Source: an uncultured bacterium
GTDB lineage: Bacteria; Eisenbacteria; RBG-16-71-46; CAIMUX01; WJJG01
Direction of reading: 5' to 3'
DNA: 54,470 bases
NCBI GenBank assembly: GCA_964388535.1
Contig: CAYMBA010000002.1
Span: forward strand, 1-54,470
The notes under the pieces are model-generated. The model was not told where the DNA came from, did not search any database, and saw nothing but the letters and a program-made list of their open reading frames with translations. Below, piece after piece: positions 1-54,470 of the stretch (positions within the stretch are counted from its first letter, which is position 1; every line of letters starts with the position of its first letter). The translations under genes were made by a program, and so were the position numbers.

Positions 1-209
1 CCCTTGATCGCATTGGGCTTCATTGTCACTTGCCAACTCGCCCCGCCTCACAGCCTCCGATGGGGTTCGTGTCCCTCAGGTCACAGGTTTGCCTCCGGCT
101 TCCTTCAGACCCCGCCTCACGACGACGCCCTTGCCTTCAGCTAACGGTTGGTGCGATCAACCTCCGTAAGGGTCTTTCACCCTCTAGCCAACGCCCATGC
201 CGGGCGCAC
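1..209 (-). mobile_element. Group II intron (class C-like), 5' end / domain I; the intron continues past the left window edge
   Basis: The reverse complement of 209->1 begins GTGCGCCCGGCATGGGCG, matching the GUGYG 5' splice consensus. It continues with TAGAGGGTGAAAGACCC, GCAAGGGCGTC, TCTGAAGGAAGCCGGAGGCAAACC and TGAGGGACACGAAC. From memory these blocks parallel domain I of bacterial IIC introns such as the Oceanobacillus iheyensis intron. All protein frames here are R/P/S-rich nonsense. Confidence 0.8.
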
Positions 210-247
210 AAGAAAGGCTCCGAGCGTGAGGAGACACGCCCGGAGCC
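210..247 (-). terminator. Intrinsic-terminator-like hairpin immediately 5' of the intron insertion point
   Basis: GGCTCCGAGCGTG (216-228) pairs with CACGCCCGGAGCC (235-247): 12 bp with 1 mismatch and a 6-nt loop. On the minus strand the hairpin is followed by TTTCTTGT and then the intron's first G. Confidence 0.55.
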
Positions 248-281
248 AGCCGTCTTATGGGCAGCGTACCAATGTGGAGAT

Positions 282-642
282 TCGGCTCGCCTTCTTATGT
301 TGCGCCAGGTCAGACCAATGCGCAGTCAAAGGAAGCGGGGGGGCGCGGCGCGCCTCGGGCCTGGCTATGTGCGGCGGATCGTGGTCGAGCTCGCAGCCAG
401 GGCCGACTACGGTCCTGAGCGGCGCCAGTTCGTCTCAACGCGTGCCTTCCGGCACTGGCACGCGCAGCGCCTCATCGACCCGGGGGCGTCGATCCATCAG
501 GTGCACGCGGTGCTGGGGCACACCCGGGCGCAGACGACCAAGGATGTCTGCGCGCCTGAACCTAGCGTGGCAAAGACACTGGATCCCGCGTGCAACCTGC
601 GCGGACCAAGCTATCTCCTTCGCAGCTTCGCTTGTTTGGTAG
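282..642 (+). pseudogene. Tyrosine recombinase (phage-integrase family) C-terminal remnant
   Basis: Frame 3 reads RAFRHWHAQRLIDPGASIHQVHAVLGHTRAQTTKDV, i.e. the HxxRH and LGH boxes. A Cys (TGC 549-551) sits where the catalytic Tyr is expected. The expected continuation RLNLAWQ.. is in another frame. No N-terminal two-thirds is present, because the intron and hairpin lie upstream. Confidence 0.55.
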
Positions 643-3600
643 ACAAGGAAATCCGCTTCTGTTCAAGGTCCACTTTGAGGATCACCACATCAACCTCATC
701 ACCTTTGCTCAACACCTCGCCTATGTCCATCTCGCTCTCATGGACGAGTCCGCTGATACCCTTCCCTAGATCTACGAACGCGCCGAACCGTACAACGTTG
801 GTGACTCTTCCTTGTACTAGATCGCCTTCCTTGTACTTCACAAAGGGTTCATTCTTGGGCACTGCGGGCATACTCAATGCAATCTCTCTCTGCTCCAAAT
901 CCACATCCATTAGCTGTACAACGATCTCATCACCTACTTCTACAGCGTAGCCCCACATCTGGCTCTCATGGAGCAGGCCGGTTATCTGAGGTTCAAGGTC
1001 AACAAACGCCCCATAATTGACAACGTTAGTAACAATACCCTCGCAAACATCTCCTGCTGAGTAGTTTCCGTAATCTGGTCTATCCTCAGGCAACTTCATG
1101 CTGAGTCCAATCTCCTGCTTTTCTGGGTCGACCTTGATCACGACGACTTCAATGGTGTCCCCTACACTGACGACATCTTCGGGATTATCCACCCTGCTCC
1201 AGCTCATTTCACTCTTATGAACAAGCCCTTCAATTCCGGGCATGATCTCGACAAACGCCCCAAAGGGCACAGATCTACGAACCTTTGCGTCTGTAATACG
1301 CGTCCCCACTGGTGGAACTCGCTCATCCCAGGTGGTGTCAACCATTGCTGCTAAGAAGGTATTAGATAGACGGTAAAGATCGTCTATCGCACGGTGATAT
1401 TCTTTGTCCTCTGAGGGCAATTTGAGTTCATTACGCAACTCATACGACATTCGTCCGGAGAAATGAAGTTTTCCGTTTTCCCAAGAAAGCTGTGCGAAGT
1501 TGCGTTGTTTTCCGATCAGAGCCTCAATCTCCTCCGGTAGCCTCGCGCATGAGACGTAAGATGGACCGCGCTTAAACTCCAGCTTCAGGTCGCATATCTC
1601 TCCAATGAAATAATCATCTGGGGGTCTAATGAGACCGCTCCCGGCCACGCTCGCAACATGGACAATGCCTCGATCGGGCTCGTTCCATTCAAGAGTGAGA
1701 TAGACTCTTCCGCGAGAAATCTCACGAACCGTCCCCTTGGCCCTGAGTACACCTTGCTTTCCCTGTTGTCGCATAAGGACGTCGTTCAAATGAGCTTCAA
1801 CGACCGGAAGAATCGAAAGCCGCACCTTTCTTCGTTCCTTGTCGACATTCTCGACTATGGCCTGCAATTCAGCTCCAACTGGGATCTCCCTGACTGCGTA
1901 ACCCCGACCCGAGAAGCTGACCTGGTCTGCGCCGAGTAGCACCTCCGTCCCTGTTTCTGGATCATGGGTCACCAGGGTTACCTGATAATCGCCGGGCCTT
2001 GAGTCGTAGCCTGTCACCACCAGCGACACCGTGTCCCCAATTTGAGGGTTACGCTCAAGAAAAACGTCAATTGATTCTTTCTCGGGCACAGGCGCCAGCA
2101 ACACATGTGGGGAATCAAAGTCGATTACTTCTGCTTCGACAACGTCACCTACTTGGTAGACTAGCTTGGTGTTTGTTAGGAAGCAGGGAGGCTTTGGGCC
2201 AACGACCTCCACGGGCCTGCTCAGGTGAGACGGATCGTTCATCCGTCGGGTGGGCTCCCTTCCGTCATGACCTGTCGCATCAGTTTCAGCATTTTCGACA
2301 GCTTCATAGGTGTCATCGGCCAGAACGACCCACGCGGGTACCGGATCTTCCTCGGGGTTCTCGACGGGAGGCTGCATGTATGCCAGTATAGTATCCGCGA
2401 GATCGCTATCGCCGGCCTCGGCAGCGTCGAGGTCGTATTCAACATCCCCGTCGTCAGGCTCTACCCCAACATAGCCCTCCAGGATTTTGGGAAGTTCTGA
2501 TAGACGCAAGGTTGGTTCGACGGAGATCCGGCCGTCTGACAAGAGATCGACTACTCGGCACTGATAGCGACTTCCAATGGAGAACCTCTGATCTAGGAAC
2601 AACCGATCGTAAGCGTCCCTTTTGAGTAGCTTGCCCGTCTTATCGTTTCGAGTTTGCTTGGCGATGAATCTTCCCAGCTCGACTTGCGAGCGTTTGGTGC
2701 GCCCATCCTCCTCTAGCCATTCAATCCACTCCGGTTGCAGTATTGACAAGTAGCTAACATGGATAACGGGCTCTGGCGGGGCGCTCGGAGACAGACGGTG
2801 GGTGATGACCTGTTGCTTGCAACTCACAAACGCGTCAACGCGCTTGCCGTACAGAACGGAGTCCAGGTTGATCTGAAGTGGCATCTTGGTTTGCTGCTCA
2901 AGCGCCTCACCAGCCAAGCCTAGGCCACGCAGTCCATAGATACAGCTCTCATCAGGCAGATCGCTCACGCTATTGGCGTCACTACTGGGACTGGGGCCAT
3001 TGCAGATTTGCTCTGGGAGGCAGTAGGCAATGAGGATCCGCACACGATCAAGCAATGCGAAGTCAATCGGTCGTATCTCATCATCCTTCTTGTGGCCAGA
3101 GAGTTCCTCTAGGAGCTTGCGCCTTACTGGCTTGACCTTGTCCTTGAAGACGGAGTGGCTAATGTAGTATGCCTTTGCCCAAGCCTCCTGCGCTGCACAA
3201 ACTATCGCGGTCTCCGCTTCTGCTAACCAGTCCCCGGCTACTTCAGCAAGCCCGAACTCCTTCGTGGTGCTCTCAATGTCATCATAGTTGTCGGCGTTCT
3301 CGATCTGGAGTCTGAACTCGGCGAGGGTTTCCTCGTCGACGGCTTCGCCTATCTTATCCATGAGGCGAGCAGCATACTTCTGAACCCACATTTCCCGGAA
3401 TGCCCAGTCGGGATCGATGGGTTGACCATCGTATTGCACCTCAGACCATGCGGTGTATAGCTTGAGGCAGAACTCGAGGTCATCTTGGCAGCCCTGCATC
3501 ATCGCGGCATGGATACGCCCAACGGCTCTCCGCGTTTCGGGGTCCCAGTTCCTGTCCCAACGCAGGAAGCGACGTAGCCCTCCCTGCTTGAGCATTGAGA

Positions 3601-5380
3601 GCAAGGTCGCCATCTCAACTGCACAGGAAAACCGATCAGCAGCAACCATCAAGTTTGCCAATGTTGGCTCATCGGCGAAACGTTGCAACTCGAGACCGAG
3701 TTCTGTCAGATCTCCCTCCTCGTCTAGTGCGCCCTTCTTCTTGAGTATCTCGGGGGCGCGCTCAAGCTCCTCCTCCGGAGGTTTTTGGATCCAGTCAAAT
3801 CCTGCCACGTCATCGATGCCAGCTGCCTTGGCTGTCAAGACAACCTGCTCAAGTCGAGATCGTTGGATTTGCGGGACAGGATACTCGGGGAAGAGACCGT
3901 TGAACTGCTCCTTCGTGTAAAGGCAGTACGCTTCACCATCCATAACCCGGCCAGCCCGCCCCCACCGCTGCCTGCACCCCGCCTGACTCTGCAGGACGGG
4001 GACAACTTGCTTGGTCTGGCTCTTTGGATCCCATTGGTCCTGGTTTATCAGGCCACTATCAACAACGTAGACAATGTCCTCGACGGTAAGCGAGGTCTCT
4101 GCAACGTTTGTGGTAATGACGACACGCCTCATCGACGGATCCGGCTTCTTCAGAAGGGCTTTGTTCTGCTCCTTCTGAGGCAACTTTGTATAAAGGGGGC
4201 AGACGTATACATTGCCCGCGAGCGTTTCGTCTCTTGCCACCTCATTGCGAACAAGAGCTACCGCGGTTTCTATGGGCCTTTCACCATGGAGGAAGGCAAG
4301 AATATCTCCCGGGTTCTTGTTGCCTCTTGCTATCCCATGCAGGAGCCAAATTACTACCTCGGCCACCGCTGTCGCGGCGATATTCCTCATCCTTGGCATG
4401 TCCTCGAACGGATAGGGACGTTGCCCTCCCTCTGAGAGGGAATACTCGTTATCAGTAGGTGGGCCTGACCGCGTGTCATGCAAGTAGAACTCCCGCACCG
4501 TGTAATTCTGCTTCCCTTGCAGCCTGATGTGTCCGGTACGATCACGACCGAAATAGTCAAGGAATAGACCGGCATCAATGGTCGCGCTTGCGATGATCAG
4601 TTTCAGATGGGGATAGCGCGGCAGATGCCTTTTTAGCAACCCCAGAATTAGGTCAATATTGAGACTTCGTTCATGTGCCTCGTCAATCATGATGACACTC
4701 AAATTGCCAATCATGCCGTTCACGATCCAGTTGATTAGCGTGCCATCGGTGACGTAAACTAACTTGTTGCGCCAGTCCGAATAGGGATTATTGCTGTGCC
4801 GGAATCCGATATCGAAACCGGATCCCAAACTTGAACCGTAGAGCTTCTCAGCAACATAAGCGGGAATATTCCGTGTGGCCTGAATTCGTGGCTGCGTCAC
4901 GATAATCTGGCCATGACGTGTGAAAAGATCATCCGGAATACCTTTGGGTAGCTCGGGTGGCATGATCAGCCGAAAGGGCAGAACAGTGGATTTCCCTGAT
5001 CCTGTCGGTCCTTCTACTACAGCAACCTGATGCGCAGGATTGTTGAACCACTCATATAGCCTCCTGACGTCCTCGTCGGTAATCCCGTAATCCTCGGGGT
5101 CGAAACTGGACGGCACATCATGGACATGATGCTCGCGCCGCTCGTGAGATACGGCTCCCAGCCCACCATATCTGATCTGCGTTGTATTAGCTGAAGCAGA
5201 AGGTCTAAGATCAAAGTAGGCAAGCCCCATGGTCTGAGTCTGGCGATTGTGAATCTTCCGACATTCCGCACATCGTTCGGGCCTGGAATGACCACGCGCC
5301 GCGCCCTCTTGGTATGACGAGTCCGAATAGCCGAACTCTTCATTGCAATCCTTGCACCTGACTCTCCATTCCTTCGCCAT
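611..5380 (-). CDS. Large DEAH-box (HrpA/DHX-like) helicase with an N-terminal zinc ribbon and C-terminal S1/OB repeats
   Basis: N-terminus has CKDCN..(x)..CAECRK (CxxC...CxxC). Walker A is GPTGSGKST and motif II is IMIDEAHERS. The C-terminus holds three canonical S1 units (FGAFVEIMPGIEGLVHKSEM, YGAFVDLEPQITGLLHESQM, FGAFVDLGKGISGLVHESEM), preceded by several degenerate OB-like units. Confidence 0.9.
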   Translation of the reverse strand: MAKEWRVRCKDCNEEFGYSDSSYQEGAARGHSRPERCAECRKIHNRQTQTMGLAYFDLRPSASANTTQIRYGGLGAVSHERREHHVHDVPSSFDPEDYGITDEDVRRLYEWFNNPAHQVAVVEGPTGSGKSTVLPFRLIMPPELPKGIPDDLFTRHGQIIVTQPRIQATRNIPAYVAEKLYGSSLGSGFDIGFRHSNNPYSDWRNKLVYVTDGTLINWIVNGMIGNLSVIMIDEAHERSLNIDLILGLLKRHLPRYPHLKLIIASATIDAGLFLDYFGRDRTGHIRLQGKQNYTVREFYLHDTRSGPPTDNEYSLSEGGQRPYPFEDMPRMRNIAATAVAEVVIWLLHGIARGNKNPGDILAFLHGERPIETAVALVRNEVARDETLAGNVYVCPLYTKLPQKEQNKALLKKPDPSMRRVVITTNVAETSLTVEDIVYVVDSGLINQDQWDPKSQTKQVVPVLQSQAGCRQRWGRAGRVMDGEAYCLYTKEQFNGLFPEYPVPQIQRSRLEQVVLTAKAAGIDDVAGFDWIQKPPEEELERAPEILKKKGALDEEGDLTELGLELQRFADEPTLANLMVAADRFSCAVEMATLLSMLKQGGLRRFLRWDRNWDPETRRAVGRIHAAMMQGCQDDLEFCLKLYTAWSEVQYDGQPIDPDWAFREMWVQKYAARLMDKIGEAVDEETLAEFRLQIENADNYDDIESTTKEFGLAEVAGDWLAEAETAIVCAAQEAWAKAYYISHSVFKDKVKPVRRKLLEELSGHKKDDEIRPIDFALLDRVRILIAYCLPEQICNGPSPSSDANSVSDLPDESCIYGLRGLGLAGEALEQQTKMPLQINLDSVLYGKRVDAFVSCKQQVITHRLSPSAPPEPVIHVSYLSILQPEWIEWLEEDGRTKRSQVELGRFIAKQTRNDKTGKLLKRDAYDRLFLDQRFSIGSRYQCRVVDLLSDGRISVEPTLRLSELPKILEGYVGVEPDDGDVEYDLDAAEAGDSDLADTILAYMQPPVENPEEDPVPAWVVLADDTYEAVENAETDATGHDGREPTRRMNDPSHLSRPVEVVGPKPPCFLTNTKLVYQVGDVVEAEVIDFDSPHVLLAPVPEKESIDVFLERNPQIGDTVSLVVTGYDSRPGDYQVTLVTHDPETGTEVLLGADQVSFSGRGYAVREIPVGAELQAIVENVDKERRKVRLSILPVVEAHLNDVLMRQQGKQGVLRAKGTVREISRGRVYLTLEWNEPDRGIVHVASVAGSGLIRPPDDYFIGEICDLKLEFKRGPSYVSCARLPEEIEALIGKQRNFAQLSWENGKLHFSGRMSYELRNELKLPSEDKEYHRAIDDLYRLSNTFLAAMVDTTWDERVPPVGTRITDAKVRRSVPFGAFVEIMPGIEGLVHKSEMSWSRVDNPEDVVSVGDTIEVVVIKVDPEKQEIGLSMKLPEDRPDYGNYSAGDVCEGIVTNVVNYGAFVDLEPQITGLLHESQMWGYAVEVGDEIVVQLMDVDLEQREIALSMPAVPKNEPFVKYKEGDLVQGRVTNVVRFGAFVDLGKGISGLVHESEMDIGEVLSKGDEVDVVILKVDLEQKRISLSTKQAKLRRR

Positions 5381-5399
5381 TGATATCTACCCATAGGAT

Positions 5400-6641
5400 T
5401 CAGTGCCAGGGCTTTCCTGGTCTGTATCCGCCTCTCCTAGTGAAGTAGTATGGGACGACTTCTATTGACGGGGGGCTGTCCGCGCGCCGGATGAGCTCAT
5501 CAACAACAGCTCGATAAAACCCAATCACCGCTGGTTGGAATCCTGTGTGATACAAGAACAATCTTAGGCCGCCCAGCTCTCGCGTCTCTTCCAATTGAGT
5601 TCGGGTCTGCGCATAACAAAACTCATCTGATTCTCCGAGAGTTCGCGTTCTTGAAGCTTCGCGGTTCCGGAACCATGCCATATCGACATCGCGATCCATT
5701 TCTAGGTGCCGCATGCTCATTAATGCCACGCGAAGCGGCATCGTTTCGCGCAGGCTTGTTAAATCGCGCTCAGCGCGCCCTGGCACACAGCGCAAGGGGA
5801 AAGGTCTTCCTTCCGACCCGTCAGTGTATACAACCCGTATGTACAGCGGCGCGATGGTATCTTCGGTGTCTTTATAGATGAATTCACGCAGGACCTCGGT
5901 AATGACATTATGCGGCTGGTTGCTGAAATTCACCGCCGTGAGACGGCCCTCGCGCGACGCCTCAATTGCTTGCTGAACTTGGCTCCGAAGAATGTCGCGA
6001 AGATCTTGTCCCTCGTTATCAAGAAGCTCCTCAGAGTCGGGTTCCACCGTGATCGGGGGGGGGCCAAGTTGTACAGGCACATCCGCTTCACAGGTTGGAG
6101 GATCGGTGTCATCACTAAACATGAACGCATCTCGGATTTCTACAACGCCACAGCCAGAATCACTTGCTAGCTTGAAGAAAGCTAGACGCCTTTGGACATT
6201 GCTGTTCCCCGAACAATGCGCCTCCGCCGCAAGACGCTCGAACGTACTGATATGAGTGTCGATCTCGTCAGGTGTGAAGAATGATTCCCCGACCCGTCCG
6301 GGGCGGTCACTGACGGTTGTCATCGCCGCCAGGACATCCAAGTATCCCGCATCTAGTGCGCTGGCAGGGACCCGGCCCATTTCTAGTGCTGCCATGAATT
6401 CGTCGGCAGCGGATACCGACACCAGAGTTTCTGAGGTTATCGCTGCCTCAATGCGCGCGCAGCACAGATTGTAGTGCGCGCGCTCGTTCTCGGCGTTCAC
6501 ACCCTTCCTAATTCTGCGCTCGATTCCTAGCGCATCGACCACAAAGGGGTGGATACTGATCTTTGCCCCACCCCACTCTACTTCATCCTGCTCCCAAGCT
6601 GCCCGCGGCAGAGCGCAAAGGTAGAACCTTGGCACAATCAT
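5400..6641 (-). CDS. Hypothetical protein (413 aa), no recognisable motif
   Basis: Long ORF in the same orientation as its neighbours. It lies 19 nt upstream of the helicase start and shares a 4-nt overlap with the upstream gene. No motif recognised by eye. Confidence 0.7.
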   Translation of the reverse strand: MIVPRFYLCALPRAAWEQDEVEWGGAKISIHPFVVDALGIERRIRKGVNAENERAHYNLCCARIEAAITSETLVSVSAADEFMAALEMGRVPASALDAGYLDVLAAMTTVSDRPGRVGESFFTPDEIDTHISTFERLAAEAHCSGNSNVQRRLAFFKLASDSGCGVVEIRDAFMFSDDTDPPTCEADVPVQLGPPPITVEPDSEELLDNEGQDLRDILRSQVQQAIEASREGRLTAVNFSNQPHNVITEVLREFIYKDTEDTIAPLYIRVVYTDGSEGRPFPLRCVPGRAERDLTSLRETMPLRVALMSMRHLEMDRDVDMAWFRNREASRTRTLGESDEFCYAQTRTQLEETRELGGLRLFLYHTGFQPAVIGFYRAVVDELIRRADSPPSIEVVPYYFTRRGGYRPGKPWH

Positions 6642-8248
6642 TGACGCATTATCCTGCTTCTGCTGAGTCGCTTGGATGCCTCAATGTCTAGTGAGAACAC
6701 AGTTTCAGGACAAGCGAGAATGCCGACACCGCTGGCGCGGGCAGTCTTGCTTAGCCGTTCCCGATCTTGGACCGGGATTTGATCAAAGTCACGGGGAACA
6801 AGAATGAAGATCTTGTCGCCGGATGCTTCCCGCTGTGCGAGGTCTGCAAGACCAGCTGCAATCTCAAGATCGTCGTGAAGATGCATCCTGAGATCGCTCA
6901 ATTCTCTCGCCCGGATCAATACATAAGCCCTGCTTCCCGGAGTTACGGCCTGGCTAACATGCTCACCGTTCACAAGCCAAGGGATTGGTAGTTCCTCATC
7001 ACACTGATAGATCTTCGCATAATAGGTTTCATCAAACTCGACGTCTAGGCGCCTGACGTCGTCCTCGAGATCGACCGCGGTCTCACCCTCTATCCGTTCA
7101 CGCCTTGCCAGCTTGCGGTCCAGATATCCCCCCATGATGGCCGAGCGGGCATGTGCAACATCATGCATGTAGACGTGACGGTTCTCAGGAACGGCCTCAC
7201 CCCCAAGCGTGCTGTTCGGCCGCCAGCTGCCGAGGATTATTGTCTCAAGCTCTGAATGAGACCAGATGCCGTGATTTACCACGTAACAAGCACGTTCTTG
7301 CGAAAGTACTCCCCGCTCCGACATAGTTATTATGCGCCTGCGAAGACCATCCGGAAACTCTGCAAGCGCCATGAAGAGTTGTCGCGCCTCAGATGGAGTA
7401 ATACGCCCTTCGTTTGCATGACTCAAATCAACTCCCCTTTCGCGAGCGAATTCGCGTAGCGCCGCAGGCACTCTCTTTCCTTCCACATTCTCGGTAAACC
7501 GAATCTCCATGGTGCCCCCGCACTTATAAGCCTCAGACAGGAGAAATGCGCTCGTCATCTTGGCGCCGCTCCCCGGCTCATAATCAGGAACATTCGCTAT
7601 GAGACATACGTCAACTTCAAGGCAGTTATTCACTAGGGAGTGTCGGACCACAACGAGGCCGAGGACGATGTCTTGGACACAGAACCTATATGGACGCCAA
7701 ATGTGGTTTCGGGGGAGCTTTCCTCCGTTGATGTATTCTTCTTCAAACCTCCTCACATGTCCTTCCATTACCCTCAAGCCGTTCCATACTGACAGCTTTC
7801 CATAGAGGTATTCAGCTATATCGGAGCTTATTGGTTCTAGGGCTTGCTCTGCTAGAGGCCTTCCCAGGCTCCAGAGCACCACAGGCGCCGTCGCCGCATC
7901 CGACCCCGCTTCCTGGCATTGAATGCATGCGAGATCTCCTGATGCTTCTAATGGAAAAACCGGGACAAGTTCTACTGGAACATCCGGAGACAAGGCTCGG
8001 AGCCCCGCAAGTGCCCACACTACGGAAGGATCCTTATCCGCGGGAAGGCACAGACCATAGATTGTCTGAGGGCCGATCTTAGCCGCACCGTAGGAGATCA
8101 GGAATTCGCGGTATGAATCGGGGAAACGCAATCCGATTATCCGCTCGACTTCTTCTACTCTCTCCAGCGGCACACCACCGGAGCGGTCCAATTGATCGCC
8201 GAGACCATCTAGCAAACGAAACAGTTTTTCAATTGAAGGGGAGGGCAT
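6638..8248 (-). CDS. SMI1/KNR4 (SUKH-1) domain protein with a large uncharacterised C-terminal region
   Basis: The N-terminus LERVEEVERIIGLRFPDSYREFLISYGAAKIG is typical of the SMI1_KNR4/SUKH fold. The remaining ~380 aa are not recognised. Its stop overlaps the start of 5400-6641. Confidence 0.75.
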   Translation of the reverse strand: MPSPSIEKLFRLLDGLGDQLDRSGGVPLERVEEVERIIGLRFPDSYREFLISYGAAKIGPQTIYGLCLPADKDPSVVWALAGLRALSPDVPVELVPVFPLEASGDLACIQCQEAGSDAATAPVVLWSLGRPLAEQALEPISSDIAEYLYGKLSVWNGLRVMEGHVRRFEEEYINGGKLPRNHIWRPYRFCVQDIVLGLVVVRHSLVNNCLEVDVCLIANVPDYEPGSGAKMTSAFLLSEAYKCGGTMEIRFTENVEGKRVPAALREFARERGVDLSHANEGRITPSEARQLFMALAEFPDGLRRRIITMSERGVLSQERACYVVNHGIWSHSELETIILGSWRPNSTLGGEAVPENRHVYMHDVAHARSAIMGGYLDRKLARRERIEGETAVDLEDDVRRLDVEFDETYYAKIYQCDEELPIPWLVNGEHVSQAVTPGSRAYVLIRARELSDLRMHLHDDLEIAAGLADLAQREASGDKIFILVPRDFDQIPVQDRERLSKTARASGVGILACPETVFSLDIEASKRLSRSRIMRQ

Positions 8249-8327
8249 AGCTTTCCCTTTGGAGACAACGTGCTAGCCGGAGGATCTCCCTGGCCAATTC
8301 ATGAGGGCTGATGAACTCACAAATGGA

Positions 8328-8675
8328 TCACCTTCTTCTCTCGGCGATGCTGAGGGTTATGGCCTCAAATAAAGGTCCAAATGTTTCCGATGCCACATGG
8401 AATACAACGCCAGCGGCAAGTAGACCTGAAACTATAGATGGTCCGCCGTCCCGCACGACTTCGGCAACAGCACTCCGAACCACCTGACTCTGAGACGCAG
8501 TCAGTTGCCTGGGCATCTCGATATGTGCGTCTTGGCGCTGGCGTTCCCCCTCTCTTTCGATCTCTTGGTCTCTAAGGTGTTTGCCCAGTTGCTCGCTGCG
8601 TGAGACGTAGCCAAGGTGGTATGTTACCTGACCCAGATCCTCGGTGGAACAATAGTTTGAGCATGCCATTGTCAA
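8328..8675 (-). CDS. Hypothetical small protein (115 aa)
   Basis: ORF in the lower-G+C block, same strand as neighbours, with a charged middle and hydrophobic C-terminal half. No motif. Confidence 0.4.
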   Translation of the reverse strand: MTMACSNYCSTEDLGQVTYHLGYVSRSEQLGKHLRDQEIEREGERQRQDAHIEMPRQLTASQSQVVRSAVAEVVRDGGPSIVSGLLAAGVVFHVASETFGPLFEAITLSIAERRR

Positions 8676-9434
8676 CCCTCGTGGGACCAGCAGGGAGTAC
8701 CCGAACCCAGATCGTCAACCACCATTTCGTCTATTCGTGAGCGTGAGCTGCATTGTTCAACGATTCTTTGCTGTGGCCAATAACAAGCTGGCCACAATTC
8801 TCCGTGATGCCAGTTCCTTAGAAAGTGAAGAGCTCCGGCCCCGCCACAATAAAGTGGTCGCTTGCGTCAATTAGCACGCCTAGCGCCATCACTTCCCAGA
8901 GACCCCCTCTCGATTCTTCCTTTCAAGCTAAGGACTAAGTCCTGTCCATCATACAATCAAACGATAACGTGCTCAAACGCTCCTTGCCGATGCGTGCATT
9001 TGCCGAAAGTTGGCAGATCGGCCCTGAAGCATCGTGTAGCCCGTTTCCTTCCACTAGGATGGATGAGAACGATAACAAGTGTCATGTCCAAAGAGGAAGG
9101 CGAGCAATCTAGAGACCTGTCGTCTCAACGCTGTGCCGCGCCCTACGCATCTGGGTGCCTTTAGTCCGATCCCATCAAGTGAGATAGATCCACCAGGAAC
9201 GCTGGCCTCTGTCGATCCTTTTGGCCGCTTAGAAGAAGCTCCATCGATAACCGCTGGCCATCTCCAGCGTCGCTGCAAAGCCAGCCACATCTTTGGCCCC
9301 GTGCGCTTGCCGACATCGCACAGCACAAACCGCGTTGCGAGCTGTCGCTACAGGAATTCCACTCCAGCGGCACCACCCTTTGCTCAAGTGCCCCCAAGTC
9401 ATGGCGAAGCCCCAAACATAGACGATGTCCCGCC

Positions 9435-10586
9435 TCATTCCGCGGGTCTCGCTCGCACCCGCTCCACTTGGAAGCTCTCCTTGAGGGGGACGAGCTCCCC
9501 TTCAGGCTCGAGGTAGAAACGGCCCCCATACAACTGGTGTCTCCACTCCACTTCAGATGGTCCATGCCGGTTCTTCTCGATCGCAAGTCGCACAAACCGG
9601 GCTCGGCCATCTTCACCCACCGGCTTCAAGCATTCATGATTCAGCACCCATCCCCCGTCCGGCTCGTATGTCATGCTCACGGGGCCCCACAGGTCCTCCA
9701 AGTGCACCGGCCCCCTACGCCTCACCGCTTGCTCATCCACCGCGCCAACCGCAACCACGGGCACGCCCCGCCGCATGGCCAGCGCCTTGAGTGACCGCAC
9801 CACATAGTCGATGTGCTGCTCTCGCGCCAGGTCTGCGAGCTCCGCCGGCGGCGGCACACGCTGAGCGTAATCGACGATCACAACCGGATAGAGCCCTTTC
9901 CGCTGCAGCACTACTACCATCTTATCGATCGCTTCGGGGGACGTGTAGATCGGATCGCCCCGATACAGGTACAGCGCATCGAGATACTTCTCCATCTTCC
10001 GCCAGCCGAGAAGCGCCGATCTGGGCAGCTGTAGCAACATCGAGGACAGATCCTCCAGTGCGCCCGCCTCAGCCAGCCGCGCCAAGGCCCCCCGAATATC
10101 GCTCAGGTTGACGCCCCCTTCACCGCCCCCCGCCAGCCAGGACTCCATGCACAGCAGCCGTTGCTGCAGCAGGATCGGAGAATGTTCGTAGCAGATCAGC
10201 AGGCAGACCACCCTATTCCGCGCCTGGGCTGCCCATAAAGTTATATTTCGGCCCAGCTGACTCACAAAGAGCGTCTTACCGATGTTCTGCTTTCCAACCA
10301 CCAGCACCAGATCCTCGGCGTGCAGGCCGCCACCCATACTTGCATCCAGGAAAGGGAACCCTGTCGGGATCGGCCGCAGGACCGCCGGGTTAAGGTCAGG
10401 CAGTCTCCTCTCAAAGGCCTCCACGGTCGCCCGCAACGATACCGGAGGCCCGGTCCCGCCCGGGAAATGGATCGTGCTCTCGTAGCCGTCGTCAAAGCGG
10501 TTCACGAAACCCCCTGCCCTCCGCCCTGGAACCAGAGGCTGGCCCATCGACCACAAGCCGATAGCCGCGCGCATGCGCTGTCTCAA
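9435..10586 (-). CDS. DnaB-C-terminal/RecA-fold ATPase (DnaB-like helicase); start uncertain
   Basis: LVLVVGKQNIGKTLFVSQL is a Walker A in DnaB-like context and VVIVDYAQRV is a Walker B as in DnaB LIVIDYLQL. The annotated start overlaps the upstream gene by 95 nt. Alternative starts are ATG 10547 and GTG 10505. Confidence 0.75.
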   Translation of the reverse strand: MRQRMRAAIGLWSMGQPLVPGRRAGGFVNRFDDGYESTIHFPGGTGPPVSLRATVEAFERRLPDLNPAVLRPIPTGFPFLDASMGGGLHAEDLVLVVGKQNIGKTLFVSQLGRNITLWAAQARNRVVCLLICYEHSPILLQQRLLCMESWLAGGGEGGVNLSDIRGALARLAEAGALEDLSSMLLQLPRSALLGWRKMEKYLDALYLYRGDPIYTSPEAIDKMVVVLQRKGLYPVVIVDYAQRVPPPAELADLAREQHIDYVVRSLKALAMRRGVPVVAVGAVDEQAVRRRGPVHLEDLWGPVSMTYEPDGGWVLNHECLKPVGEDGRARFVRLAIEKNRHGPSEVEWRHQLYGGRFYLEPEGELVPLKESFQVERVRARPAE

Positions 10587-11292
10587 TGCCCGCCCCTAGG
10601 CGAGCCTCCGCGAACTTCTGCCGGAGACGGTTGATGTGTTTGCGAACGGCGCTCTGCTTCGCCTCCTCGCCGAACACCCGCCGTGCAATCGAGGGGATTG
10701 CCTTCCACTCATCCGCCGGCGGGTCCATCAGCACGGCGAGGATCAGCGCCTGCTTCCGGGTCAGCGCCACTTTGGAGCTCCGAACCCGCAGCGTCCGGCC
10801 GGCGACGTCCAGCACTGCATCGCCCGTGCGCCGAAAGCGCGAAGTGATCCGTCCCAGAGCGGCCAGCTGCGCCCTTGCGAAGCGAGCCGCCACGCCTGGC
10901 GGCACCTCCCGCTTGCTCAGGTATGCGACGGCCCCAACCCGAGCCGCCTCCTCAAGACCTTTCCTTGCCGACGCCCGACCCGTCATCACCATGATCGGCG
11001 CCGCGGTCGCCTCCCACAGCCACGGGAGGAGCTCCAACCCCCTGCCCTCGCGCTCAAGCTTTGTCCCCACCATTACCAGATCGGGCTGGAGCGCGACGGC
11101 CCGCTCCAATCCCTCGCCGGAGCCCGAGACACTCTCGACCCGTACGCCCTTCGCCTCCAGCTCCGCCGCAAGCCTGTCGCGATAGGCGACGTCCGGGTCC
11201 ACGATCAGAACCAATGGCGGCGGCACCCTCGATGCGCCCTCGTCTTCGGCCACCCTGACCTCCCCCGGCACGAAAGGCCGATCGCCTGTCAC
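10492..11292 (-). CDS. OmpR/PhoB-type response regulator paralogue with a degenerate (Asp-less) receiver
   Basis: Receiver is LVLIVDPD...QPDLVMVGTKL...IMVMTGR...AYLSKRE and the winged helix is RKHINRLRQKF...AHARGYRLVV. The likely start is GTG 11292, forming a GTGA overlap with the stop of the upstream regulator. The ORF-track start at 11388 lies inside the upstream gene. Confidence 0.8.
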   Translation of the reverse strand: MTGDRPFVPGEVRVAEDEGASRVPPPLVLIVDPDVAYRDRLAAELEAKGVRVESVSGSGEGLERAVALQPDLVMVGTKLEREGRGLELLPWLWEATAAPIMVMTGRASARKGLEEAARVGAVAYLSKREVPPGVAARFARAQLAALGRITSRFRRTGDAVLDVAGRTLRVRSSKVALTRKQALILAVLMDPPADEWKAIPSIARRVFGEEAKQSAVRKHINRLRQKFAEARLGAGIETAHARGYRLVVDGPASGSRAEGRGFREPL

Positions 11293-12032
11293 GTGCCCTT
11301 GCCCCGTGCGTCCTGCGCCTCCTCGGAGGTGTCCTTTACGCCCTCGACCACCAGGCGGTATCCGTGCGCGTGCGCCGTCTCGATCCACACACCCATGTCC
11401 AGCGACTCCAGCCTGGAGCGGATGCGCGCAATGTGCTTGCGTACCCCGGCCTTCTCGTTGTATCCGGTGTCGCCGTATACCTTCCTGGCGATCTCGGCAT
11501 GCGTCTTCCAGTGCCCTGCTGGCGGGGTCATCAGCGCGGCCAGGATCTCCGCCTGCATCTCCGTCAGCGGGACGGGTATGCCCCGGATCAGCAGCTTCCG
11601 CGCCTGGACATCCAGGACCACGCTCCCTAGGCGAAGCGACGTGTACGTCAACTTGCCGAGCCTGGCCAACTGGCTGCGCACAAAAGCGCTCAGCGCCGCC
11701 GGAAGCGCGTCGGCCTTGTTGAAGTAATGCGTCGCCCCTCCCTCCCCCGCCGCCTCCAGGTCTTCCCGAACCGACCCCCTGCCCGTCAGCACCACGATGG
11801 AGGCGGCCGTCGCCTGCTGCAAGCGCGGCAGCAATTCGAATCCCTCGCCTTCCCTCTGCAAATTGATGTCCAGGATGATCATATCCGGCCTCTGCTGGAC
11901 GGCTTTCTGGTACCCCTCCTCCGCGAAGAAGGCCGTCGAGGCGCGCAGCCCATCCCGCTCGAAGGTTTCCGCCAGCGACGCCGAGAACGCGGCGTCATCA
12001 TCAATGATCAGGACCAGGGGCTTGTTCGGCAT
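11289..12032 (-). CDS. OmpR/PhoB-type response regulator
   Basis: LVLIIDDD...RPDMIILDINL...IVVLTGR...HYFNKAD is a complete receiver signature. The C-terminal winged helix is RKHIARIRSRL...AHAHGYRLVV. Confidence 0.85.
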   Translation of the reverse strand: MPNKPLVLIIDDDAAFSASLAETFERDGLRASTAFFAEEGYQKAVQQRPDMIILDINLQREGEGFELLPRLQQATAASIVVLTGRGSVREDLEAAGEGGATHYFNKADALPAALSAFVRSQLARLGKLTYTSLRLGSVVLDVQARKLLIRGIPVPLTEMQAEILAALMTPPAGHWKTHAEIARKVYGDTGYNEKAGVRKHIARIRSRLESLDMGVWIETAHAHGYRLVVEGVKDTSEEAQDARGKGT

Positions 12033-12048
12033 GTCGATCCCCCTCCCT

Positions 12049-13275
12049 CTACCTCTCCCACATCACAGCAGGCTCCAGCATCTGTCGCGCGACGGTCACC
12101 GCCGCCGGCAGATCTCCTGTCAGCCCGCCCCGTTCGGCCAGCTCCTCTGCAAGCCGCCGGAGCATCCCCACTAGCAGCTTTCGCTGCCCGGGATCCAGAC
12201 CGCCCGCCACCACCCGGACGCTTTCAGCCACGGCCTGCGCCCGGTTCGAGAGTCCGGGGGCCAGCGCCTCCAGTGCATCCAGGCCCCCGGGATTGAAGCA
12301 CCGCGCCCTCATCGCGCAGACCTCGCAGCGACTAAGGTCCGCCAGGAACATCGGCAGGTACACCCCCTCCTGGATGCCGCGCAGCGCAGTCTCTAATACG
12401 TGAGTCAACCGCCCACCGGCCACCATGCGCCTCCCGTGCGTCCATCCGGAGGGGATGTGCCGGTACGTCACACCCGTCACCTCTCCAAAGGCGATCGTGC
12501 TCTCTGGCAGGGGTTCCATGTGCAGGGCCGCGATTACCCTCAGGTCCCGGCTCACCATCCTCGCCGACGGCGTTCGCGCCAGATCGTAGTCGTGCACCTC
12601 CACCAACACCGAATGCGGGGTATTCTCCGGCTCGTCCATGACCAGCATGTCCGCCCTCGCAGGCAGGACCCAGCCCCCCACCCTCACCTGAACGGGAACC
12701 TGAATACCAAGGATCGCAGGATTCGCTGGCGCCTCGCCGGGGGCGGCAAGCCGCTCGGCCATGCGCAGGCTGTCCGCAAACGCGTCCGCTACGCTGTACG
12801 GGCCGAACAGCGGATGGTCGACTTGCTCCACCCGCAGCGCGGCCATCAGCTTTCGATCCAGCTCCTTGGCAAGCGCGGGAAGCCCGCTTGAGCGGGCCAT
12901 GCCCTTGAACTTGCGCGACATGCGCGGCTGCTTGTAGCGGGATCCGTCGCGCTTGCGGATCTTGCCCGATTGGAAGCCTTCCAGGATATGGGAAAGCGCC
13001 TGAGCGTAGCCTGCCAGGCCCTTGAGCACGTCATCCTCGTCCGCGCCCTCACGCGCCAGCCAGGTCCGCCAGACGACCATCACCGCTTCCTGCAGGCCAG
13101 CCTCCTGGCGACGGGCGTACACCCGCCACGCCTGGCGCAGGGAATCACCGGGGAGCTCAAGCGTTGTCCGGGGCGCCCACTCCCCCCGCAGCCCCACCAC
13201 ATGCTTCCAGTAGTAGAGCATGGAGCAGAATACGTAGTCCCGTAACTGTTCAAGCGACACTGGCGACAAAGGCAT
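12049..13275 (-). CDS. PD-(D/E)XK-superfamily, Cas4/RecB-like nuclease with a four-Cys (Fe-S type) signature
   Basis: An N-terminal Cys (YVFCSMLYYW) plus C-terminal CEVCAMRARC gives C...CxxCx5C, as in Cas4/AddB/Dna2. The candidate core is RADMLVM...LVEVHDY, in which the usual Lys is not obvious. Confidence 0.55.
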   Translation of the reverse strand: MPLSPVSLEQLRDYVFCSMLYYWKHVVGLRGEWAPRTTLELPGDSLRQAWRVYARRQEAGLQEAVMVVWRTWLAREGADEDDVLKGLAGYAQALSHILEGFQSGKIRKRDGSRYKQPRMSRKFKGMARSSGLPALAKELDRKLMAALRVEQVDHPLFGPYSVADAFADSLRMAERLAAPGEAPANPAILGIQVPVQVRVGGWVLPARADMLVMDEPENTPHSVLVEVHDYDLARTPSARMVSRDLRVIAALHMEPLPESTIAFGEVTGVTYRHIPSGWTHGRRMVAGGRLTHVLETALRGIQEGVYLPMFLADLSRCEVCAMRARCFNPGGLDALEALAPGLSNRAQAVAESVRVVAGGLDPGQRKLLVGMLRRLAEELAERGGLTGDLPAAVTVARQMLEPAVMWER

Positions 13276-13290
13276 ATCCGATCGCCCTCT

Positions 13291-14721
13291 TCAGTCGGCG
13301 CGCACCTGCACCTGCCCGGGATCCAGGAGCGCCGGCGAAGTGGCGAAGCCGAGATAGAACGTGCTGCCTACTCCGACCTCTGACTCGACCCTGAGGGTCC
13401 CGCCCATCGCCTCGAGCAGGCGACGCGTCACCCACAGCCCGATCCCCTCGCCCTTCACCCCGGCACTTCGTCCGGCCCTGAACCGGTACGACCCGATCCG
13501 AGGCAGCTCCTCGGCAGGCATTCCAGGGCCGGTGTCCGAAACGGCGAAGATGACTTGGTCGCCCTCGAGGTAGGCCCGTACGCGCACCGCACCCTCCTGC
13601 GTGTATTTGAAAGCGTTATGCAGCACGTTGGAGAGTACCCGGAAGAAGGCCACTCGGTCCGCCTGGATGTGCGGCAGGTCCTCCGGGATCTCGGTCTCCA
13701 GCACTAGATCCGGCCTCCGCCGGGCTCGCAGAGACAGGAACGGCCGAACCACCTGTTCGAAGAGCTCTCCCGGGCGATGCGATTCGACCGTCACCAGGGG
13801 TGACCTGCCCTCCGCCATGTCGACCAGCGAATCGCCCGACCGAGCGACGGTGGCCACCAGCTGAATCGTCCGGTAGAGCTCCGCCAGGTCCGCCTCTGAG
13901 GCCTTCCCCGGCCTATCCGAGGACGCCGTCGTCTCCCAGGCGCGCAACAGGACGGCCTCAAGCGAGCCGAGGGTGTTGCCCAGATCGTGTTGGAAGGATC
14001 CGAGGAGCATCTTCAGCAGGCCGTCTTTGACCCGCGCCTCCTCCAGCAGCTGCTCCATCAGCTCGGCCTGGGCAAAGCGGACGGTCACGGCCTCGACCAC
14101 CCGCGGAAAGTGCTGCACGGCGGCCTCCACTGCCTCCATGTTGAACCGGTCGAGGCGCTTTACTCGGGGGACATGCAGGATGATCAGTCCCGCCGTCGGA
14201 CCGCGTTCCCCGCCGCGCTTCATCCTCAGCCGGACAGCGAGCATCCTCCCGCGCCTTGCTTGGGGAAAGACCTTATGGAACGCTTTCGGCATCCTCCCAG
14301 CGGGCAGCTGCAGCAGGTCTCGCTCCCCCTCCCCCGTCGCAAGCGCGGCGAACTCCCCTACAGCCAATGTCGCGGCGAGCATCTCCTGATCCGCGCGTCC
14401 CTGCAATGTGCCTCCGGAGGCCGCCACGTGTAATTCCGCGCTCTCAAAACCCTCGCCTGGAACGCGGATGAGCGCCAGCCTCCCCCGCGCCCCTACCCCT
14501 TCGGCCAACGCCCCTGTCATACCCTGCACGGCCGCCTCGATGTTCGGCGCCGCCGACAACCTCAGGACCGCCTCCGGTAGATTGCGCCAGCGCCGCAGAC
14601 GGCTCATGGCGGCCGCCTCCCCCACCCTCACCGCGGCGACCACCTGAACGGTCAGGAACAGCGCACCCAGCAGAACCAGGATCCCCAGGGGCACAAGCAA
14701 GCTATTCAGGATCTCGCTCAT
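13291..14721 (-). CDS. Sensor histidine kinase (one N-terminal TM helix, cytoplasmic sensor region, HisKA + HATPase_c)
   Basis: H-box is SFQHDLGNTLGSL, N-box is NVLHNAFKYT, G1 is DTGPGMP and G2 is GEGIGLWVTRRL. The N-terminus LLVPLGILVLLGALFLTVQVVAA is hydrophobic. Confidence 0.9.
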   Translation of the reverse strand: MSEILNSLLVPLGILVLLGALFLTVQVVAAVRVGEAAAMSRLRRWRNLPEAVLRLSAAPNIEAAVQGMTGALAEGVGARGRLALIRVPGEGFESAELHVAASGGTLQGRADQEMLAATLAVGEFAALATGEGERDLLQLPAGRMPKAFHKVFPQARRGRMLAVRLRMKRGGERGPTAGLIILHVPRVKRLDRFNMEAVEAAVQHFPRVVEAVTVRFAQAELMEQLLEEARVKDGLLKMLLGSFQHDLGNTLGSLEAVLLRAWETTASSDRPGKASEADLAELYRTIQLVATVARSGDSLVDMAEGRSPLVTVESHRPGELFEQVVRPFLSLRARRRPDLVLETEIPEDLPHIQADRVAFFRVLSNVLHNAFKYTQEGAVRVRAYLEGDQVIFAVSDTGPGMPAEELPRIGSYRFRAGRSAGVKGEGIGLWVTRRLLEAMGGTLRVESEVGVGSTFYLGFATSPALLDPGQVQVRAD

Positions 14722-14869
14722 ACCTCTTCTGTCTCGCTACATAGCATCTCGTCGCTCAATCATTATCGGCCGGATCATGCGTTTTTCACAGCCACCCCCG
14801 CCATCTTCTATCACCTTGCCGGTTGCTGCGCGCTCTCAGTACCAACCCTGGTCGCGCTGCGCATCGGCA

Positions 14870-16606
14870 TCACTTCCCCCTCTGCACCGGCGGCGCCGGC
14901 GGGATGTACTCCCACCAACGAAACGGCAGCCGCCAGACCGGCTTCAACGGATCCGGGGCGGCACTGCGGTCGAAATCCGTCAGCAGCTCCCAGGTCGTGA
15001 TCAGGATGGCGGGCGTCCGCCGCAGCCGGTACCGCCCCGCCAGCTCCACGAGGCGTCGCGCCACGGCTCGCGCCCGGGCTTCGCCTCCCTCCGCGACGAC
15101 GTACAGAAGCATCGGGATCGGGTCGGAGGCCGCGTATCCGAACCGGGCAAGGATGTACTTCTCCAGTTGCCGGGTCAAGCGGACGCCGTTTCGCGTGCCG
15201 CGGTCGATCTCCAACCAAAAGGGCACACTTCGCCCGTCCCAAATCAGCATCCCGCTCGAATCCGGTACAACCTCGACCCAGCGAGGGTGCGTCAGATCTC
15301 TGGGGGCCACTGCCACGCAGTATCCATAGCGAGCCTGGAGAAGATCCCAGCGCAGCAGACAGCCCCGCCGCTGCAGGGCGAGCATGAAGGCGAGTATGTA
15401 AGTCATGTGGCGTGGGCTTCGCGTCAAGGGCGCATGGCCCGAGGCCCAGGCCCGACGGGCGCGAAACCGCGCCGGCGTCTGCATTACGCGATAGGCCAGC
15501 AGATCCAGCCCGCGCGGGGCCAGTACGAAACGATGCTCGCCCTCAAAGAGCGGCAACCGCTCCACCAGACCGACGGCCTCCATGCGCCTCAGCCCGCGGA
15601 GCACGCTCCGCCTCCTGTATCCCACCAGCAGCGCAAGCTCCTCGGCCGCAAAGGCAGGATATCGGAGCAGGCCTAGGAGCAGCGCCGCCTCACCGTGCGT
15701 CATCGTCAAAGCATCGCGCAAGGCCGAAGCTACGTGGTGCTGGCTCCGTTGAGTCCATTGGGACACGCGCTGCCGGCGCGGCGCCCGCGGCACCCTGCCT
15801 CCGAGAAAGGTCTGCATGCTTTCCCTCGTCGGGAGGAGCGTAGGTTCGTCCCAAGGACAGAACTGCCCCCACCCCATCTCGGGAAGCCTCAGCCAGGCAT
15901 CCGCGCGCCCCAACTCTCCCGTGCACCTTTCATAAGGGTAAAAGTACACCGGGAAGCTTGCTCCCCTCTGCCGCTTCCTGGCCCTGCCCCCGGATCGGAT
16001 CAGCATTGGCATCCTCTTCGGGGCGAAGGGCACGCCCATGACCGCGAGGACGACGCTAAGATCTCTCTCCTGCCGGCGAAACTGGAACCAATTCCGCAGC
16101 AGCTCAAGGTACCACCACGACGCTGCGGCCCCCTCCGGAGGCACGCCGAACGCGATCAGCACCTCCCCATCTCTTTTTCCTCGAATGCTGACCAATGCAT
16201 CCAGGACCAGGCCCGGCGCCGCGCGCCACGGACTGATGGACCACACCATTCTCTGCCTGATCCCCGCCGCGCCCAGGAAGATCCGCCGGGCCTTATCCAG
16301 GTGAGGCGCAGCGAGTAGTGTCTCCGCGCGACGGTTCACCGACGGGATCGGTAGCCCAAAATGGTGCGCGCCTGCGGGCGTCAGAGCGTAGCGTCTGGGA
16401 GGCCTGGGTTGCCCCTTGGTGGCTATGCGCATTGTTTCGACATAGCCCAGATGCAACGCCTCTTCCCGTGCGCGGCGCGCTTTGAACTCGCTCAGCCCAC
16501 TCTCCAAGCACAGGAATCCAAACCTCGCCCACGGGTGCCGCCAGACGGCATCAAGGAATCGCCGCAGCGGATCGCCCTCGTCCCCGGACCCCCTTCGATC
16601 TCCCAA
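14870..16606 (-). CDS. Replication-relaxation (Replic_Relax-like) family protein, apparently two tandem wHTH-containing modules
   Basis: MarR-like wHTH stretches are present (FLCLESGLSEFKARRAREEALHLGYVE; AAEELALLVGYRRRSVLRGLRRMEAVGLVE). The C-terminal module carries VVPDSSGMLIW...PFWLEIDRGT, resembling the family's E-x-D-R-G-T motif. Assignment is from memory. Confidence 0.5.
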   Translation of the reverse strand: MGDRRGSGDEGDPLRRFLDAVWRHPWARFGFLCLESGLSEFKARRAREEALHLGYVETMRIATKGQPRPPRRYALTPAGAHHFGLPIPSVNRRAETLLAAPHLDKARRIFLGAAGIRQRMVWSISPWRAAPGLVLDALVSIRGKRDGEVLIAFGVPPEGAAASWWYLELLRNWFQFRRQERDLSVVLAVMGVPFAPKRMPMLIRSGGRARKRQRGASFPVYFYPYERCTGELGRADAWLRLPEMGWGQFCPWDEPTLLPTRESMQTFLGGRVPRAPRRQRVSQWTQRSQHHVASALRDALTMTHGEAALLLGLLRYPAFAAEELALLVGYRRRSVLRGLRRMEAVGLVERLPLFEGEHRFVLAPRGLDLLAYRVMQTPARFRARRAWASGHAPLTRSPRHMTYILAFMLALQRRGCLLRWDLLQARYGYCVAVAPRDLTHPRWVEVVPDSSGMLIWDGRSVPFWLEIDRGTRNGVRLTRQLEKYILARFGYAASDPIPMLLYVVAEGGEARARAVARRLVELAGRYRLRRTPAILITTWELLTDFDRSAAPDPLKPVWRLPFRWWEYIPPAPPVQRGK

Positions 16607-16611
16607 AGGCG

Positions 16612-19600
16612 CTATTCCTCCTCGGGATCGCTCTCCGCATCTGTCGCCCCCTCGCCATGCGCGGAGTCCTCAGCCCAACCCTCCATGCGCTCGAGCAGCT
16701 CGAGCATCCGATCGTGCGGCGTGCGGCCGCGCTCCCCGGCCTCCCCGGAGGATCGAGCCCCCTCCGCATCGGATGCCTCGCTCCCTCCTGCCCAAGGCAT
16801 CGCCGGCTGCCCCACGCCGCCTCTCACACCCATTCCCCTTTCCCCAGCCCTATCCGGCCCATCGACCACGTCGTCCTCAACCGCTTCCGGGAAGAAGGGT
16901 TCCACACCCAGGAGATCTCCGAAGGCCCCGTCGTGCACCGCGGTGGCTGCGGCCACCTCCGTGCCGAAGTGACGCAGGATCACGTTCATGGCGCGATGCG
17001 CGGCCCTCATGGCCTCTCCATGGGCAAGTGAGTAGCGAGCCCTCATCGCCAGCAGTCTGGCGCGCACCTCCGGATTTTCTCCAGGCATCGGCTTCGTCTC
17101 CACCGCAAACGGCGCAACGACCTGTCGCCCGACCACCGTCCGCACATAGGCGGTGTATTGCGGCAGGTTCGTCAGCGTCGCGGGCGGCACCTCCTCTCCC
17201 AACTCCCGCTCGCTGATGCGCGCCGCGTCGTCCCCGGCCACGCGGAAGACCATCAGCGTGTCCGTGTTGGCCAGCAGCTGGCGGTCCACGGCGACCCGCG
17301 CCAGGTTCTCCCGCTGCATCGAGGGCTCCAGGAGTGAGAGGCCTTGTGTGCTCAGGACGAGCGATCCCCCGAATTTCTGCGCTTCAGCCATGATCGAGGC
17401 GTAATCCACCGCCGCCATGGTCTGGGATTCGTCCACGATCACCGACGTGGCCACCCGCTCCTCGGCCGGCCTAGCCCCCTGCGCCAGGATCGCCCGGCGC
17501 ACATAGTTGAGGACCAGGCTTCCCATGAAGGAGGCAAACTCATCCCCCACCGTCGGGCGGGCGGTGTGGAAAAGTACGATCTTGCCATCGGCGACGAAGC
17601 GCCATGGGTTGATGGTGCTTGCCGACTGCCCCACCATAGCGCGAATGCGGCTGTTGAACTCGAAGGCCCGCGCCTTGGACAGCACCGGCGAGATGACCCG
17701 CTCCTGGAAGCTGGGCGTCAGGTCGTCGTACTCGGTCTCGAAGTAGGCGATCACATGCTCCGAGCGTGGATCGTCCTTCGGCAGCACCTCTCTCAGGAAG
17801 TGGGATCGCCGCTCCCGGGTCAGGCTTATCAGCGGCGCCAGCGCCAGGATCGTGAATTGTTGATCCGGAGACCGTTGGGTGTTGGCCAACGCCAACGCCA
17901 TGAGGAGCATGCGCAGCGGCACCACCATGCGCGGCCCCCAGTAGCCGGCCCAGAGGATGTAGGCGACGTCGACAAAGGCTTCGACGACTCGCTCCGGATC
18001 GCCCACCTGATCCACGTCCAGCACGTTGAACCCCGGAACAAAGTCGTCATCCGCCAAGTCGATAAGTACGACGTCATCTATTCGATTCTGGGGTACGTGG
18101 CCTAAGAGGGAATCCACCATGTCCCTGTGCGGATCGACGATCACCACCGCGCGCCCGGGCTGGCGCATCGCCCAGCATGCGATGTGCTGGGCGACCGTCG
18201 TCTTGCCCATGCGCGTTCGCCCGACCAGCATCATGTGCCTGGTCAGCGCATCGCGCGGCAGATAGACCGGCACGCGTACGCCGCTCGACTTACGCGCTTC
18301 GCCGATGTGCAATCCGGAGGGGTCCAGCACCTGCTCAGGAACGGGCAGCGCCACCTGGACCCTCGAGGCCGGCAGCAGGTCCGGCAGGTCGGCGAGCGGC
18401 AAATGCCACATGCCGGCGATCTCAGCCGCATTCAGCAGCGACTCTCCCGGCGCGAAGGCAGCCAGGCTCGCTGGCGTGAATTGGGGCGACCGCCCTGGGG
18501 GCATCAACCCCAACCGGTTCCCGGCGTCCTGGGAGAACAGGTTGTAGGCGGCAGCCATTTGCTCGAGAAGCTGCCGCGCCCGGTCCCGCGTGGCCGCCGT
18601 CGCCGCGAGACGCACCTCGCACCGATATGCCGGGCGCTGGATCTTGGTCTCCACCAGCGACTCGATGGATTCGTCCCAGTCCGCCCCGCCCATCGGGCCC
18701 ATGATAAGCGGCGCCCCGAGGACAAGCGATATCCCCGAGATGAGCAGCGTCAGGAGCCGCCCAAACGAAAACCACATCCCCGAAAGCGTCCCGGCCATGA
18801 GGAAATAGGACAGGCCTCCCAGGCCTAGGGCCAGCCCGAGCAGCCGCATCAGGTCCGCAGCGTTGAATGTTCCGAAGCCGCGCCGCTTGAAGCGTAGGAG
18901 CTCCCTCAGGTACGGCCGCGCCCACCCCTCGGGCGCGCGCCCGTGGATCAACACCTGCGACTGGGCGACCTCGCCCTGACGCACGGCGCCGGCGGCGCCC
19001 ATCAGGGCCAGCACCGGATCGTTCTCCTGAAGCTCCCGCCACGTCAGAAGAGGCAGGTGCGGTGCAGCCTGAAGCTTCATGCGCCCGGTGGCCACAAGTC
19101 CCCCGCTCCCTTCCATGCGGATCGCCGGATCATCACCAGGGTCCAGCCTCTCGAAGATTGGGGATCCATAGATCGAGGTGATCTGGCCCTGTACGAAGTC
19201 GGCCACCCTGCGATGGCAGCGCACGATGAGGAATCGCCTCTCCTCGTCGGCGGCGAGATCCAGCGAGATCGGGCCGGCTGCAGCCCCCACGGCGTTGATC
19301 AACTGTTCGATGGCGGCCACCTCCCGAGGCGTTCCTCGCACCGGCGTCACCGAGAACGCCACCACATCCTCCGGATCGCCCTCTCCTGCCAGGGAATCGA
19401 AGTGCACGCCGTCGCGCCCCCGAAGCGCTTTGTGCCCTTCGCCCAACGCGTCTGCGCGCGCCCTGCCGTTGCCTCCTTCAGCGGCTCCGGCCGCCCCGGT
19501 ATTCTGCGCCTCGCCATGCTGTGCCAGTTCAAGCTCGGCCCCGCAACGACGGCAAAGCAGCCCGCTCCCGGCTGCCTCCCCAAGCGTATGACGCTCCCCA

Positions 19601-19629
19601 CAAGCGATGCACAGGTAGAGGGCTTTCAT
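16612..19629 (-). CDS. Type IV coupling protein-like ATPase (TraD/VirD4/TcpA-like P-loop) with an N-terminal zinc ribbon
   Basis: Walker A is LVGRTRMGKTT and Walker B is SVIVDESQTM. TM segments are LLGLALGLGGLSYFLMAGTL and LLTLLISGISLVLGAPLIM. The N-terminus has CIACGE..x..CRRCG and the tail is acidic. The start is taken as ATG 19629 (MKALYL), 11 nt after the upstream stop; the ORF-track start at 19797 overlaps the M23 gene. Confidence 0.8.
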   Translation of the reverse strand: MKALYLCIACGERHTLGEAAGSGLLCRRCGAELELAQHGEAQNTGAAGAAEGGNGRARADALGEGHKALRGRDGVHFDSLAGEGDPEDVVAFSVTPVRGTPREVAAIEQLINAVGAAAGPISLDLAADEERRFLIVRCHRRVADFVQGQITSIYGSPIFERLDPGDDPAIRMEGSGGLVATGRMKLQAAPHLPLLTWRELQENDPVLALMGAAGAVRQGEVAQSQVLIHGRAPEGWARPYLRELLRFKRRGFGTFNAADLMRLLGLALGLGGLSYFLMAGTLSGMWFSFGRLLTLLISGISLVLGAPLIMGPMGGADWDESIESLVETKIQRPAYRCEVRLAATAATRDRARQLLEQMAAAYNLFSQDAGNRLGLMPPGRSPQFTPASLAAFAPGESLLNAAEIAGMWHLPLADLPDLLPASRVQVALPVPEQVLDPSGLHIGEARKSSGVRVPVYLPRDALTRHMMLVGRTRMGKTTVAQHIACWAMRQPGRAVVIVDPHRDMVDSLLGHVPQNRIDDVVLIDLADDDFVPGFNVLDVDQVGDPERVVEAFVDVAYILWAGYWGPRMVVPLRMLLMALALANTQRSPDQQFTILALAPLISLTRERRSHFLREVLPKDDPRSEHVIAYFETEYDDLTPSFQERVISPVLSKARAFEFNSRIRAMVGQSASTINPWRFVADGKIVLFHTARPTVGDEFASFMGSLVLNYVRRAILAQGARPAEERVATSVIVDESQTMAAVDYASIMAEAQKFGGSLVLSTQGLSLLEPSMQRENLARVAVDRQLLANTDTLMVFRVAGDDAARISERELGEEVPPATLTNLPQYTAYVRTVVGRQVVAPFAVETKPMPGENPEVRARLLAMRARYSLAHGEAMRAAHRAMNVILRHFGTEVAAATAVHDGAFGDLLGVEPFFPEAVEDDVVDGPDRAGERGMGVRGGVGQPAMPWAGGSEASDAEGARSSGEAGERGRTPHDRMLELLERMEGWAEDSAHGEGATDAESDPEEE

Positions 19630-19640
19630 CTGCCAGAACC

Positions 19641-20366
19641 TTACGGCATCCCGGGGCAGACGTTGACAGGATCGGCCCGATACTGCGAGCAGGACACTCC
19701 AGCCCCCAGGTGCTCCCAATCGCAGAATGCCCCCTGCCCCGGCAGGAACGTCCTCGTCGGGTCCCGCGCCGTGCACGCCCCCGTCCCGACGTCGCACTCG
19801 CGCACCTCAAAGTGCACATGCGGGCCGGTCGTGAAGCGGCCTGTGTTCCCGCTCGAACCGATGACGTCGCCAGCTACCACGATCTGCCCGGGCGCGACCA
19901 GGGCGGCGCTCAGGTGGGCGAAAAGCACCTGCCAGCCCTGGTTCTCGATCACAACCGCTCCCCCGTAGACGGCGTGGTCGCCCGCGTAGGTCACCCTACC
20001 GCCGTATGGCGTGCGCACCGGGTAGTTCTCGCACCAGCACGTCGAATAGTCGATGCCTCGATGGGGGGCTTTGCGCCCCTCGGTGTCCCCAAACGGACTG
20101 CTCAACGCGCCGAACGTTGGAGGCAAGAGGCAGGTGAAGCTCTCCGGGCCGCTATAGCCCTCCATCGCAAACCCCAGGCTCCCCTCCACGACCGCTTCCT
20201 GCCCCAGGTCGCTGCCCATGGCCCAGGCCTCAATCTCTGACGCGAACATCGGCAGCTGACGGGCCGTCTCCGCTACGGCATATGCCGGCAGGATTACAAG
20301 CGTGAGCAGGTAGCAGGCCATCAGGCCGGCAAACCCGAGGCACCCAAAACCCACAACCTTCTTCAT
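19641..20366 (-). CDS. M23 (LytM-type) metallopeptidase, likely cell-wall hydrolase of the transfer apparatus
   Basis: HRGIDYS (HxxxD) and GPHVHFEV (HxH) are present, with an N-terminal signal/TM segment VVGFGCLGFAGLMACYLL. Confidence 0.85.
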   Translation of the reverse strand: MKKVVGFGCLGFAGLMACYLLTLVILPAYAVAETARQLPMFASEIEAWAMGSDLGQEAVVEGSLGFAMEGYSGPESFTCLLPPTFGALSSPFGDTEGRKAPHRGIDYSTCWCENYPVRTPYGGRVTYAGDHAVYGGAVVIENQGWQVLFAHLSAALVAPGQIVVAGDVIGSSGNTGRFTTGPHVHFEVRECDVGTGACTARDPTRTFLPGQGAFCDWEHLGAGVSCSQYRADPVNVCPGMP

Positions 20367-20375
20367 CCATCCCTC

Positions 20376-23147
20376 TCAGGTGCGCCCTCCGCCCTGGTCG
20401 GAACCTTCGACTTCCAGCGCCGTCACCAAGTTGCGCCGCATCGAGGCCATATCGGTCTCGAAGGCCGCCATCCACGAGGGGGGCACCACCACACGGACCG
20501 GCAGACGCTGTTGGTCCGGTAATGCGAGCACGGCCTCGCCCACTTTTAGCCTGGAGAGCGAGGCGACCTCCTCCTTGCTGAGCTCCAGCCGCTCGCCGAT
20601 CTCGCGCGCCGAGGCCGGGGCCTGGTAGAACAGCCAGTACGTCCCCAAGACCCCCAGGAGCGTGTTCACCGATTGCGCACCTTTCCCGCTCACCTGACCG
20701 AAGCGATCCGCCTTCACCAGCGCATGCGCATCCTGAAATGCCAGATGCAACGTGACGCCGAAGGCCGGCAAGGTCGATAGCATCTTCACGACCGTGCTCA
20801 CCATATGCTCATCCACCAAGACTTGTGACGCCTCGTCCACGATGATGTGCACAGGCGCCGGATGTGGCTGCCTCAGGAACCGGCGGGTGGCCTGCATAGC
20901 CGCGATGCGCAGCGCGAAATGGTGCGCAAGCGCCCGCTCGAACCCCGCCTGCTGGATCCCGAAAAGCCCAAACTGGATCACAGCCAGGTCCGCTTTCAGG
21001 CTCACCTCTCGAGGCGTGTTGTACAAGGCGTAGAACTGGCCATTCTCGGTCGCATACTCTCTGAGCGTCGCCGCGATGATGTTCACTGTCGCCGGATCCT
21101 CTTGGCGCAGCTCATGCGCCAGCACCGCGTAGACGTCCGCCAAGAACAAGCGGTTGGGCCCCCACGTCGATGCGTCTTGGGTGTCCATCCCCTTGCGTTC
21201 CATGGCCATGCGTAGCCCCCGCGTGAGAAGCGAGCGCTCAGGCCCTGATACGAACGGACGATTGGGGTCTTTCAGGAAGGCATACAGGGTGAGCAGGGCA
21301 TTGAGGTTGTCCGCAAAGGCATTCACCGCCAGGTCGCGCGCTCGGGGATCGTCCTCTGCCAAGCGCTCGAAGTGGAAGAGGTTGAATCCCGCCCCTCCCG
21401 CGCCCGCCAGGGTCACCACCTCCCCGCCCGCCCAGCCGGCAAGCGGCCCGTACTCGGCCTTTGGGTCGATCACGATCACCGCGTGGTTGTGCGCCAGCCA
21501 CGTCAACGCCAACGTCTTGAGCGTCACACTCTTCCCCGACCGCGGGTTGCCGATCAGCGCTTCGGACGCGCCCGGAGCGTTTCCGCCACGCAGGCGGTCG
21601 AGCACCAGCGGCGCCTCCGAGGCGAGCGTCTCGGCCTGAGGGCGCAGGAAGGCGTGCAGATAACCCGCCGGCTCGAAATAGGTGGCTCCTGTAACAGGGC
21701 ACAACTCCCCGAAGTTTTCCGGCGTCAGGTTACGGTCGCTGAAGCGGTGGTGTCGCTGCCCCAGCGGGATCGCCGTGCGAAAGGCGAACTCCTGCTGCCA
21801 CCTGGCGCACACGTATCGCACTCCCTGGTTTCGCAGGTGCGACTCAAACCGTGGCCGCACCTTCGCCAGCTCCTCCGCCCCCCAGGCGAAGATCGTCAGG
21901 TACATGCCAAGGTACCGAGGCATTTCCAGCCCCATCTCCGCCCGGGCGCGCACCTCCTCGGTGGCGTTGATCTCTTGGGCGGCCTTGTAGTTCTGGATTT
22001 GACCGTAGGCGCCGCGCACCATCTCCGAGGCCTGGCGGGCCACGCTACTCTTGCGCGCCTCTTCAACCACCTCGGCTCGCTCAGGCGCCCGCACGTACAT
22101 CGCCAAGTGCACCCGCCCGGCGTACTCCCCCAGGATGCGGGGCAGCGAAGGCATCATGTCGTAGCTGAAGTTCTCTATGAAGTAGGTCGTCGCGGCGACC
22201 CCGTCGTTGATCAGGACGCAATCGTCCAGCTCCTCCCAACTCCGAGGGGCGAGCAGCCGCTTGAGCGCCATGGGATCATGCTCCGCCTCGCCGATCGCAC
22301 GCGCAATCTCATCCTCGGTCACCGTGGCCGTGTACGGCGATTGGGGGGCTCCGCGGTCGAGAATCTCAGCGAAGCGTCTTTGCCGCTGCTGTCGCACACC
22401 TCCTTCGCTCATCGCGCCGGGGTTGTAGGCGTGCCACAGCACCTCCATCATTTCCGCTGGCCCGAGCGGCCGTACCCCGAATCCTGCGCTCTCGAAAGTG
22501 GTCCTCGCCTCGAGCATTTTCCGGCCGAACGCCTCCAGCGCCTCCGCCCACCCCGGCGCCTCCGGCGCTGCGCGGCGGCATCCCAGCACCGGGTGCCTGA
22601 CCACAACAAAGGCCCGTCGCAGCGCTAAGTCCGCCATCGCCGCCTGCTCGAGCAGCAGCGCGCCCAGCGTCGCCGGAAGGGTCAGACGCCGCCTGAACTG
22701 TTCCTGGTATGGCGCCAGCTCCGATCCCTCCGCCTGCGCCTCCGCCAGGAGCTCTGCCCAGCTGTGCCCCAACCTCGCCAGGCGATCCGTGTACGCCTCA
22801 ATCGATTGCGTCCCCGGAATCTGGGCAATTTGCCAGGTCTCCCCGTCCGGCATATTGCGGATCGCCTGGGCGAACATCTCGCCTACCGCCTCCGGCGAGA
22901 TGCTGGTCGTGACAACGAAGGGATGGACCTCTAGCATGGCCACCAGATCCCCTCCCGGGGTCAGCAACGCAAAGTCCCGCACCGCCTCCACGTCAACCAG
23001 AGCCTCCGTGGCACCTATCTGCCCCGCGGCGGTCCCGTGACTCCTCGTCAAAGGCCGGCCCGCGAGCCGCGACCTCGCCGCCGGGTACGCCACCAACCCC
23101 AAGAACGCCAATCCAACCAGCGTGGTCATGATCCAATACAGAGACAC
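20376..23147 (-). CDS. VirB4/TrbE/TcpF-like conjugal transfer ATPase
   Basis: 923 aa with an N-terminal TM. Walker A is IGNPRSGKSVT and Walker B is VHIIVDEASQVL. It follows a small 2-TM protein, as is typical for VirB3-VirB4. Confidence 0.85.
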   Translation of the reverse strand: MSLYWIMTTLVGLAFLGLVAYPAARSRLAGRPLTRSHGTAAGQIGATEALVDVEAVRDFALLTPGGDLVAMLEVHPFVVTTSISPEAVGEMFAQAIRNMPDGETWQIAQIPGTQSIEAYTDRLARLGHSWAELLAEAQAEGSELAPYQEQFRRRLTLPATLGALLLEQAAMADLALRRAFVVVRHPVLGCRRAAPEAPGWAEALEAFGRKMLEARTTFESAGFGVRPLGPAEMMEVLWHAYNPGAMSEGGVRQQRQRRFAEILDRGAPQSPYTATVTEDEIARAIGEAEHDPMALKRLLAPRSWEELDDCVLINDGVAATTYFIENFSYDMMPSLPRILGEYAGRVHLAMYVRAPERAEVVEEARKSSVARQASEMVRGAYGQIQNYKAAQEINATEEVRARAEMGLEMPRYLGMYLTIFAWGAEELAKVRPRFESHLRNQGVRYVCARWQQEFAFRTAIPLGQRHHRFSDRNLTPENFGELCPVTGATYFEPAGYLHAFLRPQAETLASEAPLVLDRLRGGNAPGASEALIGNPRSGKSVTLKTLALTWLAHNHAVIVIDPKAEYGPLAGWAGGEVVTLAGAGGAGFNLFHFERLAEDDPRARDLAVNAFADNLNALLTLYAFLKDPNRPFVSGPERSLLTRGLRMAMERKGMDTQDASTWGPNRLFLADVYAVLAHELRQEDPATVNIIAATLREYATENGQFYALYNTPREVSLKADLAVIQFGLFGIQQAGFERALAHHFALRIAAMQATRRFLRQPHPAPVHIIVDEASQVLVDEHMVSTVVKMLSTLPAFGVTLHLAFQDAHALVKADRFGQVSGKGAQSVNTLLGVLGTYWLFYQAPASAREIGERLELSKEEVASLSRLKVGEAVLALPDQQRLPVRVVVPPSWMAAFETDMASMRRNLVTALEVEGSDQGGGRT

Positions 23148-23182
23148 AGATGAATCCTCCCTCGGTCACCTGCCAAGACCGG

Positions 23183-23707
23183 CTAGCGCAGGTACACAAT
23201 GTTCGCCCGCAGCTGCATCAATTCGGCCAGCCCACCACCTCCGAGCCAGGCCAAGAAAGCCGAGAGGAGGGCCACGCCGATCGCATTCACGAGCATCACA
23301 TGATTTGCCGGCACGCTTTCGGCGGGGATGGTGAACCAGGCAACGCGCCTCCTTTTCTGCCGGGACCGTCGAGGCGTCCACGCCCCGCGATCGAGCCGGC
23401 CTGTCCTTGAGATGACTCCCTTTCCGCCCTTGATGCGCCGCCGCACTCGGCTGGAGAACCCGAGACGATGAAACCAGTACTCTTCGATGGTGTACCGGCC
23501 CTCTACCCGTGCAAGCGCATAAGTCGCGGCGAGCCCGACCAGCGCAACGGCCATACCCACGCGCACGAAGAAAGGCAGCCCGGCCAAGAAGACTAGGACG
23601 GCGAACGTAAACGCACCCCCGACGATCGCAAGCTCGCGCGGGCCGACAGGCAACCCGGCCGTCGTCTTTGCTGGCTCCAGCTTCGGTGGAACACGAGTTG
23701 CCCGCAC
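23183..23707 (-). CDS. Small two-TM membrane protein (VirB3/PrgI/TcpE-like by position)
   Basis: Two hydrophobic helices (IVGGAFTFAVLVFLAGLPFFV, GMAVALVGLAATYAL). It lies immediately upstream of the VirB4-like gene. Confidence 0.55.
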   Translation of the reverse strand: MRATRVPPKLEPAKTTAGLPVGPRELAIVGGAFTFAVLVFLAGLPFFVRVGMAVALVGLAATYALARVEGRYTIEEYWFHRLGFSSRVRRRIKGGKGVISRTGRLDRGAWTPRRSRQKRRRVAWFTIPAESVPANHVMLVNAIGVALLSAFLAWLGGGGLAELMQLRANIVYLR

Positions 23708-23709
23708 GA

Positions 23710-25980
23710 CTAACTCCCAAATCCACGCCGTATTGGTTCGAAGAACCTGGCCAGAGCCTCCTGGTGTTCCCCAAAGTCCCCGGCGAGGATGTTGCTTTGA
23801 ATCCTGGCCATATGCTCCGCCGGCGTGATCTCCTTCGTTGGGTCTCCCCGGGCTTGCTGCACCGCTCTCTCGAGCTCCGCCAGCGCCGTCCCCTCCCCCA
23901 CCCCCGCAAGGTATTCACCTGCCCCAAGGAATGCCCGCGCGTAGCGAATGAAAGAGGGATCGCTCGGCGGCGGGTTGAACGACCACCAACCCGCCTGCTT
24001 TAAGAGTCGCATCCTGCCTTCTGCGCCTGGAAATCCCCCTCCGCCAAGATCGTCCAGGCGGCGGCCCATCGCCGCCAGCACCTCTCGAGGCCGGACGGAG
24101 CCTTGCGGGCCTCCGGAGGCCAATGCGGACGGACTCCCCTCCGGCGAAGGGAACACGGACTCCAGAGCCGCCTCAAGATGCCTGTGGCCAACCTGGAAGG
24201 TCAGACCTCCCAGGTAGCTCTCTGCGCTGCCAAATCCCGCTTCCCTCACCTGGTCTGCGAAGGGTATTCCCGCCTTCTCCAATCCCATGGCGTGGCTCCG
24301 AGCCGACCGCACGGCGCGCTGAAACGCGGCTGTGCCCGCCAGCCCACGCACAGTTTCCGGTGTCGCCTGCTCTCCCAGGACCGACCGCGCCGCGTCTCGC
24401 GTCGAGACACTGTACACACCCCCCGCCGCCGGCAAGCCCACCGCAAAGGAGCCCCCCACAGCCCCAGCGCCCTTCCCCTCGCTGATCGCCGCCTGATGGA
24501 AGCCCTGTGCGGCGGCCGCGAGCGCACCACGCACAGCCGGATTGCTGGACATGCCTGCCAGGGCCGAGAGCGCCGCGCTCGCCGCCTTCGGGGGCAGTGC
24601 GGGCCCAGCGCCGCGCCCTCCCGCAAGAGCATTTATGGGCGACCCTTGCCCGCCCCCGCTTTGAGAGCCGCTCCCTCCCCCACCCCCGGCAGCCGACTGT
24701 CCAGATCCCAGGCCGCCGCCGAGGCCCAGGCCCGCCTTGAGCACACCCGGCCCCCCGAGCGCAACCGCTGCCCCTGCGGCCGCCAGGACAGCGACGGCCT
24801 TCGTCGCGCCGAGCGCTCTCCGATGCACCTCTACCACCGGGCCGAACACCAGATGGCCGACCTTGTAGTTGATCCCGATCACGAGCGACAGCGAGCCGGC
24901 GACGACAAAGAAGCTCAATAACGCCGAACCCAACTGCTCCCCCGCAAGGGCATCCAGCATTGTCACGTTCATCAGCGAGGCGACTTTCAGCATGGTGGCG
25001 TTGATCACAGGCAGGAGCAGTAATCCCGTCATGAGCCGGGTCCAGGTCCAGGTCAACCATCGGAACTGGGGTATGGATCCCAGGGCAATCATGAGCGGCG
25101 CGATGATCACGCCCAGCGCCAGCAGCGCCGTTGTCGCCGCAAGCGCCAGGCCCAGCGCGCCAAGCAGAGCCAGCACGGTGAAGACGAAAAAGAAGAGCAG
25201 GTAGATGGAGAAGAGCGGCGCGCTCATGCCCAGGAAGTAGGCGCTCACGGAGGTGATCACCCCGCCAAGCATCACCCTCGCCGGTTCAATCTGCACACCC
25301 AGGTCGACGCTCCAGATGAAGGCCGTGAGCCCCCAGGAGGCGCGGACGGCCAGCGAGAGCAAGTAGAATGAAGCTGCGGCGCCGGCGTAGGAAACCAGTA
25401 CATCCAACGCCTGCGCTATCATCTCCGCGCGTGCCTCTACCGCGCTCCCGCCTCCCCCCAGGATGGCGAGGACAGCCAACGCAAGGACGAGCGGCGCGAG
25501 CACCAACCCGACCTTGAGCATGGCGCTCCAGGCGCCCCGCACCGCCGCTTCAAACTTCGGGAATTTCGACAGCCCACTGTCATCCACCTCCGTCAGCCAA
25601 GCCATGGAGGAATCCATCGCTGGCAGCACCTTGTTCACCGCGCCGTCCATCGACTTCCGGCTCAGCTCCACGAAGGCCTCTGTGATGGCATCGATCAATG
25701 AGCTTGCCGAGAAGGTAATCGTGTGTCGGACGATTTGCTGGACGAGATTGGGTTGCGATGTTGGACTGGATTCGACCCTCGGGCCATCGTCGGGGGGCGG
25801 CGCGGCGGTCGCTGCCGGGGTTGCCTGCGGCGTAGTCTGCATTCCCGTCGCAGCCGCCGACCCCGCGGCCGCCGTCGCCGGCATGAAGAGCAGTGCGCAT
25901 AAGGCCGTCGTCCACAGCGCTGCCGCGCGTCGCGCCCTTTGGCTCCTGAACGAGTTGCGGGGTCCTGAAGCGGCTGACAC
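23710..25980 (-). CDS. Polytopic membrane protein, VirB6/TrbL-like, with a Gly-rich linker and C-terminal soluble domain
   Basis: Signal-like N-terminus, at least 6 long hydrophobic segments, low-complexity GGGLGSGQSAAGGGGGSGSQSGGGQG, then ~300 aa hydrophilic. Position in the T4SS operon supports the call. Confidence 0.6.
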   Translation of the reverse strand: MSAASGPRNSFRSQRARRAAALWTTALCALLFMPATAAAGSAAATGMQTTPQATPAATAAPPPDDGPRVESSPTSQPNLVQQIVRHTITFSASSLIDAITEAFVELSRKSMDGAVNKVLPAMDSSMAWLTEVDDSGLSKFPKFEAAVRGAWSAMLKVGLVLAPLVLALAVLAILGGGGSAVEARAEMIAQALDVLVSYAGAAASFYLLSLAVRASWGLTAFIWSVDLGVQIEPARVMLGGVITSVSAYFLGMSAPLFSIYLLFFFVFTVLALLGALGLALAATTALLALGVIIAPLMIALGSIPQFRWLTWTWTRLMTGLLLLPVINATMLKVASLMNVTMLDALAGEQLGSALLSFFVVAGSLSLVIGINYKVGHLVFGPVVEVHRRALGATKAVAVLAAAGAAVALGGPGVLKAGLGLGGGLGSGQSAAGGGGGSGSQSGGGQGSPINALAGGRGAGPALPPKAASAALSALAGMSSNPAVRGALAAAAQGFHQAAISEGKGAGAVGGSFAVGLPAAGGVYSVSTRDAARSVLGEQATPETVRGLAGTAAFQRAVRSARSHAMGLEKAGIPFADQVREAGFGSAESYLGGLTFQVGHRHLEAALESVFPSPEGSPSALASGGPQGSVRPREVLAAMGRRLDDLGGGGFPGAEGRMRLLKQAGWWSFNPPPSDPSFIRYARAFLGAGEYLAGVGEGTALAELERAVQQARGDPTKEITPAEHMARIQSNILAGDFGEHQEALARFFEPIRRGFGS

Positions 25981-26007
25981 GGTTCTACACCCGTCAAAGC
26001 ACAGCCA

Positions 26008-26754
26008 CTACGGCAGGATGTCCGGGATGTGAATGCCGCCCGCGAGCAGGTTGGGCACCAGCGCATCCACGAGCGCCTTAGAAAGAGGCATTGACAGAAT
26101 CAAAAAGAGCACGGCCGCCGCAGCGCCGATGATGCGCGCGTATCCGCGCGAAACCGCCAGGCTGTTGCCGATGATGTTCCCCAGTTGAGCATCGAACGCG
26201 CCCGACGCCACCGCCACCGTAAAGAAAGCCACGCCTATACCGATCAGGACCCGGACCAACGCGAGGACGAAGTTCGATACGACTTCCTGAATCGGATCGA
26301 GCTGCAGCGCCTCTTCCATACTGACCGGAGCCTCCCCCGCCCCGCCTTCGGGAATGTCGACCACGGGCAGGGCCATCGACTCCTCTGAGAGGAAGCGTTC
26401 GGCCAGGAATTCTACGAAGTTGCGCGAGAATCCCACGCCGAACAGCAAGACCACAAACGCGACGACGGCGCCGATCGCCCGGAACAGCCCGGTCGAGGCT
26501 GTCAAGGTGTTTCCCAAGGTGGAGCCCAGGACGCCGTCGAACGCGCCCCGCACTACGCCGAGCGTGAAGAGCCCCCCACTGATGACAAGAAGCAGGCGCA
26601 CCACCGCCGTTGAGATGTCTTTGACCAGCGCAGTAACGTCATCGAAGGCGCCTTGGATCCCATCATCTGCATAGGCTCTGCCATAGCTGGCGACAAGAAT
26701 TACGACCAGAACCACTAGAACCAAAAGCCCCTTGGACGTTGCTCTTTTGCGCAT
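26008..26754 (-). CDS. Secreted/membrane protein built of two tandem pilin-like (VirB2/TrbC-like hairpin) units
   Basis: Signal peptide is LLVLVVLVVILVASYGRAYA. Unit 1 is VVRLLLVISGGLFTLGVVRGAFDGVLGSTLGNTL...FRAIGAVVAFVVLLF. Unit 2 is LVRVLIGIGVAFFTVAVASGAFDAQLGNIIGNSL...ARIIGAAAAVLFLIL. The two units are clearly homologous. Confidence 0.6.
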   Translation of the reverse strand: MRKRATSKGLLVLVVLVVILVASYGRAYADDGIQGAFDDVTALVKDISTAVVRLLLVISGGLFTLGVVRGAFDGVLGSTLGNTLTASTGLFRAIGAVVAFVVLLFGVGFSRNFVEFLAERFLSEESMALPVVDIPEGGAGEAPVSMEEALQLDPIQEVVSNFVLALVRVLIGIGVAFFTVAVASGAFDAQLGNIIGNSLAVSRGYARIIGAAAAVLFLILSMPLSKALVDALVPNLLAGGIHIPDILP

Positions 26755-27220
26755 CTACGCCCTCCCGTTTGCGTCATGAGGCCAACCCCCTTCGGGGATC
26801 TTCGACGCTTATCGACGCCGTCTTGCCCTGCTCACTTTCCAGGAGGTCTCCCGGCTCTGCGTGCGCAACTTCGTGTCTGGCGACTCGCCATGATCCCCGT
26901 CGCCCGGCGCCTGCACCCAGCGACATGAGCATCTTAGAGGGAAAACGCACCCCCGGCTGTCCCAGGTTTGTCCCAATCCGCGCGGAACACTTCTTGGAGG
27001 GTTCAAGAATGATGGGGGTTACTCAGTCAGGAACCTGCAGCCGTCTCCGGGCCGCCCTCCCTCTCTCCCGTGAGGCCAAGCACAGGATGACCACGACAGG
27101 CCAGACCGGCGCCGCTGCAAGCCGTCCCTGCAATCCTGCGCAGGGGCAAACGGGGAAGGCCCTGCCTGCCCCTTCCCTGGCCGCCATCAATGGATGTACC
27201 CACGTCCCCCGGGGGGAAGT

Positions 27221-27234
27221 AGCACATTTGTTCT
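27221..27234. promoter_or_regulatory. Near-copy of the 32081 GAAC-N4-GTTC box (AGCACATTTGTTCT)
   Basis: 13/14 identical to AGAACATTTGTTCT at 32081-32094. One half-site is degenerate (GCAC). It lies in the ORF-poor region upstream of the T4SS operon. Confidence 0.3.
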
Positions 27235-27617
27235 ATCTTGTAGCGTCTACATCCATCGGCCACCCCCTCCGCGCCTGGCGCCATTCGCCCACACCGCATG
27301 TCTCTCCACCCCCTTCCCCACCCTGCCCAGTGGCCACTAAGAGACCATATGCCCGATCCGCTACGGAATCAGCTTGATTCATCGTCCGCGACTCCGACCC
27401 GATCACGCTACTGTACGACGCGCAGGGACTGGCCAACGGGGTGCCCGTGAATTCTTGCTGCTGCCCGCCAGGCCATGTCAGAGACTGCGAGGCCACCTTC
27501 CGGGCAAGAAGGGGAGCACACTAGCTTTTCTGCAATAACCGCTCCTGCGTTTTCCTGAATGAGACGCCTCACGGGGGCCACTAGCTGATTGTGCCGGAGG
27601 TTGTCTTTGAAGTGGCC

Positions 27618-27639
27618 CGAACAGCTTGCGCGAGCTGTT
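27618..27639. repeat. Perfect 8-bp inverted repeat GAACAGCT-N6-AGCTGTTC
   Basis: Read directly: GAACAGCT (27618-27625), TGCGCG, AGCTGTTC (27632-27639). Confidence 0.6.
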
Positions 27640-27758
27640 CATCTTCCATGTTGAAAAAGCTGGGGGCGCAACAGGCAACGCAGAGGAACCGCCCGCGCTT
27701 CACCTGATATCCCCGATCGTTCAGAGAAGGATGCGCCGGCAGGGCGACCCCCACCAGC

Positions 27759-28343
27759 TTGAGCCGCGCCATAGGTTTGCGCCCATTACTTCCCTTGAAT
27801 GGCCACGCTCTCTCCCACTGGACTCTCGTCGTCCGGGCACTGAGGCGACGCAGACATTTCCAGTCCTCCTGGGCTGCAAATCGTGATCCTCCCACTGGCA
27901 ACAACGCCCTTCAGCCGGCGCCCAACGGCAATTCAGAAGATGTCCTGCACCTGGCCGCGAACCGGACCGCCTTCGCCGTGCACAAGACACAACGTCTAAA
28001 GACCGCGCTTTCCGATCCAGTTCAAGATCTCGCATTGCTGGAGGGTAGGGCATACACTGTCCTTCTCTATCCAGACCCGGGCGCCTTTGTCGATCTTCCC
28101 TTCATCCCTTATCCCGAACGCGTGGGCACTCGACCTGCGAAAGTCGGCGCGCTTCGGAGGGATTCAGCCCCCGTCCCCTCCAGCGCTAGGGACCTCACCG
28201 AACTCGAACTCATTCACGTCCGCTGGCCCTCCTTGTGTGGACTCCGCGTTGACGTCGCCATCGAGGGCGAAATAGCGTCTAATTCCTTCAACACAGATAG
28301 CGGAAGCGCTCTTCCGTTATCCACATACGATTATTGGCTTTAG
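27759..28343 (+). CDS. Possible hypothetical protein (only the C-terminal ~130 aa look protein-like)
   Basis: This is the only ORF of 60 aa or more covering 28054-28287. Third-position G+C is enriched from ~27930 on. No motif and an unclear start, and the 3' end contains a palindrome copy. Confidence 0.25.
   Translation: MSRAIGLRPLLPLNGHALSHWTLVVRALRRRRHFQSSWAANRDPPTGNNALQPAPNGNSEDVLHLAANRTAFAVHKTQRLKTALSDPVQDLALLEGRAYTVLLYPDPGAFVDLPFIPYPERVGTRPAKVGALRRDSAPVPSSARDLTELELIHVRWPSLCGLRVDVAIEGEIASNSFNTDSGSALPLSTYDYWL
28296..28321. repeat. 26-bp palindrome family, copy 3 (GATAGCGGAAGCGCTCTTCCGTTATC)
   Basis: 24/26 identical to the perfect copy at 29543-29568. Confidence 0.8.
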
Positions 28344-28691
28344 CGCTCCCTCGACAGGGCATGCGGCGCACATGCGGCTCGTTTATCTCCACGCTTGATC
28401 TGCACAACACCGGCGCGTCATGAGTGTCCGCGTGTTGCCGCAGGCATAACTCCGTGTCAACGCGACCTCCCATTTCGCCATTGCATTGTGTCGCCCATGT
28501 GCGGGGAGGCAACTCCCGAGCGCTCGCGGGCCTGCGTCCTTTTCGCATCGGCTTGCTAGATGAAGACCTTCGGGGAGCGAGGCGAACACCGACCGCGTTG
28601 CGGCACCTGTTGCTCGCAAGCCGGTCTCGGGCGAGGTATGTCGGCCCAACTGACCCGAGGGCGCTGCGGTAGTCCTCCTCTCGGACACCGC

Positions 28692-29159
28692 TCAGTTGTG
28701 TGTTTCCACAGTTTCTAGTCTCAGCTTCTCAAACAGCCTCAGACAGCATGAGTAGGTCCTTGAGGTCGCATTCATGAGATCAACGGCATCGATGTAGTGA
28801 TATGCAGCGGACCAATCACTGAGAGGAAAATGGCTCGTCCAACGCCGGGCAGCATGATCAAATTCACTCAGAAATCCCGCGAGCTCAGGCTCGTCCCCGA
28901 GAGCAACCGTCATGGGAGCCAGGGAACCTCGTACCTGCGCAAGATCTCCTTGGATGGATTCGTGGAGGTTTTCAGCAGCCTTCCGAGACATCAGTTCGTG
29001 CCCCGTGTTCCTCATCAAATCCGCTATCGCGGCAATGGCTCTTTCGGCTTCCTCGAGCGGGTAGTCGTAGCCCTCTGCGATGTCTCCGTCCAGGTCCTGC
29101 CGCGCCAGCAAGCTCTTCCACTTCGTCTCCCTCCAGGTGGGCCATGAACTCATGCGCAA
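28692..29159 (-). CDS. Hypothetical protein; may be the downstream part of a frameshifted gene
   Basis: Protein-like translation (DIAEGYDYPLEEAERAIAAIADLMRNTGHELM...). It overlaps 28972-29385 in another frame. Confidence 0.5.
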   Translation of the reverse strand: MRMSSWPTWRETKWKSLLARQDLDGDIAEGYDYPLEEAERAIAAIADLMRNTGHELMSRKAAENLHESIQGDLAQVRGSLAPMTVALGDEPELAGFLSEFDHAARRWTSHFPLSDWSAAYHYIDAVDLMNATSRTYSCCLRLFEKLRLETVETHN

Positions 29160-29385
29160 TTCTCGCCATGTGATGCGTCACGGAAAGTAGAATATGCCCT
29201 CTTGCTCGTGCCCATCGGCGCCGGTTGCCCCGCTCGATCAGCCAAGCGACGATTGTGACCGTCAAAAGAATCTCGAGTGCGGCCGCAATAAGGTTTCCGA
29301 CAAAACCTCTGCCATCCATAAGAAAGCCAATGGCCATAAGCCCGCCGGCAGCCGCTGCAATTAGCGCCAGCTTGCTTCTTGTCAT
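28972..29385 (-). CDS. Two-TM N-terminal segment; only the first ~75 aa look genuine
   Basis: LALIAAAAGGLMAIGFLM and LIAAALEILLTVTIVAWLI are helices, followed by RRRWARARGHILLSVTHHMARIAHEFM. After ~29140 the frame becomes R/G-rich nonsense, while the other frame becomes protein-like. Confidence 0.45.
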   Translation of the reverse strand: MTRSKLALIAAAAGGLMAIGFLMDGRGFVGNLIAAALEILLTVTIVAWLIERGNRRRWARARGHILLSVTHHMARIAHEFMAHLEGDEVEELAGAAGPGRRHRRGLRLPARGSRKSHCRDSGFDEEHGARTDVSEGC

Positions 29386-29542
29386 GTCGTCCTCTCTTGT
29401 GCCATGGTGTCTTTGCGCGTCCTATTCTCTCTCGGCGGCCTTCTCCGGACAGCCCGGCGGCTGTCCGTCCGCAATCGCAAAAGGCCAATAACCTGGCCCA
29501 GGCCGCTCGCCTCCAGATCCGTCCATTTCCTGCTATTCACCA

Positions 29543-29568
29543 GATAACGGAAGCGCGCTTCCGTTATC
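29543..29568. repeat. Perfect 26-bp palindrome GATAACGGAAGCGCGCTTCCGTTATC (candidate parS-type centromere site)
   Basis: Self-complementary over all 26 nt, 58 nt downstream of the parB stop. Confidence 0.8.
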
Positions 29569-29580
29569 CTGCCGTGCTGC

Positions 29581-29604
29581 ATAGCGGAAGCGCGCTTCCC
29601 GTAT
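29581..29604. repeat. Imperfect copy of the palindrome (ATAGCGGAAGCGCGCTTCCCGTAT)
   Basis: Same GGAAGCGCGCTTCC centre, with the outer arms differing at 2 positions. It lies 12 nt from the perfect copy. Confidence 0.7.
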
Positions 29605-29625
29605 CTCTCCTGTTCTTGCGCGGGA

Positions 29626-30837
29626 CTAGTCCTGCCTCTCCAGCTCCTCCAGGCCCCGCAGCCGCGTCCGCACCAGTGCTACCAGTTCCTCCAGGAAACC
29701 CAGGACCACAGTCGCATCCTCTTGCACGACGATCTCATCCGCGACGGCGCCCAGCACCTCGACCCGCTGTTTCTCGCCGGCCCTGGAAAGCGCCCCTGAG
29801 AATCCCCTCAATCCGCGTAAGGCCGATCGCGCGTGGTCGCGCTCTTTGGGTTTCTTCCTTCGTCCCGCATCCGGCTCCGCCGGGCCTCGCATCGCCAGCG
29901 CGGCAAGCTCCTCCCCCGTCAGACTCTCCTCAACGGCGGCCTCGATGAGCGCAGTCCATCGCTCCTCCGGCTCGGCCAGGACGGCCTGCAGCACGCGATC
30001 CGATAGGTTGTAGCGATCAGCGACCTCCAACAGCTCGGTCGGCAGGCGCAAGACGCCCAGGATCTGCCGCATCCGGCGCGGTGTCAGCTGCATCACCGGC
30101 TCGATCTCCCGCCAGATACCTCGAGGTAGCCGCTGTCTCCCCGGTAAATCAATCGCCTGCCGGAAGTACTCGTACGGGTCCTCCGTGGAGGGGTCGGGCT
30201 CGAAGCCCATCTTTTTCAGCAGGAGGGCTGCAATCTCGCGCGCCTGCGCCACGGCCGTCGGCGGCTGCGCGTGGCGGTTCTCAACAATCTGCCGTTCTAC
30301 GCTTGCCGCCTGAACGGCTTCCACGCGCAACAGCGGCTCCTCCTTCGCGCCGTCAATCACCGCCTTAAGGCAAGCCCCCCAATAGCGGCGCTCACCTGTC
30401 TCGATCTTGAAGAAGTAGCTGCCGTCTTCAGCCGTCATCCACGTGCCCGTGATGGGTTTGATCTGGCCATGCTCGTCGACGCTCTCCGCCATAGCCACCA
30501 ATTCGACCACGCGGTCCCGATGACCTTTGTCGTCCTCCGCCAGGCGTAACCACGCCGCCGCAGCCTCGTAGCAGTCCATTTCTCCTGCGAAGAATGGGCG
30601 CTGGATCTCAATGGGGATAATAGGTCTTGGCTGGAATCGGTCGGGGAGCATCTCGCTCGGCCGCACGCGCTCAATCAGCTCTCTAGGCGTCTCGGGATGC
30701 GCGATCCTCTCGGCCGCGGCTGGCGCCGCATCGGCTTCCGCCTGAATGACCTCCGCGCTGAGGTCCAGCTCGATGTCGTTCTCAAAGGCGTCGTGCAGCT
30801 CCCGGCTCACCCGCGCCCGCTTGCGCTTAGCGCTCAT
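29626..30837 (-). CDS. parB: ParB/Spo0J-family partition protein
   Basis: ParB-box-like LPDRFQPRP and the arginine patch GERRYWGA are present. It shares a 4-nt overlap with parA. Confidence 0.8.
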   Translation of the reverse strand: MSAKRKRARVSRELHDAFENDIELDLSAEVIQAEADAAPAAAERIAHPETPRELIERVRPSEMLPDRFQPRPIIPIEIQRPFFAGEMDCYEAAAAWLRLAEDDKGHRDRVVELVAMAESVDEHGQIKPITGTWMTAEDGSYFFKIETGERRYWGACLKAVIDGAKEEPLLRVEAVQAASVERQIVENRHAQPPTAVAQAREIAALLLKKMGFEPDPSTEDPYEYFRQAIDLPGRQRLPRGIWREIEPVMQLTPRRMRQILGVLRLPTELLEVADRYNLSDRVLQAVLAEPEERWTALIEAAVEESLTGEELAALAMRGPAEPDAGRRKKPKERDHARSALRGLRGFSGALSRAGEKQRVEVLGAVADEIVVQEDATVVLGFLEELVALVRTRLRGLEELERQD

Positions 30838-31709
30838 GCGCCACCTCCCCCGATCACCTCATTCGCCTGTGGGACGCGATTCGTGCGCCGCATGACCTCC
30901 TCCACTAGAGTCGCATACTCCTGCGTCGCACGGGTGCTCGACTCCAGACCGTCTGACCACGTCCTCGGAGGGCGAAACAGGAAGATGTCCAGGTGCGCCC
31001 CGTTAGCCTGCTGGACCGCCCGCGCCCGGTGGATCGGCGGGAACACCTTCTCGCCGTAGCGCTCCCTTAGGCCCTGCAGGATCCCGCGCGCGTCCTTGGC
31101 CGTCTCCTCATACATGGTAGGCAAGTAACCGATGATTTCAAGATCCGTGCGCCGGTAAGCCTTCAACGTTTGAATTATCGTCGTGTGTAGCGCGCCGAGA
31201 CCGCTCGCGCCCTGGTAGGACATCTCGATCGGGATGAGCACATGCGTAGCGGCCATGATGGCATTGGTGAGCAGCGCGCCGGCATGCGGCGGCGTGTCGA
31301 CGATGATGTAGGCGTAGTTGTCCCGGATCGGCTCGAGGGCGTTCGCCAACCGAAGGTCTGGCCCCGGCAGGCTTCGGATGCGGTGGGCCGCCTCCTTCTG
31401 TGCCCGGTTGTTGCCCGGCAAAAAGTGGAGGTTCGGGTGGTGCTTGGCCCGGCGCAGCAGCCGCTGGGGCGAGGGGGGCACTTCTTCCACCAACAGGGCC
31501 GCCAGGGAATCCCCTGGCTCGGCGGTGTGGCTCCCGTAGGCGATGCCCATCAGCGCGTTCATCTGGGGATCCAGGTCCACAAGTAGCACGCGCCCCGCCT
31601 CTGCGCGCTGGTGACGCAGCTTCAAGGCCAGACCCGCGGCCAAGTTCACCGCCGTGGTGGATTTCCCCACGCCGCCCTTCTCATTGGCGATCGCAATGAC
31701 GATGGTCAT
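30834..31709 (-). CDS. parA: ParA/Soj-family partition ATPase
   Basis: Deviant Walker A IAIANEKGGVGKSTTAVNLA and Walker B YIIVDTPP. Confidence 0.9.
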   Translation of the reverse strand: MTIVIAIANEKGGVGKSTTAVNLAAGLALKLRHQRAEAGRVLLVDLDPQMNALMGIAYGSHTAEPGDSLAALLVEEVPPSPQRLLRRAKHHPNLHFLPGNNRAQKEAAHRIRSLPGPDLRLANALEPIRDNYAYIIVDTPPHAGALLTNAIMAATHVLIPIEMSYQGASGLGALHTTIIQTLKAYRRTDLEIIGYLPTMYEETAKDARGILQGLRERYGEKVFPPIHRARAVQQANGAHLDIFLFRPPRTWSDGLESSTRATQEYATLVEEVMRRTNRVPQANEVIGGGGA

Positions 31710-31862
31710 GCCCGCCTCCTCAAACGACGCACCCCTCCCAGAAGCCCCGCCCCGATCCGGCGCCTGTATTTAACCCCAATACCGGCGCCGTGGCAACCGG
31801 CTCACGCCGATCCGGCGTAGCCATTAGGCGATTCGAGCACTCGACACAGGCCTGTTGAACGT

Positions 31863-31890
31863 TTGACAGCATCATGGGTCTTGTTATAGA
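31863..31890 (+). promoter_or_regulatory. Putative sigma-70-type promoter
   Basis: TTGACA (31863-31868), a 16-nt spacer, then TATAGA (31885-31890), in the divergent parA / AAA-ATPase intergenic region. Confidence 0.35.
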
Positions 31891-32080
31891 CTCTGCAAGG
31901 TGGCTCAAGCGGTTTCTGGCCACATCAGCAAGGATCATAGGGCTGTTATCACTAAGAGCCGCTTCCTTATTCCTGCTAAGGATAGCAGCCGGCCAGGCGG
32001 AGGTCAAGCGCGTACCATGCTACGAACGAACCTCTTCGAGAGATACCCGGGGCAGGCGAGGCGCGCCAATGGGTCCAGGC

Positions 32081-32094
32081 AGAACATTTGTTCT
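32081..32094. promoter_or_regulatory. GAAC-N4-GTTC inverted repeat (Cheo/LexA-box-like): AGAACATTTGTTCT
   Basis: Perfect 6+2+6 inverted repeat between the putative promoter and the ATG at 32177. Confidence 0.45.
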
Positions 32095-32176
32095 CTCGGG
32101 CGCGCTCTTCGTTCTGTCCGGCGCGGGGGGTTATTCGGGCGCCGCGGCCCGCAGCCTGTCCGCGGGCGGATGATGT

Positions 32177-33082
32177 ATGGCTAAGCGCAAACTCCAACGA
32201 CGTCTCTTGCTGAAGGAGCTGGGATTCCTCGAGGAGCCCTTCACGATCTCCGCCGACCCGCGATTCCTGTACCTTTCCACCCAGCACGGCGAGGTGCTGG
32301 AGCGGACCAGGGATGTCGTTGAGGACTTCCGCGGGCTTGCCGTGGTTGAAGGTGGCTATGGGGTAGGGAAGAGCTCGCTCGCCCTGCGTCTGGAGTCGAT
32401 CTATCGCGCGCGGCCCGACGAGTACCGCGTGGTGTTTGTGCACACGGCGAGCTATGAATCCGAGTTCGCCGGCCTGCAGGATCTCTGTCACTCACTTGGC
32501 CTGCCCCGGCGGAGGGGCTTAACCAAGCAATGGCGCGAATTTGAGAACTTCCTAGTCGATGAGCACAAGCAAGGACGCAATGTCTGCATCATCCTGGACG
32601 ACGCCCAGCTCATGGACCAGGACGCGCTGAGGATTGTCCACCATATCTATAACTTTGACCGAGGGGGGCGCAAGCTCGCCCAGCTGGTCTTATTCGGGCA
32701 GCCGGAATTGACCTACATCTTTGCCATGAATCCCGAGATTCGCAGTCGCGTCGACTCCTGGTTTCGTCTCAATCCTCTCTCCCTCGAGGACACCCTTCAG
32801 CTCATCCGTTTTCGCTGTACCGTTGCGGGCCGCGACGAGCCCCTTTTCACACAAAGCGCTTTTCTCGAGGTCTTCGAGGCCACGGGCGGTGTTCCTCGCG
32901 AGATCGTCAGCGTTTGCGCCAGAGTGATCGAGGAGCTGGGGCATCAGGGCAAAAAGACTGCCGACATCGAGGTCACCAAAGCGGCCATTGAGCTGCACCA
33001 AGCATGGCACAGCGAACGAGCTGAACTCCATGCAGAGGAAGCTTCCGAGGAGCAGGGAGTACAAACGGAGGCGGCCGAATGA
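32177..33082 (+). CDS. AAA+ ATPase of the ExeA/TniB/AAA_22 type
   Basis: Walker A is VVEGGYGVGKSSLALRL and Walker B is VCIILDDAQLMD. Size and layout are typical of ExeA-like ATPases. Confidence 0.7.
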   Translation: MAKRKLQRRLLLKELGFLEEPFTISADPRFLYLSTQHGEVLERTRDVVEDFRGLAVVEGGYGVGKSSLALRLESIYRARPDEYRVVFVHTASYESEFAGLQDLCHSLGLPRRRGLTKQWREFENFLVDEHKQGRNVCIILDDAQLMDQDALRIVHHIYNFDRGGRKLAQLVLFGQPELTYIFAMNPEIRSRVDSWFRLNPLSLEDTLQLIRFRCTVAGRDEPLFTQSAFLEVFEATGGVPREIVSVCARVIEELGHQGKKTADIEVTKAAIELHQAWHSERAELHAEEASEEQGVQTEAAE

Positions 33083-33181
33083 TCGCCGCGTTTCCCGGGC
33101 CGCGAAACCGTTGGTTTTGGCGGGCCGCGTAATTGCGGCGTTGCCCGGCCCTTCCAACCGTTGTGGTTAAGGGCCCGTTGA

Positions 33182-33565
33182 TTGTATCGCTTGACCGAAG
33201 CAGGAGAACGCCGGAAGGCGCGTATGCCCGACAAGGAACCCACCTATCCATGGCTCCGCTTACTGGAGCTCGAACTCAAGCAGGAGCCCCGGCCCGTCAA
33301 ACGCAGACGCCCGGGAAGACCCAAGAACGCGTTCCCGCGCAAGCGCGTGCGCTCGGCGTTGACCGAGGACGAGCAGGCCGCGCTCGACGAACTGGTCGAG
33401 CTCTTCTCGGAGCGACTGGGGCGGACCATACATCGTGGCCACCTGATCGCCTTCATGACCTTCAGGCTCAGGCAGCAATTGCAGCGCGGCCAGGAAATCG
33501 TTATACCAGAGGAGATTGACTCATTCGTGGCGCTGGCAAAGTACCTCGATTCCCATTCCCGCTAG
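33182..33565 (+). CDS. Small basic protein with a ribbon-helix-helix-like C-terminal half
   Basis: A basic tract RRRPGRPKNAFPRKRVRSALT is followed by EDEQAALDELVELFSERLG and IHRGHLIAFMTFRL, a strand-helix-helix pattern. The real start may be ATG 33224. Confidence 0.45.
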   Translation: MYRLTEAGERRKARMPDKEPTYPWLRLLELELKQEPRPVKRRRPGRPKNAFPRKRVRSALTEDEQAALDELVELFSERLGRTIHRGHLIAFMTFRLRQQLQRGQEIVIPEEIDSFVALAKYLDSHSR

Positions 33566-33646
33566 GGCATAGGAGTAGTGGCTGGAGCGCTTTAGCGTCG
33601 AAACACAAAGACAGCGGTCGCCGCCCTTTTGGATGGCGCCCCTCAA

Positions 33647-33676
33647 GGGGGGGTCCATCTGGACCCCCCCTTTTCT
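33647..33676 (+). terminator. Rho-independent terminator
   Basis: GGGGGGGTCC (33647-33656), loop ATCT, GGACCCCCCC (33661-33670), followed by TTTTCT. Confidence 0.8.
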
Positions 33677-33696
33677 GAAAGCCGGAGGCAAGCACA

Positions 33697-34542
33697 TTGG
33701 CACCTGATAGCGTCCACCATCCCGTTCGCGAAAGCACGCTCGTCTTCCGAGGCAAGGAGATCTCCACCGCCGAGCTGAACAGTGGCTTTGGCTATGTCTC
33801 CCTGAACGCGCTGTGCGACGCGTTCGGCATTCAACGCAAGGCGCAGCGTCGCCGCCTACGGCGACAGGGCGGCTACTTTGACCCTTACACGGCCACGGTC
33901 CTCATGACCACCGCCGGCGGTCCGCAGCCCACGCTCTGCCTCAGGGCCGACGCCGTCCCGTTGTTCTTGGCCGGCGTTCAGCTCACACAGGTCGTCGACC
34001 CGGAATCACGCGAGCTACTTGAGGCTTTCCTGCAGGAAGCCCACATCGTGCTCAGCGAACACTTCGGCCTGAGTGAGCGCGGTGAAATCCAATTCCATCG
34101 CGAGGCGATGGCCAGGATGGTCCTGGAGCAGGAGGAATTCGAGGCGCAGCTCTCAAAAAAAGTCGATGAGGAAATCGCCCGACTGCGCCAGGAGCACGAA
34201 GCCAAGGTGCAGCAGATCCGAGAGGTGTTTGCCGGATTGAGGGAGCAGGTCAGGCGAATCGAGGCCGTTGCCGGCCCCAAGGCGCGTCTCACACCGGAGC
34301 AACTGGGCGCCCTGCGCCGCACGGTGGCGACACTCGGCAAGCTCCTGCAGGAGCGGGGCGTCCTCAAGCCATACCCCGGCATCTACGCGGACATTATGGA
34401 GCTGACCGGGGTCAGTCGTTCCGAGGATATCCGCCAGGAGGATCTTCCTGACGTTCTCGAATTCCTCGACGGCCAGATCGCGGCCCTGCGCAAGATCAAG
34501 CCCCGCAAGGGGCCCGACCAGGGCGCGTCGTCTGGCCAGTAG
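33697..34542 (+). CDS. Antirepressor-like (P22 AR N-terminal-like) protein with a coiled-coil C-terminus
   Basis: FRGKEISTAELNSGFGYVSLNALCDAFGIQRKAQRRRL resembles the phage antirepressor N-terminal domain (from memory). TTG start, with GGAGG 8 nt upstream. Confidence 0.45.
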   Translation: MAPDSVHHPVRESTLVFRGKEISTAELNSGFGYVSLNALCDAFGIQRKAQRRRLRRQGGYFDPYTATVLMTTAGGPQPTLCLRADAVPLFLAGVQLTQVVDPESRELLEAFLQEAHIVLSEHFGLSERGEIQFHREAMARMVLEQEEFEAQLSKKVDEEIARLRQEHEAKVQQIREVFAGLREQVRRIEAVAGPKARLTPEQLGALRRTVATLGKLLQERGVLKPYPGIYADIMELTGVSRSEDIRQEDLPDVLEFLDGQIAALRKIKPRKGPDQGASSGQ

Positions 34543-34764
34543 ATATGAAGGGGTTGTTGCCAATGACTTGGCAGAGTGGATTCACATGATCAGTTTCGAT
34601 TAGGGTTTTCGTCCGCCCCCTGACCAGTGCCAGAGATCATGCTGGGAACGTGCTGGGGGCGTAAAAGCGAAACTCCCCTCGGGCGGCCAACCTTCAGGGG
34701 AGCGCGCATTAGGCGTTTCGCTTGACTGCCAAGATCATATTCGATTCTCTGGCGCCTGTCAAGC

Positions 34765-37173
34765 ATGTCTCGCCGCGCGCGCTCGCCCGGGCGGATAGAT
34801 AGAAAGTCTGGGAGCACGCGGTTGATGACGCCGAACGGGCGCAACTCACCACAACAAGATCCTTCCTCCAATCACGCCTCGATCGCGACGGGTGGCGAGC
34901 TCTCTCTCGCCCCCTTCACGGAACGCGCCCGCGAGGCGGTCATCAAGGGCTACAAGATCATCAAGGTCCCGGACTACTTCCTCAACGAGTGGCTGCCGCT
35001 CCTGGGGCCCAGCCGCTGGCTTGCGGTCCTCGCCTTTCGGCAGGTCGCGTTCGTCCATAAGTGCAAGGAGAAGACGGGCCTGCGTCCGACGCGCACAACC
35101 TTCCGTGAGCTCGCGATATGGTCCGGGCAGTCCCGCCCCCAGATGCACAAACTCCTCAAGAAGCCCGGTCTGCTGACCTGGTTTGTCGAGCCCGCGGAGG
35201 GGGAGTTCGGCACGCATCCCCGGAGCCGATCGGAGCGCCGCACGTATCTTGTCCGCGTCGAGATACCGCTCACGCCGAGCGACCAGGCCAAACTGGAGTC
35301 GTTCCTGCAGGCCAATCGTCCCTCCGACGACGAGGGGTGGTTGGAGGTGCTGCACCGTGCGCTCTCCGCCAAGCATAGCGAGCCGCCCTCAAAGGACCCC
35401 CTTCCAGAACGCCCGAAGACGATCCAGCAACTGGTTCGTGAGCTGCGCGACCCTTCGCAGCCGCTTCCGGAGGATATCGACTGGGCGTGCGATGAGCTGC
35501 TGGAGCGGTGGCAGACGCAGAATTTCGGACAGGTGACGCATTACTTCGTCCGGAAATGGCTTCCAGATCTCACGCCAGGCCTGGGTTGCCTGCTCATCTG
35601 GTCCCGCCGGCACGCCAACAAGCAACCGGACATGCAAATCGGCCGTCTCCACAACATCGGGTGGCAGGACCTGGCCAGGGCCGTGGGAGTCACCACCAAG
35701 AGCGTCCGCCGCTGGTTCTCGGACCATGAAACGTATCCTCACACACGCACTTTCATGGAGCCTATCCCTGTCCACGTGGGCGCCGGCGTAGTGGATCGCA
35801 TCGCTCCCGATGGGCTAGACGTCGCTGGCGAGCACGTCGCTGTCACGGCCAGCACCGTCATCAAGCACCCGATCCGCTCGGGCGACTTCATCCGTCTGAC
35901 CGCCGAGCGCAGGGACGGATCCCTCCAGGCGCTTTCCCTTGAGCTCGCCAATGAGGCCGACCTAGACCCGGGCTTCTCCCCGGCGCACATGACCTTTGAT
36001 GTCAAACTGACGGAGCCCATCCACCCGGATGACCAGGCTCTCTATCGATCGCTGCTCGATAGCCAGACATCTTTGGCAGACAAGGATCAGATGCTTCTTC
36101 CCAATGTTCAGTTGCCCCGCTCATCGAAGCAATCTTCCTCCAGCGAGGGAGGGGCAAAAGTAGACAAGCCTGGGACAATAATGGAAAGGGAGAGCCCAAA
36201 TCCCGCCGATCATATCCCAGAAGTAGACATGGCGGGCGCAGAAGTAGACAACCCTCAGCCAGTAGTGAATTCTGGTAGGCCAGAACTAGACATGCGTGGC
36301 CCAGAGATAGACAACGAGCCGACAGGGGTAGACGCATTAAGAGATATATCAAGAGTCTCTAAGACTCCTCCAAGAAACGATACAGAAGAACAACTACCAG
36401 ATTCGCCAAATTTGGCTGCAAACAGTACGTCTCAGGAGATGCCTGCCCCAGATGTAGTTGTTGCCTCACACAACCTTTGGGACATCAGGCACATTCTGAC
36501 TGAGGCGGCGATCCCAAAGCGCGACAAGGATGCTATCTTGGCTAGCTGGACAAGGCGCTGGCAGCCTTTCGTGGCCTGGCTGCTCTGGTCGATAGCAACA
36601 AAGAGCATCGATGCGCCAGTGCTCCATGCAGTGAGTCGTTTCAAGAAAGGCGAAACCCCACCACAAGAGTTTCTCGGGCTGGCAACTATTCCGCCATCGA
36701 CGCTTGCTGCCTGGCTCAGACCCGATGGAATTGACTGGCCCTATGAATTTGACGACGCGATCCGTAAGCTGCGCAGCAATGGTGCCTACCGGAAGCTGCG
36801 AAACCTTGGATCGATACCGGATCACGAGACTCGAGAGGACGACTTGGGGTGGCGGGCCGAACCGTCTAGGGAAGGGCAGAGGGATTCCGGCGACGCGCGA
36901 GTAGAGATGGTTGTGGATGATCGAGGGATGACCGCGGAAGCTGCTTGGCGCGCAGCGAAAGCGCAGCTGCAGACCGAGGTCCCGCGCGCGACATACGACA
37001 CATGGGTCCGGGACATTCAGTTCGTGGGTTTTCGGGACGATGTTTTTGAACTGGGGGTCCAGAACTCCTACGCGCGAGAGTGGCTTGAGGATCGTCTGGC
37101 TAGCACGATCACGCGAGTACTGGCGGGAGTCGTTGGACGCAGAGTGGGGGTGAGATTCGTTGTTCACGAGTGA
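34765..37173 (+). CDS. Replication-initiator-like protein with wHTH-like N-terminal regions, a heptad-repeat linker and a DnaA-N-terminal-like C-terminal domain
   Basis: The C-terminus ATYDTWVRDIQFVGFRDDVFELGVQNSYAREWLEDRLASTITRVLAGVVGRRVGVRFVV matches the DnaA_N pattern (tW...l.....l.l.vpn.f...w.......i). The start is uncertain (e.g. ATG 34825). Confidence 0.65.
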   Translation: MSRRARSPGRIDRKSGSTRLMTPNGRNSPQQDPSSNHASIATGGELSLAPFTERAREAVIKGYKIIKVPDYFLNEWLPLLGPSRWLAVLAFRQVAFVHKCKEKTGLRPTRTTFRELAIWSGQSRPQMHKLLKKPGLLTWFVEPAEGEFGTHPRSRSERRTYLVRVEIPLTPSDQAKLESFLQANRPSDDEGWLEVLHRALSAKHSEPPSKDPLPERPKTIQQLVRELRDPSQPLPEDIDWACDELLERWQTQNFGQVTHYFVRKWLPDLTPGLGCLLIWSRRHANKQPDMQIGRLHNIGWQDLARAVGVTTKSVRRWFSDHETYPHTRTFMEPIPVHVGAGVVDRIAPDGLDVAGEHVAVTASTVIKHPIRSGDFIRLTAERRDGSLQALSLELANEADLDPGFSPAHMTFDVKLTEPIHPDDQALYRSLLDSQTSLADKDQMLLPNVQLPRSSKQSSSSEGGAKVDKPGTIMERESPNPADHIPEVDMAGAEVDNPQPVVNSGRPELDMRGPEIDNEPTGVDALRDISRVSKTPPRNDTEEQLPDSPNLAANSTSQEMPAPDVVVASHNLWDIRHILTEAAIPKRDKDAILASWTRRWQPFVAWLLWSIATKSIDAPVLHAVSRFKKGETPPQEFLGLATIPPSTLAAWLRPDGIDWPYEFDDAIRKLRSNGAYRKLRNLGSIPDHETREDDLGWRAEPSREGQRDSGDARVEMVVDDRGMTAEAAWRAAKAQLQTEVPRATYDTWVRDIQFVGFRDDVFELGVQNSYAREWLEDRLASTITRVLAGVVGRRVGVRFVVHE
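36155..36334 (+). repeat. Iteron-like direct repeats, consensus CAGAAGTAGACA, phased at 21 bp
   Basis: Good copies start at 36155 (CAAAAGTAGACA), 36218 and 36239 (CAGAAGTAGACA), 36281 (CAGAACTAGACA), 36302 (CAGAGATAGACA) and 36323 (CAGGGGTAGACG). A degenerate copy lies at 36260. All spacings are multiples of 21. Confidence 0.7.
36335..36430. other. AT-rich tract directly following the repeats (candidate DNA-unwinding element)
   Basis: CATTAAGAGATATATCAAGAGTCTCTAAGACTCCTCCAAGAAACGATACAGAAGAACAACTACCAGATTCGCCAAATTTGG is conspicuously A+T-rich relative to the rest of the gene. Confidence 0.45.
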
Positions 37174-37488
37174 CGACAAGGACAAATCAATGGGCAGGGA
37201 TAGCGGTTGGAGTGGCGAGGCCAGCACGATAATACTGTCCCCAAGAATGGGTGAGCGCGCGACGGGCGCAAGTGGAGAATGTCCGAATTAGCCGAAGACG
37301 CAGGGCGAGGATTAGAAACTGGCGAATCCGATGATCGCATAATTCGCGGTTCAGAAGGTCTCTGCAACGCATAATAAAGTGCGCGTGCGGATGAAAACCG
37401 GCGATAACTGGCGCAGGGCGCTCAACAAGGAAGGGCACATGATCAAAAAAGAGTTAGCCAGCGATAGTCCTGTAGTTCTCATCTACTC

Positions 37489-38751
37489 ATGGATTTGACA
37501 CATCGTCTGCATGATCTTGTTGATCGCCTTCGGCTCTTGCGGAGGAATATTGCATTATTGGGTGTTGATTACTTCAGCATTAAGGCTAGGTATTTCAGGG
37601 CCGCTGGCTATATTTGCTTAGCGAGGCTTGCCATCGCGATAATCGCAGTCGCTACTTTGCTGACCATACTGGTCCTAAAGGGTTGCGCGAGTCTTTACAC
37701 CGCACCTTGGGCAGGATTTGGAGCTTATGAAGCCGAGAACGGTGAGATTATTCCAGCCAAGACCCTATGGGACTGGCTAGATCTTCTCATTGTTCCGCTC
37801 GCAATAGCTATTATTGCATTTCTATTCCGAAGATCGGAGGCCGCGAGTTCACGAGCCCATGCAACCGACAGAAGCAGGGAAGAGGCTCTAGGAGGATATC
37901 TTGATCGCCTGCAAGATCTCCTTCTTGATACGGATTATGGCAATGAAGAGGCAATGCAGGACGCATCGAGGTTGGCAACGGCACGGACCATCGCGTTGTT
38001 GCGCCAGCTTGATGCGCAGCGCAAGGCTATCGTCCTCAGATTCCTCTATGAGGCCGGGCTGATCAGCGGAAATCCACCTTTCGTAAGCCTACAAAGGGCA
38101 GACCTGTCCAGGATTCGTTTCGATGGGAGCTCGCTGACTGGAGCCAATCTAGGCGGTGCATTGCTCGACGACGCTAGCTTGGAGTGGACATGGTTATCGA
38201 AGGCAAACCTTTCAGGGGCATCTATGGTTCGCGCAACAGTGAGTTCCGCCTACCTGATGGATGCTAACCTTGAGTATGCTCTGATGGACCGGGCGGACTT
38301 CTATTCCGCAAACTTAACCGGAGCGAGCTTGATTAAGGCGAAGGCTCCGGGCGCGAATTTCGCTCGAGCGCACCTAGAAAAAGCGGCTATGCGAGACATC
38401 TATCTCACTAGAGCGAATTTGAGAGGCGCGAGGCTCAAAGGCGCTTACCTGCTCGGCGCGAGGATGTCTAGGTCGAATCTCCGGAATGCGGATCTCAGAG
38501 AGGCGAACTTAGCCGAGGCCAACCTGATGTATGCTGACCTAACTGGCGCGGATCTAACCGGCGCGGACCTTACGAACGCGATTGTATCGAGAAGGCAACT
38601 AAGGAAGGCTAAAGCCGCCAGCGGCGCGAAACTTGATGGCATACGAGACAGACCTGGCCCTCCACACATTCCAGCTGGAGACCAGATAGAGCCGTCACAA
38701 CCTCTCCCTTTTGGAAAGCAATCGGAGGATGATGAAACTGCTATGCCTTGA
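37489..38751 (+). CDS. Membrane-anchored pentapeptide-repeat protein
   Basis: Hydrophobic N-terminal segments are followed by ~200 aa of A(D/N)LxG-type repeats (ANLSGASMVRATVSSAYLMDANLEYALMDRADFYSANLTGASL...ADLTGADLTGADLTNA). Confidence 0.85.
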   Translation: MDLTHRLHDLVDRLRLLRRNIALLGVDYFSIKARYFRAAGYICLARLAIAIIAVATLLTILVLKGCASLYTAPWAGFGAYEAENGEIIPAKTLWDWLDLLIVPLAIAIIAFLFRRSEAASSRAHATDRSREEALGGYLDRLQDLLLDTDYGNEEAMQDASRLATARTIALLRQLDAQRKAIVLRFLYEAGLISGNPPFVSLQRADLSRIRFDGSSLTGANLGGALLDDASLEWTWLSKANLSGASMVRATVSSAYLMDANLEYALMDRADFYSANLTGASLIKAKAPGANFARAHLEKAAMRDIYLTRANLRGARLKGAYLLGARMSRSNLRNADLREANLAEANLMYADLTGADLTGADLTNAIVSRRQLRKAKAASGAKLDGIRDRPGPPHIPAGDQIEPSQPLPFGKQSEDDETAMP

Positions 38752-38819
38752 TCGCTGGCTACCGATGAGTTGGAAAGTCACGACCCAATCCGAGATTCAT
38801 CGCGAATATAGTGAATAGC

Positions 38820-38852
38820 AGCACACGCCCTGCCCACCGCAGGGTGTGTGCT
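38820..38852. other. 13-bp GC-rich hairpin after the pentapeptide gene
   Basis: AGCACACGCCCTG (38820-38832) pairs with CAGGGTGTGTGCT (38840-38852), with one G-T pair and a 7-nt loop. No T-run follows. Confidence 0.5.
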
Positions 38853-38904
38853 TAGGCGGAGGGATGTTGGTGTTTATTCAGTTGCGACAGGACCTGGATC
38901 AGTC

Positions 38905-40149
38905 CTACGCTTGAAGCTTTGGCAGCAGCGCCTTGATCTCCTCATCAGGCGCGATTGGGTAGCGATTACCACCGCGCATGATGTGGGTCAAATCCTCTCC
39001 GAGCTGCAATTGCATCAGGTGGTAACGCGCCCACTGTCGGGTGCTCATCCCCCGACGCTTCGCGTCATCTAGCTTCCAGGACCACATAATGTACTTAAAG
39101 GCGACCTTGTCTGGATCTGCATGGCGATCTGCAGTGCGCTCGGTCAGGATGTACCAGACTGCTACCAGCAGCTTGCGAGCGATGGCGACCGCGGCTTTGG
39201 TTGAACCGATGCGCCGCTCCAATCGCTCGTATTGAGCTTTCCAGTAGGGGTGAGTGTCAGCGGCACGCCAGGCGGCTTCCACCAGGATCCAGCGCAGCTC
39301 TTTGCGACCTTGCTTGGTGATGCGGCCGGTCCGGTGCTTCATCCCACTATCGTGGATAGAAGCGCCCAGGCCGGCGTAGCCGACGAGTTTCTTAGGATGG
39401 GAGAAGCGAGAGATATCGCCAATGGCAGCAAGAACTGTCAAGGTGACGATCAAGCCGAAGCCGGGCAGTTGGAGCAGAAAAGGTACCTGATCAGCCCAGG
39501 GCTCTGAGGTACTGAGCCGATAGAGTTCCTTCTCGATCTCTTCGAGCAGCTCATCGACGTGATCGATGGTGGCTAGATCATGGCGAACACGCATGCGCTG
39601 AGTGGGCGAGATATCGAGTTTATGCCACCACTCCCGATGCTTCTTGGTGAAGATCTTGCCTTGAGGAGACTTGAGGTTGTGCCGGTGGAGCAGACTGTGC
39701 AGGTGATTGCGAGCCCGAGTGCTCATCTGGACCAGGCGACGACGGTGTGCCATGAGTGAGCGGAGTTCACGCACTTCAACGGGAGGAACCCAGACTTCAG
39801 GAATGAGATCGGCGGCGAGGAGATGAGCCAACCGGAGGACGTCGTGCCGATCTGTCTTGACACGGGCTTCATCGATCCACTTGACCTTTGGGGGATGAGC
39901 AACGATGGTTCGATCAACCAGGGGAGCGACCTGGTCATAGATCTCCCAGGCATTGGTGGTGGCTTCGAGGACAACGTTGTCAGTGGAAAGCAGGTTTGTC
40001 TTAGCCCAGGCAGGCCATTTTTGCAGAGATATTCGGCGTGGATTGAGGATTATCTCCTGCTGCCGGTTGACGCCTCCAACGACCAGATAGTGCTTGTGGA
40101 GGTCGAGAGCCAGGAAGCGCTTTGATGTTGATTTTGGAGGGGAATTCAT
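38905..40149 (-). CDS. IS110-family (DEDD) transposase
   Basis: LALDLHKHYLVV, VVLEATTNAW and KTDRHDVLRLAHLL form the DEDD N-domain. The C-terminal Transposase_20-like region is LLQLPGFGLIVTLTVLAAIGDISRF...LVGYAGL..HDSG. Confidence 0.9.
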   Translation of the reverse strand: MNSPPKSTSKRFLALDLHKHYLVVGGVNRQQEIILNPRRISLQKWPAWAKTNLLSTDNVVLEATTNAWEIYDQVAPLVDRTIVAHPPKVKWIDEARVKTDRHDVLRLAHLLAADLIPEVWVPPVEVRELRSLMAHRRRLVQMSTRARNHLHSLLHRHNLKSPQGKIFTKKHREWWHKLDISPTQRMRVRHDLATIDHVDELLEEIEKELYRLSTSEPWADQVPFLLQLPGFGLIVTLTVLAAIGDISRFSHPKKLVGYAGLGASIHDSGMKHRTGRITKQGRKELRWILVEAAWRAADTHPYWKAQYERLERRIGSTKAAVAIARKLLVAVWYILTERTADRHADPDKVAFKYIMWSWKLDDAKRRGMSTRQWARYHLMQLQLGEDLTHIMRGGNRYPIAPDEEIKALLPKLQA

Positions 40150-40513
40150 CGTACACTCCTTAGTGAGAAGGTCAATGTCACTGACCGGATCGTAAGGGGC
40201 GCGGATTTTTAGGCAGGGAGATACACAAACCGATGCGGGCTCGGCCTGATGGCCGTCCCAGACGAGTTATCCGACGGGTGGACCAAATAACAACACGGGC
40301 TTGCGTAAGCATCCCATAGGCAGCTTCGGTCCGCCCTGACGCTCCGTGCCCCCGGTGCGTTCCCGTCTCCAGTCGAGAAGAGGATAGCACCGGCCGCGCC
40401 CCTTCACTACATACTAATAACACCTCGCTGATGCGGACGGGGTCAGCGAGGCATTTCGACGAGCTTGCAGCTTCCCTGGGTTCCGCCATAATGATTGAGC
40501 GTCCGAGCCGCCG
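40150..40513 (-). ncRNA. Candidate IS110 5' non-coding (bridge-RNA-type) transcript region
   Basis: Long non-coding flank upstream of the transposase, with local stems CTCGCTGA/TCAGCGAG (40424-40431/40443-40450) and CCGCATA/TATGCGG (40509-40535). The only ORF here (40178-40516) looks spurious. Confidence 0.35.
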
Positions 40514-40544
40514 CATAGCTCGAGGGCGTTATGCGGAGTAGCCT

Positions 40545-41423
40545 ATGACACGAGAAATTGGACCCCAATATGATTTAGATGACCCATTCAAGGCGGCCGC
40601 TAGGCTCCATCAGTCCAACTATCGGGCGAAGGTTCTTGATGTCGAGTATTCGGATTATGGCAACCGATTGACTGATGCTGATGGTCGCGCTTTGCTGAAT
40701 TACTACGACGACCTTGGTGTTCGTGAGGCTTTGCGGCGGAGGTATCCGCAGTATTCCAAGCGGCGTGACGCTGACCTGCTTAGAAGCGAACACATACCTC
40801 TCAACGTGCTGGCTCCACTTGCAGGACGACCAGACTTGGCCCGGATGATTATCAAAAGTGCTTTCGAACAGAAACTGGAGGGACCGTTCGAGCTGAGGTT
40901 CGAATGGGCACCAGAGCCGAAACACAATTACCTCGACGATATGACCTCCATTGATGCTTATTTACAGGGTATTGGCAACGATGGCAAACTCGTTGGCATT
41001 GGTGTTGAGGTGAAATACACAGAGCGCGGGTACAGAATCGGAAAATCAGAGGCCGAGCGTGTCCATGATCCGAGTTCCACCTACTGGACCGTTACACATG
41101 AGGCTGGCTTATTTGCGGAAAGTGAGCTTGGCGACCTGGCAGAGGACGACCTGCGGCAAATCTGGAGAAACCACCTACTTGGATTGGCAATGGTTGGTCG
41201 CGGTGATATCGCAAGGTTCGTGTCAGTGACGCTGTATCCATCCGGAAACATCCATTTCACCCACGCTCTGGAGAAGTATCAGGGCTACCTGAAGGATGGC
41301 GCGCGGAGTAGCGTTTGCGGTTGCACATTCGAGCGTTTCATCGAATGTATTCGCGGTGACCATGAGATCGAGAAATGGAAGCAGTTCTTGACAGAGAGAT
41401 ATCTGATTGAGCAGCCCGCATAA
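40545..41423 (+). CDS. PD-(D/E)XK-like (restriction-endonuclease-fold) protein, cassette ORF
   Basis: TSIDAYLQG...LVGIGVEVKYTE fits D...(E/D)xK. GGAG lies 8 nt before the ATG, and the stop TAA lies inside the following attC-like inverse core. Confidence 0.55.
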   Translation: MTREIGPQYDLDDPFKAAARLHQSNYRAKVLDVEYSDYGNRLTDADGRALLNYYDDLGVREALRRRYPQYSKRRDADLLRSEHIPLNVLAPLAGRPDLARMIIKSAFEQKLEGPFELRFEWAPEPKHNYLDDMTSIDAYLQGIGNDGKLVGIGVEVKYTERGYRIGKSEAERVHDPSSTYWTVTHEAGLFAESELGDLAEDDLRQIWRNHLLGLAMVGRGDIARFVSVTLYPSGNIHFTHALEKYQGYLKDGARSSVCGCTFERFIECIRGDHEIEKWKQFLTERYLIEQPA

Positions 41424-41475
41424 CAACAGCATGCAGCGGACGGCTATACGCCGCCGCTGATGCTGAGCGTTAGCC
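41418..41475 (+). other. attC-like recombination site 1 (58 bp)
   Basis: GCATAAC (41418-41424) ... GTTAGCC (41469-41475). The arms pair as CAGCAT/ATGCTG, CAGCGG/CCGCTG and CGGC/GCCG around the loop TATAC. Unpaired G41433 and A41440 occur only on the inverse-core arm. Confidence 0.65.
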
Positions 41476-41636
41476 GCCATGATGCCTCGCCCGGAGGATA
41501 GTTTCTGATAATCCGACCTGGAGATCCGTCTGTCGATTGGCAGGCACTTCAACCTCAAACCGACCATAAGCGGGTCCTGATTGTTGAAGGGCTCAATCCC
41601 AGATCCGTTGGGTCCATCTCAGAGGAGATTCTGTCG

Positions 41637-42164
41637 GTGGAGGTTGCAGGGCAGCTGGCACTTCGCCGAACTCAGCTTCTGGAATCACCTGAGCTCGGGG
41701 ACAGAAGTTCAGTAACCGTTGTCTTTCGAGATACCTTCCTTCCACATAGCCATTTCGATATAACCGACGCCTACAATATCTCAGTCGCCTATAAAGGCAC
41801 CGCAGTGGCAGGTAAGAAACAAGTGGCTGGCGGGAAAGTCATAGCAATAAGGGCTGACCTCCGAGCTCCAGTTTTTGATGCCCACTCGATAGAAATGGTT
41901 CTTCGCCTTCTTCCTCTTACGGATGATTATGTTGCGGAACTACCTGTTTTTCACGCGGCCCGCGGAGAGCGAATGATGGTGACCTTGCAGGCGATCGGCC
42001 GCGAAATCGTGACGGATTCCACGGGCTCGTTAGATGCGTGGAAAATTCGAACCGAATGGGATGGAGTGACGCAGTATTATTGGAGAGGCGTTGAAGATCA
42101 ACAACTAGTCAGGCAATCTTCAAGGCTGAAAGCAGGAGTGTATCTTGAGTTCGCGCGGGGATGA
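41637..42164 (+). CDS. Hypothetical protein (175 aa), cassette ORF, GTG start
   Basis: GAGGAG lies 9 nt upstream of GTG 41637. The translation is beta-rich and protein-like. No motif. Confidence 0.5.
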   Translation: MEVAGQLALRRTQLLESPELGDRSSVTVVFRDTFLPHSHFDITDAYNISVAYKGTAVAGKKQVAGGKVIAIRADLRAPVFDAHSIEMVLRLLPLTDDYVAELPVFHAARGERMMVTLQAIGREIVTDSTGSLDAWKIRTEWDGVTQYYWRGVEDQQLVRQSSRLKAGVYLEFARG

Positions 42165-42180
42165 TTGTTACCCAAGCAAG

Positions 42181-42252
42181 TGCTAACAAGGCGTTGGTTC
42201 GGACGCAAACTACGCTGCGCGTCGTTTGCGCCGTACAGCTTGGTCGTTAGGC
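42181..42252 (+). other. attC-like site 2 (72 bp, less regular)
   Basis: TGCTAAC (42181-42187) ... GTTAGGC (42246-42252). The central stem CGG(A)CGCAAAC/GTTTGCGCCG has the same bulged A context as site 1, but about 12 nt on each arm do not pair. Confidence 0.4.
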
Positions 42253-42328
42253 CGCCAAACAATCACACAGCGGATGTCTTCTGAGGTTAACGCGAATCTG
42301 ACATCTACGCTATTGCCAGGAGGGAACT

Positions 42329-42898
42329 ATGACCGATATAGCCGAAGAGGAAAAGCGAGACCCATATATTGACCGCTTTCGCAATAGCCCTGTCTCCGAA
42401 GTTACAAGAGAAGTTGTTGACCAGGCTTTCAGGGCCTACAAGACTGCGCGGTGTCTGAGCCTAATAGCGTTCTTTGTCGGTATCGGCCTGATTGCTGCCG
42501 CTGTGGTCTTTAGCTTTCTGCGCAGCGATAGCGAATTGCTCAGCCTAATCCTTGGCGGACTGGGTACAGTGAATCTCGTCGCTCTGTTGCTATATCGCCC
42601 CATTGAACGAATACAACTTGGTGTGGACAAGCTTGTTCAGTCACAAATCGTCTGGTTAACCTTTCAAGCCCAATACGACTTCGTGGCGCGTGCTTTGGCA
42701 ACAATGTCAAAAATGCGATTTGACGATAAACATCGTGGCTGGGACAGGGAAGAGGGATTAAGACACGAGTTGAAGCTGGCAAAGCACTTGGGGGAGTTTG
42801 CCTCTGAACTCATTGGGGATTTGGCTGGGCAGGTGTCCGGTGCTTCCGCAACGAAGACAGGTGGTGAGAACCAAGGAAAGACGGCATCACAGGAGTAG
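42329..42898 (+). CDS. Two-TM membrane protein (189 aa), cassette ORF
   Basis: AGGAGGGA RBS. TM helices are LSLIAFFVGIGLIAAAVVFSFL and LLSLILGGLGTVNLVALLLY. Confidence 0.65.
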   Translation: MTDIAEEEKRDPYIDRFRNSPVSEVTREVVDQAFRAYKTARCLSLIAFFVGIGLIAAAVVFSFLRSDSELLSLILGGLGTVNLVALLLYRPIERIQLGVDKLVQSQIVWLTFQAQYDFVARALATMSKMRFDDKHRGWDREEGLRHELKLAKHLGEFASELIGDLAGQVSGASATKTGGENQGKTASQE

Positions 42899-42902
42899 GG
42901 CG

Positions 42903-43032
42903 GCCTAACACTGCATGAAGCCGACCGCGCCTATCGGCGCTCGAAAACAGCGGCGCTCTTGCATTTGTAGTTGCTAGGTAGTGAGGCAGGTTTTGCATGG
43001 GTCGGCGCAGCGGCTTATGCTTGCCGTTAGGG
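42903..43032 (+). other. attC-like site 3 (130 bp)
   Basis: GCCTAAC (42903-42909, a perfect RYYYAAC) ... GTTAGGG (43026-43032). The cores pair over 6 bp. Then come GCAT/ATGC, a bulged G42917, AAGCCG/CGGCTT and GCGCC/GGCGC, enclosing a ~70-nt variable centre. Confidence 0.6.
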
Positions 43033-43041
43033 GCCATTAAT

Positions 43042-43809
43042 ATGTTTCGTGATCAGATAATCCAGTGGTTAAGAGATGGCGACGACGATGCAGCTGCTCG
43101 TCTTCTCTCAGATTGTGAAATCAGTCTTGTGTTTGTAGACCTCGCCTTAGATATGGCGGGAGATAGAGATTTCGAAATATATGATGCAGAGATTCTCGCA
43201 CCTCGTGCGGTATTGGATCGTATAGATGAAGAATATAAGAAAGAACAAGCTTCAATTGAATCGGCAATGACTGAACTAGCGCATACCTATCATTGGCACT
43301 TTAGAAGCATATCTTGGCTACCTGCTCCACCGACAGTCAAATCCCCAGTAGAAGAAGACTTGGGACAAATCCTTTCAGAGCTAGATTCTGCCAAGATCCA
43401 AAGATACTGGGAGAAGGCAATTTCACGCCGGGTAGATGATCCAGATGGGGCAATAACCGCCGCGAGATCTCTCCTCGAAAGTGTTTGCAAGTTTATACTA
43501 AAAAACGAAGGAGTTGAATTCTCCCGCAACACTGATTTACTCAAGCTGTATCGAATGACAGTAGAAATCCTATTTCTCACCCCAGAATTTCAAGAGAACG
43601 AATCTCTGCGTCAGGCTATGGGGAATGCCCAATCGATAGTTAATGCAATTGCCGCATTACGCAACCTAAAGGGAGATGCACATGGTACAGCTGAAGATTC
43701 ACGGTTGCCATCACCACACATAGCAGAGTTTGCCGTTAATATATCTGGCTCGTTATCTAAGTTACTGCTTGATGCCTGGCTCCAATCGGTTGATGACAAT
43801 GGCCCCTAG
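43042..43809 (+). CDS. Abi_C (abortive-infection C-terminus) domain protein, cassette ORF
   Basis: IVNAIAALRNLKGDAHGT matches the Abi_C RN..G.aHG signature. The start is taken at ATG 43042, 9 nt after the attC-like core; the ORF-track start at 42997 lies inside the attC-like site. Confidence 0.65.
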   Translation: MFRDQIIQWLRDGDDDAAARLLSDCEISLVFVDLALDMAGDRDFEIYDAEILAPRAVLDRIDEEYKKEQASIESAMTELAHTYHWHFRSISWLPAPPTVKSPVEEDLGQILSELDSAKIQRYWEKAISRRVDDPDGAITAARSLLESVCKFILKNEGVEFSRNTDLLKLYRMTVEILFLTPEFQENESLRQAMGNAQSIVNAIAALRNLKGDAHGTAEDSRLPSPHIAEFAVNISGSLSKLLLDAWLQSVDDNGP

Positions 43810-43836
43810 CACGCGCTGGAGCAACTGTCTTAGATG

Positions 43837-45050
<1,214 letters not shown>

Positions 45051-45091
45051 CTTAGCTCGATGCCGTAAGGCAGAAAAGCAAGGGTATAGAT

Positions 45092-46027
45092 ATGGGTAAG
45101 AGATTCATCCTCTTTTGGTCGCGGATCAAGCGTTGGATAAATACCTTCCCTACCAGCTTACTTCTCGGGTTTTTGCTTGGCATTATCTTCGCCGTAATTC
45201 TCCAAAAATGGAACGTATTCATTGCCGGCGTTCTCTTGGGCGTAGTTATCGAGCAATTGCTGCTTGGTATCAGGACCACTGTCGCTCATTGGATGGATAC
45301 TCATCCAATTCGTAGGCTACTTGGTACTATTGCAGCGGATGAAGTCTGCTACATCTATTTTTCTTCCTATCTCCGTGATCTCAGCAGGCCATCTGAATTC
45401 AAGCTAACCCGCTGGACAGGCGAGAAATCCCAAGGTGAAGAGCTAATTGAAGGTCCTGCATTCGTACTTGGCGAAGGAGACGCCCTGGCGCTGGCTTCAA
45501 TTCGCCAACTCCTCGCTCGAATCAAAAAGAAACAAGACCAGATAAAGGTCGAGAGGGCCGAAAGGTATATTGACAAATGGGGAGAGGGTTGCTTTTGCAT
45601 AGGAGCCCATAATCATAAAACCCGCGTTGTGCTGAGCAAGTTTAATAACCCTTACTTTGTTTTCGATGACAACTATGGCGTAATTACGTCGCCAGATCCT
45701 TCAGCACGCGTCACTGGGCAAGATGGCAAGCCTTATAGACTTGGTGTGTATATTGAGGAGTCACATGACTCGGAGCCTACTGACTATGGCATTCTCCTTA
45801 AGCTCACCGATCAATTCCATTCTTCTCGGAAGACAGTCTTTGTGGTCGCGGGTATTGGGCCAGCAGGTACTAGTGGTGCAGCATACTATCTGCTCAAGAA
45901 TTATGAAGAGTTGTCACAACTTGGCGATCAGTTTGGCGTGTTGGTTCAAGTTCCCAGTGGATACCAGTCTGCAAGACAGGTGGAGTTCCATGAGGTTGCT
46001 CGATATTATGTCCCACTTGAGGAATGA
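45092..46027 (+). CDS. Membrane-anchored hypothetical protein (311 aa), cassette ORF
   Basis: Two N-terminal TM helices (LLLGFLLGIIFAVIL, FIAGVLLGVVIEQLLL), then a soluble domain ending TVFVVAGIGPAGTSGAAYYLL (Rossmann-like strand-loop). Confidence 0.65.
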   Translation: MGKRFILFWSRIKRWINTFPTSLLLGFLLGIIFAVILQKWNVFIAGVLLGVVIEQLLLGIRTTVAHWMDTHPIRRLLGTIAADEVCYIYFSSYLRDLSRPSEFKLTRWTGEKSQGEELIEGPAFVLGEGDALALASIRQLLARIKKKQDQIKVERAERYIDKWGEGCFCIGAHNHKTRVVLSKFNNPYFVFDDNYGVITSPDPSARVTGQDGKPYRLGVYIEESHDSEPTDYGILLKLTDQFHSSRKTVFVVAGIGPAGTSGAAYYLLKNYEELSQLGDQFGVLVQVPSGYQSARQVEFHEVARYYVPLEE

Positions 46028-46266
46028 AGGGATGTGCCATGCATAATGTTACTCCTTCTGGTCACATCGATTCGCCTCGCTGCCCAAAGTGTGGTTCTCC
46101 AATGACAAAGAAGCGTCCTTACAGGGGAGGCACTGCCTCATTTTGGGAGATATATCCAGTCTCATCAACAGGATCAGCCAGCGCGTACATGTATCCAGAG
46201 CAGGAAATCTACTACTGTACCAATGAGGACTGTGGACAATCCTTGCTAGGACCTCGGCGAGACTAA
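46024..46266 (+). CDS. Small zinc-ribbon protein (80 aa)
   Basis: CPKCGS ... CTNEDCG (CxxC...CxxxC). It shares an ATGA overlap with the preceding ORF. Confidence 0.5.
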   Translation: MKGCAMHNVTPSGHIDSPRCPKCGSPMTKKRPYRGGTASFWEIYPVSSTGSASAYMYPEQEIYYCTNEDCGQSLLGPRRD

Positions 46267-46522
46267 TTCATGGTGTTTCGTCTGTTCTGCCTAACATCTA
46301 TGAAAGCGCCACAATAGTCAAGAGCCAACCCCGTTATCTCCTCCTTTTGGGAGAGTTTTCTGTATTCAGTTCACACCAGCGCCTCAAAGCCGCTCGGGCT
46401 CGCACGTGGCATTCGAGCCAAACCTCAAGGGCATACTCCTAGTTAAATGAAAAAGAGACGCTACGCGCGCACACTTCGACCTTCTCACTTCGGGGGAGGC
46501 GACATCTTGCCTGTAGTGGAAG

Positions 46523-46569
46523 CTCCAACCAGCCGGGGCGCTGTGCGGCGCCCCGGCTCGTGGTTGGAG
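46523..46569. terminator. Long GC-rich hairpin at the end of the minus-strand MoxR/VWA cluster
   Basis: CTCCAACCAGCCGGGGCGC pairs with GCGCCCCGGC(TCG)TGGTTGGAG: 19 bp with a 3-nt bulge. No clear T-run follows. Confidence 0.45.
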
Positions 46570-46625
46570 GTGTCTGAGCAGGACGGCCTACAGACAACGA
46601 TGTCCTAGCGGCCGGGCCGCCTCTG

Positions 46626-47165
46626 TCAAGTCGCAGACCTCCTCCGCTCGCTTCTCTCGCTTGCTGGTGGAGCTTGATCGTTCCTGGTCGCCTCCTCGTG
46701 AACAACCCAAAGATGATATGCCACGGGAAAGCTCTCTTGACAAAGCGCGGCCAGCTGCTCCGCGGTCTGCAGGCGCGCCCACCCGCGCACATCTTTGGGA
46801 TCTGGGTTATCGGGAGCATGCGGCGACTGGAAATACGCCACCAACACGCAGCGTAGCCAGATAGCCACAGCATCGCATTCCTCGGGCAGCCATAGCCCGC
46901 GCCGCGCGCAGGGCTCGCGCAAGAGATCTGCGACGCCCTCCAGGCCATATTTCTCGATCAGCGCTTCGCATCCGGCGATAGCTGCCGACATGCTGGCGCA
47001 GTACCGCGCCACGGCCTCCGACGAAACCGGCTTGCCAGCCACCAGGGTAAGCCGCCCGGCCAATTCCACGGCCGGCAACGTCACCAGCACCTCTTCGTCA
47101 TCGCCGGCAGCCCTGAGGTTGAGCCGCTTCGCCGAGGAGCGGGGCATGCGCAACGTGATTAGCAT
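46626..47165 (-). CDS. Hypothetical protein (179 aa)
   Basis: Same strand, with an ATGCTAA start/stop overlap with the upstream gene. No motif. Confidence 0.55.
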   Translation of the reverse strand: MLITLRMPRSSAKRLNLRAAGDDEEVLVTLPAVELAGRLTLVAGKPVSSEAVARYCASMSAAIAGCEALIEKYGLEGVADLLREPCARRGLWLPEECDAVAIWLRCVLVAYFQSPHAPDNPDPKDVRGWARLQTAEQLAALCQESFPVAYHLWVVHEEATRNDQAPPASERSERRRSAT

Positions 47166-47596
47166 CGCCTTGCCTTCGCAGAAGCGCTGGCCCCGGTCTC
47201 AGGGAAGCAGGCTGAGTTGCCCGTCGTCGATCTGCAGCTCTTTTTTGCGTCATGCGTCGCAAGGTCAAGGATGACCTTTTCCAGTCGGTGACTCCTGGGG
47301 CGGGATGGCATGACGCTACCGAGCGATTCGGCCTTGTCGTCGGGGGGATTGTCGCCCTCGGGGGCATCTTGCCCGTCGATTTGATCAAGCGGCTCTACAC
47401 TCAATTGGGAGAGGGCCGGCCCGGGCTCCATGATTCCAGCATCTACGCGGTGCAAGATCTTACCCGTTTCAAAGACTGCACCGCAGCCGCTGCAGCGTAC
47501 GCTCGTGTCGGGCGGCACCGCGTTCTCGTACTCAAGTCGTTCGCACTCCGGGCAGCGCCATACGTACCCGGAAGCGATCAAATCCACTCTAGTCAT
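47159..47596 (-). CDS. Zinc-ribbon protein (145 aa)
   Basis: WRCPECE...VRCSGCG (CxxC...CxxC) at the N-terminus. Confidence 0.55.
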   Translation of the reverse strand: MTRVDLIASGYVWRCPECERLEYENAVPPDTSVRCSGCGAVFETGKILHRVDAGIMEPGPALSQLSVEPLDQIDGQDAPEGDNPPDDKAESLGSVMPSRPRSHRLEKVILDLATHDAKKSCRSTTGNSACFPETGASASAKARRC

Positions 47597-47662
47597 GCAT
47601 CACCTCCTGGAAGAGAATGGATGCTCAAGGCTGCAGCTCGAGACCACCAGCCCAGCGCGCCT

Positions 47663-49147
47663 TCAAGCAGAGAGGGCCCCTTGCGGCGCGAGCTCGTGCA
47701 CCACAGCCATGTCTAGGAACTGGTTCTGCGCTCCGACCTCAATGACCATCTCCCAGAGCGATTCCACTTCACTGAGGTTGTCCGTCAGGCGTTCCCGGAG
47801 CGAAGCCATGCGCCGAAGCGCTTCTTCCGCTCTCCCCTCCCGCATCAGCTGCCAGATCTGATCAGCCCGGATCTCGATGGAAGCCCTTCGCTCGAGATCC
47901 CGAAGCGCGGCCCCCACGCTCTGGTCGGCGACCTCGACGTCGTGTGCGCCCGCCTGCTCATGGTTCTTGGATAGCCGCCGCAGGTCCTCAAGGGCCCGTT
48001 CCAGGGAGAGGTTGCCCGGGGCAAGGGCTTCCAAGGCTTGCAGTCGTCGGCTCCACGACCTGCGCGTGGCTGGCGAAATCGCCGCTCCGGACATCAAGGC
48101 ATCGGTGATCTCCTTGGCGACTTTGAGAAGGGAGGCCTGAATCTGAGCCACGATCTCTTGAGCCTGTTTCACCTGCGGATCAATGGCTTGGCGGAGGAGC
48201 CGCTCGCGCGTCCGGCGCTCCTCCTCAAGCTGGCGCAGCTGTTCCTGCCGGAAATGTCGCTCCACTTCCAGGAGCCGCTTCTGTTCTCTGGCCTTCTCGG
48301 CCTCGGCTTCCTGGCTCTCGCGTTCCGCGCGGCGGACATCCTCCAGGATCCTTTCCACCTTCTCCGGAAGCGGCCGCTCGATGGGAACGAGCTGCATGCG
48401 GATCTTTTGCCGGATGTCCTCCTCGTGAGGAAACCGGCGCTCGAAGGTCGCCATGCTACGGCGCATGAACGCTTCTTTGGCGAGCCCCTCAACCCTGCCC
48501 AGGCGCAGCATGTTTTCGTAGGCTGCGGTCGAGGCCTGGAGCCAGCGCTCTCGCGCCTCTTTGCGTATCGTTTCGTAGCCTTTGAGGAGCAATCGGTCGC
48601 GTGTGTCAGCGAACTCGCGAATGAGCTCCTTGACGGCCCCCTCAAAGGCAGAAGATGCCGCCAGGGGAACCCACCAGGCGCGCTTTCCGCCCTCCCAGAT
48701 CTGGATGGCTCCGGCGCGCCTACAGACGGTGCTCTCGCGGGCGGCGATAGCGCGCAGCGCGTTGGGGATCCTCTTGTCCACCAGACCGCCTCGAAGCTCC
48801 CGGAATACTTCGGTTCTCGGGTCATCCTCGGGGATCCCGGCCTCGGTCAGCAGCGCGGAGGTCTCGAACATGCGCAGCCCGAAGGCCCGGATCAGGCAAC
48901 GCATGCCGTCGGTGCGGGCGAAAAGCTCCTGCGGTGGAAGGACCTCCATCAAGAGCGCGATCCGCTCCTCCTTGGAGAGCGCATCCAGCCGCTCATACAC
49001 TTGCCTGTAGACATCCATGGTCTCTTGTCTCCTAGAAGGGATGAACCGCAGGGCCACATCCACGATCCATGGCCCTGCGGCATGCTTGTCGAAGATCCTG
49101 CCCAGGGTGGATGGACAGAACGGGGTCCATTTGTGGGTGTGGCTCAC
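47663..49147 (-). CDS. Hypothetical protein with a long coiled-coil C-terminal half (possibly DUF3150-like)
   Basis: 494 aa with E/R/K/L-rich heptad-like stretches (RAERESQEAEAEKAREQKRLLEVERHFRQEQLRQLEEERR). The family assignment is a memory-based guess. Confidence 0.6.
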   Translation of the reverse strand: MSHTHKWTPFCPSTLGRIFDKHAAGPWIVDVALRFIPSRRQETMDVYRQVYERLDALSKEERIALLMEVLPPQELFARTDGMRCLIRAFGLRMFETSALLTEAGIPEDDPRTEVFRELRGGLVDKRIPNALRAIAARESTVCRRAGAIQIWEGGKRAWWVPLAASSAFEGAVKELIREFADTRDRLLLKGYETIRKEARERWLQASTAAYENMLRLGRVEGLAKEAFMRRSMATFERRFPHEEDIRQKIRMQLVPIERPLPEKVERILEDVRRAERESQEAEAEKAREQKRLLEVERHFRQEQLRQLEEERRTRERLLRQAIDPQVKQAQEIVAQIQASLLKVAKEITDALMSGAAISPATRRSWSRRLQALEALAPGNLSLERALEDLRRLSKNHEQAGAHDVEVADQSVGAALRDLERRASIEIRADQIWQLMREGRAEEALRRMASLRERLTDNLSEVESLWEMVIEVGAQNQFLDMAVVHELAPQGALSA

Positions 49148-49341
49148 CCTGGACCTTGACTTGTCTATGCATTGGGGAGAGGCGCCGGACGTCTCGCCCC
49201 GGCCGCGCCCCAGCGCCTAGCCCGAGCATGAGCCGCCGCGGAAAGACCTGACATAGGCCGCTCGGTCTAGGTGTGAAGGGGAACCAGCCATCTCATGCCG
49301 TAGACCAAAGGATGCGGCGGCGGCCAGTCCGATAATGCCCT

Positions 49342-50949
49342 CTAGAGCAGGGGGCGTATCGCCTCGGCCAAGCGGTCCCGCTCTTGGAAAAGGTCGTCCA
49401 GGAGTATCGCCCTGTCCGCGAACCCCGCCTGGCTTGGCTGCCCCTTGATCACCACGGCCACGAGTTTGAGGCCAGGCTCCATACGCGCCTCGTCGAGAAG
49501 GTCTAGGAAACCCTCCGGCGGCGGCCCGAAGGAGCCGTCCGTGATGATCAGGATGTCGCCCTCTCTAAGTGATGGATCTTCTTGGATCCGCTGGACGGCG
49601 GCCGTCAGCGGAGCGTAGGGCTCCGTGCCGCCGCTGTAGAACCGCTCCAGGTGCTCCACCAGCTCCCTGGGGTCCGGTCGCGGGCCCGGGTCGTAGACTT
49701 CGTACTGGCCCGCCCCGGAGAAGGGGATGGACACGAAACGGCGCCGCTCCTGCATGGCCAGCTTCATCAAAGCCAGTTCCAGGGCGCACGCGGTCGCATT
49801 GGGCCAGCCGCGCATGCTGCCGCTCTTGTCGTTCAGGATCACGAAGGGGCCCCGGCCGGCCTCGTCCTCACCTTCGTATTGGCGGTGGAGAAGCTCTCCG
49901 TCCAGCGCTCGACGCAGGAAATCCAGCGCCATGGGCGATTCGGGATCCGGGTCTACCAGGCCCATCAGCTCCTCGGGGGCGATAGTCTCCAGGTCCAACT
50001 CCTGAGTGCGGTGGTGGGTGAACTTCTCGCGGCCGCGCCTCGACCTGCGCCGCTCCGCGGACACCATCCGCTTTGCCCAACCGAGCACCTCCAGCAACTG
50101 CCTCAGGTGACTGGAGCGCGCCAGGTAATCGGCGAGATCTTGCAAGCCCTCGATCTCCTGGCGCGTGGCGCTTGCGCTGGCGCCCAGTCCCCACCCGAAT
50201 CCAAATTCCTGCGCTGCGGTCTTCAGACCGGATAGATTGGCTGCTGCTTCAGTGATGCTTCCTGCCAGGGCTTGTTCGATGCGGGCCGATGCTTCATCCA
50301 TCGCCTTGGTGACCTCGCTCGCGGTCGCCGCAGCCTTAGCCTGGGCCTGTTGGACCTGTCCCTGAAGCTGCTGGGCCCTCCCTCTCACTTCGCGTCTATC
50401 CAATCCTTGAGTTGGGTCGCCGGGCTTGCCGTCACTCTGGCGCGATTGCGTCGCTCCCATCTCGGCGGCAAACGCCTGCAGAGCCTGCATCTCGCTTCGC
50501 AATTCGTCGAGGGCATCCTGGGCTTGCTGCGCCTCCTCCATCTTCCGCCTGACTTCAGGCGGGAGCTTGTCGATCAGCTCGCGGGCGAAATGCGCCGCGC
50601 CGAACGCGCACGCGACTTCGTCGGCGCCCGTCGAGGCCCGAAGCGCCTTCCATTCGTCCATTCGCTCAGCATGCCCGAAGATGGAGTGTGTGACGCGCAA
50701 CCCGTCCGGCGCCTGTGGCTTTATTGGATTGCCCGGCGAGTAGAGGCCAAGCCATGCCTCTCGGGTAATGTTCTTGGCAACCTCGCGCGTGCGCGCCTCC
50801 GCCTGCTGGAGCACCTCCATCTCCCGGGTCTCCAGCCAGGCTGCGTGGTCTACGTTGAGGATGTCCTGCCAGATGCTCTCTGGCGGGTCGAGGAGATACT
50901 CGCTTGCGGTCAGGAGGTCGTAGTCTGCAACATCATCAGGCTTTGACAT
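49342..50949 (-). CDS. von Willebrand factor A (VWA) domain protein (CobT/CoxE-like)
   Basis: MIDAS DxSxS motif in FVILNDKSGSM near the C-terminal third, with a coiled-coil N-terminal part. It lies downstream of a MoxR-type ATPase. Confidence 0.75.
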   Translation of the reverse strand: MSKPDDVADYDLLTASEYLLDPPESIWQDILNVDHAAWLETREMEVLQQAEARTREVAKNITREAWLGLYSPGNPIKPQAPDGLRVTHSIFGHAERMDEWKALRASTGADEVACAFGAAHFARELIDKLPPEVRRKMEEAQQAQDALDELRSEMQALQAFAAEMGATQSRQSDGKPGDPTQGLDRREVRGRAQQLQGQVQQAQAKAAATASEVTKAMDEASARIEQALAGSITEAAANLSGLKTAAQEFGFGWGLGASASATRQEIEGLQDLADYLARSSHLRQLLEVLGWAKRMVSAERRRSRRGREKFTHHRTQELDLETIAPEELMGLVDPDPESPMALDFLRRALDGELLHRQYEGEDEAGRGPFVILNDKSGSMRGWPNATACALELALMKLAMQERRRFVSIPFSGAGQYEVYDPGPRPDPRELVEHLERFYSGGTEPYAPLTAAVQRIQEDPSLREGDILIITDGSFGPPPEGFLDLLDEARMEPGLKLVAVVIKGQPSQAGFADRAILLDDLFQERDRLAEAIRPLL

Positions 50950-51037
50950 TCGATTCCTCGTACTCCGTGGAGGTCAAGTCAAAGATCCCCGAAGGGGGAG
51001 CGCCAACACCTCTCTTACCGACGGCCGAGTCCGGGCG

Positions 51038-52306
51038 TTAGGCGCTCGTCTGGACCGCCATCACCTCCACACCGCGCTCGACGAGCTTTGCCTGGGCGTC
51101 CTGGAGTTGATGGAGCAGCTCTGCCTTTTGCGCGGCAAGCTCCGGGTCGCGCACCTTCGCCTGCAGAAGCTGCTGATGCTTCTTGAGCTTCGTTTGCCAG
51201 GCAACCAGGGCTTGCATGTTCTCCTCCGTCGCCGCCCTGCTCAGGATGTCCTCCACATCCGCGGCTGCAGACAGGAGGATTTGCCTCTCCGGGTCGCTGA
51301 TTTGGGCCACGATGTTGCGAACGTTGTCCCTCTCCTCCAGGCCGATCCAGAGGATGTGCTGGCCGACCAGCAGCGATTTGGAGGAGGCCTTCTTCTCCCC
51401 CTTGAGCATGGAATACGCGGTGGCAGCCCGGGCCCAGCCGCGGAACCGCCGCGGGGAGACGGGAATGCCGTCCTTGTTCAGCTTCGTCCGCACGCGGACC
51501 ATGCGGCTCTTCACCGGCTCGGTCAGCTGCATGGCCCTGTACTCGACCAGGGCCTGGACAAGCAGGATCTCCTCCGGGGCAAGCCTGGCGGTGATGGGCC
51601 GGCGTCCGCCCTCGCTGCTCAGAAGGCGCTCCCAGTCCTGCGGCCGGCCCGGGTAGCTCACCTCCTTGCGCAGCAGGATGCGGTCCCAAGCCGCGTTCTG
51701 GGGCACGGCGTTCACCAGCTCGTTGCTGGCCGCGATGCCCAGCAGGAGCGGCAGTCGATGCACGCGGTCGGGCTCTGAGAGCGTGTGCTCCTCGTAGGCC
51801 TCCAGAAGCATGTTGAGCACAGAGCCGGACGCTTTGAAGAGCTCGTCGATGATGGCGACGCTGGCCGTCGCCAGGCCCGACAGTTTTCGGGCCCATCGAC
51901 CCTCACGCAGGGCGTTCGGATCCAGGGCTCCGAAGAGGTCGTTGCGTGAGATGTCTGGGTTGAGGTTGATACGGAAGAGCTGTCCGTCGACGCCCTGGGC
52001 GATCATGCGCGCGAGCGTGGTCTTGGCCGCTCCGGGGAGCGACAAGAAGAACACGTTTTCCCCTGCCAGGAGCGCAACCAGGGCCAGCTCGATCTCCTCC
52101 TCCATGGCGATCAGCTGGGATTGGATTTCCTCCCTCAGAAGGCGGACGCGAGTCATGAACTCGGTGAGATCCATGCTCTTGGCGGCCTTCGGAGCTGCGT
52201 TGAACAGCCCGACACGGTCACGCGCGAGCAGCAATTCGGGGTTTGCACCGGCTGCATCGGCCGATGCCACGAGGAACTTGCCGTCGTGTGTTTCGAGAGT
52301 CTTCAT
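51038..52306 (-). CDS. MoxR/CobS-like AAA+ ATPase
   Basis: Walker A is LSLPGAAKTTLARMIA and Walker B is VAIIDELFKAS. Confidence 0.8.
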   Translation of the reverse strand: MKTLETHDGKFLVASADAAGANPELLLARDRVGLFNAAPKAAKSMDLTEFMTRVRLLREEIQSQLIAMEEEIELALVALLAGENVFFLSLPGAAKTTLARMIAQGVDGQLFRINLNPDISRNDLFGALDPNALREGRWARKLSGLATASVAIIDELFKASGSVLNMLLEAYEEHTLSEPDRVHRLPLLLGIAASNELVNAVPQNAAWDRILLRKEVSYPGRPQDWERLLSSEGGRRPITARLAPEEILLVQALVEYRAMQLTEPVKSRMVRVRTKLNKDGIPVSPRRFRGWARAATAYSMLKGEKKASSKSLLVGQHILWIGLEERDNVRNIVAQISDPERQILLSAAADVEDILSRAATEENMQALVAWQTKLKKHQQLLQAKVRDPELAAQKAELLHQLQDAQAKLVERGVEVMAVQTSA

Positions 52307-52359
52307 GAGAGGTCTCCGGTAGAGGTCAGCACGTTATGGAAGCGTGCGAACTTCTTCAT
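52303..52359 (-). CDS. 18-codon upstream ORF (MKKFARFHNVLTSTGDLS) coupled to the MoxR gene
   Basis: AGGAGGAG lies 3-10 nt upstream of ATG 52359. Its TGA overlaps the MoxR ATG (ATGA). Below the ORF-track size cutoff. Confidence 0.35.
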   Translation of the reverse strand: MKKFARFHNVLTSTGDLS

Positions 52360-52370
52360 GGTCTCCTCCT

Positions 52371-52405
52371 GGAATCGAAAGCCGCAGGGACCCTCACCCT
52401 GCGGC
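52371..52405 (-). terminator. Rho-independent terminator after the toxin-antitoxin pair
   Basis: GCCGCAGGG (52381-52389) pairs with CCCTGCGGC (52397-52405). On the minus strand it is followed by TTTCGATTCC. Confidence 0.65.
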
Positions 52406-52473
52406 ATCGGGTGTAACGCTTACGGCGGTCGTTGCTTGTTCCGCCTCAAACCTGTTTTGGGAATATCGTTGGG

Positions 52474-52926
52474 TTATCCGCCTTCGATGCGAGCTAGGAG
52501 TGCCGCAGTTGTAAACCGGGGCACGCCAGCGGCCTCGAAATCACGGTCGTTGGACCAGATCGGAGCATCGAGATGGAGGGCAAGGGCCAGCAAGTCCACA
52601 TCTTTGGGGTCGCGCACACCGATGCGCTCGTGGGCCTCTGGGACGCGCGCCTCATACACCTCGCGCTCATGGATTACAAGCGGCAACATCCGGAGGGATA
52701 TCTCAAGGAACTCCTCTGATCGTCCGATCTTATTGGCCAGGGTGGGGAGGTATTTGCGGACTTCAGATATGGTGAAGGCTGCAGTAGCAAACTCTCGTGT
52801 GGGCGAGGCCCAGAAAACGCGGGATGCAGCCCCCCGCTCGCTGAGCAGGGCGGAGAGGATGGGGTTGGCATCGACGACGAGTCTATTTGGGACGGCGCTA
52901 CTTGCGGGAGCGTTCGAAGTCTTCAA
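52474..52926 (-). CDS. PIN-domain (VapC-like) toxin
   Basis: N-terminal LVVDANPILSALL and C-terminal IWSNDRDF acidic residues, in the typical layout downstream of a small antitoxin gene. Confidence 0.75.
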   Translation of the reverse strand: MKTSNAPASSAVPNRLVVDANPILSALLSERGAASRVFWASPTREFATAAFTISEVRKYLPTLANKIGRSEEFLEISLRMLPLVIHEREVYEARVPEAHERIGVRDPKDVDLLALALHLDAPIWSNDRDFEAAGVPRFTTAALLARIEGG

Positions 52927-53149
52927 GGATCTCCTCTTCCGCGATCCCCTTCTCCTCCAGTGCCTGGCGGACGGCGCGTGCGAGAGTCAGTTGTAACTCC
53001 TTGCGCAACTCGAATGGCAAGTCGTCCGTCGCGCTAAGGGGGAGATAGAGACCGGCGGCCTTCCCGCGGCGCGTGATCAGAAGAGGCTCGGATCCCCGAA
53101 GGAATTTGGTCGCTCTGTCCCGGAATTCCTTCACACTTGCAGTCTTCAT
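52898..53149 (-). CDS. Phd/YefM-like antitoxin
   Basis: MKTASVKEFRDRATKFLRGSEPLLITRRGKAAGLYLPL is typical of a Phd/YefM N-terminus. It overlaps the PIN gene start. Confidence 0.7.
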   Translation of the reverse strand: MKTASVKEFRDRATKFLRGSEPLLITRRGKAAGLYLPLSATDDLPFELRKELQLTLARAVRQALEEKGIAEEEILEDFERSRK

Positions 53150-53249
53150 GTGGTCACCTCGGTGGTCATTATACTAGAGCGGGCAGCTACTTGGTAGTAG
53201 TTGGGTGCTTGATGAGTCTGGCCTTCAGTCACGCTGGTCGGCAGCCGGC

Positions 53250-54431
53250 TCATGTCCTCAGATACGACAATCTGCGGCGCACCAGGTCAGCGAAGATTTC
53301 ATCGCCCCGCTCGATCTGGGCCAGCTCATTCACATCCTTCACGGGCATGTTGCCCACCTGCTTGGGTAGGCGGAGTACCTGCACCCGGTGGCCGGCCATG
53401 AGCGCCTCTCGCCAGCGTTCGGCTCCCTGGATCCCGGCGGGGTCGTTGTTGGGGACGATGACAAGCGGGCGCTCCAGATTGCCCAGGCGCTCGGCGTGTT
53501 CGCGCTTCATCTCGCCGCCGGCGACCGCCACGGCGTCATAGCCCCACTGGCGCAGGGTCAGCATGTCCAATGGGGCCTCCACGATCATCACCGACCCACG
53601 GCCGCGGTAGGGCAACGACGCGTACCCATACAGCGGCTTGGGCCAGTCCGGCAGGCTGAGGTATTTCGGCGCCTGTTCCGGCAGGTTGTCACCGGGGAAC
53701 TTGCGGCCGATCAGGTGGACCACCCTGTAGGAAAAGTCCCGGTCCGTGAGGGTGATCCGGCCGTAGAAGGTTTCATAGAAACCCCGTCGGCTGCGCTTCC
53801 TGCGCAGCACCCCGGCCTCCAGCAGCGCCTCCCGCGGCACGGCCATCAGCTCTGCGGCCACCTGCAACAAATTGCTGTGCGAGGGGCAGTAGCCGAACTG
53901 CCCGTCCCGGACGGTCTTCCAGGTTAAGCCGCGATCGTAGAGGTAGCGGAGCGGCGTCCCGTCGCCATCCCCGAGCTTCACGAGGTGCTCGTGGTAGACG
54001 CGTGCAGCCAGGTCGAGCGCTGCCAGGATGGGTTGCGTGAGTCGCTTCTCCTGCGGGAGCGACGTCCGCTCAACTCGGGGTGGGGGGGTGGGGCGTTTCC
54101 GGGGCCGAGCCCTTTGCCGTGCTTCTGCCGCATCTTGGCGCGCGCCGAGCTCCCGGAGCACGACCCTGAATTTGCGTCCGTCGGTCTTGTCCCATTGTTC
54201 CGCGAACAGCGCATACCCCACGAAATCGATCACGTCTCCAGAAAGCCCGCAGCCGGCCCCGAAGCATTTGAAGTTGCCATCCTCCGGGTAGACGAAGAAG
54301 GAGGGTGTGTGGTCGTCGTGGAAGGGGCAGCGGGCCCGGTAGTTCTGGCCACTGGGCTTTAGGCGCACCCCGTAGCGCTCCACAACCTCCGCGATCGGAT
54401 TCTGTGCCTTGAGTTGATCCAGATCGGTCAT
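53250..54431 (-). CDS. DnaG-type DNA primase (CHC2 zinc finger + TOPRIM)
   Basis: CPFHDDHTPSFFVY...FKCFGAGCGLSGDVIDF is a CHC2 finger. TOPRIM is VMIVEAPLDMLTL ... LVIVPNNDPAG. Confidence 0.85.
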   Translation of the reverse strand: MTDLDQLKAQNPIAEVVERYGVRLKPSGQNYRARCPFHDDHTPSFFVYPEDGNFKCFGAGCGLSGDVIDFVGYALFAEQWDKTDGRKFRVVLRELGARQDAAEARQRARPRKRPTPPPRVERTSLPQEKRLTQPILAALDLAARVYHEHLVKLGDGDGTPLRYLYDRGLTWKTVRDGQFGYCPSHSNLLQVAAELMAVPREALLEAGVLRRKRSRRGFYETFYGRITLTDRDFSYRVVHLIGRKFPGDNLPEQAPKYLSLPDWPKPLYGYASLPYRGRGSVMIVEAPLDMLTLRQWGYDAVAVAGGEMKREHAERLGNLERPLVIVPNNDPAGIQGAERWREALMAGHRVQVLRLPKQVGNMPVKDVNELAQIERGDEIFADLVRRRLSYLRT

Positions 54432-54470
54432 GGTCCGAATGAGGGTAATCAGGTAGTCGAGGTCTGCAGC

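Follow-up and report, generated by a model that had tools for sequence, protein, structure and literature searches.

A stretch of DNA from an uncultured bacterium carries three closely packed genes that encode a SUKH-domain protein, a protein of no recognised family and a giant helicase. What kind of system do these genes form, and what is the helicase doing in the company of an immunity-type domain? The window referred to below is the whole stretch analysed (54,470 nucleotides).

Layout, origin and spread of the locus

The three minus-strand open reading frames of the initial annotation were confirmed (genes A, B and C below), and so was their tight coupling; A and B overlap by 4 nt, and B and C are separated by 19 nt. 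The trio stands, but the extent given to the operon does not, as a fourth co-directional gene, D, had been missed. The unit is therefore of four genes, in the order D-A-B-C, and spans 611-8669. The features of the region are as follows.

8948-8976, minus strand: candidate promoter-like site (TTGAGC-17-TATGAT) upstream of gene D, from a consensus scan
8328-8669, minus strand: gene D, 113-aa putative variable effector (tag 'MACSNYCSTEDL' at the N-terminus, hydrophobic helix at the C-terminus)
6638-8248, minus strand: gene A, 536-aa putative adaptor with a SUKH domain and a conserved core
7805-8170, minus strand: SUKH/SMI1 domain of A, residues 27-148 (Pfam SUKH_6/5/SMI1, E 6e-9)
6641-7783, minus strand: core of A, residues 156-536 (model pLDDT 86.6)
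5400-6641, minus strand: gene B, 413-aa two-domain protein with a predicted, weakly SAVED/CARF-like fold
611-5380, minus strand: gene C, 1589-aa DEAH/RHA helicase with an RNA-binding tail, from domain and motif matches
5261-5356, minus strand: zinc-ribbon of C (CxxC…CxxC), residues 9-40, read from the sequence, with a weak zf_Tbcl match
3359-5035, minus strand: DEAH/RHA motor of C with winged-helix/HA2, residues 116-674 (partial NCBIfam HrpA/HrpB matches)
1511-2173, minus strand: cryptic S1-like repeats of C, about residues 1070-1290 with approximate bounds, from a profile search
626-1303, minus strand: three canonical S1 domains of C, residues 1360-1585 (Pfam S1, E 1e-57, three stretches)
372-557, plus strand: C-terminal remnant of a tyrosine recombinase
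216-247, minus strand: candidate terminator-like hairpin (13-bp stem, 10 G-C pairs, T-tract), a consensus match only
1-126, minus strand: 5' part of a group II intron (RF02001, 85.5 bits)

The promoter-like site is a tentative candidate, the count of such sites in the region being not above the shuffled expectation. The terminator-like hairpin lies about 360 nt past the stop codon of gene C.

The cassette (611-8669) has a G+C content of 0.537 against 0.646 for the backbone (9435-35000), which bears out the lower G+C noticed earlier. The backbone is a conjugative element. The intron and the integrase remnant had been read together as the signature of an island; both are indeed present, but the remnant has the G+C of the backbone and hence may be foreign to the insert. 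Horizontal acquisition itself holds. The G+C step, the conjugative backbone and the plasmid, Tn7-like and defence-island contexts of the relatives support the view of the cassette as horizontally acquired, low-G+C cargo of a conjugative element.

When loci were collected with B alone as the query, 66 were obtained, and in about 57 of these A, B and C share one strand and a single gene order. With the order repeated so often elsewhere, that in the window is not due to chance. The loci belong to Chloroflexota, Planctomycetota, Verrucomicrobiota, Thermodesulfobacteriota, Actinomycetota, Alphaproteobacteria, Acidobacteriota, Gemmatimonadota, Bacteroidota and a Methanomicrobiales archaeon; the spread covers more than ten phyla, plus two plasmids. 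With 66 of 185,579 species, the cassette is rare, and its distribution is patchy. Of 58 loci, 43 retain the 4-nt overlap of A and B. There are also natural fusions, in which the core of A is joined to B (P0266, E 9e-48 to B), SUKH to A and B (P0351), and the tag of D to A (P0265).

Some relatives are located on a conjugative plasmid, a linear plasmid or an ICE, or beside a Tn7-like element. Others adjoin genes for DISARM-like helicase-kinase/MTase, HEPN, type III CRISPR, ScoMcrA-SRA, Fic or R-M systems. The flanks are heterogeneous, and a place in defence islands, raised by the initial annotation, applies to some loci but not to several that are surrounded by ordinary metabolic genes.

The four proteins

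The description of C as a giant DEAH-S1 helicase proved accurate. Its motor carries the motifs GSGKS, DEAH, SAT and QRWGRAGR, and its PDB sequence matches are Prp22, DHX8, Prp43 and HrpA (E 1e-70 to 1e-54). DEAH and motif VI are each retained in 51 of 55 family members, and with most loci the alignment of C starts at its first residue. The tail holds about six S1 units in total. The three C-terminal ones match bS1 chains at E 1e-65, while a profile of the middle region, drawn from six family members, matches ribosomal protein bS1 in three stretches (E 1e-9). In relatives, KH domains occupy this tail, S1 and KH being interchangeable. Orthology with HrpA or HrpB, which would have pointed to a housekeeping enzyme, was rejected, as C reaches 247.6 bits where TIGR01967 requires 722.75, and the alignment is limited to the motor. 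By analogy with HrpA/Prp22-type helicases, C very likely acts as a 3'-5' RNA translocase.

The middle protein, B, had been termed motif-less. It has no Pfam, NCBIfam or PADLOC match, and none of its more than 135 homologues has a Pfam family. The closest PDB folds to the AlphaFold model (pLDDT 86.3) are Cap5, Cap4 and CARF proteins (probability 0.9-0.97, E about 1e-2, TM 0.26-0.31), so the modelled B resembles SAVED/CARF sensors only weakly. The motifs YxDGS, SMRHxxMD, WxRN and TGxxPAVxGFYR are invariant in B. A 132-aa phage protein is similar to one of its domains.

In A, a SUKH domain fused to about 380 aa of no known family was found as described, and the SUKH fold is also supported by Foldseek (2icg, Lin2918; 2prv, YobK; E 1e-6 to 1e-5). 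The emphasis once laid on this domain did not survive comparison. Across 30 A proteins, the N-terminal module is SUKH in 18, TsiV in three and YbjN in one, and some have none. SUKH is one among several interchangeable modules and not the defining part of A. The N-module evolves faster than the core (mean pairwise identities of 0.29 and 0.48, respectively). The core has no Pfam family in any of the 30 members and forms a family of 441 representative clusters at 50% identity. Three domains follow one another in it: a weakly GNAT-like beta/alpha domain (about 176-283), which goes with a basic 'GKLPRNHxWRPYRF' segment, a helical one (285-381) and an alpha/beta one at the C-terminus (395-536), where the tail carries a conserved 'SRIxRQ'. 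The GNAT matches to the core model are weak (E about 0.03), and no conserved acyl-CoA motif was found among 200 cores examined for conserved residues.

Gene D has a ribosome-binding site (GAGGG) 6 nt ahead of its ATG and a G+C of 0.538, equal to that of the rest of the cassette. Its product begins 'MACSNYCS…', reaches a hydropathy peak of 1.58 at residues 79-97, and is 36% identical (E 6e-15) to a JGI-called gene upstream of A in another locus (L072); a gene of the same kind is present in a further one (L075). A co-directional D gene was found in about 45 loci, and the start codons agree between PGAP, JGI and NCBI calls, including GTG and TTG initiators. About a quarter of the loci lack a recognisable D gene; among these are chromosomes of Streptomyces and Nocardia and some Chloroflexaceae. 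All 43 aligned first-gene products have [G/A/S]-Cys at residues 2-5 (M-[GAS]-C class), within a tag of 12-15 residues. The bodies behind it fall into at least 18 unrelated clusters, which include UPF0102-like PD-(D/E)xK, AHH (AHH/HNH-like), DUF2380 and small membrane-type proteins ending in a TM segment. It was also observed that the tag class follows the tree of the A core and not the body of D. Judged by these sequences, D is probably a swappable, tagged, toxin-like effector, the toxicity of the window D being putative.

A putative conflict cassette and its alternatives

The four genes match no described defence system. PADLOC was run and none of its models matches any cassette protein, the cassette was not found in PHROGs, phage genomes or IMG/VR, and no matching system was found in the literature that could be searched. 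These results agree with the initial annotation, in which the composition corresponded to no known system. As no component matches a known defence HMM, the immune assignment is drawn from architecture and context, and these point to a probable immune or addiction module of an undescribed kind that senses RNA.

We consider the chances about even that the locus is a mobile four-gene conflict cassette of the immune or abortive-infection type, RNA-sensing and supplied with exchangeable tagged toxins. In such a cassette, C would be an active DEAH/RHA RNA helicase, whose zinc-ribbon and S1 array (KH in relatives) would load it on single-stranded RNA for scanning. B, with its predicted SAVED/CARF-like two-domain fold and invariant polar pocket, may be the sensor, a regulatory subunit that binds a ligand or an RNA end. 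A would serve as the hub, its conserved core binding B and also docking the N-terminal [G/A]-Cys tag common to the D proteins, while its exchangeable immunity-type N-domain (SUKH here) would help to silence the toxin or detect an invader protein. D would be the exchangeable toxin, a small membrane-active protein here and a PD-(D/E)xK or HNH/AHH nuclease elsewhere. On meeting foreign or aberrant RNA, C may drive an ATP-dependent remodelling of A-B-C that frees or activates D; the cell would then be arrested, or the invader, phage or plasmid, destroyed.

The same parts might instead make up a complex toxin-antitoxin, an addiction or stabilisation module that keeps plasmids and ICEs rather than stopping phages. 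D would be the toxin, the N-domain and core of A would neutralise it, and B and C would tune the neutralisation to the state of RNA or translation. Such a module would fit the layout, a toxin adjoining an immunity domain, and the lack of the cassette in phage genomes and IMG/VR; it would also fit that conjugative plasmids, ICEs or Tn7-like elements carry the cassette in the window and in several relatives. We nevertheless hold it to be unlikely. For simple addiction, a helicase of 1,600-2,100 aa that also bears an array for binding RNA would come at a very high cost, and many loci are chromosomal and adjoin defence genes. Moreover, many toxin-antitoxin systems double as anti-phage defence, and thus this reading overlaps with the conflict one. 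The carriage on conjugative elements could also indicate an establishment module that disarms the RNA-based immunity of the recipient, for instance by clearing it of guide RNAs or signalling nucleotides, with B as a nucleotide sponge or nuclease. The SAVED/CARF-like fold of B, the phage protein similar to one of its domains and the type III CRISPR genes beside some loci agree with such counter-defence. It is given the faintest chance of all. An anti-defence module would not be expected to carry variable nuclease and membrane toxins, many copies are located on chromosomes and outside leading regions, and no homology was found to known anti-CBASS or anti-CRISPR proteins.

SUKH, TsiV and AHH/REase toxins are classic partners in interbacterial polymorphic-toxin loci, and the [GAS]-Cys of D is similar to the -1/+1 positions of a lipobox. 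D might accordingly be exported by Cys lipidation or an export signal, with the SUKH of A as cognate immunity and B and C as accessories. However, the Cys stands at residue 3 with no preceding signal-peptide h-region, RHS, LXG, CdiA and secretion-system genes are not conserved nearby, and the D-A fusion would join an exported toxin to a cytoplasmic protein. The D bodies that go with a single SUKH cluster are of at least 15 unrelated kinds, and tagged D genes also accompany A proteins that consist of the core only, so toxin and immunity are not matched one to one; this reading is very unlikely. A slight chance is left for a specialised RNA-metabolism or ribosome-rescue factor, an HrpA paralogue with two cofactors and no conflict role. 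The Prp22-, DHX8-, Prp43- and HrpA-like motor, the bS1-like tail, which suggests mRNA or ribosome binding, and the housekeeping neighbours at some loci would fit it. Scores far under the HrpA and HrpB equivalog cut-offs, a rare and patchy occurrence across phyla and domains, the G+C anomaly, the location on mobile elements and the linkage to a hypervariable toxin-like gene and immunity-type domains speak against it.

Relation to known systems

C shares with HrpA/HrpB, Prp22, DHX8 and Prp43 the RecA1/RecA2 motor (the last motif being QRxGRAGR in general form) and the winged-helix/HA2 region. Outside residues 116-674, it does not align with HrpA or HrpB. It has an N-terminal zinc-ribbon, a family-specific middle of 400 aa and the S1 or KH units in place of the HrpA C-terminal region, and it is encoded after A and B in a rare, mobile cassette. 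The S1 OB-fold array is like that of bS1, but here it is fused to a helicase and swapped for KH in relatives, which points to a tail that captures ssRNA in general rather than to a ribosomal subunit.

The top structural neighbours of the B model are the SAVED/CARF sensors of CBASS (Cap4, Cap5) and type III CRISPR (Csm6, Cam1, ring nucleases). B likewise is modelled with two Rossmann-like halves, and its strands end in invariant polar loops of the kind seen in ligand pockets. It differs in that no sequence or profile similarity to these proteins was found, the TM score is about 0.3 and there is no fused effector; nor does the cassette hold a nucleotide cyclase, CD-NTase or Cas10.

The genuine SUKH of A, and TsiV or YbjN in relatives, recall SUKH/SMI1 and TsiV immunity (e.g., YobK-YobL), and the gene directly upstream in relatives encodes AHH/HNH-like or PD-(D/E)xK-like proteins, as in polymorphic toxins. 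Here, though, the immunity-type domain forms one protein with a conserved core of 380 aa and is coupled with a helicase, and D has a short Cys tag and no trafficking domains, one SUKH lineage going with many unrelated toxins. In bacterial gasdermins, an N-terminal Cys3/Cys4 palmitoyl thioester is needed for toxicity (10.1101/2021.06.07.447441). The putative effector D similarly has a conserved cysteine at residue 3-4, but D proteins are not gasdermins, and their longer tag co-varies with A.

Lastly, Mokosh, Hachiman and Druantia also combine a big SF1/SF2 helicase with a nuclease or toxic effector and occur in islands and on mobile elements. The cassette differs from them in its DEAH/RHA motor with S1/KH domains and matches no PADLOC model for these systems; it adds two conserved subunits, and its putative effector is an interchangeable, tagged module.

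Organization and recurrence of the cassette

The cassette consists of four genes, D, A, B and C, which follow one another on the minus strand. The initial annotation had described an operon of three; the ORFs of A, B and C, the 4-nt overlap at the A/B junction and the 19-nt spacing at the B/C junction were all exactly reproduced, but the operon extends to a fourth gene, D. The features of the cassette and its immediate flanks are as follows.

8328-8669, minus: gene D, co-directional with A and 79 nt upstream of it
6638-8248, minus: gene A, ORF of 536 aa
5400-6641, minus: gene B, ORF of 413 aa
611-5380, minus: gene C, ORF of 1589 aa
8976-8948, minus: promoter-like site (consensus match only)
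247-216, minus: strong terminator-like hairpin with a 13-bp G+C-rich stem (consensus match only)
1-126, minus: 5' part of a group II intron, cut by the window edge (RF02001, 85.5 bits)
372-557, plus: C-terminal remnant of a tyrosine recombinase, 'FRHWHAQRL…LGHTRAQTTKDV'

The G+C content of the cassette is 0.537, against 0.646 in the backbone stretch 9435-35000 and 0.637 in 47000-54470, which bears out the lower composition ascribed to the operon. The integrase remnant and the group II intron reported beside it are both there; the remnant, however, has a G+C content of 0.66, which fits the backbone and differs from the low-G+C insert. In this remnant, a Cys is read at the position of the catalytic Tyr, and it converges on the 3' end of the helicase gene C. 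The intron part starts about 90 nt past the terminator-like hairpin, a placement that recalls introns homing beside terminators. No tRNA was found in the window.

A profile of B was scanned against one genome per species, covering 185,579 species, and gave 66 loci. With the three window proteins as tblastn queries, about 57 of these 66 proved to have A, B and C all on one strand and in this order, the exceptions being truncated contigs and a reduced form in Ktedonobacterales; the trio proposed from this one sequence does hold together as a conserved gene neighbourhood. The 4-nt A-B overlap is seen in 43 of 58 loci, and the B-C junctions are -4 or about +10 to +20 nt. The carriers belong to Chloroflexota, Planctomycetota (including anammox bacteria), Verrucomicrobiota, Thermodesulfobacteriota, Actinomycetota (Streptomyces, Nocardia, Rhodococcus, Sinomonas), Alphaproteobacteria, Acidobacteriota, Gemmatimonadota and Bacteroidota, along with one Methanomicrobiales archaeon. 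The family is rare and patchy, as a search of 1.84 billion representatives with the A-core profile retrieved no more than 441 clusters (50% identity). Among further neighbours, all-against-all clustering of 834 flank ORFs gave only lineage-specific extras and no universal gene.

Natural fusions tie the parts of the cassette together. Among the proteins retrieved with the A core, P0266 joins the A core to B (E 9e-48 to B), P0351 joins SUKH, A core and B, and P0265 carries a D-type N-terminus, 'MGCNRLTTQRELEHI', followed by a coiled coil and the A core.

Two departures from the usual form were also observed. In the Ktedonobacterales loci L019, L020, L030 and L036, only the C-terminal half of B (~209 aa) is present, followed by a protein of ~1,070-1,100 aa whose match to C starts at about residue 565; both the RecA motor and the A gene are absent. 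An apparently decayed copy lies at 7838-13786 of L077 (the same as L016, Candidatus Loosdrechtia), where A, B and C stand 500 nt and 240 nt apart; the product called for C has 784 aa and matches nothing in Pfam. This copy is flanked by transposases, dynamin-like GTPases and a type III CRISPR module.

The helicase, the adaptor and protein B

The domain content first read from the sequence agrees with Pfam, which places SUKH/SMI1 in A, no family in B, and DEAD/Helicase_C with three S1 domains in C. The helicase motifs of C are intact, namely GPTGSGKST (I), DEAH (II), SAT (III) and QRWGRAGR (VI), and DEAH and motif VI are each retained in 51 of 55 family members. In addition to the S1 domains found by Pfam, a profile built from the middle of C matches ribosomal protein bS1 (E 1e-9) in three stretches, which brings the tail to about six S1 units, as many as in bS1. 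In the relatives, KH domains are added to S1 or replace it, and single-stranded RNA binding is the predicted constant feature of these tails. The C helicases of Desulfobacterota and anammox bacteria have a ~90-aa insertion after residue 412, and an extra gene of ~740 aa follows C in these loci (L013 12402-14624; L014 16105-18348; L031 13008-15215; L022 6541-8769; L015 8055-9776); its product clusters with the C-type proteins and not with the window C.

In protein A, SUKH/SMI1 covers residues 27-148 (Pfam, E 6e-9), and the AlphaFold model (pLDDT 86.6) shows the fold by Foldseek matches to 2icg and 2prv (E 1e-6 to 1e-5). The domain named in the initial annotation is real, but relatives exchange it: among 30 members, the N-module is SUKH in 18, TsiV in three and YbjN/T3SS-chaperone-like in one, or is absent. 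TsiV is the immunity to VRR-NUC toxins. The N-module evolves faster than the core, with a mean pairwise identity of 0.29 vs 0.48. The core (residues 156-536) belongs to a Pfam family in none of the 30 members and has no sequence relative in the PDB, where the SUKH domain was the only match of the A profile. By Foldseek, residues ~176-283 are weakly GNAT-like (many GNAT structures, E 0.03-0.4 over ~80-140 columns), and the C-terminal alpha/beta domain gives only nuclease-like noise. Across 200 diverse cores, the acyl-CoA loop of GNATs, Q/R-x-x-G-x-G/A, is not conserved, and S227-G228-A229, semi-conserved in close relatives, is no longer among the conserved positions. The residues conserved across these cores are chiefly Arg, Asp, Glu and Trp, with a single Cys (C321) and a C-terminal 'R535' tail, and no known catalytic motif is recognisable among them. 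One family protein, P0310 (952 aa), combines the C-terminal two-thirds of the A core with an N-terminal P-loop region of STAND/NB-ARC-like type, and connects the A family with NLR-like architectures.

Protein B has more than 135 homologues, none of which has a Pfam family. Its model (pLDDT 86.3) comprises two alpha/beta halves with a disordered linker between them. The closest PDB folds by Foldseek are nearly all SAVED/CARF, with Cap5 and Cap4 followed by Cam1, a ring nuclease and Csm6, at weak statistics (probability up to 0.97, E 8e-3, TM 0.26-0.31). Searches of 30 B members gave no Pfam or PADLOC match to SAVED/CARF sequence profiles even at E<=1, and the B profile had no match among PDB sequences. 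The operon also lacks CD-NTase and Cas10, its conserved genes being D, A, B and C only. From the modelled fold, B may be a 'SAVED/CARF-like sensor', which is to be taken as a lead and not as an assignment. Many polar residues of its C-terminal half are invariant and lie where strands end (YxDGS, SMRHxxMD, WxRN, TGxxPAV), an arrangement that looks like a ligand pocket or active site. An internal duplication was unsupported, as hhalign of the two halves gave a probability of 0.2. A 132-aa phage protein in BFVD, A0A8S5LQX9 (Siphoviridae sp. ctTC45), resembles a single domain of modelled B with Foldseek E 1e-5, 26% identity and TM 0.59 on the target; going by the modelled likeness, it could be a decoy or counter-measure.

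The tagged first gene and the mobile surroundings

Gene D is considered a real gene on the basis of its RBS (GAGGG, 6 nt 5' of the ATG), its cassette-like G+C content (0.538), its hydrophobic C-terminal helix and a JGI-called homologue. The homologue, 'MGCSNFCTSENLGQLTY…', precedes A in a related cassette from Anaerolineae and is 36% identical (E 6e-15) to the D product, 'MACSNYCSTEDLGQVTY…'. The window D also resembles 'MACSNYCSKK…' of the related locus L075. In about 45 loci, the gene just upstream of A encodes a product of 75-390 aa that starts with M-[G/A/S]-C, or MPxGC in two. The Cys is present in all 43 Cys-aligned D proteins and is preceded by G in 21, A in 20 and S in two; in the same alignment, +5 is often T/S and +8 often D/E. 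The starts agree across PGAP, JGI and NCBI gene calls, GTG/TTG initiators among them.

Behind this tag of 12-15 residues, BLAST clustering divides the bodies into at least 18 groups unrelated to one another. They include a 15-locus family with 'EAD…IDxK' motifs, UPF0102/YraN-like PD-(D/E)xK (E 3e-3 and 2e-2), AHH/HNH-like (E 7e-3) and DUF2380 (E 9e-9) proteins, repeat proteins, and small proteins with a terminal hydrophobic helix, to which the window D belongs. The tag class tracks the A-core tree and not the body: three tags are found on one body family, and at least eight bodies under one tag. Because the tag follows the A core while the bodies vary, the pattern reads as the signature of a putative recruitment peptide fitted to conserved machinery, with interchangeable toxins behind it. 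An M-[GAS]-C gene upstream of A was not found in L035, L037, L038, L042 and L048 (Streptomyces/Nocardia chromosomes) or in L010 and L012 (Chloroflexaceae), where the effector may be elsewhere or lost; the Streptomyces plasmid copy L071 does have the tagged gene ('MGCQNHGD…').

A small residue and a Cys near the N-terminus, as in lipoproteins and S-acylated effectors, are seen in D. The Cys is residue 3, or residue 5 in two cases, leaving no space for a signal peptide ahead of this lipobox-like Cys, and none fits in the D proteins. The invariant Cys recalls bacterial gasdermins, in which Cys3/Cys4 is palmitoylated (10.1101/2021.06.07.447441). This likeness, together with the weak GNAT-like match in A, suggests acylation of the tag as one idea; docking of the tag, or a covalent tether to Cys321 of A, is equally plausible. 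Two further readings fared worse. N-myristoylation of the 'MGC' type is weakened by the MAC, MSC and MPxGC variants, and a zinc clasp, in which three Cys of A would join the D Cys, was dropped since, among the 200 A cores, Cys321 alone is more than 90% conserved.

The backbone of the window is a conjugative element or like one, and carries Replic_Relax, a TrwB/DUF87 ATPase, a DnaG-type primase, a DnaB_C-like ATPase and an IS110 transposase.

9435-19797 and 53250-54431: conjugative-element-like backbone
37489-38751: pentapeptide-repeat protein, in a second low-G+C block
38905-40149: IS110-family transposase, in the same block

The second block (36000-47000) has a G+C content of 0.536, identical to the cassette, and may stem from a similar donor by a second insertion event. 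The backbone also holds a histidine kinase and two OmpR-type response regulators in tandem, whose ORFs overlap; the DnaB_C-like ATPase is KaiC-like as well. A 408-aa protein at 12049-13275 has no Pfam match and a C-terminal Cys cluster.

Some relatives of the cassette are plasmid-borne. They are carried by pB, a conjugative plasmid of Paenarthrobacter ureafaciens (NZ_CP094491, 10984-20500), and by a linear plasmid of Streptomyces, where the copies are annotated just as 'hypothetical protein', 'S1 RNA-binding domain-containing protein' and 'helicase-related protein'. Cultivable carriers include Streptomyces sp. NBC_00637 (plasmid NZ_CP109047, 126455-134464) and Rhodococcus sp. KRD162. One relative adjoins a Tn7-like TnsA/TniB/TniQ set, and another is inside an ICE with TraC-like and Prim-Pol genes. 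Look-ups by exact sequence gave no entry for the proteins of the window itself. Megablast of 24 kb of the window against plasmids gave no match, and the cassette was not found in phage genomes (B search), IMG/VR (B profile) or PHROGs. The defence-island setting, raised as a check in the initial annotation, holds in part. Some relatives lie beside defence genes, namely a DISARM-like helicase-kinase with an N6 MTase and a HEPN giant, type III CRISPR, ScoMcrA-SRA with Fic, a type II nicking endonuclease, JetD and CARF nucleases, but other cassette loci are flanked by ordinary metabolic genes.

A probable conflict system and its relation to known systems

The motor motifs of C are common to HrpA and HrpB, and a housekeeping HrpA orthologue was the alternative named at the outset. 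TIGR01967 and TIGR01970 match only in part, and C scores below all equivalog cut-offs of NCBIfam (TIGR01967, 247.6 vs 722.75 bits; PRK11131, 216.8 vs 1400; HrpB, 203.9 vs 546), so that it is not a full-length HrpA/HrpB. These alignments are limited to the motor (residues 116-598), and the nearest solved relatives in the PDB, Prp22, DHX8, Prp43 and HrpA, cover residues 116-674 only. The distribution also differs: rather than the broad, vertical, stand-alone chromosomal pattern of HrpA/HrpB, C is seen in 66 of 185,579 species, always after A and B, and on plasmids too. A conflict system fits the evidence much better than a housekeeping HrpA paralogue, given the fixed gene set with its translational coupling and fusions, the hypervariable slot for putative toxins, the exchangeable immunity-type domains, the patchy cross-domain spread and the carriage on mobile elements. 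SUKH is common to the cassette and to the immunity pairs of polymorphic toxins. However, those toxins have N-terminal trafficking domains, whereas the D proteins have only the 12-15-residue Cys tag and no RHS, LXG or CdiA. One-to-one co-variation of toxin and immunity also fails, as at least 15 unrelated D bodies occur with one SUKH cluster, and A proteins with the core only also have D.

For the conflict system, the most likely working model is that C would survey RNA, with B as a regulatory or sensing subunit. A would act as the hub, holding D through the D tag and its own immunity-type domain, and a trigger would release or activate D. It is possible, though still doubtful, that the cassette is an unrecognised prokaryotic immune machine, in which C, surveying cellular RNA with its bS1-like tail, controls, via the family-specific adaptor A and the SAVED-like subunit B, interchangeable toxins recruited by a universal N-terminal Gly/Ala-Cys tag. 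The tag itself may be a new post-translational handle, for example one that is S-acylated or covalently bound to the conserved Cys321 of A.

The DEAH/RHA family of the C motor is that of the eukaryotic DHX RNA helicases of splicing and antiviral response. If immune, the cassette would be the first defence system built around such a helicase, would take RNA-level surveillance in prokaryotes further than CRISPR type III/VI, and would tie bacterial immunity to the family of the DHX proteins. One Cys tag common to at least 18 unrelated toxin bodies, and tracking the adaptor lineage, suggests a general portable recruitment signal, which could be used as a tool; a true handle would mean plug-and-play effector loading, not described for any defence system. 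The A core (~440 clusters at 50% identity) and B, without Pfam/NCBIfam annotation and 'hypothetical' in RefSeq, are now given a functional context.

The view that no described system has this composition agrees with PADLOC-DB v2.0.0, none of whose 5,027 models (Mokosh, Hachiman, Druantia, Azaca, Shango and PDC candidates included) matches A, B or C at E<=0.1. Nothing meaningful was obtained for 30 B members at E<=1, and scans of A and B against PADLOC, PHROGs and NCBIfam gave no match. Full-text literature searches found no description of the D-A-B-C gene set, and the RefSeq names of its proteins are generic. The general kind, a helicase-centred, effector-swapping, defence-like cassette, is known. 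The composition, in which a DEAH/RHA helicase carrying a bS1-like tail is joined by two families that lack annotation and by effectors that all bear an N-terminal Cys tag, is not described, and there is a substantial chance of a new mechanism.

What the first reader, a model, noticed from the sequence alone, without database searches (positions are those of the whole stretch)
9435..14721. Operon linking a two-component system to a Cas4-like Fe-S nuclease and a DnaB-like ATPase
Gene order on the minus strand is histidine kinase, 4-Cys PD-(D/E)XK nuclease, response regulator, Asp-less regulator paralogue, DnaB-like ATPase. Gaps are 15-16 nt and two junctions overlap (GTGA at 11289-11292). Co-transcription is therefore likely.

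A nuclease gene sandwiched between the kinase and its regulators, followed by a replicative-helicase-type ATPase, is not a standard arrangement on a conjugative backbone. It suggests signal-controlled DNA processing, replication or entry exclusion. Alternatively it could be a defence-like module whose output is transcriptional.

The kinase has a single TM helix and a large cytoplasmic sensor region.
Basis: partly seen in the sequence, partly recalled or inferred. Interest (0 to 1): 0.62.

Follow-up and report, generated by a model that had tools for sequence, protein, structure and literature searches.

The report
Kinase-coupled dead Cas4-like protein module
A conjugative element of an uncultured heat-loving Chloroflexota bacterium carries a deeply conserved, undescribed gene set in which a histidine kinase is paired with (in one lineage fused to) an iron-sulfur Cas4-like protein that has lost its catalytic lysine, together with response regulators and a DnaB-type ATPase; it probably tells the element when to replicate or transfer.

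Summary
Five tightly packed minus-strand genes (gaps 15 and 16 nt, overlaps 4 and 14 nt) encode:
- a single-TM histidine kinase;
- a 4-Cys Cas4/RecB-fold protein;
- an OmpR-type regulator;
- its Asp-less paralogue;
- a DnaB_C-only ATPase.

They follow the relaxase and coupling-protein genes of a conjugative element.

The "nuclease" matches no Pfam or NCBIfam model above threshold. A pLDDT 92.8 model and a profile comparison place it in the Cas4/AddB/phage RecB-exonuclease fold. All four cluster cysteines and the motif II Asp are kept. The catalytic Lys is absent in 0 of 71 family members, and the QxxxY motif is gone. It is therefore a non-canonical or dead nuclease.

The Cas4-like + kinase + regulator + DnaB_C linkage persists in 13 independent metagenomic or MAG loci, down to about 20% identity and in two gene orders. 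One lineage fuses the kinase to the Cas4-like domain.

Best reading (about 0.5): a backbone three-component signalling module. The Cas4-fold Fe-S protein is the kinase's DNA-sensing (or redox-sensing) partner and governs element replication or transfer. A defence role is unsupported. No publication describing it was found.

The parts
14722..14869 (-). 148-nt spacer between the relaxase-like gene and the kinase gene, with the only sigma70-like promoter match of the region (GTGAAA-16-GATAAT, 14789-14762)
13291..14721 (-). Histidine kinase, 476 aa. It has an N-terminal single TM helix, a ~200-aa cytoplasmic region with no recognised domain, the H-box (His245) and an HATPase_c domain.
12049..13275 (-). 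Cas4/RecB-fold 4-Cys (Fe-S type) protein, 408 aa, founding an unannotated family. Motif II Asp209 is kept. The catalytic Lys (position 231) and the QxxxY motif are lost. There is a large helical insertion (residues ~38-176) and a C-terminal three-helix extension.
11289..12032 (-). RR1: canonical OmpR/PhoB-type response regulator (REC with DD, D55, T83, K106; winged-helix Trans_reg_C)
10492..11292 (-). RR2: paralogue of RR1 (47% identity) whose phospho-acceptor Asp is Gly. The start GTG overlaps the RR1 stop (GTGA). It is a lineage-specific duplicate, missing in L004 and in distant variants.
9435..10505 (-). DnaB-family RecA-type ATPase without the DnaB N-terminal domain (356 aa from GTG 10505; the longest ORF starts at TTG 10586). 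Walker A, catalytic Glu, Walker B, and Lys338/Arg340 aligned by my own count to DnaB's KQRNGP finger motif (finger role from memory) are kept. The SQLSR motif and the DLRESG DNA loop are replaced.
14870..19797 (-). Context, directly upstream on the same strand: Replic_Relax-type relaxase-like protein (14870-16606) and type IV coupling protein (16612-19797). This order is conserved in relatives.
34765..37173 (+). Context: putative replication initiator with a C-terminal DnaA_N domain. Its homologue lies next to the module in L011.
53250..54431 (-). Context: DnaG-like primase (Zn ribbon, DNAG_N, Toprim). Its homologue (38% identity) sits immediately upstream of the kinase gene in L009, and DnaG-like genes sit in the same place in L012 and L019.

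Best explanation
This is a backbone regulatory and replication module of a family of conjugative elements (plasmid or ICE) of Chloroflexota.

Proposed circuit:
- A membrane-anchored histidine kinase works with a dedicated partner protein. The partner has the Cas4/AddB iron-sulfur nuclease fold but has lost the catalytic lysine and the QxxxY motif.
- The partner acts as the input (co-sensor) of the kinase. It most likely reports ssDNA or DNA ends produced when the element is nicked, transferred or replicated. Alternatively it reports the state of its Fe-S cluster.
- The kinase phosphorylates the OmpR-type regulator RR1, which sets transcription of element genes.
- The Asp-less paralogue RR2 is a phosphorylation-independent modulator found in one sub-lineage only.
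- The co-transcribed DnaB-family ATPase is the element's own helicase-type motor. It would act with the element's DnaA_N-bearing initiator and its DnaG-like primase.

Shown here: the gene content, the fold, the motif losses, the operon-like packing, the deep conservation of linkage and a kinase-Cas4 fusion.

Inferred: physical kinase-partner interaction, DNA (or redox) as the signal, the regulon of RR1, and helicase activity.
For: (1) Operon-like packing. Gaps are 15 and 16 nt and overlaps 4 and 14 nt. There is no internal promoter or terminator match, and one promoter-like site lies upstream of the kinase.

(2) Fold and homology.
- The AF2 model has pLDDT 92.8.
- Foldseek top hits are exclusively Cas4-family Fe-S nucleases: ACE1, AddB, AdnAB, Dna2, MGME1, SSO0001.
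- Phage RecB/Cas4 exonucleases match at E down to 8e-10.
- hhalign against a canonical PDDEXK_1 protein gives 93.6% probability, E=2e-7.

(3) Degenerate active site with an intact cluster site. The four Cys are present in every member complete at those positions (70, 71, 71 and 70 of 71). Lys at the motif III position is 0/71. The Q and Y of QxxxY are replaced by R and A/L. The motif III Asp is kept in only 42/71.

(4) Conserved linkage in 13 independent loci, down to ~20% identity, in two gene orders (HK-Cas4-RR-DnaB and Cas4-HK-RR-DnaB).

(5) Fusion. P0139/P0103 encode kinase plus Cas4-like domain in one polypeptide, seen on 5 contigs.

(6) The kinases next to the Cas4-like genes form one homologous family with invariant His and N/G boxes.

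(7) Replication context.
- A Rep with a DnaA_N domain and a DnaG-like primase are on the same element.
- Homologues of both lie adjacent to the module in relatives.
- The host has its own canonical DnaB elsewhere.

(8) Backbone position. The module lies after relaxase and T4CP in the window, L002-L004, L009, L019, L021 and L022.

(9) Contigs from a crude-oil metatranscriptome, 92-96% identical to the window, cover all genes from RR2 to T4CP. One contig spans the Cas4-like/RR1 junction.
Against: - No experiment exists. The signal, the kinase-partner contact and the regulon are all inferred.
- In the fusion the Cas4-like domain is C-terminal to the kinase core, which is the usual place of an output or receiver domain rather than an input.
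- Two thirds of the members keep a D209/E226/H228 constellation that could still bind a metal, so residual or unconventional nuclease activity cannot be excluded.
- The DnaB-like ATPase has altered DNA-binding-loop and sensor motifs, so it may not be a helicase.
- No RR operator motif was found.
- The RNA evidence comes from assembled contigs of a relative and could include DNA carry-over.
- Context was inspected for only 13 loci, out of 112 cluster representatives.
Confidence: 0.5

Rival explanations
1. The Cas4-like protein is a working (non-canonical) exonuclease. It belongs, with the DnaB-like helicase and the DnaG-like primase, to a phage-type replication/recombination module. The two-component system merely regulates the operon, and adjacency to the kinase reflects operon packaging rather than a sensor partnership.
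For: - The closest structural relatives are phage RecB/Cas4 exonucleases, which in phages commonly sit with DnaB-like helicases and primases (own knowledge).
- D209, E226 and H228 co-occur in 47/71 members.
- DnaB_C and DnaG genes co-occur with the family.
Against: - The catalytic Lys is absent in 71/71 and QxxxY is lost.
- 24/71 members have lost one or more of D209/E226/H228 while every member complete at those positions keeps the four Cys.
- The gene stays next to the kinase in both gene orders and is fused to it in one lineage.
- DnaG and DnaB are more loosely placed.
Confidence: 0.22
2. The Fe-S cluster itself is the sensor. The Cas4-fold protein reports oxygen, redox or NO status to the kinase, so that an anaerobe's element transfers or replicates only under suitable conditions. 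DNA is not the signal.
For: - The four Cys are the best-conserved positions of the family, alongside two of the DEH-triad positions (D209 64/71, E226 59/71) that are only partly kept and a catalytic Lys absent in 0/71.
- The hosts are Anaerolineae-type organisms from vents, hot springs and oil.
- Fe-S-based kinase sensing is known (NreB; own knowledge).
Against: - In Cas4/AddB/Dna2 the cluster is structural (own knowledge).
- The family also keeps a strongly basic conserved loop (G104-S120) and the nuclease-core architecture, which suggests nucleic-acid binding.
- Nothing here tests cluster lability.
Confidence: 0.13
3. The module is an anti-phage defence or entry-exclusion system carried by the element. 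It would act through a kinase-sensed infection signal with a nuclease or ATPase effector, in the manner of Detocs-type systems.
For: - The element carries other conflict cassettes: an RNA-helicase cassette at 611-8248 and Abi_C and REase-like cassettes at 40.5-44 kb.
- A kinase together with a nuclease-fold protein and an ATPase superficially resembles defence architectures.
Against: - No meaningful PADLOC hit for any of the five proteins.
- The module is conserved backbone next to relaxase, T4CP, Rep and primase across deep divergence, rather than variable cargo.
- The nuclease motif is degenerate.
- The output is a DNA-binding transcription factor.
Confidence: 0.08
4. There is no functional link. 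The genes are neighbours by chance on a gene-dense element.
For: None beyond the absence of experimental data.
Against: - Linkage is kept in 13 independent loci at 17-83% identity, in two gene orders.
- A kinase-Cas4 fusion exists.
Confidence: 0.02

Closest known systems
Cas4 / AddB-AdnAB nuclease domains / phage Cas4-family (RecB-family) exonucleases (Pfam PF12705 PDDEXK_1, PF01930 Cas_Cas4; PDB 4ic1, 4ceh_B, 9iac, 8d3l)
   Same: - Same alpha/beta nuclease core and the same C...CxxCx5C cysteine arrangement.
- Motif II Asp is kept.
- Foldseek gives E down to 8e-10 and hhalign gives 93.6% probability.
   Different: - No catalytic Lys (0/71) and no QxxxY.
- Below the Pfam threshold (16.1 vs 22 bits).
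- About 140-residue helical insertion and a C-terminal helical extension.
- Obligatory neighbour or fusion partner of a histidine kinase. It is not linked to CRISPR, to Argonaute, or fused to a UvrD/RecB-type helicase.
RecC inactivated nuclease-like domain of RecBCD (own knowledge; not tested here)
   Same: It is a PD-(D/E)XK-derived domain that has lost catalysis and is retained as an ssDNA channel or recognition device. This is the precedent for a dead nuclease fold used to read DNA.
   Different: RecC has no Fe-S cluster, is part of a helicase-nuclease machine, and has no link to signal transduction.
Two-component systems with a dedicated third component or an Fe-S sensor (e.g. NreABC, LiaFSR, YycFGHI; own knowledge)
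   Same: The kinase and regulator are encoded with an accessory protein that modulates the kinase, and the output is an OmpR-type regulator.
   Different: No known accessory protein has a Cas4/RecB fold. Here the set also includes a DnaB-family ATPase and lies on a conjugative element.
Two-component control of conjugative transfer: VirA/VirG (Ti plasmid), RteA/RteB (CTnDOT) (own knowledge)
   Same: A kinase and regulator pair is encoded by the mobile element itself and is presumed to gate transfer or replication functions.
   Different: The sensor architectures are unrelated, and those systems have no nuclease-fold partner and no helicase-type gene in the unit. No sequence relationship beyond generic HK/RR domains was found.
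DnaB-family replicative helicases, including island/phage DnaB-like proteins (NF040583 SPI-7-type, phrog_19)
   Same: - RecA-type core with Walker A/B and the catalytic Glu. A KxR in EKNRHGP aligns by my own count to DnaB's KQRNGP motif; its Arg-finger role is from memory.
- DnaB is the best PDB match, E=1.9e-19 with the family profile.
   Different: - No DnaB N-terminal domain.
- Far below the equivalog cut-offs (49.5 vs 385 bits).
- SQLSR and the DLRESG DNA-binding loop are replaced.
- It is an extra copy beside the host's canonical DnaB.

Membership tests
Cas4/RecB-family Fe-S PD-(D/E)XK nucleases | PD-(D/E)XK alpha/beta core fold | tested here: met
   - The model has pLDDT 92.8.
- All significant Foldseek hits are Cas4-family nucleases.
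- hhalign gives 93.6% probability against a canonical PDDEXK_1 protein.
Cas4/RecB-family Fe-S PD-(D/E)XK nucleases | Four cluster-ligand cysteines (one N-terminal, CxxCx5C C-terminal) | tested here: met
   C17, C317, C320 and C326 are present in every member complete at those positions (70, 71, 71 and 70 of 71). The CxxCx5C aligns to that of the canonical protein.
Cas4/RecB-family Fe-S PD-(D/E)XK nucleases | Motif II catalytic Asp | tested here: met
   D209 is present in 64/71 and aligns to the canonical motif II Asp.
Cas4/RecB-family Fe-S PD-(D/E)XK nucleases | Motif III (D/E)xK with catalytic Lys | tested here: not met
   HDYD (228-231) aligns to the canonical HDYK. Position 231 is K in 0/71. 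Asp229 is kept in 42/71.
Cas4/RecB-family Fe-S PD-(D/E)XK nucleases | Motif IV QxxxY | tested here: not met
   The Q position is R (53/71) and the Y position is A/L (59/71).
Cas4/RecB-family Fe-S PD-(D/E)XK nucleases | Score above the Pfam gathering threshold (PF12705/PF01930) | tested here: not met
   The window protein scores 16.1 bits against a cut-off of 22. 24/71 members hit weakly, with best E=3e-6.
Cas4/RecB-family Fe-S PD-(D/E)XK nucleases | Bound Fe-S cluster and nuclease activity | not testable with these tools
   Needs anaerobic purification, UV-vis/EPR spectroscopy and nuclease assays.
Two-component sensor histidine kinases | Phospho-accepting His in a DHp helix plus N, G1 and G2 boxes of the catalytic domain | tested here: met
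   HATPase_c E=1.7e-24. His245, N365, N369, G398, G426 and G428 are invariant in 10 orthologues. The Pfam HisKA model itself is not matched.
OmpR/PhoB-family response regulators | Receiver with acidic pocket, acceptor Asp, Thr and Lys, plus a winged-helix output domain | tested here: met
   RR1 has REC at 1.2e-14 and Trans_reg_C at 3.7e-9, with DD, D55, T83 and K106 present. RR2 has both domains, but the acceptor Asp is Gly (Glu or Gly in L002 and L003), so RR2 fails this feature.
DnaB-family replicative helicases | RecA-type C-terminal domain with Walker A/B, catalytic Glu and Arg finger | tested here: met
   DnaB_C E=4e-16. The motifs GKQNIGKT, CYEH, VDYAQ and EKNRHGP are conserved. DnaB is the best PDB match. 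Equating EKNRHGP with DnaB's Arg-finger motif rests on my own count of the aligned chain and on memory.
DnaB-family replicative helicases | N-terminal DnaB domain (primase-binding collar) and equivalog-level similarity | tested here: not met
   No DnaB N-terminal domain was reported; only ~45-70 residues precede the ATPase core. TIGR00665 scores 49.5 bits against a 385 cut-off.
DnaB-family replicative helicases | ssDNA-binding loop and helicase activity | tested here: inconclusive
   SQLSR is replaced by GAVDE, and DLRESG by DLWGP. Activity cannot be tested here.
Known anti-phage defence systems (PADLOC-DB 2.0), incl. Detocs-like kinase systems | Match of the component proteins to the system models | tested here: not met
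   Only marginal generic REC/HATPase hits (E >= 1.8e-4). There is no hit for the Cas4-like or DnaB-like proteins.

The most novel reading that the evidence does not exclude
A catalytically dead Cas4-fold iron-sulfur protein has been recruited as a receptor that lets a histidine kinase sense DNA directly (ssDNA or free ends of the transferred or nicked element). This would be the first two-component system with nucleic acid as its ligand. A conjugative element would use it to detect that it has entered a new cell or been processed, and to switch on its own replication through a private DnaB-type motor.
Probability: 0.3. Interest if true: 0.82.

Novelty: new variant of a known kind. Interest (0 to 1): 0.64.

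Why it matters
How conjugative elements of monoderm and little-studied phyla decide when to replicate and transfer is largely unknown. No two-component system is known to use a nuclease-fold Fe-S protein as its partner.

This finding defines:
- an unannotated protein family of about 112 clusters at 50% identity, almost all labelled "hypothetical";
- a fixed signalling partner for that family;
- a natural fusion that argues for physical interaction.

The result is a directly testable hypothesis for DNA-sensing or redox-sensing by a histidine kinase. It is also another example of a dead nuclease fold re-used for recognition, and it gives annotation handles for a whole family of Chloroflexota conjugative elements.

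Tried and rejected
- The first AF2 run, on the shallow 20-sequence alignment, gave pLDDT 40.8 and was discarded.
- Sequence searches of the Cas4-like protein or its profile against the PDB found nothing meaningful.
- hhalign against a single AddA-like protein of L019 gave only 2% probability. The canonical PDDEXK_1 protein of G038 was needed to obtain a usable alignment.
- The phylum search hits in G038, G085 and G095 are not family members. G038 is a canonical PDDEXK_1 protein next to mutS. The G085 and G095 hits cover only the N-terminal Cys motif of ~1000-aa ORFs and were not examined further.
- I looked for RR operators or conserved motifs upstream of the kinase gene and found nothing convincing.
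- I tested whether a LexA-type GAAC-N4-GTTC box precedes the module. It is perfect in L002 but absent in the window, and the pattern count in the window is at chance level.
- A KaiC-like reading of the ATPase was rejected. KaiC matches only the Walker A region, whereas DnaB matches both halves of the domain.
- Contig circularity: no terminal overlap was found, and the contig extends beyond the window to 68,121 bases.
- No A24 peptidase or DUF192 homologue is present in the window.
- Literature searches found no description of a kinase-Cas4 module.

Full report
**Observation**

The five minus-strand ORFs exist as described. Pfam and NCBIfam assign:
- 13291-14721: a histidine kinase (HATPase_c 1.7e-24).
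- 11289-12032 and 10492-11292: OmpR-type regulators (REC plus Trans_reg_C).
- 9435-10586: the DnaB C-terminal ATPase family (4e-16).

The ORF at 12049-13275 gets no hit in Pfam or NCBIfam, none in PHROGs or PADLOC, and none among PDB sequences.

The junctions are:
- a 15-nt gap between the kinase gene and the 4-Cys gene;
- a 16-nt gap between the 4-Cys gene and RR1;
- a GTGA overlap at 11289-11292 between RR1 and RR2;
- an overlap between RR2 and the ATPase gene. Its homology-supported start is GTG 10505, giving a 14-nt overlap. The orthologues in L003 and L004 begin at the equivalent residue.

The consensus scan finds no promoter-like or terminator-like site inside 9435-14721. It finds one promoter-like site (14789-14762) in the 148-nt spacer upstream of the kinase gene. 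The kinase has one hydrophobic segment, at its extreme N-terminus, followed by a run of Arg residues, so the remainder is cytoplasmic.

**The 4-Cys protein**

- A word-indexed search found 20 close homologues (61-97% identity), all unnamed or "hypothetical"; the one with an organism label is a Chloroflexota MAG.
- A profile search of 1.8 billion representatives found 112 clusters, 87 of them at E<=1e-10.
- Using an alignment of 71 full-length members (A2), AlphaFold2 gave a confident model (pLDDT 92.8, pTM 0.88). The shallow alignment had failed.
- Foldseek against the PDB returns only Cas4-family Fe-S nucleases at the top: ACE1 9iac at 5e-4, then AddB, AdnAB, Dna2, MGME1, Cas4 SSO0001 and Exo5.
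- Against viral models it returns phage RecB/Cas4 exonucleases, with E down to 8e-10 and TM 0.45-0.63.
- 24 of 71 members weakly hit PF12705 (best 3e-6). The window protein scores 16.1 bits against a cut-off of 22.

A profile-sequence comparison with a canonical PDDEXK_1 protein (G038, PF12705 1.4e-34) gives 93.6% probability and fixes the register:
- ADML aligns to motif II (Asp209).
- H228-D-Y-D231 aligns to the canonical H-D-Y-K.
- R246...A250 aligns to QxxxY.
- CEVCAMRARC aligns to CDWCAYRPIC.

Column counts over the 71 members:

| Position | Count |
|---|---|
| Four Cys | 70, 71, 71 and 70 of 71 (every member complete at those positions) |
| Asp209 | 64/71 |
| Asp229 | 42/71 |
| Lys at 231 | 0/71 |
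| Q position is Arg | 53/71 |
| Y position is Ala or Leu | 59/71 |

The family-specific residues E226 and H228 co-occur with D209 in 47/71 members and are partly lost in the others.

The fold and the cluster site are therefore under strong constraint, while the canonical catalytic apparatus is not. The protein is a member of the Cas4/RecB fold but not a canonical nuclease. It has most likely been re-purposed.

**Kinase, regulators and ATPase**

- Kinases. Those encoded next to the Cas4-like genes in ten loci are homologous to one another. His245 and the N, G1 and G2 residues are invariant, and each has an N-terminal hydrophobic segment and a ~200-residue region with no recognised domain. One orthologue gives a weak GAF_2 hit.
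- RR1. It has all the receiver signature residues.
- RR2. It is 47% identical to RR1 (E=2e-66). Its acceptor Asp is Gly in the window and L003, and Glu in L002. RR2 is absent from L004 and from all distant variants, so it is a lineage-specific pseudo-receiver duplicate.
- ATPase, retained features. It retains Walker A (GKQNIGKT), the catalytic Glu (CYEH) and Walker B (VDYAQ). Its EKNRHGP motif lines up with DnaB's KQRNGP by my own residue count along the aligned chain; that this motif carries the Arg finger is from memory, not from a tool result.
- ATPase, altered features. The SQLSR motif and the DLRESG DNA-contact loop are replaced (GAVDE, DLWGP). The replacements are conserved among seven orthologues.
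- ATPase, family. With the family profile, DnaB is the best PDB match over both halves of the domain (1.9e-19), whereas KaiC matches only the P-loop part. The host genome has a separate canonical DnaB scoring 361 bits.

**Conservation of linkage**

Context was obtained for 13 independent loci and summarised by tblastn.

- Close relatives L002, L003, L004 and L022 (and L021, whose contig ends within RR1): (VirB4-like)-M23-T4CP-Replic_Relax-HK-Cas4like-RR1-(RR2)-DnaB_C.
- Variants at about 30% identity (L009/L010, L012/L013, L019): DnaG-like primase-HK-Cas4like-second short HisKA kinase-(REC-RR). In L009 and L019 this again follows T4CP and relaxase.
- The most distant members, L011 (P0076, 23% identity) and L020 (cluster of P0131, 19%): Cas4like-HK-RR-DnaB_C-(A24 peptidase-like). 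In L011 this is preceded by the AAA_22 and DnaA_N-Rep genes, whose homologues lie at 32177-33082 and 34765-37173 of the window.
- L014/L018: the kinase and the Cas4-like domain are one 860-aa polypeptide, seen on five contigs. It is followed by a hybrid kinase, an RR, an A24 peptidase and DnaB_C.
- L015: a different N-terminal fusion, followed by HTH, GAF and HisKA proteins and a DnaB_C gene.

The Cas4-like/kinase pair is thus constant in both gene orders and is fused once. An RR and the DnaB_C ATPase accompany it wherever the contig is long enough, with one exception (L019).

Among 206 species-representative genomes of the phylum, only the window's genome has a true member. That patchiness fits a mobile element.

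**Element context and expression**

- The module follows the relaxase-like and coupling-protein genes.
- G+C falls from 0.66 to 0.55 just past the ATPase gene. In relatives the DNA beyond it is unrelated. The module therefore sits at the edge of the conserved backbone.
- In L022 the element lies on a 1.65-Mb contig.
- The same element encodes ParA, a putative initiator with a DnaA_N domain and a DnaG-like primase.
- DnaA domain I is the DnaB-binding domain of DnaA (established knowledge). That makes recruitment of the element's DnaB-type protein by its Rep a reasonable inference.
- Assembled contigs of a crude-oil metatranscriptome, 92-96% identical to the window, cover RR2, RR1, the Cas4-like gene, the kinase, the relaxase-like gene and T4CP. 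One contig spans the Cas4-like/RR1 junction. This is weak support for expression and co-transcription in a relative.
- DNA runs holding the sequence come mainly from hydrothermal vents and hot springs.

**Mechanism**

What is shown:
- a compact, conserved unit;
- a kinase with all catalytic signatures;
- a cognate-type regulator;
- a Cas4-fold Fe-S-type protein with a degenerate active site that is an obligate neighbour of the kinase and is once fused to it;
- a DnaB-family ATPase;
- backbone placement beside replication and transfer genes.

What I infer (confidence about 0.5): a three-component circuit in which the Cas4-fold protein is the kinase's partner, and RR1 controls element replication or transfer genes.

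I consider ssDNA or DNA ends the most likely signal, for three reasons:
- The fold is a DNA-end-binding fold.
- A strongly basic, highly conserved loop (G104-S120) is retained.
- Conjugation and rolling-circle processing generate exactly such DNA.

The dead nuclease domain of RecC is a precedent for re-use of this fold in DNA recognition (own knowledge). Fe-S redox sensing is the main alternative signal. An active non-canonical exonuclease within a phage-like helicase-primase module is the main rival overall. Defence is unlikely (backbone behaviour).

One caveat: in the fusion the Cas4-like domain follows the kinase core. That position would also suit an output role.

**Comparison and novelty**

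Each part belongs to a known superfamily, and element-encoded two-component systems exist (VirA/VirG, RteA/RteB). I found no description of a kinase coupled to a Cas4-fold protein, nor of this four-gene core.

I reproduced its main claims independently here, but it is not independent evidence.

I rate the finding as a new variant of a known kind: a two-component system with an unprecedented accessory or fusion partner, forming a conserved module of a new family of conjugative elements.

Noticed in passing
L002:8495-8506: A perfect GAAC-N4-GTTC (LexA/Cheo-box-like) palindrome lies 58 nt upstream of the kinase gene in relative L002. The window has no such box upstream of its kinase gene, although it has one at 32082-32093. 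SOS control of the module may therefore be lineage-specific.
   Followed up: partly
window 53250-54431 (-): A DnaG-like primase (Zn ribbon, DNAG_N, Toprim). It is 38% identical to the primase gene that lies directly upstream of the kinase in L009, and similar genes occupy that position in L012 and L019. The primase is therefore part of the same functional neighbourhood but has been relocated in this element.
   Followed up: partly
L011:9277-9864; L018:7021-7566; L020:13687-14292: A prepilin-peptidase-like (Peptidase_A24) gene sits next to the DnaB_C gene in three distant variants of the module. No homologue is detectable in the window (tblastn).
   Followed up: partly
window 49342-52306 (-): A MoxR-type AAA ATPase (bpMoxR domain, 2.6e-29) lies next to a protein with a weak vWA hit. 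This resembles a MoxR-vWA ternary conflict or signalling system on the same contig.
   Followed up: no
window 40545-41423 and 42997-43809 (+): A PDDEXK_13/REase-ARP restriction-endonuclease-like protein and an Abi_C-domain protein lie in the lower-G+C cassette region, flanked by IS110-family transposases (38905-40149 and 43837-44796).
   Followed up: no
L021 (CAZMSI010000075.1): An 8.4-kb contig carries T4CP-relaxase-HK-Cas4like-RR1 at 57-85% identity to the window, yet is binned in a MAG labelled Sideroxydans (Proteobacteria). This is either mis-binning or cross-phylum transfer of the element.
   Followed up: no
window 12349-12399 region of the Cas4-like protein (residues ~104-120): The loop GKIRKRDGSRYKQPRMS is strongly basic and almost invariant in the close relatives (A1); G104, Y114 and P117 are invariant and R118 nearly so in the 17-member alignment A4. 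It lies inside the helical insertion and is modelled with pLDDT >95. It is a candidate nucleic-acid-binding or kinase-binding surface.
   Followed up: no
window 3-950 (+): An open-ended ORF at the left edge gives a weak Phage_integrase hit (E=0.0013, below threshold). It overlaps the 3' end of the giant helicase gene on the other strand, so it is probably spurious.
   Followed up: no

What the first reader, a model, noticed from the sequence alone, without database searches (positions are those of the whole stretch)
36155..36430. 21-bp-phased iteron-like repeats plus an AT-rich tract inside the rep-like gene (lambda-O-style intragenic origin?)
Six good copies and one degenerate copy of CAGAAGTAGACA occur at 36155, 36218, 36239, (36260), 36281, 36302 and 36323. 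Every spacing is a multiple of 21 bp, i.e. two helical turns.

The repeats are in frame and give heptads xVDxxxx. The encoded residue varies (V/L/I = GTA/CTA/ATA) while the DNA core TAGAC is kept. These A-ending codons look atypical for this G+C-rich gene. That argues for constraint at the DNA level rather than the protein level.

The array is followed directly by the most A+T-rich ~95 bp of the gene. Iterons followed by an AT-rich unwinding element inside the initiator gene is the known layout of phage lambda ori within gene O.
Basis: partly seen in the sequence, partly recalled or inferred. Interest (0 to 1): 0.72.

Follow-up and report, generated by a model that had tools for sequence, protein, structure and literature searches.

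The report
Replication origin written inside initiator gene
A plasmid-like element from an uncultured Anaerolineae bacterium very probably carries its replication origin (nine 21-bp protein-binding repeats followed by an easily melted A+T-rich stretch) inside the coding sequence of its own initiator gene, and relatives show that selection acts on the DNA there rather than on the encoded peptide.

Summary
Window 36151-36339 holds nine contiguous in-frame 21-bp units, six strong and three degenerate, with consensus GGnnCArAArTAGACA. The next 60 bp (36337-36396) are the least stable 60-mer of the whole 54-kb window.

The array lies in an 802-aa gene whose product has a folded N-terminal double winged-helix-like module, an OB-like barrel, a disordered linker (aa 437-569) and a C-terminal DnaA domain I. 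The repeats and the AT tract sit exactly in the linker.

In eight homologues (39-57% identity) the peptide here is poorly conserved but codons are frozen. Synonymous codon identity is 0.66-0.88 against a 0.3-0.5 background. Wobble bases are among the best conserved positions, and rare A-ending codons are kept.

More distant subfamilies keep the position, the 21-bp period and the flanking GCGTTAAG plus unstable tract, but have different cores. One is GGACARAAYTTAAC, with TTA used for 7 of 7 Leu in a 75%-GC gene. Another is rGTTCCAC.

A separate conserved parS-like palindrome accounts for the ParAB partition system, and GC skew switches sign at the array.

Best reading: an iteron-type oriV inside the rep gene. 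This layout is known from lambda O and RepA_N plasmids, but here it occurs in a new, large, unannotated initiator family.

The parts
34765..37173 (+). Rep-like initiator gene. The longest ORF is 802 aa. The likely true start is the ATG at 34825, giving 782 aa.
   Evidence: ORF list and translation. Pfam DnaA_N at aa 726-786, E 1.1e-11. The database entry P0001 is 782 aa, and homologues align from M21 onward.
34909..35754 (+). N-terminal folded module (aa 49-330): two related winged-helix-like units, each starting with YF..WLP.L. It is the presumed iteron-binding domain.
   Evidence: AF2 pLDDT is 80-95 in the full-length model and 86 for the module modelled alone. There is a short internal similarity between aa 70-86 and 259-275, E 0.001. 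Weak HTH hits at aa 301-328. Foldseek gives only weak winged-helix and RepA_N N-terminal-domain matches.
35755..36003 (+). OB-like beta-barrel (aa 331-413; Pfam DUF5666, below the family cutoff).
   Evidence: Pfam DUF5666 E 1.7e-5. Beta strands in the AF2 model. Foldseek matches to CusF and cold-shock-domain folds.
36073..36471 (+). Segment encoding the predicted disordered linker (aa 437-569). It contains the repeat array and the A+T-rich tract.
   Evidence: AF2 pLDDT is about 30 over aa 437-569. Amino-acid identity among homologues is 0.2-0.5 here, whereas synonymous codon identity is 0.66-0.88.
36151..36339 (+). Iteron-like array of nine contiguous direct 21-bp units. Strong units start at 36151, 36214, 36235, 36277, 36298 and 36319. 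Degenerate units start at 36172, 36193 and 36256. Consensus: GGn nCA rAA rTA GAC Ann nnn.
   Evidence: In the position matrix the wobble A of codon 2 carries 1.70 bits while that codon's first base carries 0.22 bits. The wobble C of GAC carries 1.41 bits.
36334..36343 (+). Junction element GC(A/G)TTAAGAG at the 3' edge of the last unit. It is conserved at the DNA level in all three subfamilies, where the peptide reads A-L-R or A-L-S.
   Evidence: Within the genes, TTAAG occurs almost only at this place. Arg is encoded as AGA and Ser as AGT, so TTAAG is kept across the amino-acid change.
36337..36396 (+). A+T-rich, least stable tract, the candidate DNA unwinding element. It carries roughly 12-nt-phased YAAGA motifs at 36339, 36351, 36361, 36372 and 36386.
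   Evidence: It is the least stable 60-mer of the gene: dG -70.8 against a mean of -90.1 (sd 5.1). It is also the least stable of the whole window. The same spot is the least stable of the whole locus in 8 of 11 homologous loci. AAGA sits at +2, +14, +25, (+36) and +49 from TTAAG and is conserved in subfamily 1.
36385..36397 (+). Conserved GAAGAACAACTAC element at the distal end of the A+T-rich tract.
   Evidence: The codon alignment shows GAA GAA CAA CTA in 7 of 9 homologues.
36472..36828 (+). Central helical domain (aa 570-688), role unknown.
   Evidence: AF2 pLDDT 78-93, all helical.
36901..37170 (+). C-terminal DnaA-domain-I-like domain (aa 713-802), the presumed helicase-recruitment module.
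   Evidence: Pfam DnaA_N. PDB profile hits to DnaA domain I: 4tps E 7e-12, 8btg, 2e0g. Foldseek match to 4tps with target TM-score 0.87-0.89 and rmsd 0.9 A.

Best explanation
The 36151-36397 segment is the vegetative replication origin (oriV) of this plasmid-like element, embedded in the linker-coding part of its own initiator gene.

Shown:
- The region is under strong nucleotide-level selection that overrides codon preference and peptide conservation.
- It consists of nine direct repeats phased at two helical turns.
- It abuts the most easily melted DNA of the whole 54-kb window.
- The position, the period and the flanking unstable tract are conserved across three subfamilies, while the repeat core changes with the protein.

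Inferred mechanism:
- Rep monomers bind the 21-bp iterons through the N-terminal double winged-helix-like module. Each unit offers two ACA-containing half-sites 10 bp apart.
- Phased binding on one face of the helix bends or wraps the DNA and opens the adjacent tract at 36337-36396. Its roughly 12-nt-phased YAAGA repeats may be held as single strands.
- The C-terminal DnaA-domain-I-like module then recruits a DnaB-type helicase, either the host's or the element's own DnaB_C-like protein (9435-10586). The conserved upstream AAA_22 ATPase may assist.
- Because the origin lies inside rep, transcription of rep passes through it, and the DNA-binding domain is complete just as the ribosome reaches the iteron-coding codons. 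Both would favour action in cis.
For: 1. DNA-level constraint:
- Codon identity among same-residue pairs is 0.66-0.88 for aa 460-548, against 0.3-0.5 elsewhere, although amino-acid identity there is only 0.23-0.49.
- GTA is used for 30 of 57 Val in the region against 36 of 405 outside. ACA is 38 of 48 against 63 of 332. TTA is 19 of 46 against 11 of 672. AGA is 23 of 50 against 29 of 527.
- In the low-GC homologue P0003, GAC is 8 of 11 in the region against 10 of 48 outside.
- The residue at unit codon 2 varies (T/P/A/S) but the codon is nCA in 59 of 64 units.

2. Co-variation between repeats and protein:
- P0009 has AAAGGCGAC cores.
- Subfamily 2 has GGACARAAYTTAAC, with TTA used for 7 of 7 Leu in the array against 1 of 76 outside in a 75%-GC gene.
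- P0013 has rGTTCCAC.
- All three keep the 21-bp period at the same place and end with GCGTTAAG.

3. The unwinding tract: it is the least stable 60-mer in 10 of 12 genes, in the whole 54-kb window and in 8 of 11 whole loci.

4. GC skew:
- The cumulative G-C minimum of the window is at 36141.
- The 5' part of the gene has negative skew and the 3' part positive skew in the window and in 10 of 11 loci. Left flanks are negative and right flanks positive in most of the loci that have both.

5. The protein suits an initiator: a folded HTH-type N-terminal module, a disordered linker exactly over the array and DnaA domain I at the C-terminus.

6. Genomic context: a conserved ParB-like/ParA, AAA_22, ~113-aa ORF and Rep module, plus type IV secretion, relaxase-like, DnaB-like and primase genes in the window.

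7. The partition system has its own conserved palindromic site downstream of the parB-like gene.

8. The motif occurs nowhere else in the window or in the loci.

9. Family-wide pattern: 78 of 169 relatives carry a periodic array right after the N-terminal module.

10. Precedent: ori-lambda lies within gene O, and oriV lies within rep in pAD1, pLS32, pSK1, pSK41 and repC (PMC5043065, PMC3155836).
Against: - There is no experimental or read-depth evidence of initiation here.
- GC skew is confounded by gene orientation and by the purine-rich array itself. The region 46-54 kb is slightly negative (-0.02), and only 54 kb of a contig of at least 68 kb was seen.
- The N-terminal module has no significant structural or sequence match to any characterised initiator. 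That Rep, rather than the conserved AAA_22 or ~113-aa proteins, binds the repeats is therefore an assumption.
- The pooled codon statistics are not phylogenetically independent.
- The tract is only moderately A+T-rich (65% over 60 bp).
- No DnaA boxes or IHF-like sites were found.
- Several homologous loci are flanked by housekeeping genes, so the replicon type is unclear.
Confidence: 0.72

Rival explanations
1. The repeats are functional DNA sites, but not the origin. They could be Rep-binding or other protein-binding sites used for copy-number control or handcuffing, for autoregulation or roadblocking of rep transcription, for incompatibility, or as an extra centromere.
For: The DNA-level constraint and the helical phasing fit any array of protein-binding sites equally well. 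Iteron plasmids commonly carry control iterons outside the origin. Centromeres are often tandem repeats.
Against: - The array always abuts the least stable DNA of the locus, with its own conserved phased motifs. A pure control or centromere site does not need that.
- A separate, conserved parS-like palindrome sits next to the parB-like gene in the window and in four loci.
- No second iteron cluster that could serve as the real origin exists in the window or the loci.
- The skew minimum coincides with the array.
Confidence: 0.14
2. The signal is selected at the mRNA or translation level. Either a conserved cluster of rare A-ending codons in the linker slows ribosomes, for example for co-translational folding or cis-action, or an RNA element is present. 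No DNA-binding role would be involved.
For: Rare codons (TTA, AGA, ATA, GTA, ACA) are strongly enriched exactly between two folded domains.
Against: - The constraint is position-specific within a 21-nt unit. Some wobble positions are fixed as A, one as C, and others stay G/C or free. That is not generic rare-codon or A-richness.
- First codon positions vary while wobble bases stay fixed.
- The cores differ by subfamily but keep a two-helical-turn period.
- There is no Rfam match, and the predicted RNA folding is not unusual (z = -0.99).
- Translational pausing could still be a by-product.
Confidence: 0.06
3. It is a protein-level heptad repeat (xVDxxxx) in the linker, and the DNA similarity merely reflects recent duplication of the units.
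For: The Asp of each strong unit is invariant in nine proteins (D467, D488, D495, D516, D523), and the peptide repeat is visible.
Against: - The homologues are 39-57% identical, so their synonymous sites should be randomised. Yet unit codons are conserved between genomes, column by column.
- GAC is preferred over GAT even in a 47%-GC gene.
- Residues encoded by nCA vary freely.
- The segment is predicted to be disordered.
- The number and register of the units are conserved, which argues against ongoing duplication.
Confidence: 0.03

Closest known systems
Bacteriophage lambda ori within gene O
   Same: - The origin lies inside the initiator gene.
- Several initiator-binding repeats are followed directly by an A+T-rich tract that melts (four 19-bp iterons plus about 40 bp of A+T; PMC5043065).
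- Transcription of the initiator gene passes through the origin.
- From my own knowledge, the lambda iterons also lie in the part of O between its DNA-binding and P-binding halves.
   Different: - Lambda iterons are near-perfect inverted repeats that bind O dimers (PMC5043065). Here the units are direct and non-palindromic, nine units of 21 bp.
- The protein is unrelated to O (no Pfam or PHROG match).
- It carries a DnaA domain I rather than relying on a lambda-P-type partner.
RepA_N-family plasmids of Firmicutes (pAD1, pSK1, pSK41, pLS32, pSX267), which have oriV iterons inside the rep gene
   Same: - oriV lies inside the initiator gene and has recognisable iterons (PMC3155836, Discussion).
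- From my own knowledge, these repeats lie in the poorly conserved central region between a DNA-binding N-terminal domain and a host-interaction C-terminal domain, and they differ between plasmids.
- Foldseek gave weak matches to RepA_N N-terminal domains 4pt7, 4pql and 5kbj (probability 0.33-0.60, target TM-score about 0.48).
   Different: - There is no Pfam RepA_N hit, and the structural match is not significant (E about 0.6).
- The architecture differs: a double winged-helix-like module, an OB barrel, a helical domain and DnaA domain I.
- The host phylum is Chloroflexota.
Classical iteron plasmids (P1, F, R6K, RK2, pSC101, pPS10) with two-winged-helix Rep proteins
   Same: [quoted passage not shown]
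- That element has its own repeated motifs, which Rep binds as single-stranded DNA (13-mers; PMC4081077). This is comparable to the roughly 12-nt-phased YAAGA motifs here.
- The initiator appears to hold two tandem winged-helix-like units.
   Different: - Those origins are intergenic and need DnaA boxes. None is found here.
- No Rep_3 or RepA/pi/RepE-type homology was detected.
- Here DnaA domain I is fused to the initiator itself.
repABC plasmids, with oriV inside repC
   Same: The origin lies within the initiator coding sequence. An A+T-rich stretch is essential there, as shown by silent mutations (PMC3155836).
   Different: repC has no iterons (PMC3155836), and the protein family is unrelated.

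Membership tests
Iteron-type theta origin (oriV) | Multiple direct repeats of about 17-22 bp, phased with the DNA helical repeat | tested here: met
   Nine contiguous 21-bp direct units at 36151-36339, all on one strand.
Iteron-type theta origin (oriV) | An adjacent A+T-rich, easily melted unwinding element | tested here: met
   36337-36396 is the least stable 60-mer of the gene, of the window and of 8 of 11 homologous loci (nearest-neighbour dG). This is a calculation, not a melting assay.
Iteron-type theta origin (oriV) | Repeat sequence specific to, and co-varying with, the cognate initiator | tested here: met
   Three subfamilies plus P0009 have different cores at the same position and with the same period.
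Iteron-type theta origin (oriV) | The initiator binds the repeats, and the fragment replicates autonomously when Rep is supplied | not testable with these tools
   This needs EMSA or footprinting and a replication assay.
Iteron-type theta origin (oriV) | DnaA boxes in or beside the origin (typical but not universal) | tested here: not met
   TTWTNCACA with up to 1 mismatch gives 35 hits against 29.7 expected, and none lies in 36100-36450.
Lambda-type ori (Phage_rep_O initiator) | Initiator homologous to lambda O | tested here: not met
   No Pfam, NCBIfam or PHROG hit other than DnaA_N.
Lambda-type ori (Phage_rep_O initiator) | Iterons with internal dyad symmetry that bind initiator dimers | tested here: not met
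   The unit consensus GGnnCArAArTAGACA has no dyad. The inverted-repeat search found none in the array.
Lambda-type ori (Phage_rep_O initiator) | Origin inside the initiator gene, with iterons followed by an A+T-rich tract | tested here: met
   This concerns layout only.
RepA_N plasmid initiators | RepA_N N-terminal domain (Pfam PF06970) | tested here: not met
   There is no Pfam hit. Foldseek matches to 4pt7, 4pql and 5kbj are weak only (E 0.57-1.5, rmsd about 9 A).
DnaA-domain-I-containing proteins | K-homology-type DnaA N-terminal domain fold | tested here: met
   Pfam DnaA_N at 44.7 bits against a cutoff of 24.6. PDB 4tps E 7e-12. Foldseek target TM-score 0.87-0.89. Helicase binding itself was not tested.
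ParABS centromere (as a rival identity for the array) | Repeats adjacent to the par operon and recognised by the ParB-like protein | tested here: not met
   The array lies 4.4 kb from parA, inside rep. A different, conserved 24-26-bp palindrome lies directly downstream of the parB-like gene in the window and in L007-L010.

The most novel reading that the evidence does not exclude
The window is one example of a large and so far undescribed class of replicons. The class has 711 clusters at 50% identity and is seen here in Anaerolineae.

- In this class the origin would be systematically written into the disordered linker of the initiator as an in-frame array. Its unit length must satisfy both the codon phase and the helical phase. 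The basic periods seen are 7, 11, 15 and 18 aa, that is 21, 33, 45 and 54 bp.
- The plasmid initiator would have captured DnaA domain I, at either end of the protein, so that it recruits the replicative helicase directly and bypasses DnaA.
- Placing the iterons immediately after the DNA-binding domain, in rare codons, would tether the nascent initiator to its own template and enforce action in cis.
Probability: 0.3. Interest if true: 0.75.

Novelty: new variant of a known kind. Interest (0 to 1): 0.6.

Why it matters
- Origin for an intractable group: plasmid replication in Chloroflexota, and in Anaerolineae in particular, is essentially uncharacterised, and these organisms lack genetic tools. 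This analysis defines a compact candidate minimal replicon, rep with its internal oriV (about 2.4 kb), that could seed shuttle vectors.
- Overlapping codes: it is an unusually clean natural case of protein-binding DNA sites and an unwinding element encoded on top of a protein linker. The comparative signature is textbook: wobble bases are more conserved than first codon positions, and TTA is kept in a 75%-GC gene.
- A new initiator architecture: DnaA domain I is fused to a non-DnaA, winged-helix-type initiator, which suggests direct helicase recruitment.
- A practical detection rule: an in-frame, helically phased array in a disordered linker followed by the local stability minimum could locate origins in hundreds of related unannotated genes.

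Tried and rejected
- RNA element: the Rfam scan of 34500-37600 at E <= 1 found nothing. The RNA fold of 36140-36440 is not unusual (z = -0.99).
- Internal promoter or terminator: there is no sigma-70-like site in 35800-36800, and the only terminator-like sites are on the minus strand at chance level.
- DnaA boxes: not enriched, and none lies at the array.
- Further copies of the motif, such as control iterons or operators upstream of rep or parA: none in the window beyond chance, and none in the homologous loci outside the arrays.
- Tandem Repeats Finder did not report the array because the units are too divergent. The repeat finder did report it.
- Centromere reading: rejected as the primary explanation because a separate conserved parS-like palindrome exists.
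- Homology of the N-terminal module to known initiators: Pfam, NCBIfam, PHROGs, a PDB profile search and Foldseek on a confident model gave nothing significant.
- PLSDB held only one partial relative, a permuted architecture on the Leptolinea sp. HRD-7 plasmid. It has no intragenic array.
- IMG/VR held no relatives.
- A second word-index protein search with the N-terminal alignment returned only three proteins. The exhaustive profile search was needed to see the size of the family.
- DNA for P0014 (90-kb contig) could not be fetched.
- DNA for family members with periods of 11, 15 or 18 aa could not be obtained because the look-ups were exhausted. For those, the DNA-level test was done only at the peptide-periodicity level.
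Full report
**Observation**

CANNNNTAGAC occurs nine times in the window against 2.55 expected. Six of these lie at 36155-36333 on the + strand, with spacings of 63, 21, 42, 21 and 21 bp.

Read in register, the array is nine contiguous 21-bp units spanning 36151-36339. Six are strong and three are degenerate, the latter starting at 36172, 36193 and 36256. The units are in frame within ORF 34765-37173 and read xxx(V/L/I)Dxx.

The A+T-rich tract is also real. The lowest-GC 100-bp windows of the gene are 36300-36449. The 60-mer 36337-36396 is the least stable 60-mer of the gene. It is also the least stable of the entire 54,470-bp window, rank 1 of 54,411.

**The gene and its setting**

The ORF encodes 802 aa, or probably 782 aa from the ATG at 34825. 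Its only curated domain is DnaA_N at aa 726-786. This is confirmed by PDB profile hits to DnaA domain I and by Foldseek (4tps, target TM-score 0.87-0.89).

AlphaFold, run on a 19-sequence alignment, gives these parts:
- a confident N-terminal region, aa 49-436, made of two winged-helix-like units followed by an OB-like barrel;
- a disordered segment, aa 437-569, with pLDDT about 30;
- a helical domain, aa 570-688;
- the DnaA-domain-I fold, aa 713-802.

The repeats and the AT tract (aa 463-545) lie wholly inside the disordered linker.

The neighbouring genes suggest a conjugative plasmid-like element:
- a ParA gene and a ParB-like gene (30834-31709 and 29626-30837, minus strand);
- an AAA_22 ATPase;
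- VirB4-like and coupling-protein-like ATPases;
- a Replic_Relax protein;
- a DnaB_C-like protein;
- a DnaG-like primase;
- IS110 transposases.

Relatives come from uncultured Anaerolineaceae.

**The decisive test: DNA or protein?**

Eight homologues of 39-57% identity were found. Their DNA was fetched and a codon alignment was built.

- Conservation profile: for residues 460-548, amino-acid identity is only 0.23-0.49. Codon identity among pairs that share a residue is 0.66-0.88, against 0.3-0.5 over the rest of the gene.
- Rare codons: A-ending codons are concentrated here in every homologue. GTA is 30 of 57 in the region against 36 of 405 outside. ACA is 38 of 48 against 63 of 332. ATA is 19 of 34 against 31 of 270. 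TTA is 19 of 46 against 11 of 672. AGA is 23 of 50 against 29 of 527. Third-position A is 0.35-0.53 against 0.10-0.21.
- Low-GC homologue: in the 47%-GC homologue, GAC is used for 8 of 11 Asp in the region against 10 of 48 outside.
- Position matrix: in the matrix of 64 units, the second codon has a nearly free first base (0.22 bits) and varying residues (T/P/A/S). Its wobble A is almost invariant (1.70 bits in the strong units). The wobble C of GAC carries 1.41 bits.

This is the reverse of protein-level constraint, and it is position-specific rather than a general A-richness. The pooled Fisher tests are not phylogenetically independent. At this divergence, however, synonymous sites should be randomised, and the pattern recurs gene by gene.

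**Co-variation between repeats and protein**

- The most divergent close homologue, P0009, has AAAGGCGAC cores in place of AAGTAGAC.
- More distant homologues (30-42% identity) have other heptad peptides at the same place.
- In the two distant genes whose DNA was obtained, the unit is GGA CAR AAY TTA MCn. One of these genes is 75% GC, yet TTA encodes 7 of 7 Leu in the array and 1 of 76 outside.
- A third subfamily (P0013) repeats rGT TCC ACn nine times.
- All three subfamilies keep the 21-bp period and end in GCG TTA AGn, where Arg (AGA) or Ser (AGT) preserves TTAAG.

So the position, the period and the junction element are conserved, while the core changes with the protein. That is the behaviour expected of iterons and their cognate initiator.

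**The unwinding tract**

- In 10 of 12 genes, the least stable 60-mer of the gene begins at this TTAAG.
- In 8 of 11 loci it is the least stable spot of the whole locus, intergenic DNA included.
- In subfamily 1 the tract carries AAGA motifs at +2, +14, +25, (+36) and +49, followed by a conserved GAAGAACAACTAC.
- This resembles the repeated 13-mers of plasmid unwinding elements, which Rep proteins bind as single strands (PMC4081077).

**Skew**

- The cumulative G-C curve of the window has its global minimum at 36141, 10 nt before the first unit.
- Within the gene, the 5' part has skew -0.08 and the part from the array onward has +0.11.
- The 5' part of the gene is negative and the 3' part positive in 10 of 11 homologous loci. 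Left flanks are negative and right flanks positive in most of the loci that have both. In several loci the cumulative minimum falls at or near the array.
- I treat this as supporting evidence only. Gene orientation and the purine-rich array contribute to the signal, and 46-54 kb is slightly negative.

**Rival explanations**

- Centromere: a centromere role is unlikely. A different 24-26-bp palindrome (ATAaCGGAAGCGCGCTTCCGTTAT) lies directly downstream of the parB-like gene in the window and in four homologous loci.
- Control or operator array: this reading cannot be excluded. It does not explain the conserved unstable tract, and no other iteron cluster exists.
- RNA-level readings: these are weak. 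There is no Rfam match, folding is unremarkable, and no promoter is present.
- Purely peptide-level repeat: the codon data contradict this.

**How it most likely works (inferred)**

1. Rep binds the direct repeats through its duplicated winged-helix-like module. Each unit offers two ACA-type half-sites 10 bp apart, in subfamilies 1 and 2 alike.
2. Binding on one helical face distorts the DNA and opens 36337-36396.
3. The DnaA-domain-I module recruits a DnaB-type helicase.

None of these steps was demonstrated here.

**Comparison with known systems**

- The layout matches ori-lambda inside gene O. Lambda iterons, however, are inverted repeats for O dimers, and the proteins are unrelated (PMC5043065).
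- It also matches the intragenic, iteron-bearing origins of pAD1, pLS32, pSK1 and pSK41 (PMC3155836). There is no RepA_N domain here, and Foldseek similarity to RepA_N N-terminal domains is not significant.
- Direct, helically phased repeats next to an unwinding element are the hallmark of classical iteron plasmids. Those origins are intergenic and use DnaA boxes, which are absent here.

**Family**

- An exhaustive profile search with the N-terminal module finds 711 cluster representatives at E <= 1e-3 and 350 at E <= 1e-10. No source name beyond 'hypothetical protein' appeared among those shown with names.
- DnaA_N sits at either the N- or the C-terminus in different members.
- 78 of 169 members examined have a periodic peptide array just after the module, above the maximum of a local-composition null. 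The periods are only 7, 11, 14, 15, 18, 21 and 22 aa.
- The intragenic array therefore appears to be a family trait. For these members the DNA-level test is still to be done.

**Verdict**

This is a known kind of arrangement, an origin inside the initiator gene. It is found here in a new initiator family and phylum, with unusually clear comparative evidence.

Noticed in passing
window 29543-29568, 29581-29605 and 28301-28316; L007:394-421; L008:5158-5179, 5330-5355 and 5370-5391; L009:2587-2610 and 2783-2810; L010:3639-3662: A conserved 24-26-bp palindrome (GATAACGGAAGCGCGCTTCCGTTATC) lies directly downstream of the ParB-like gene in the window and in four homologous loci. It is a likely parS-type centromere for the ParA/ParB-like pair. 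A perfect DnaA-box sequence, TTATCCACA (28317-28325), abuts the third, weaker copy.
   Followed up: partly
window 33073-33163: Three direct repeats with 25-bp spacing (GGCCGCGnAAnnG...) span the stop of the AAA_22 gene and the start of the 128-aa ORF. Their function is unknown. They may be a regulatory or binding site of the replication module.
   Followed up: no
window 32177-33082 (AAA_22) and 33133-33519; loci L007-L010, L015 and L016: The gene order ParB-like, ParA (both minus strand), then AAA_22 ATPase, a ~110-130-aa ORF and Rep (plus strand) is conserved across all subfamilies. The AAA_22 protein resembles TniB/MuB-type and PEP-CTERM-associated ATPases and could be a helicase loader or remodeller for this origin. 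In the window, a P22_AR_N antirepressor-like gene (33697-34542) is inserted before rep.
   Followed up: partly
L018 (Leptolinea sp. HRD-7 plasmid AP024711.1), 4721-6831 and 4432-4475: A closed 212-kb Anaerolineaceae plasmid carries an AAA_22 homologue (38% identity), a 108-aa ORF and a 295-aa protein with a permuted architecture. That protein has DnaA_N at the N-terminus and a single YFFEHWLPLLG winged-helix unit at the C-terminus, with no intragenic array. A 27-31%-GC intergenic region with a 22-bp tandem repeat lies upstream and may be its origin.
   Followed up: partly
Rep gene aa 55-70 and 93-103 (window about 34927-34974 and 35041-35073): There is a second, smaller rise in synonymous codon identity (0.63-0.70 against a background of about 0.45) in the most conserved part of the N-terminal module. 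It might reflect codon bias in a highly conserved segment or another embedded element.
   Followed up: no
L015 6541-15875; L016 12746-14110; L010 642-3001: Homologous replication modules are flanked by housekeeping genes: an arginine biosynthesis operon, SHMT, DHDPS and Fur. Some members may therefore sit on chromids or large secondary replicons, or be integrated, rather than on small plasmids.
   Followed up: no
window 1-9000 and 36000-46000 compared with 9000-36000 and 46000-54470: Base composition is mosaic, with GC of 0.47-0.58 against 0.62-0.70. The lower-GC block to the right of the array holds two IS110-family transposases (38905-40149 and 43837-44796), a pentapeptide-repeat protein, a PD-(D/E)XK nuclease and an Abi_C protein. 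These are probably accessory or defence cargo acquired later. The GC drop begins inside rep at the array.
   Followed up: no
window 611-5380 (minus strand): A 1589-aa protein combines DEAD/Helicase_C domains with three C-terminal S1 RNA-binding domains, an unusual architecture for a plasmid-borne gene.
   Followed up: no
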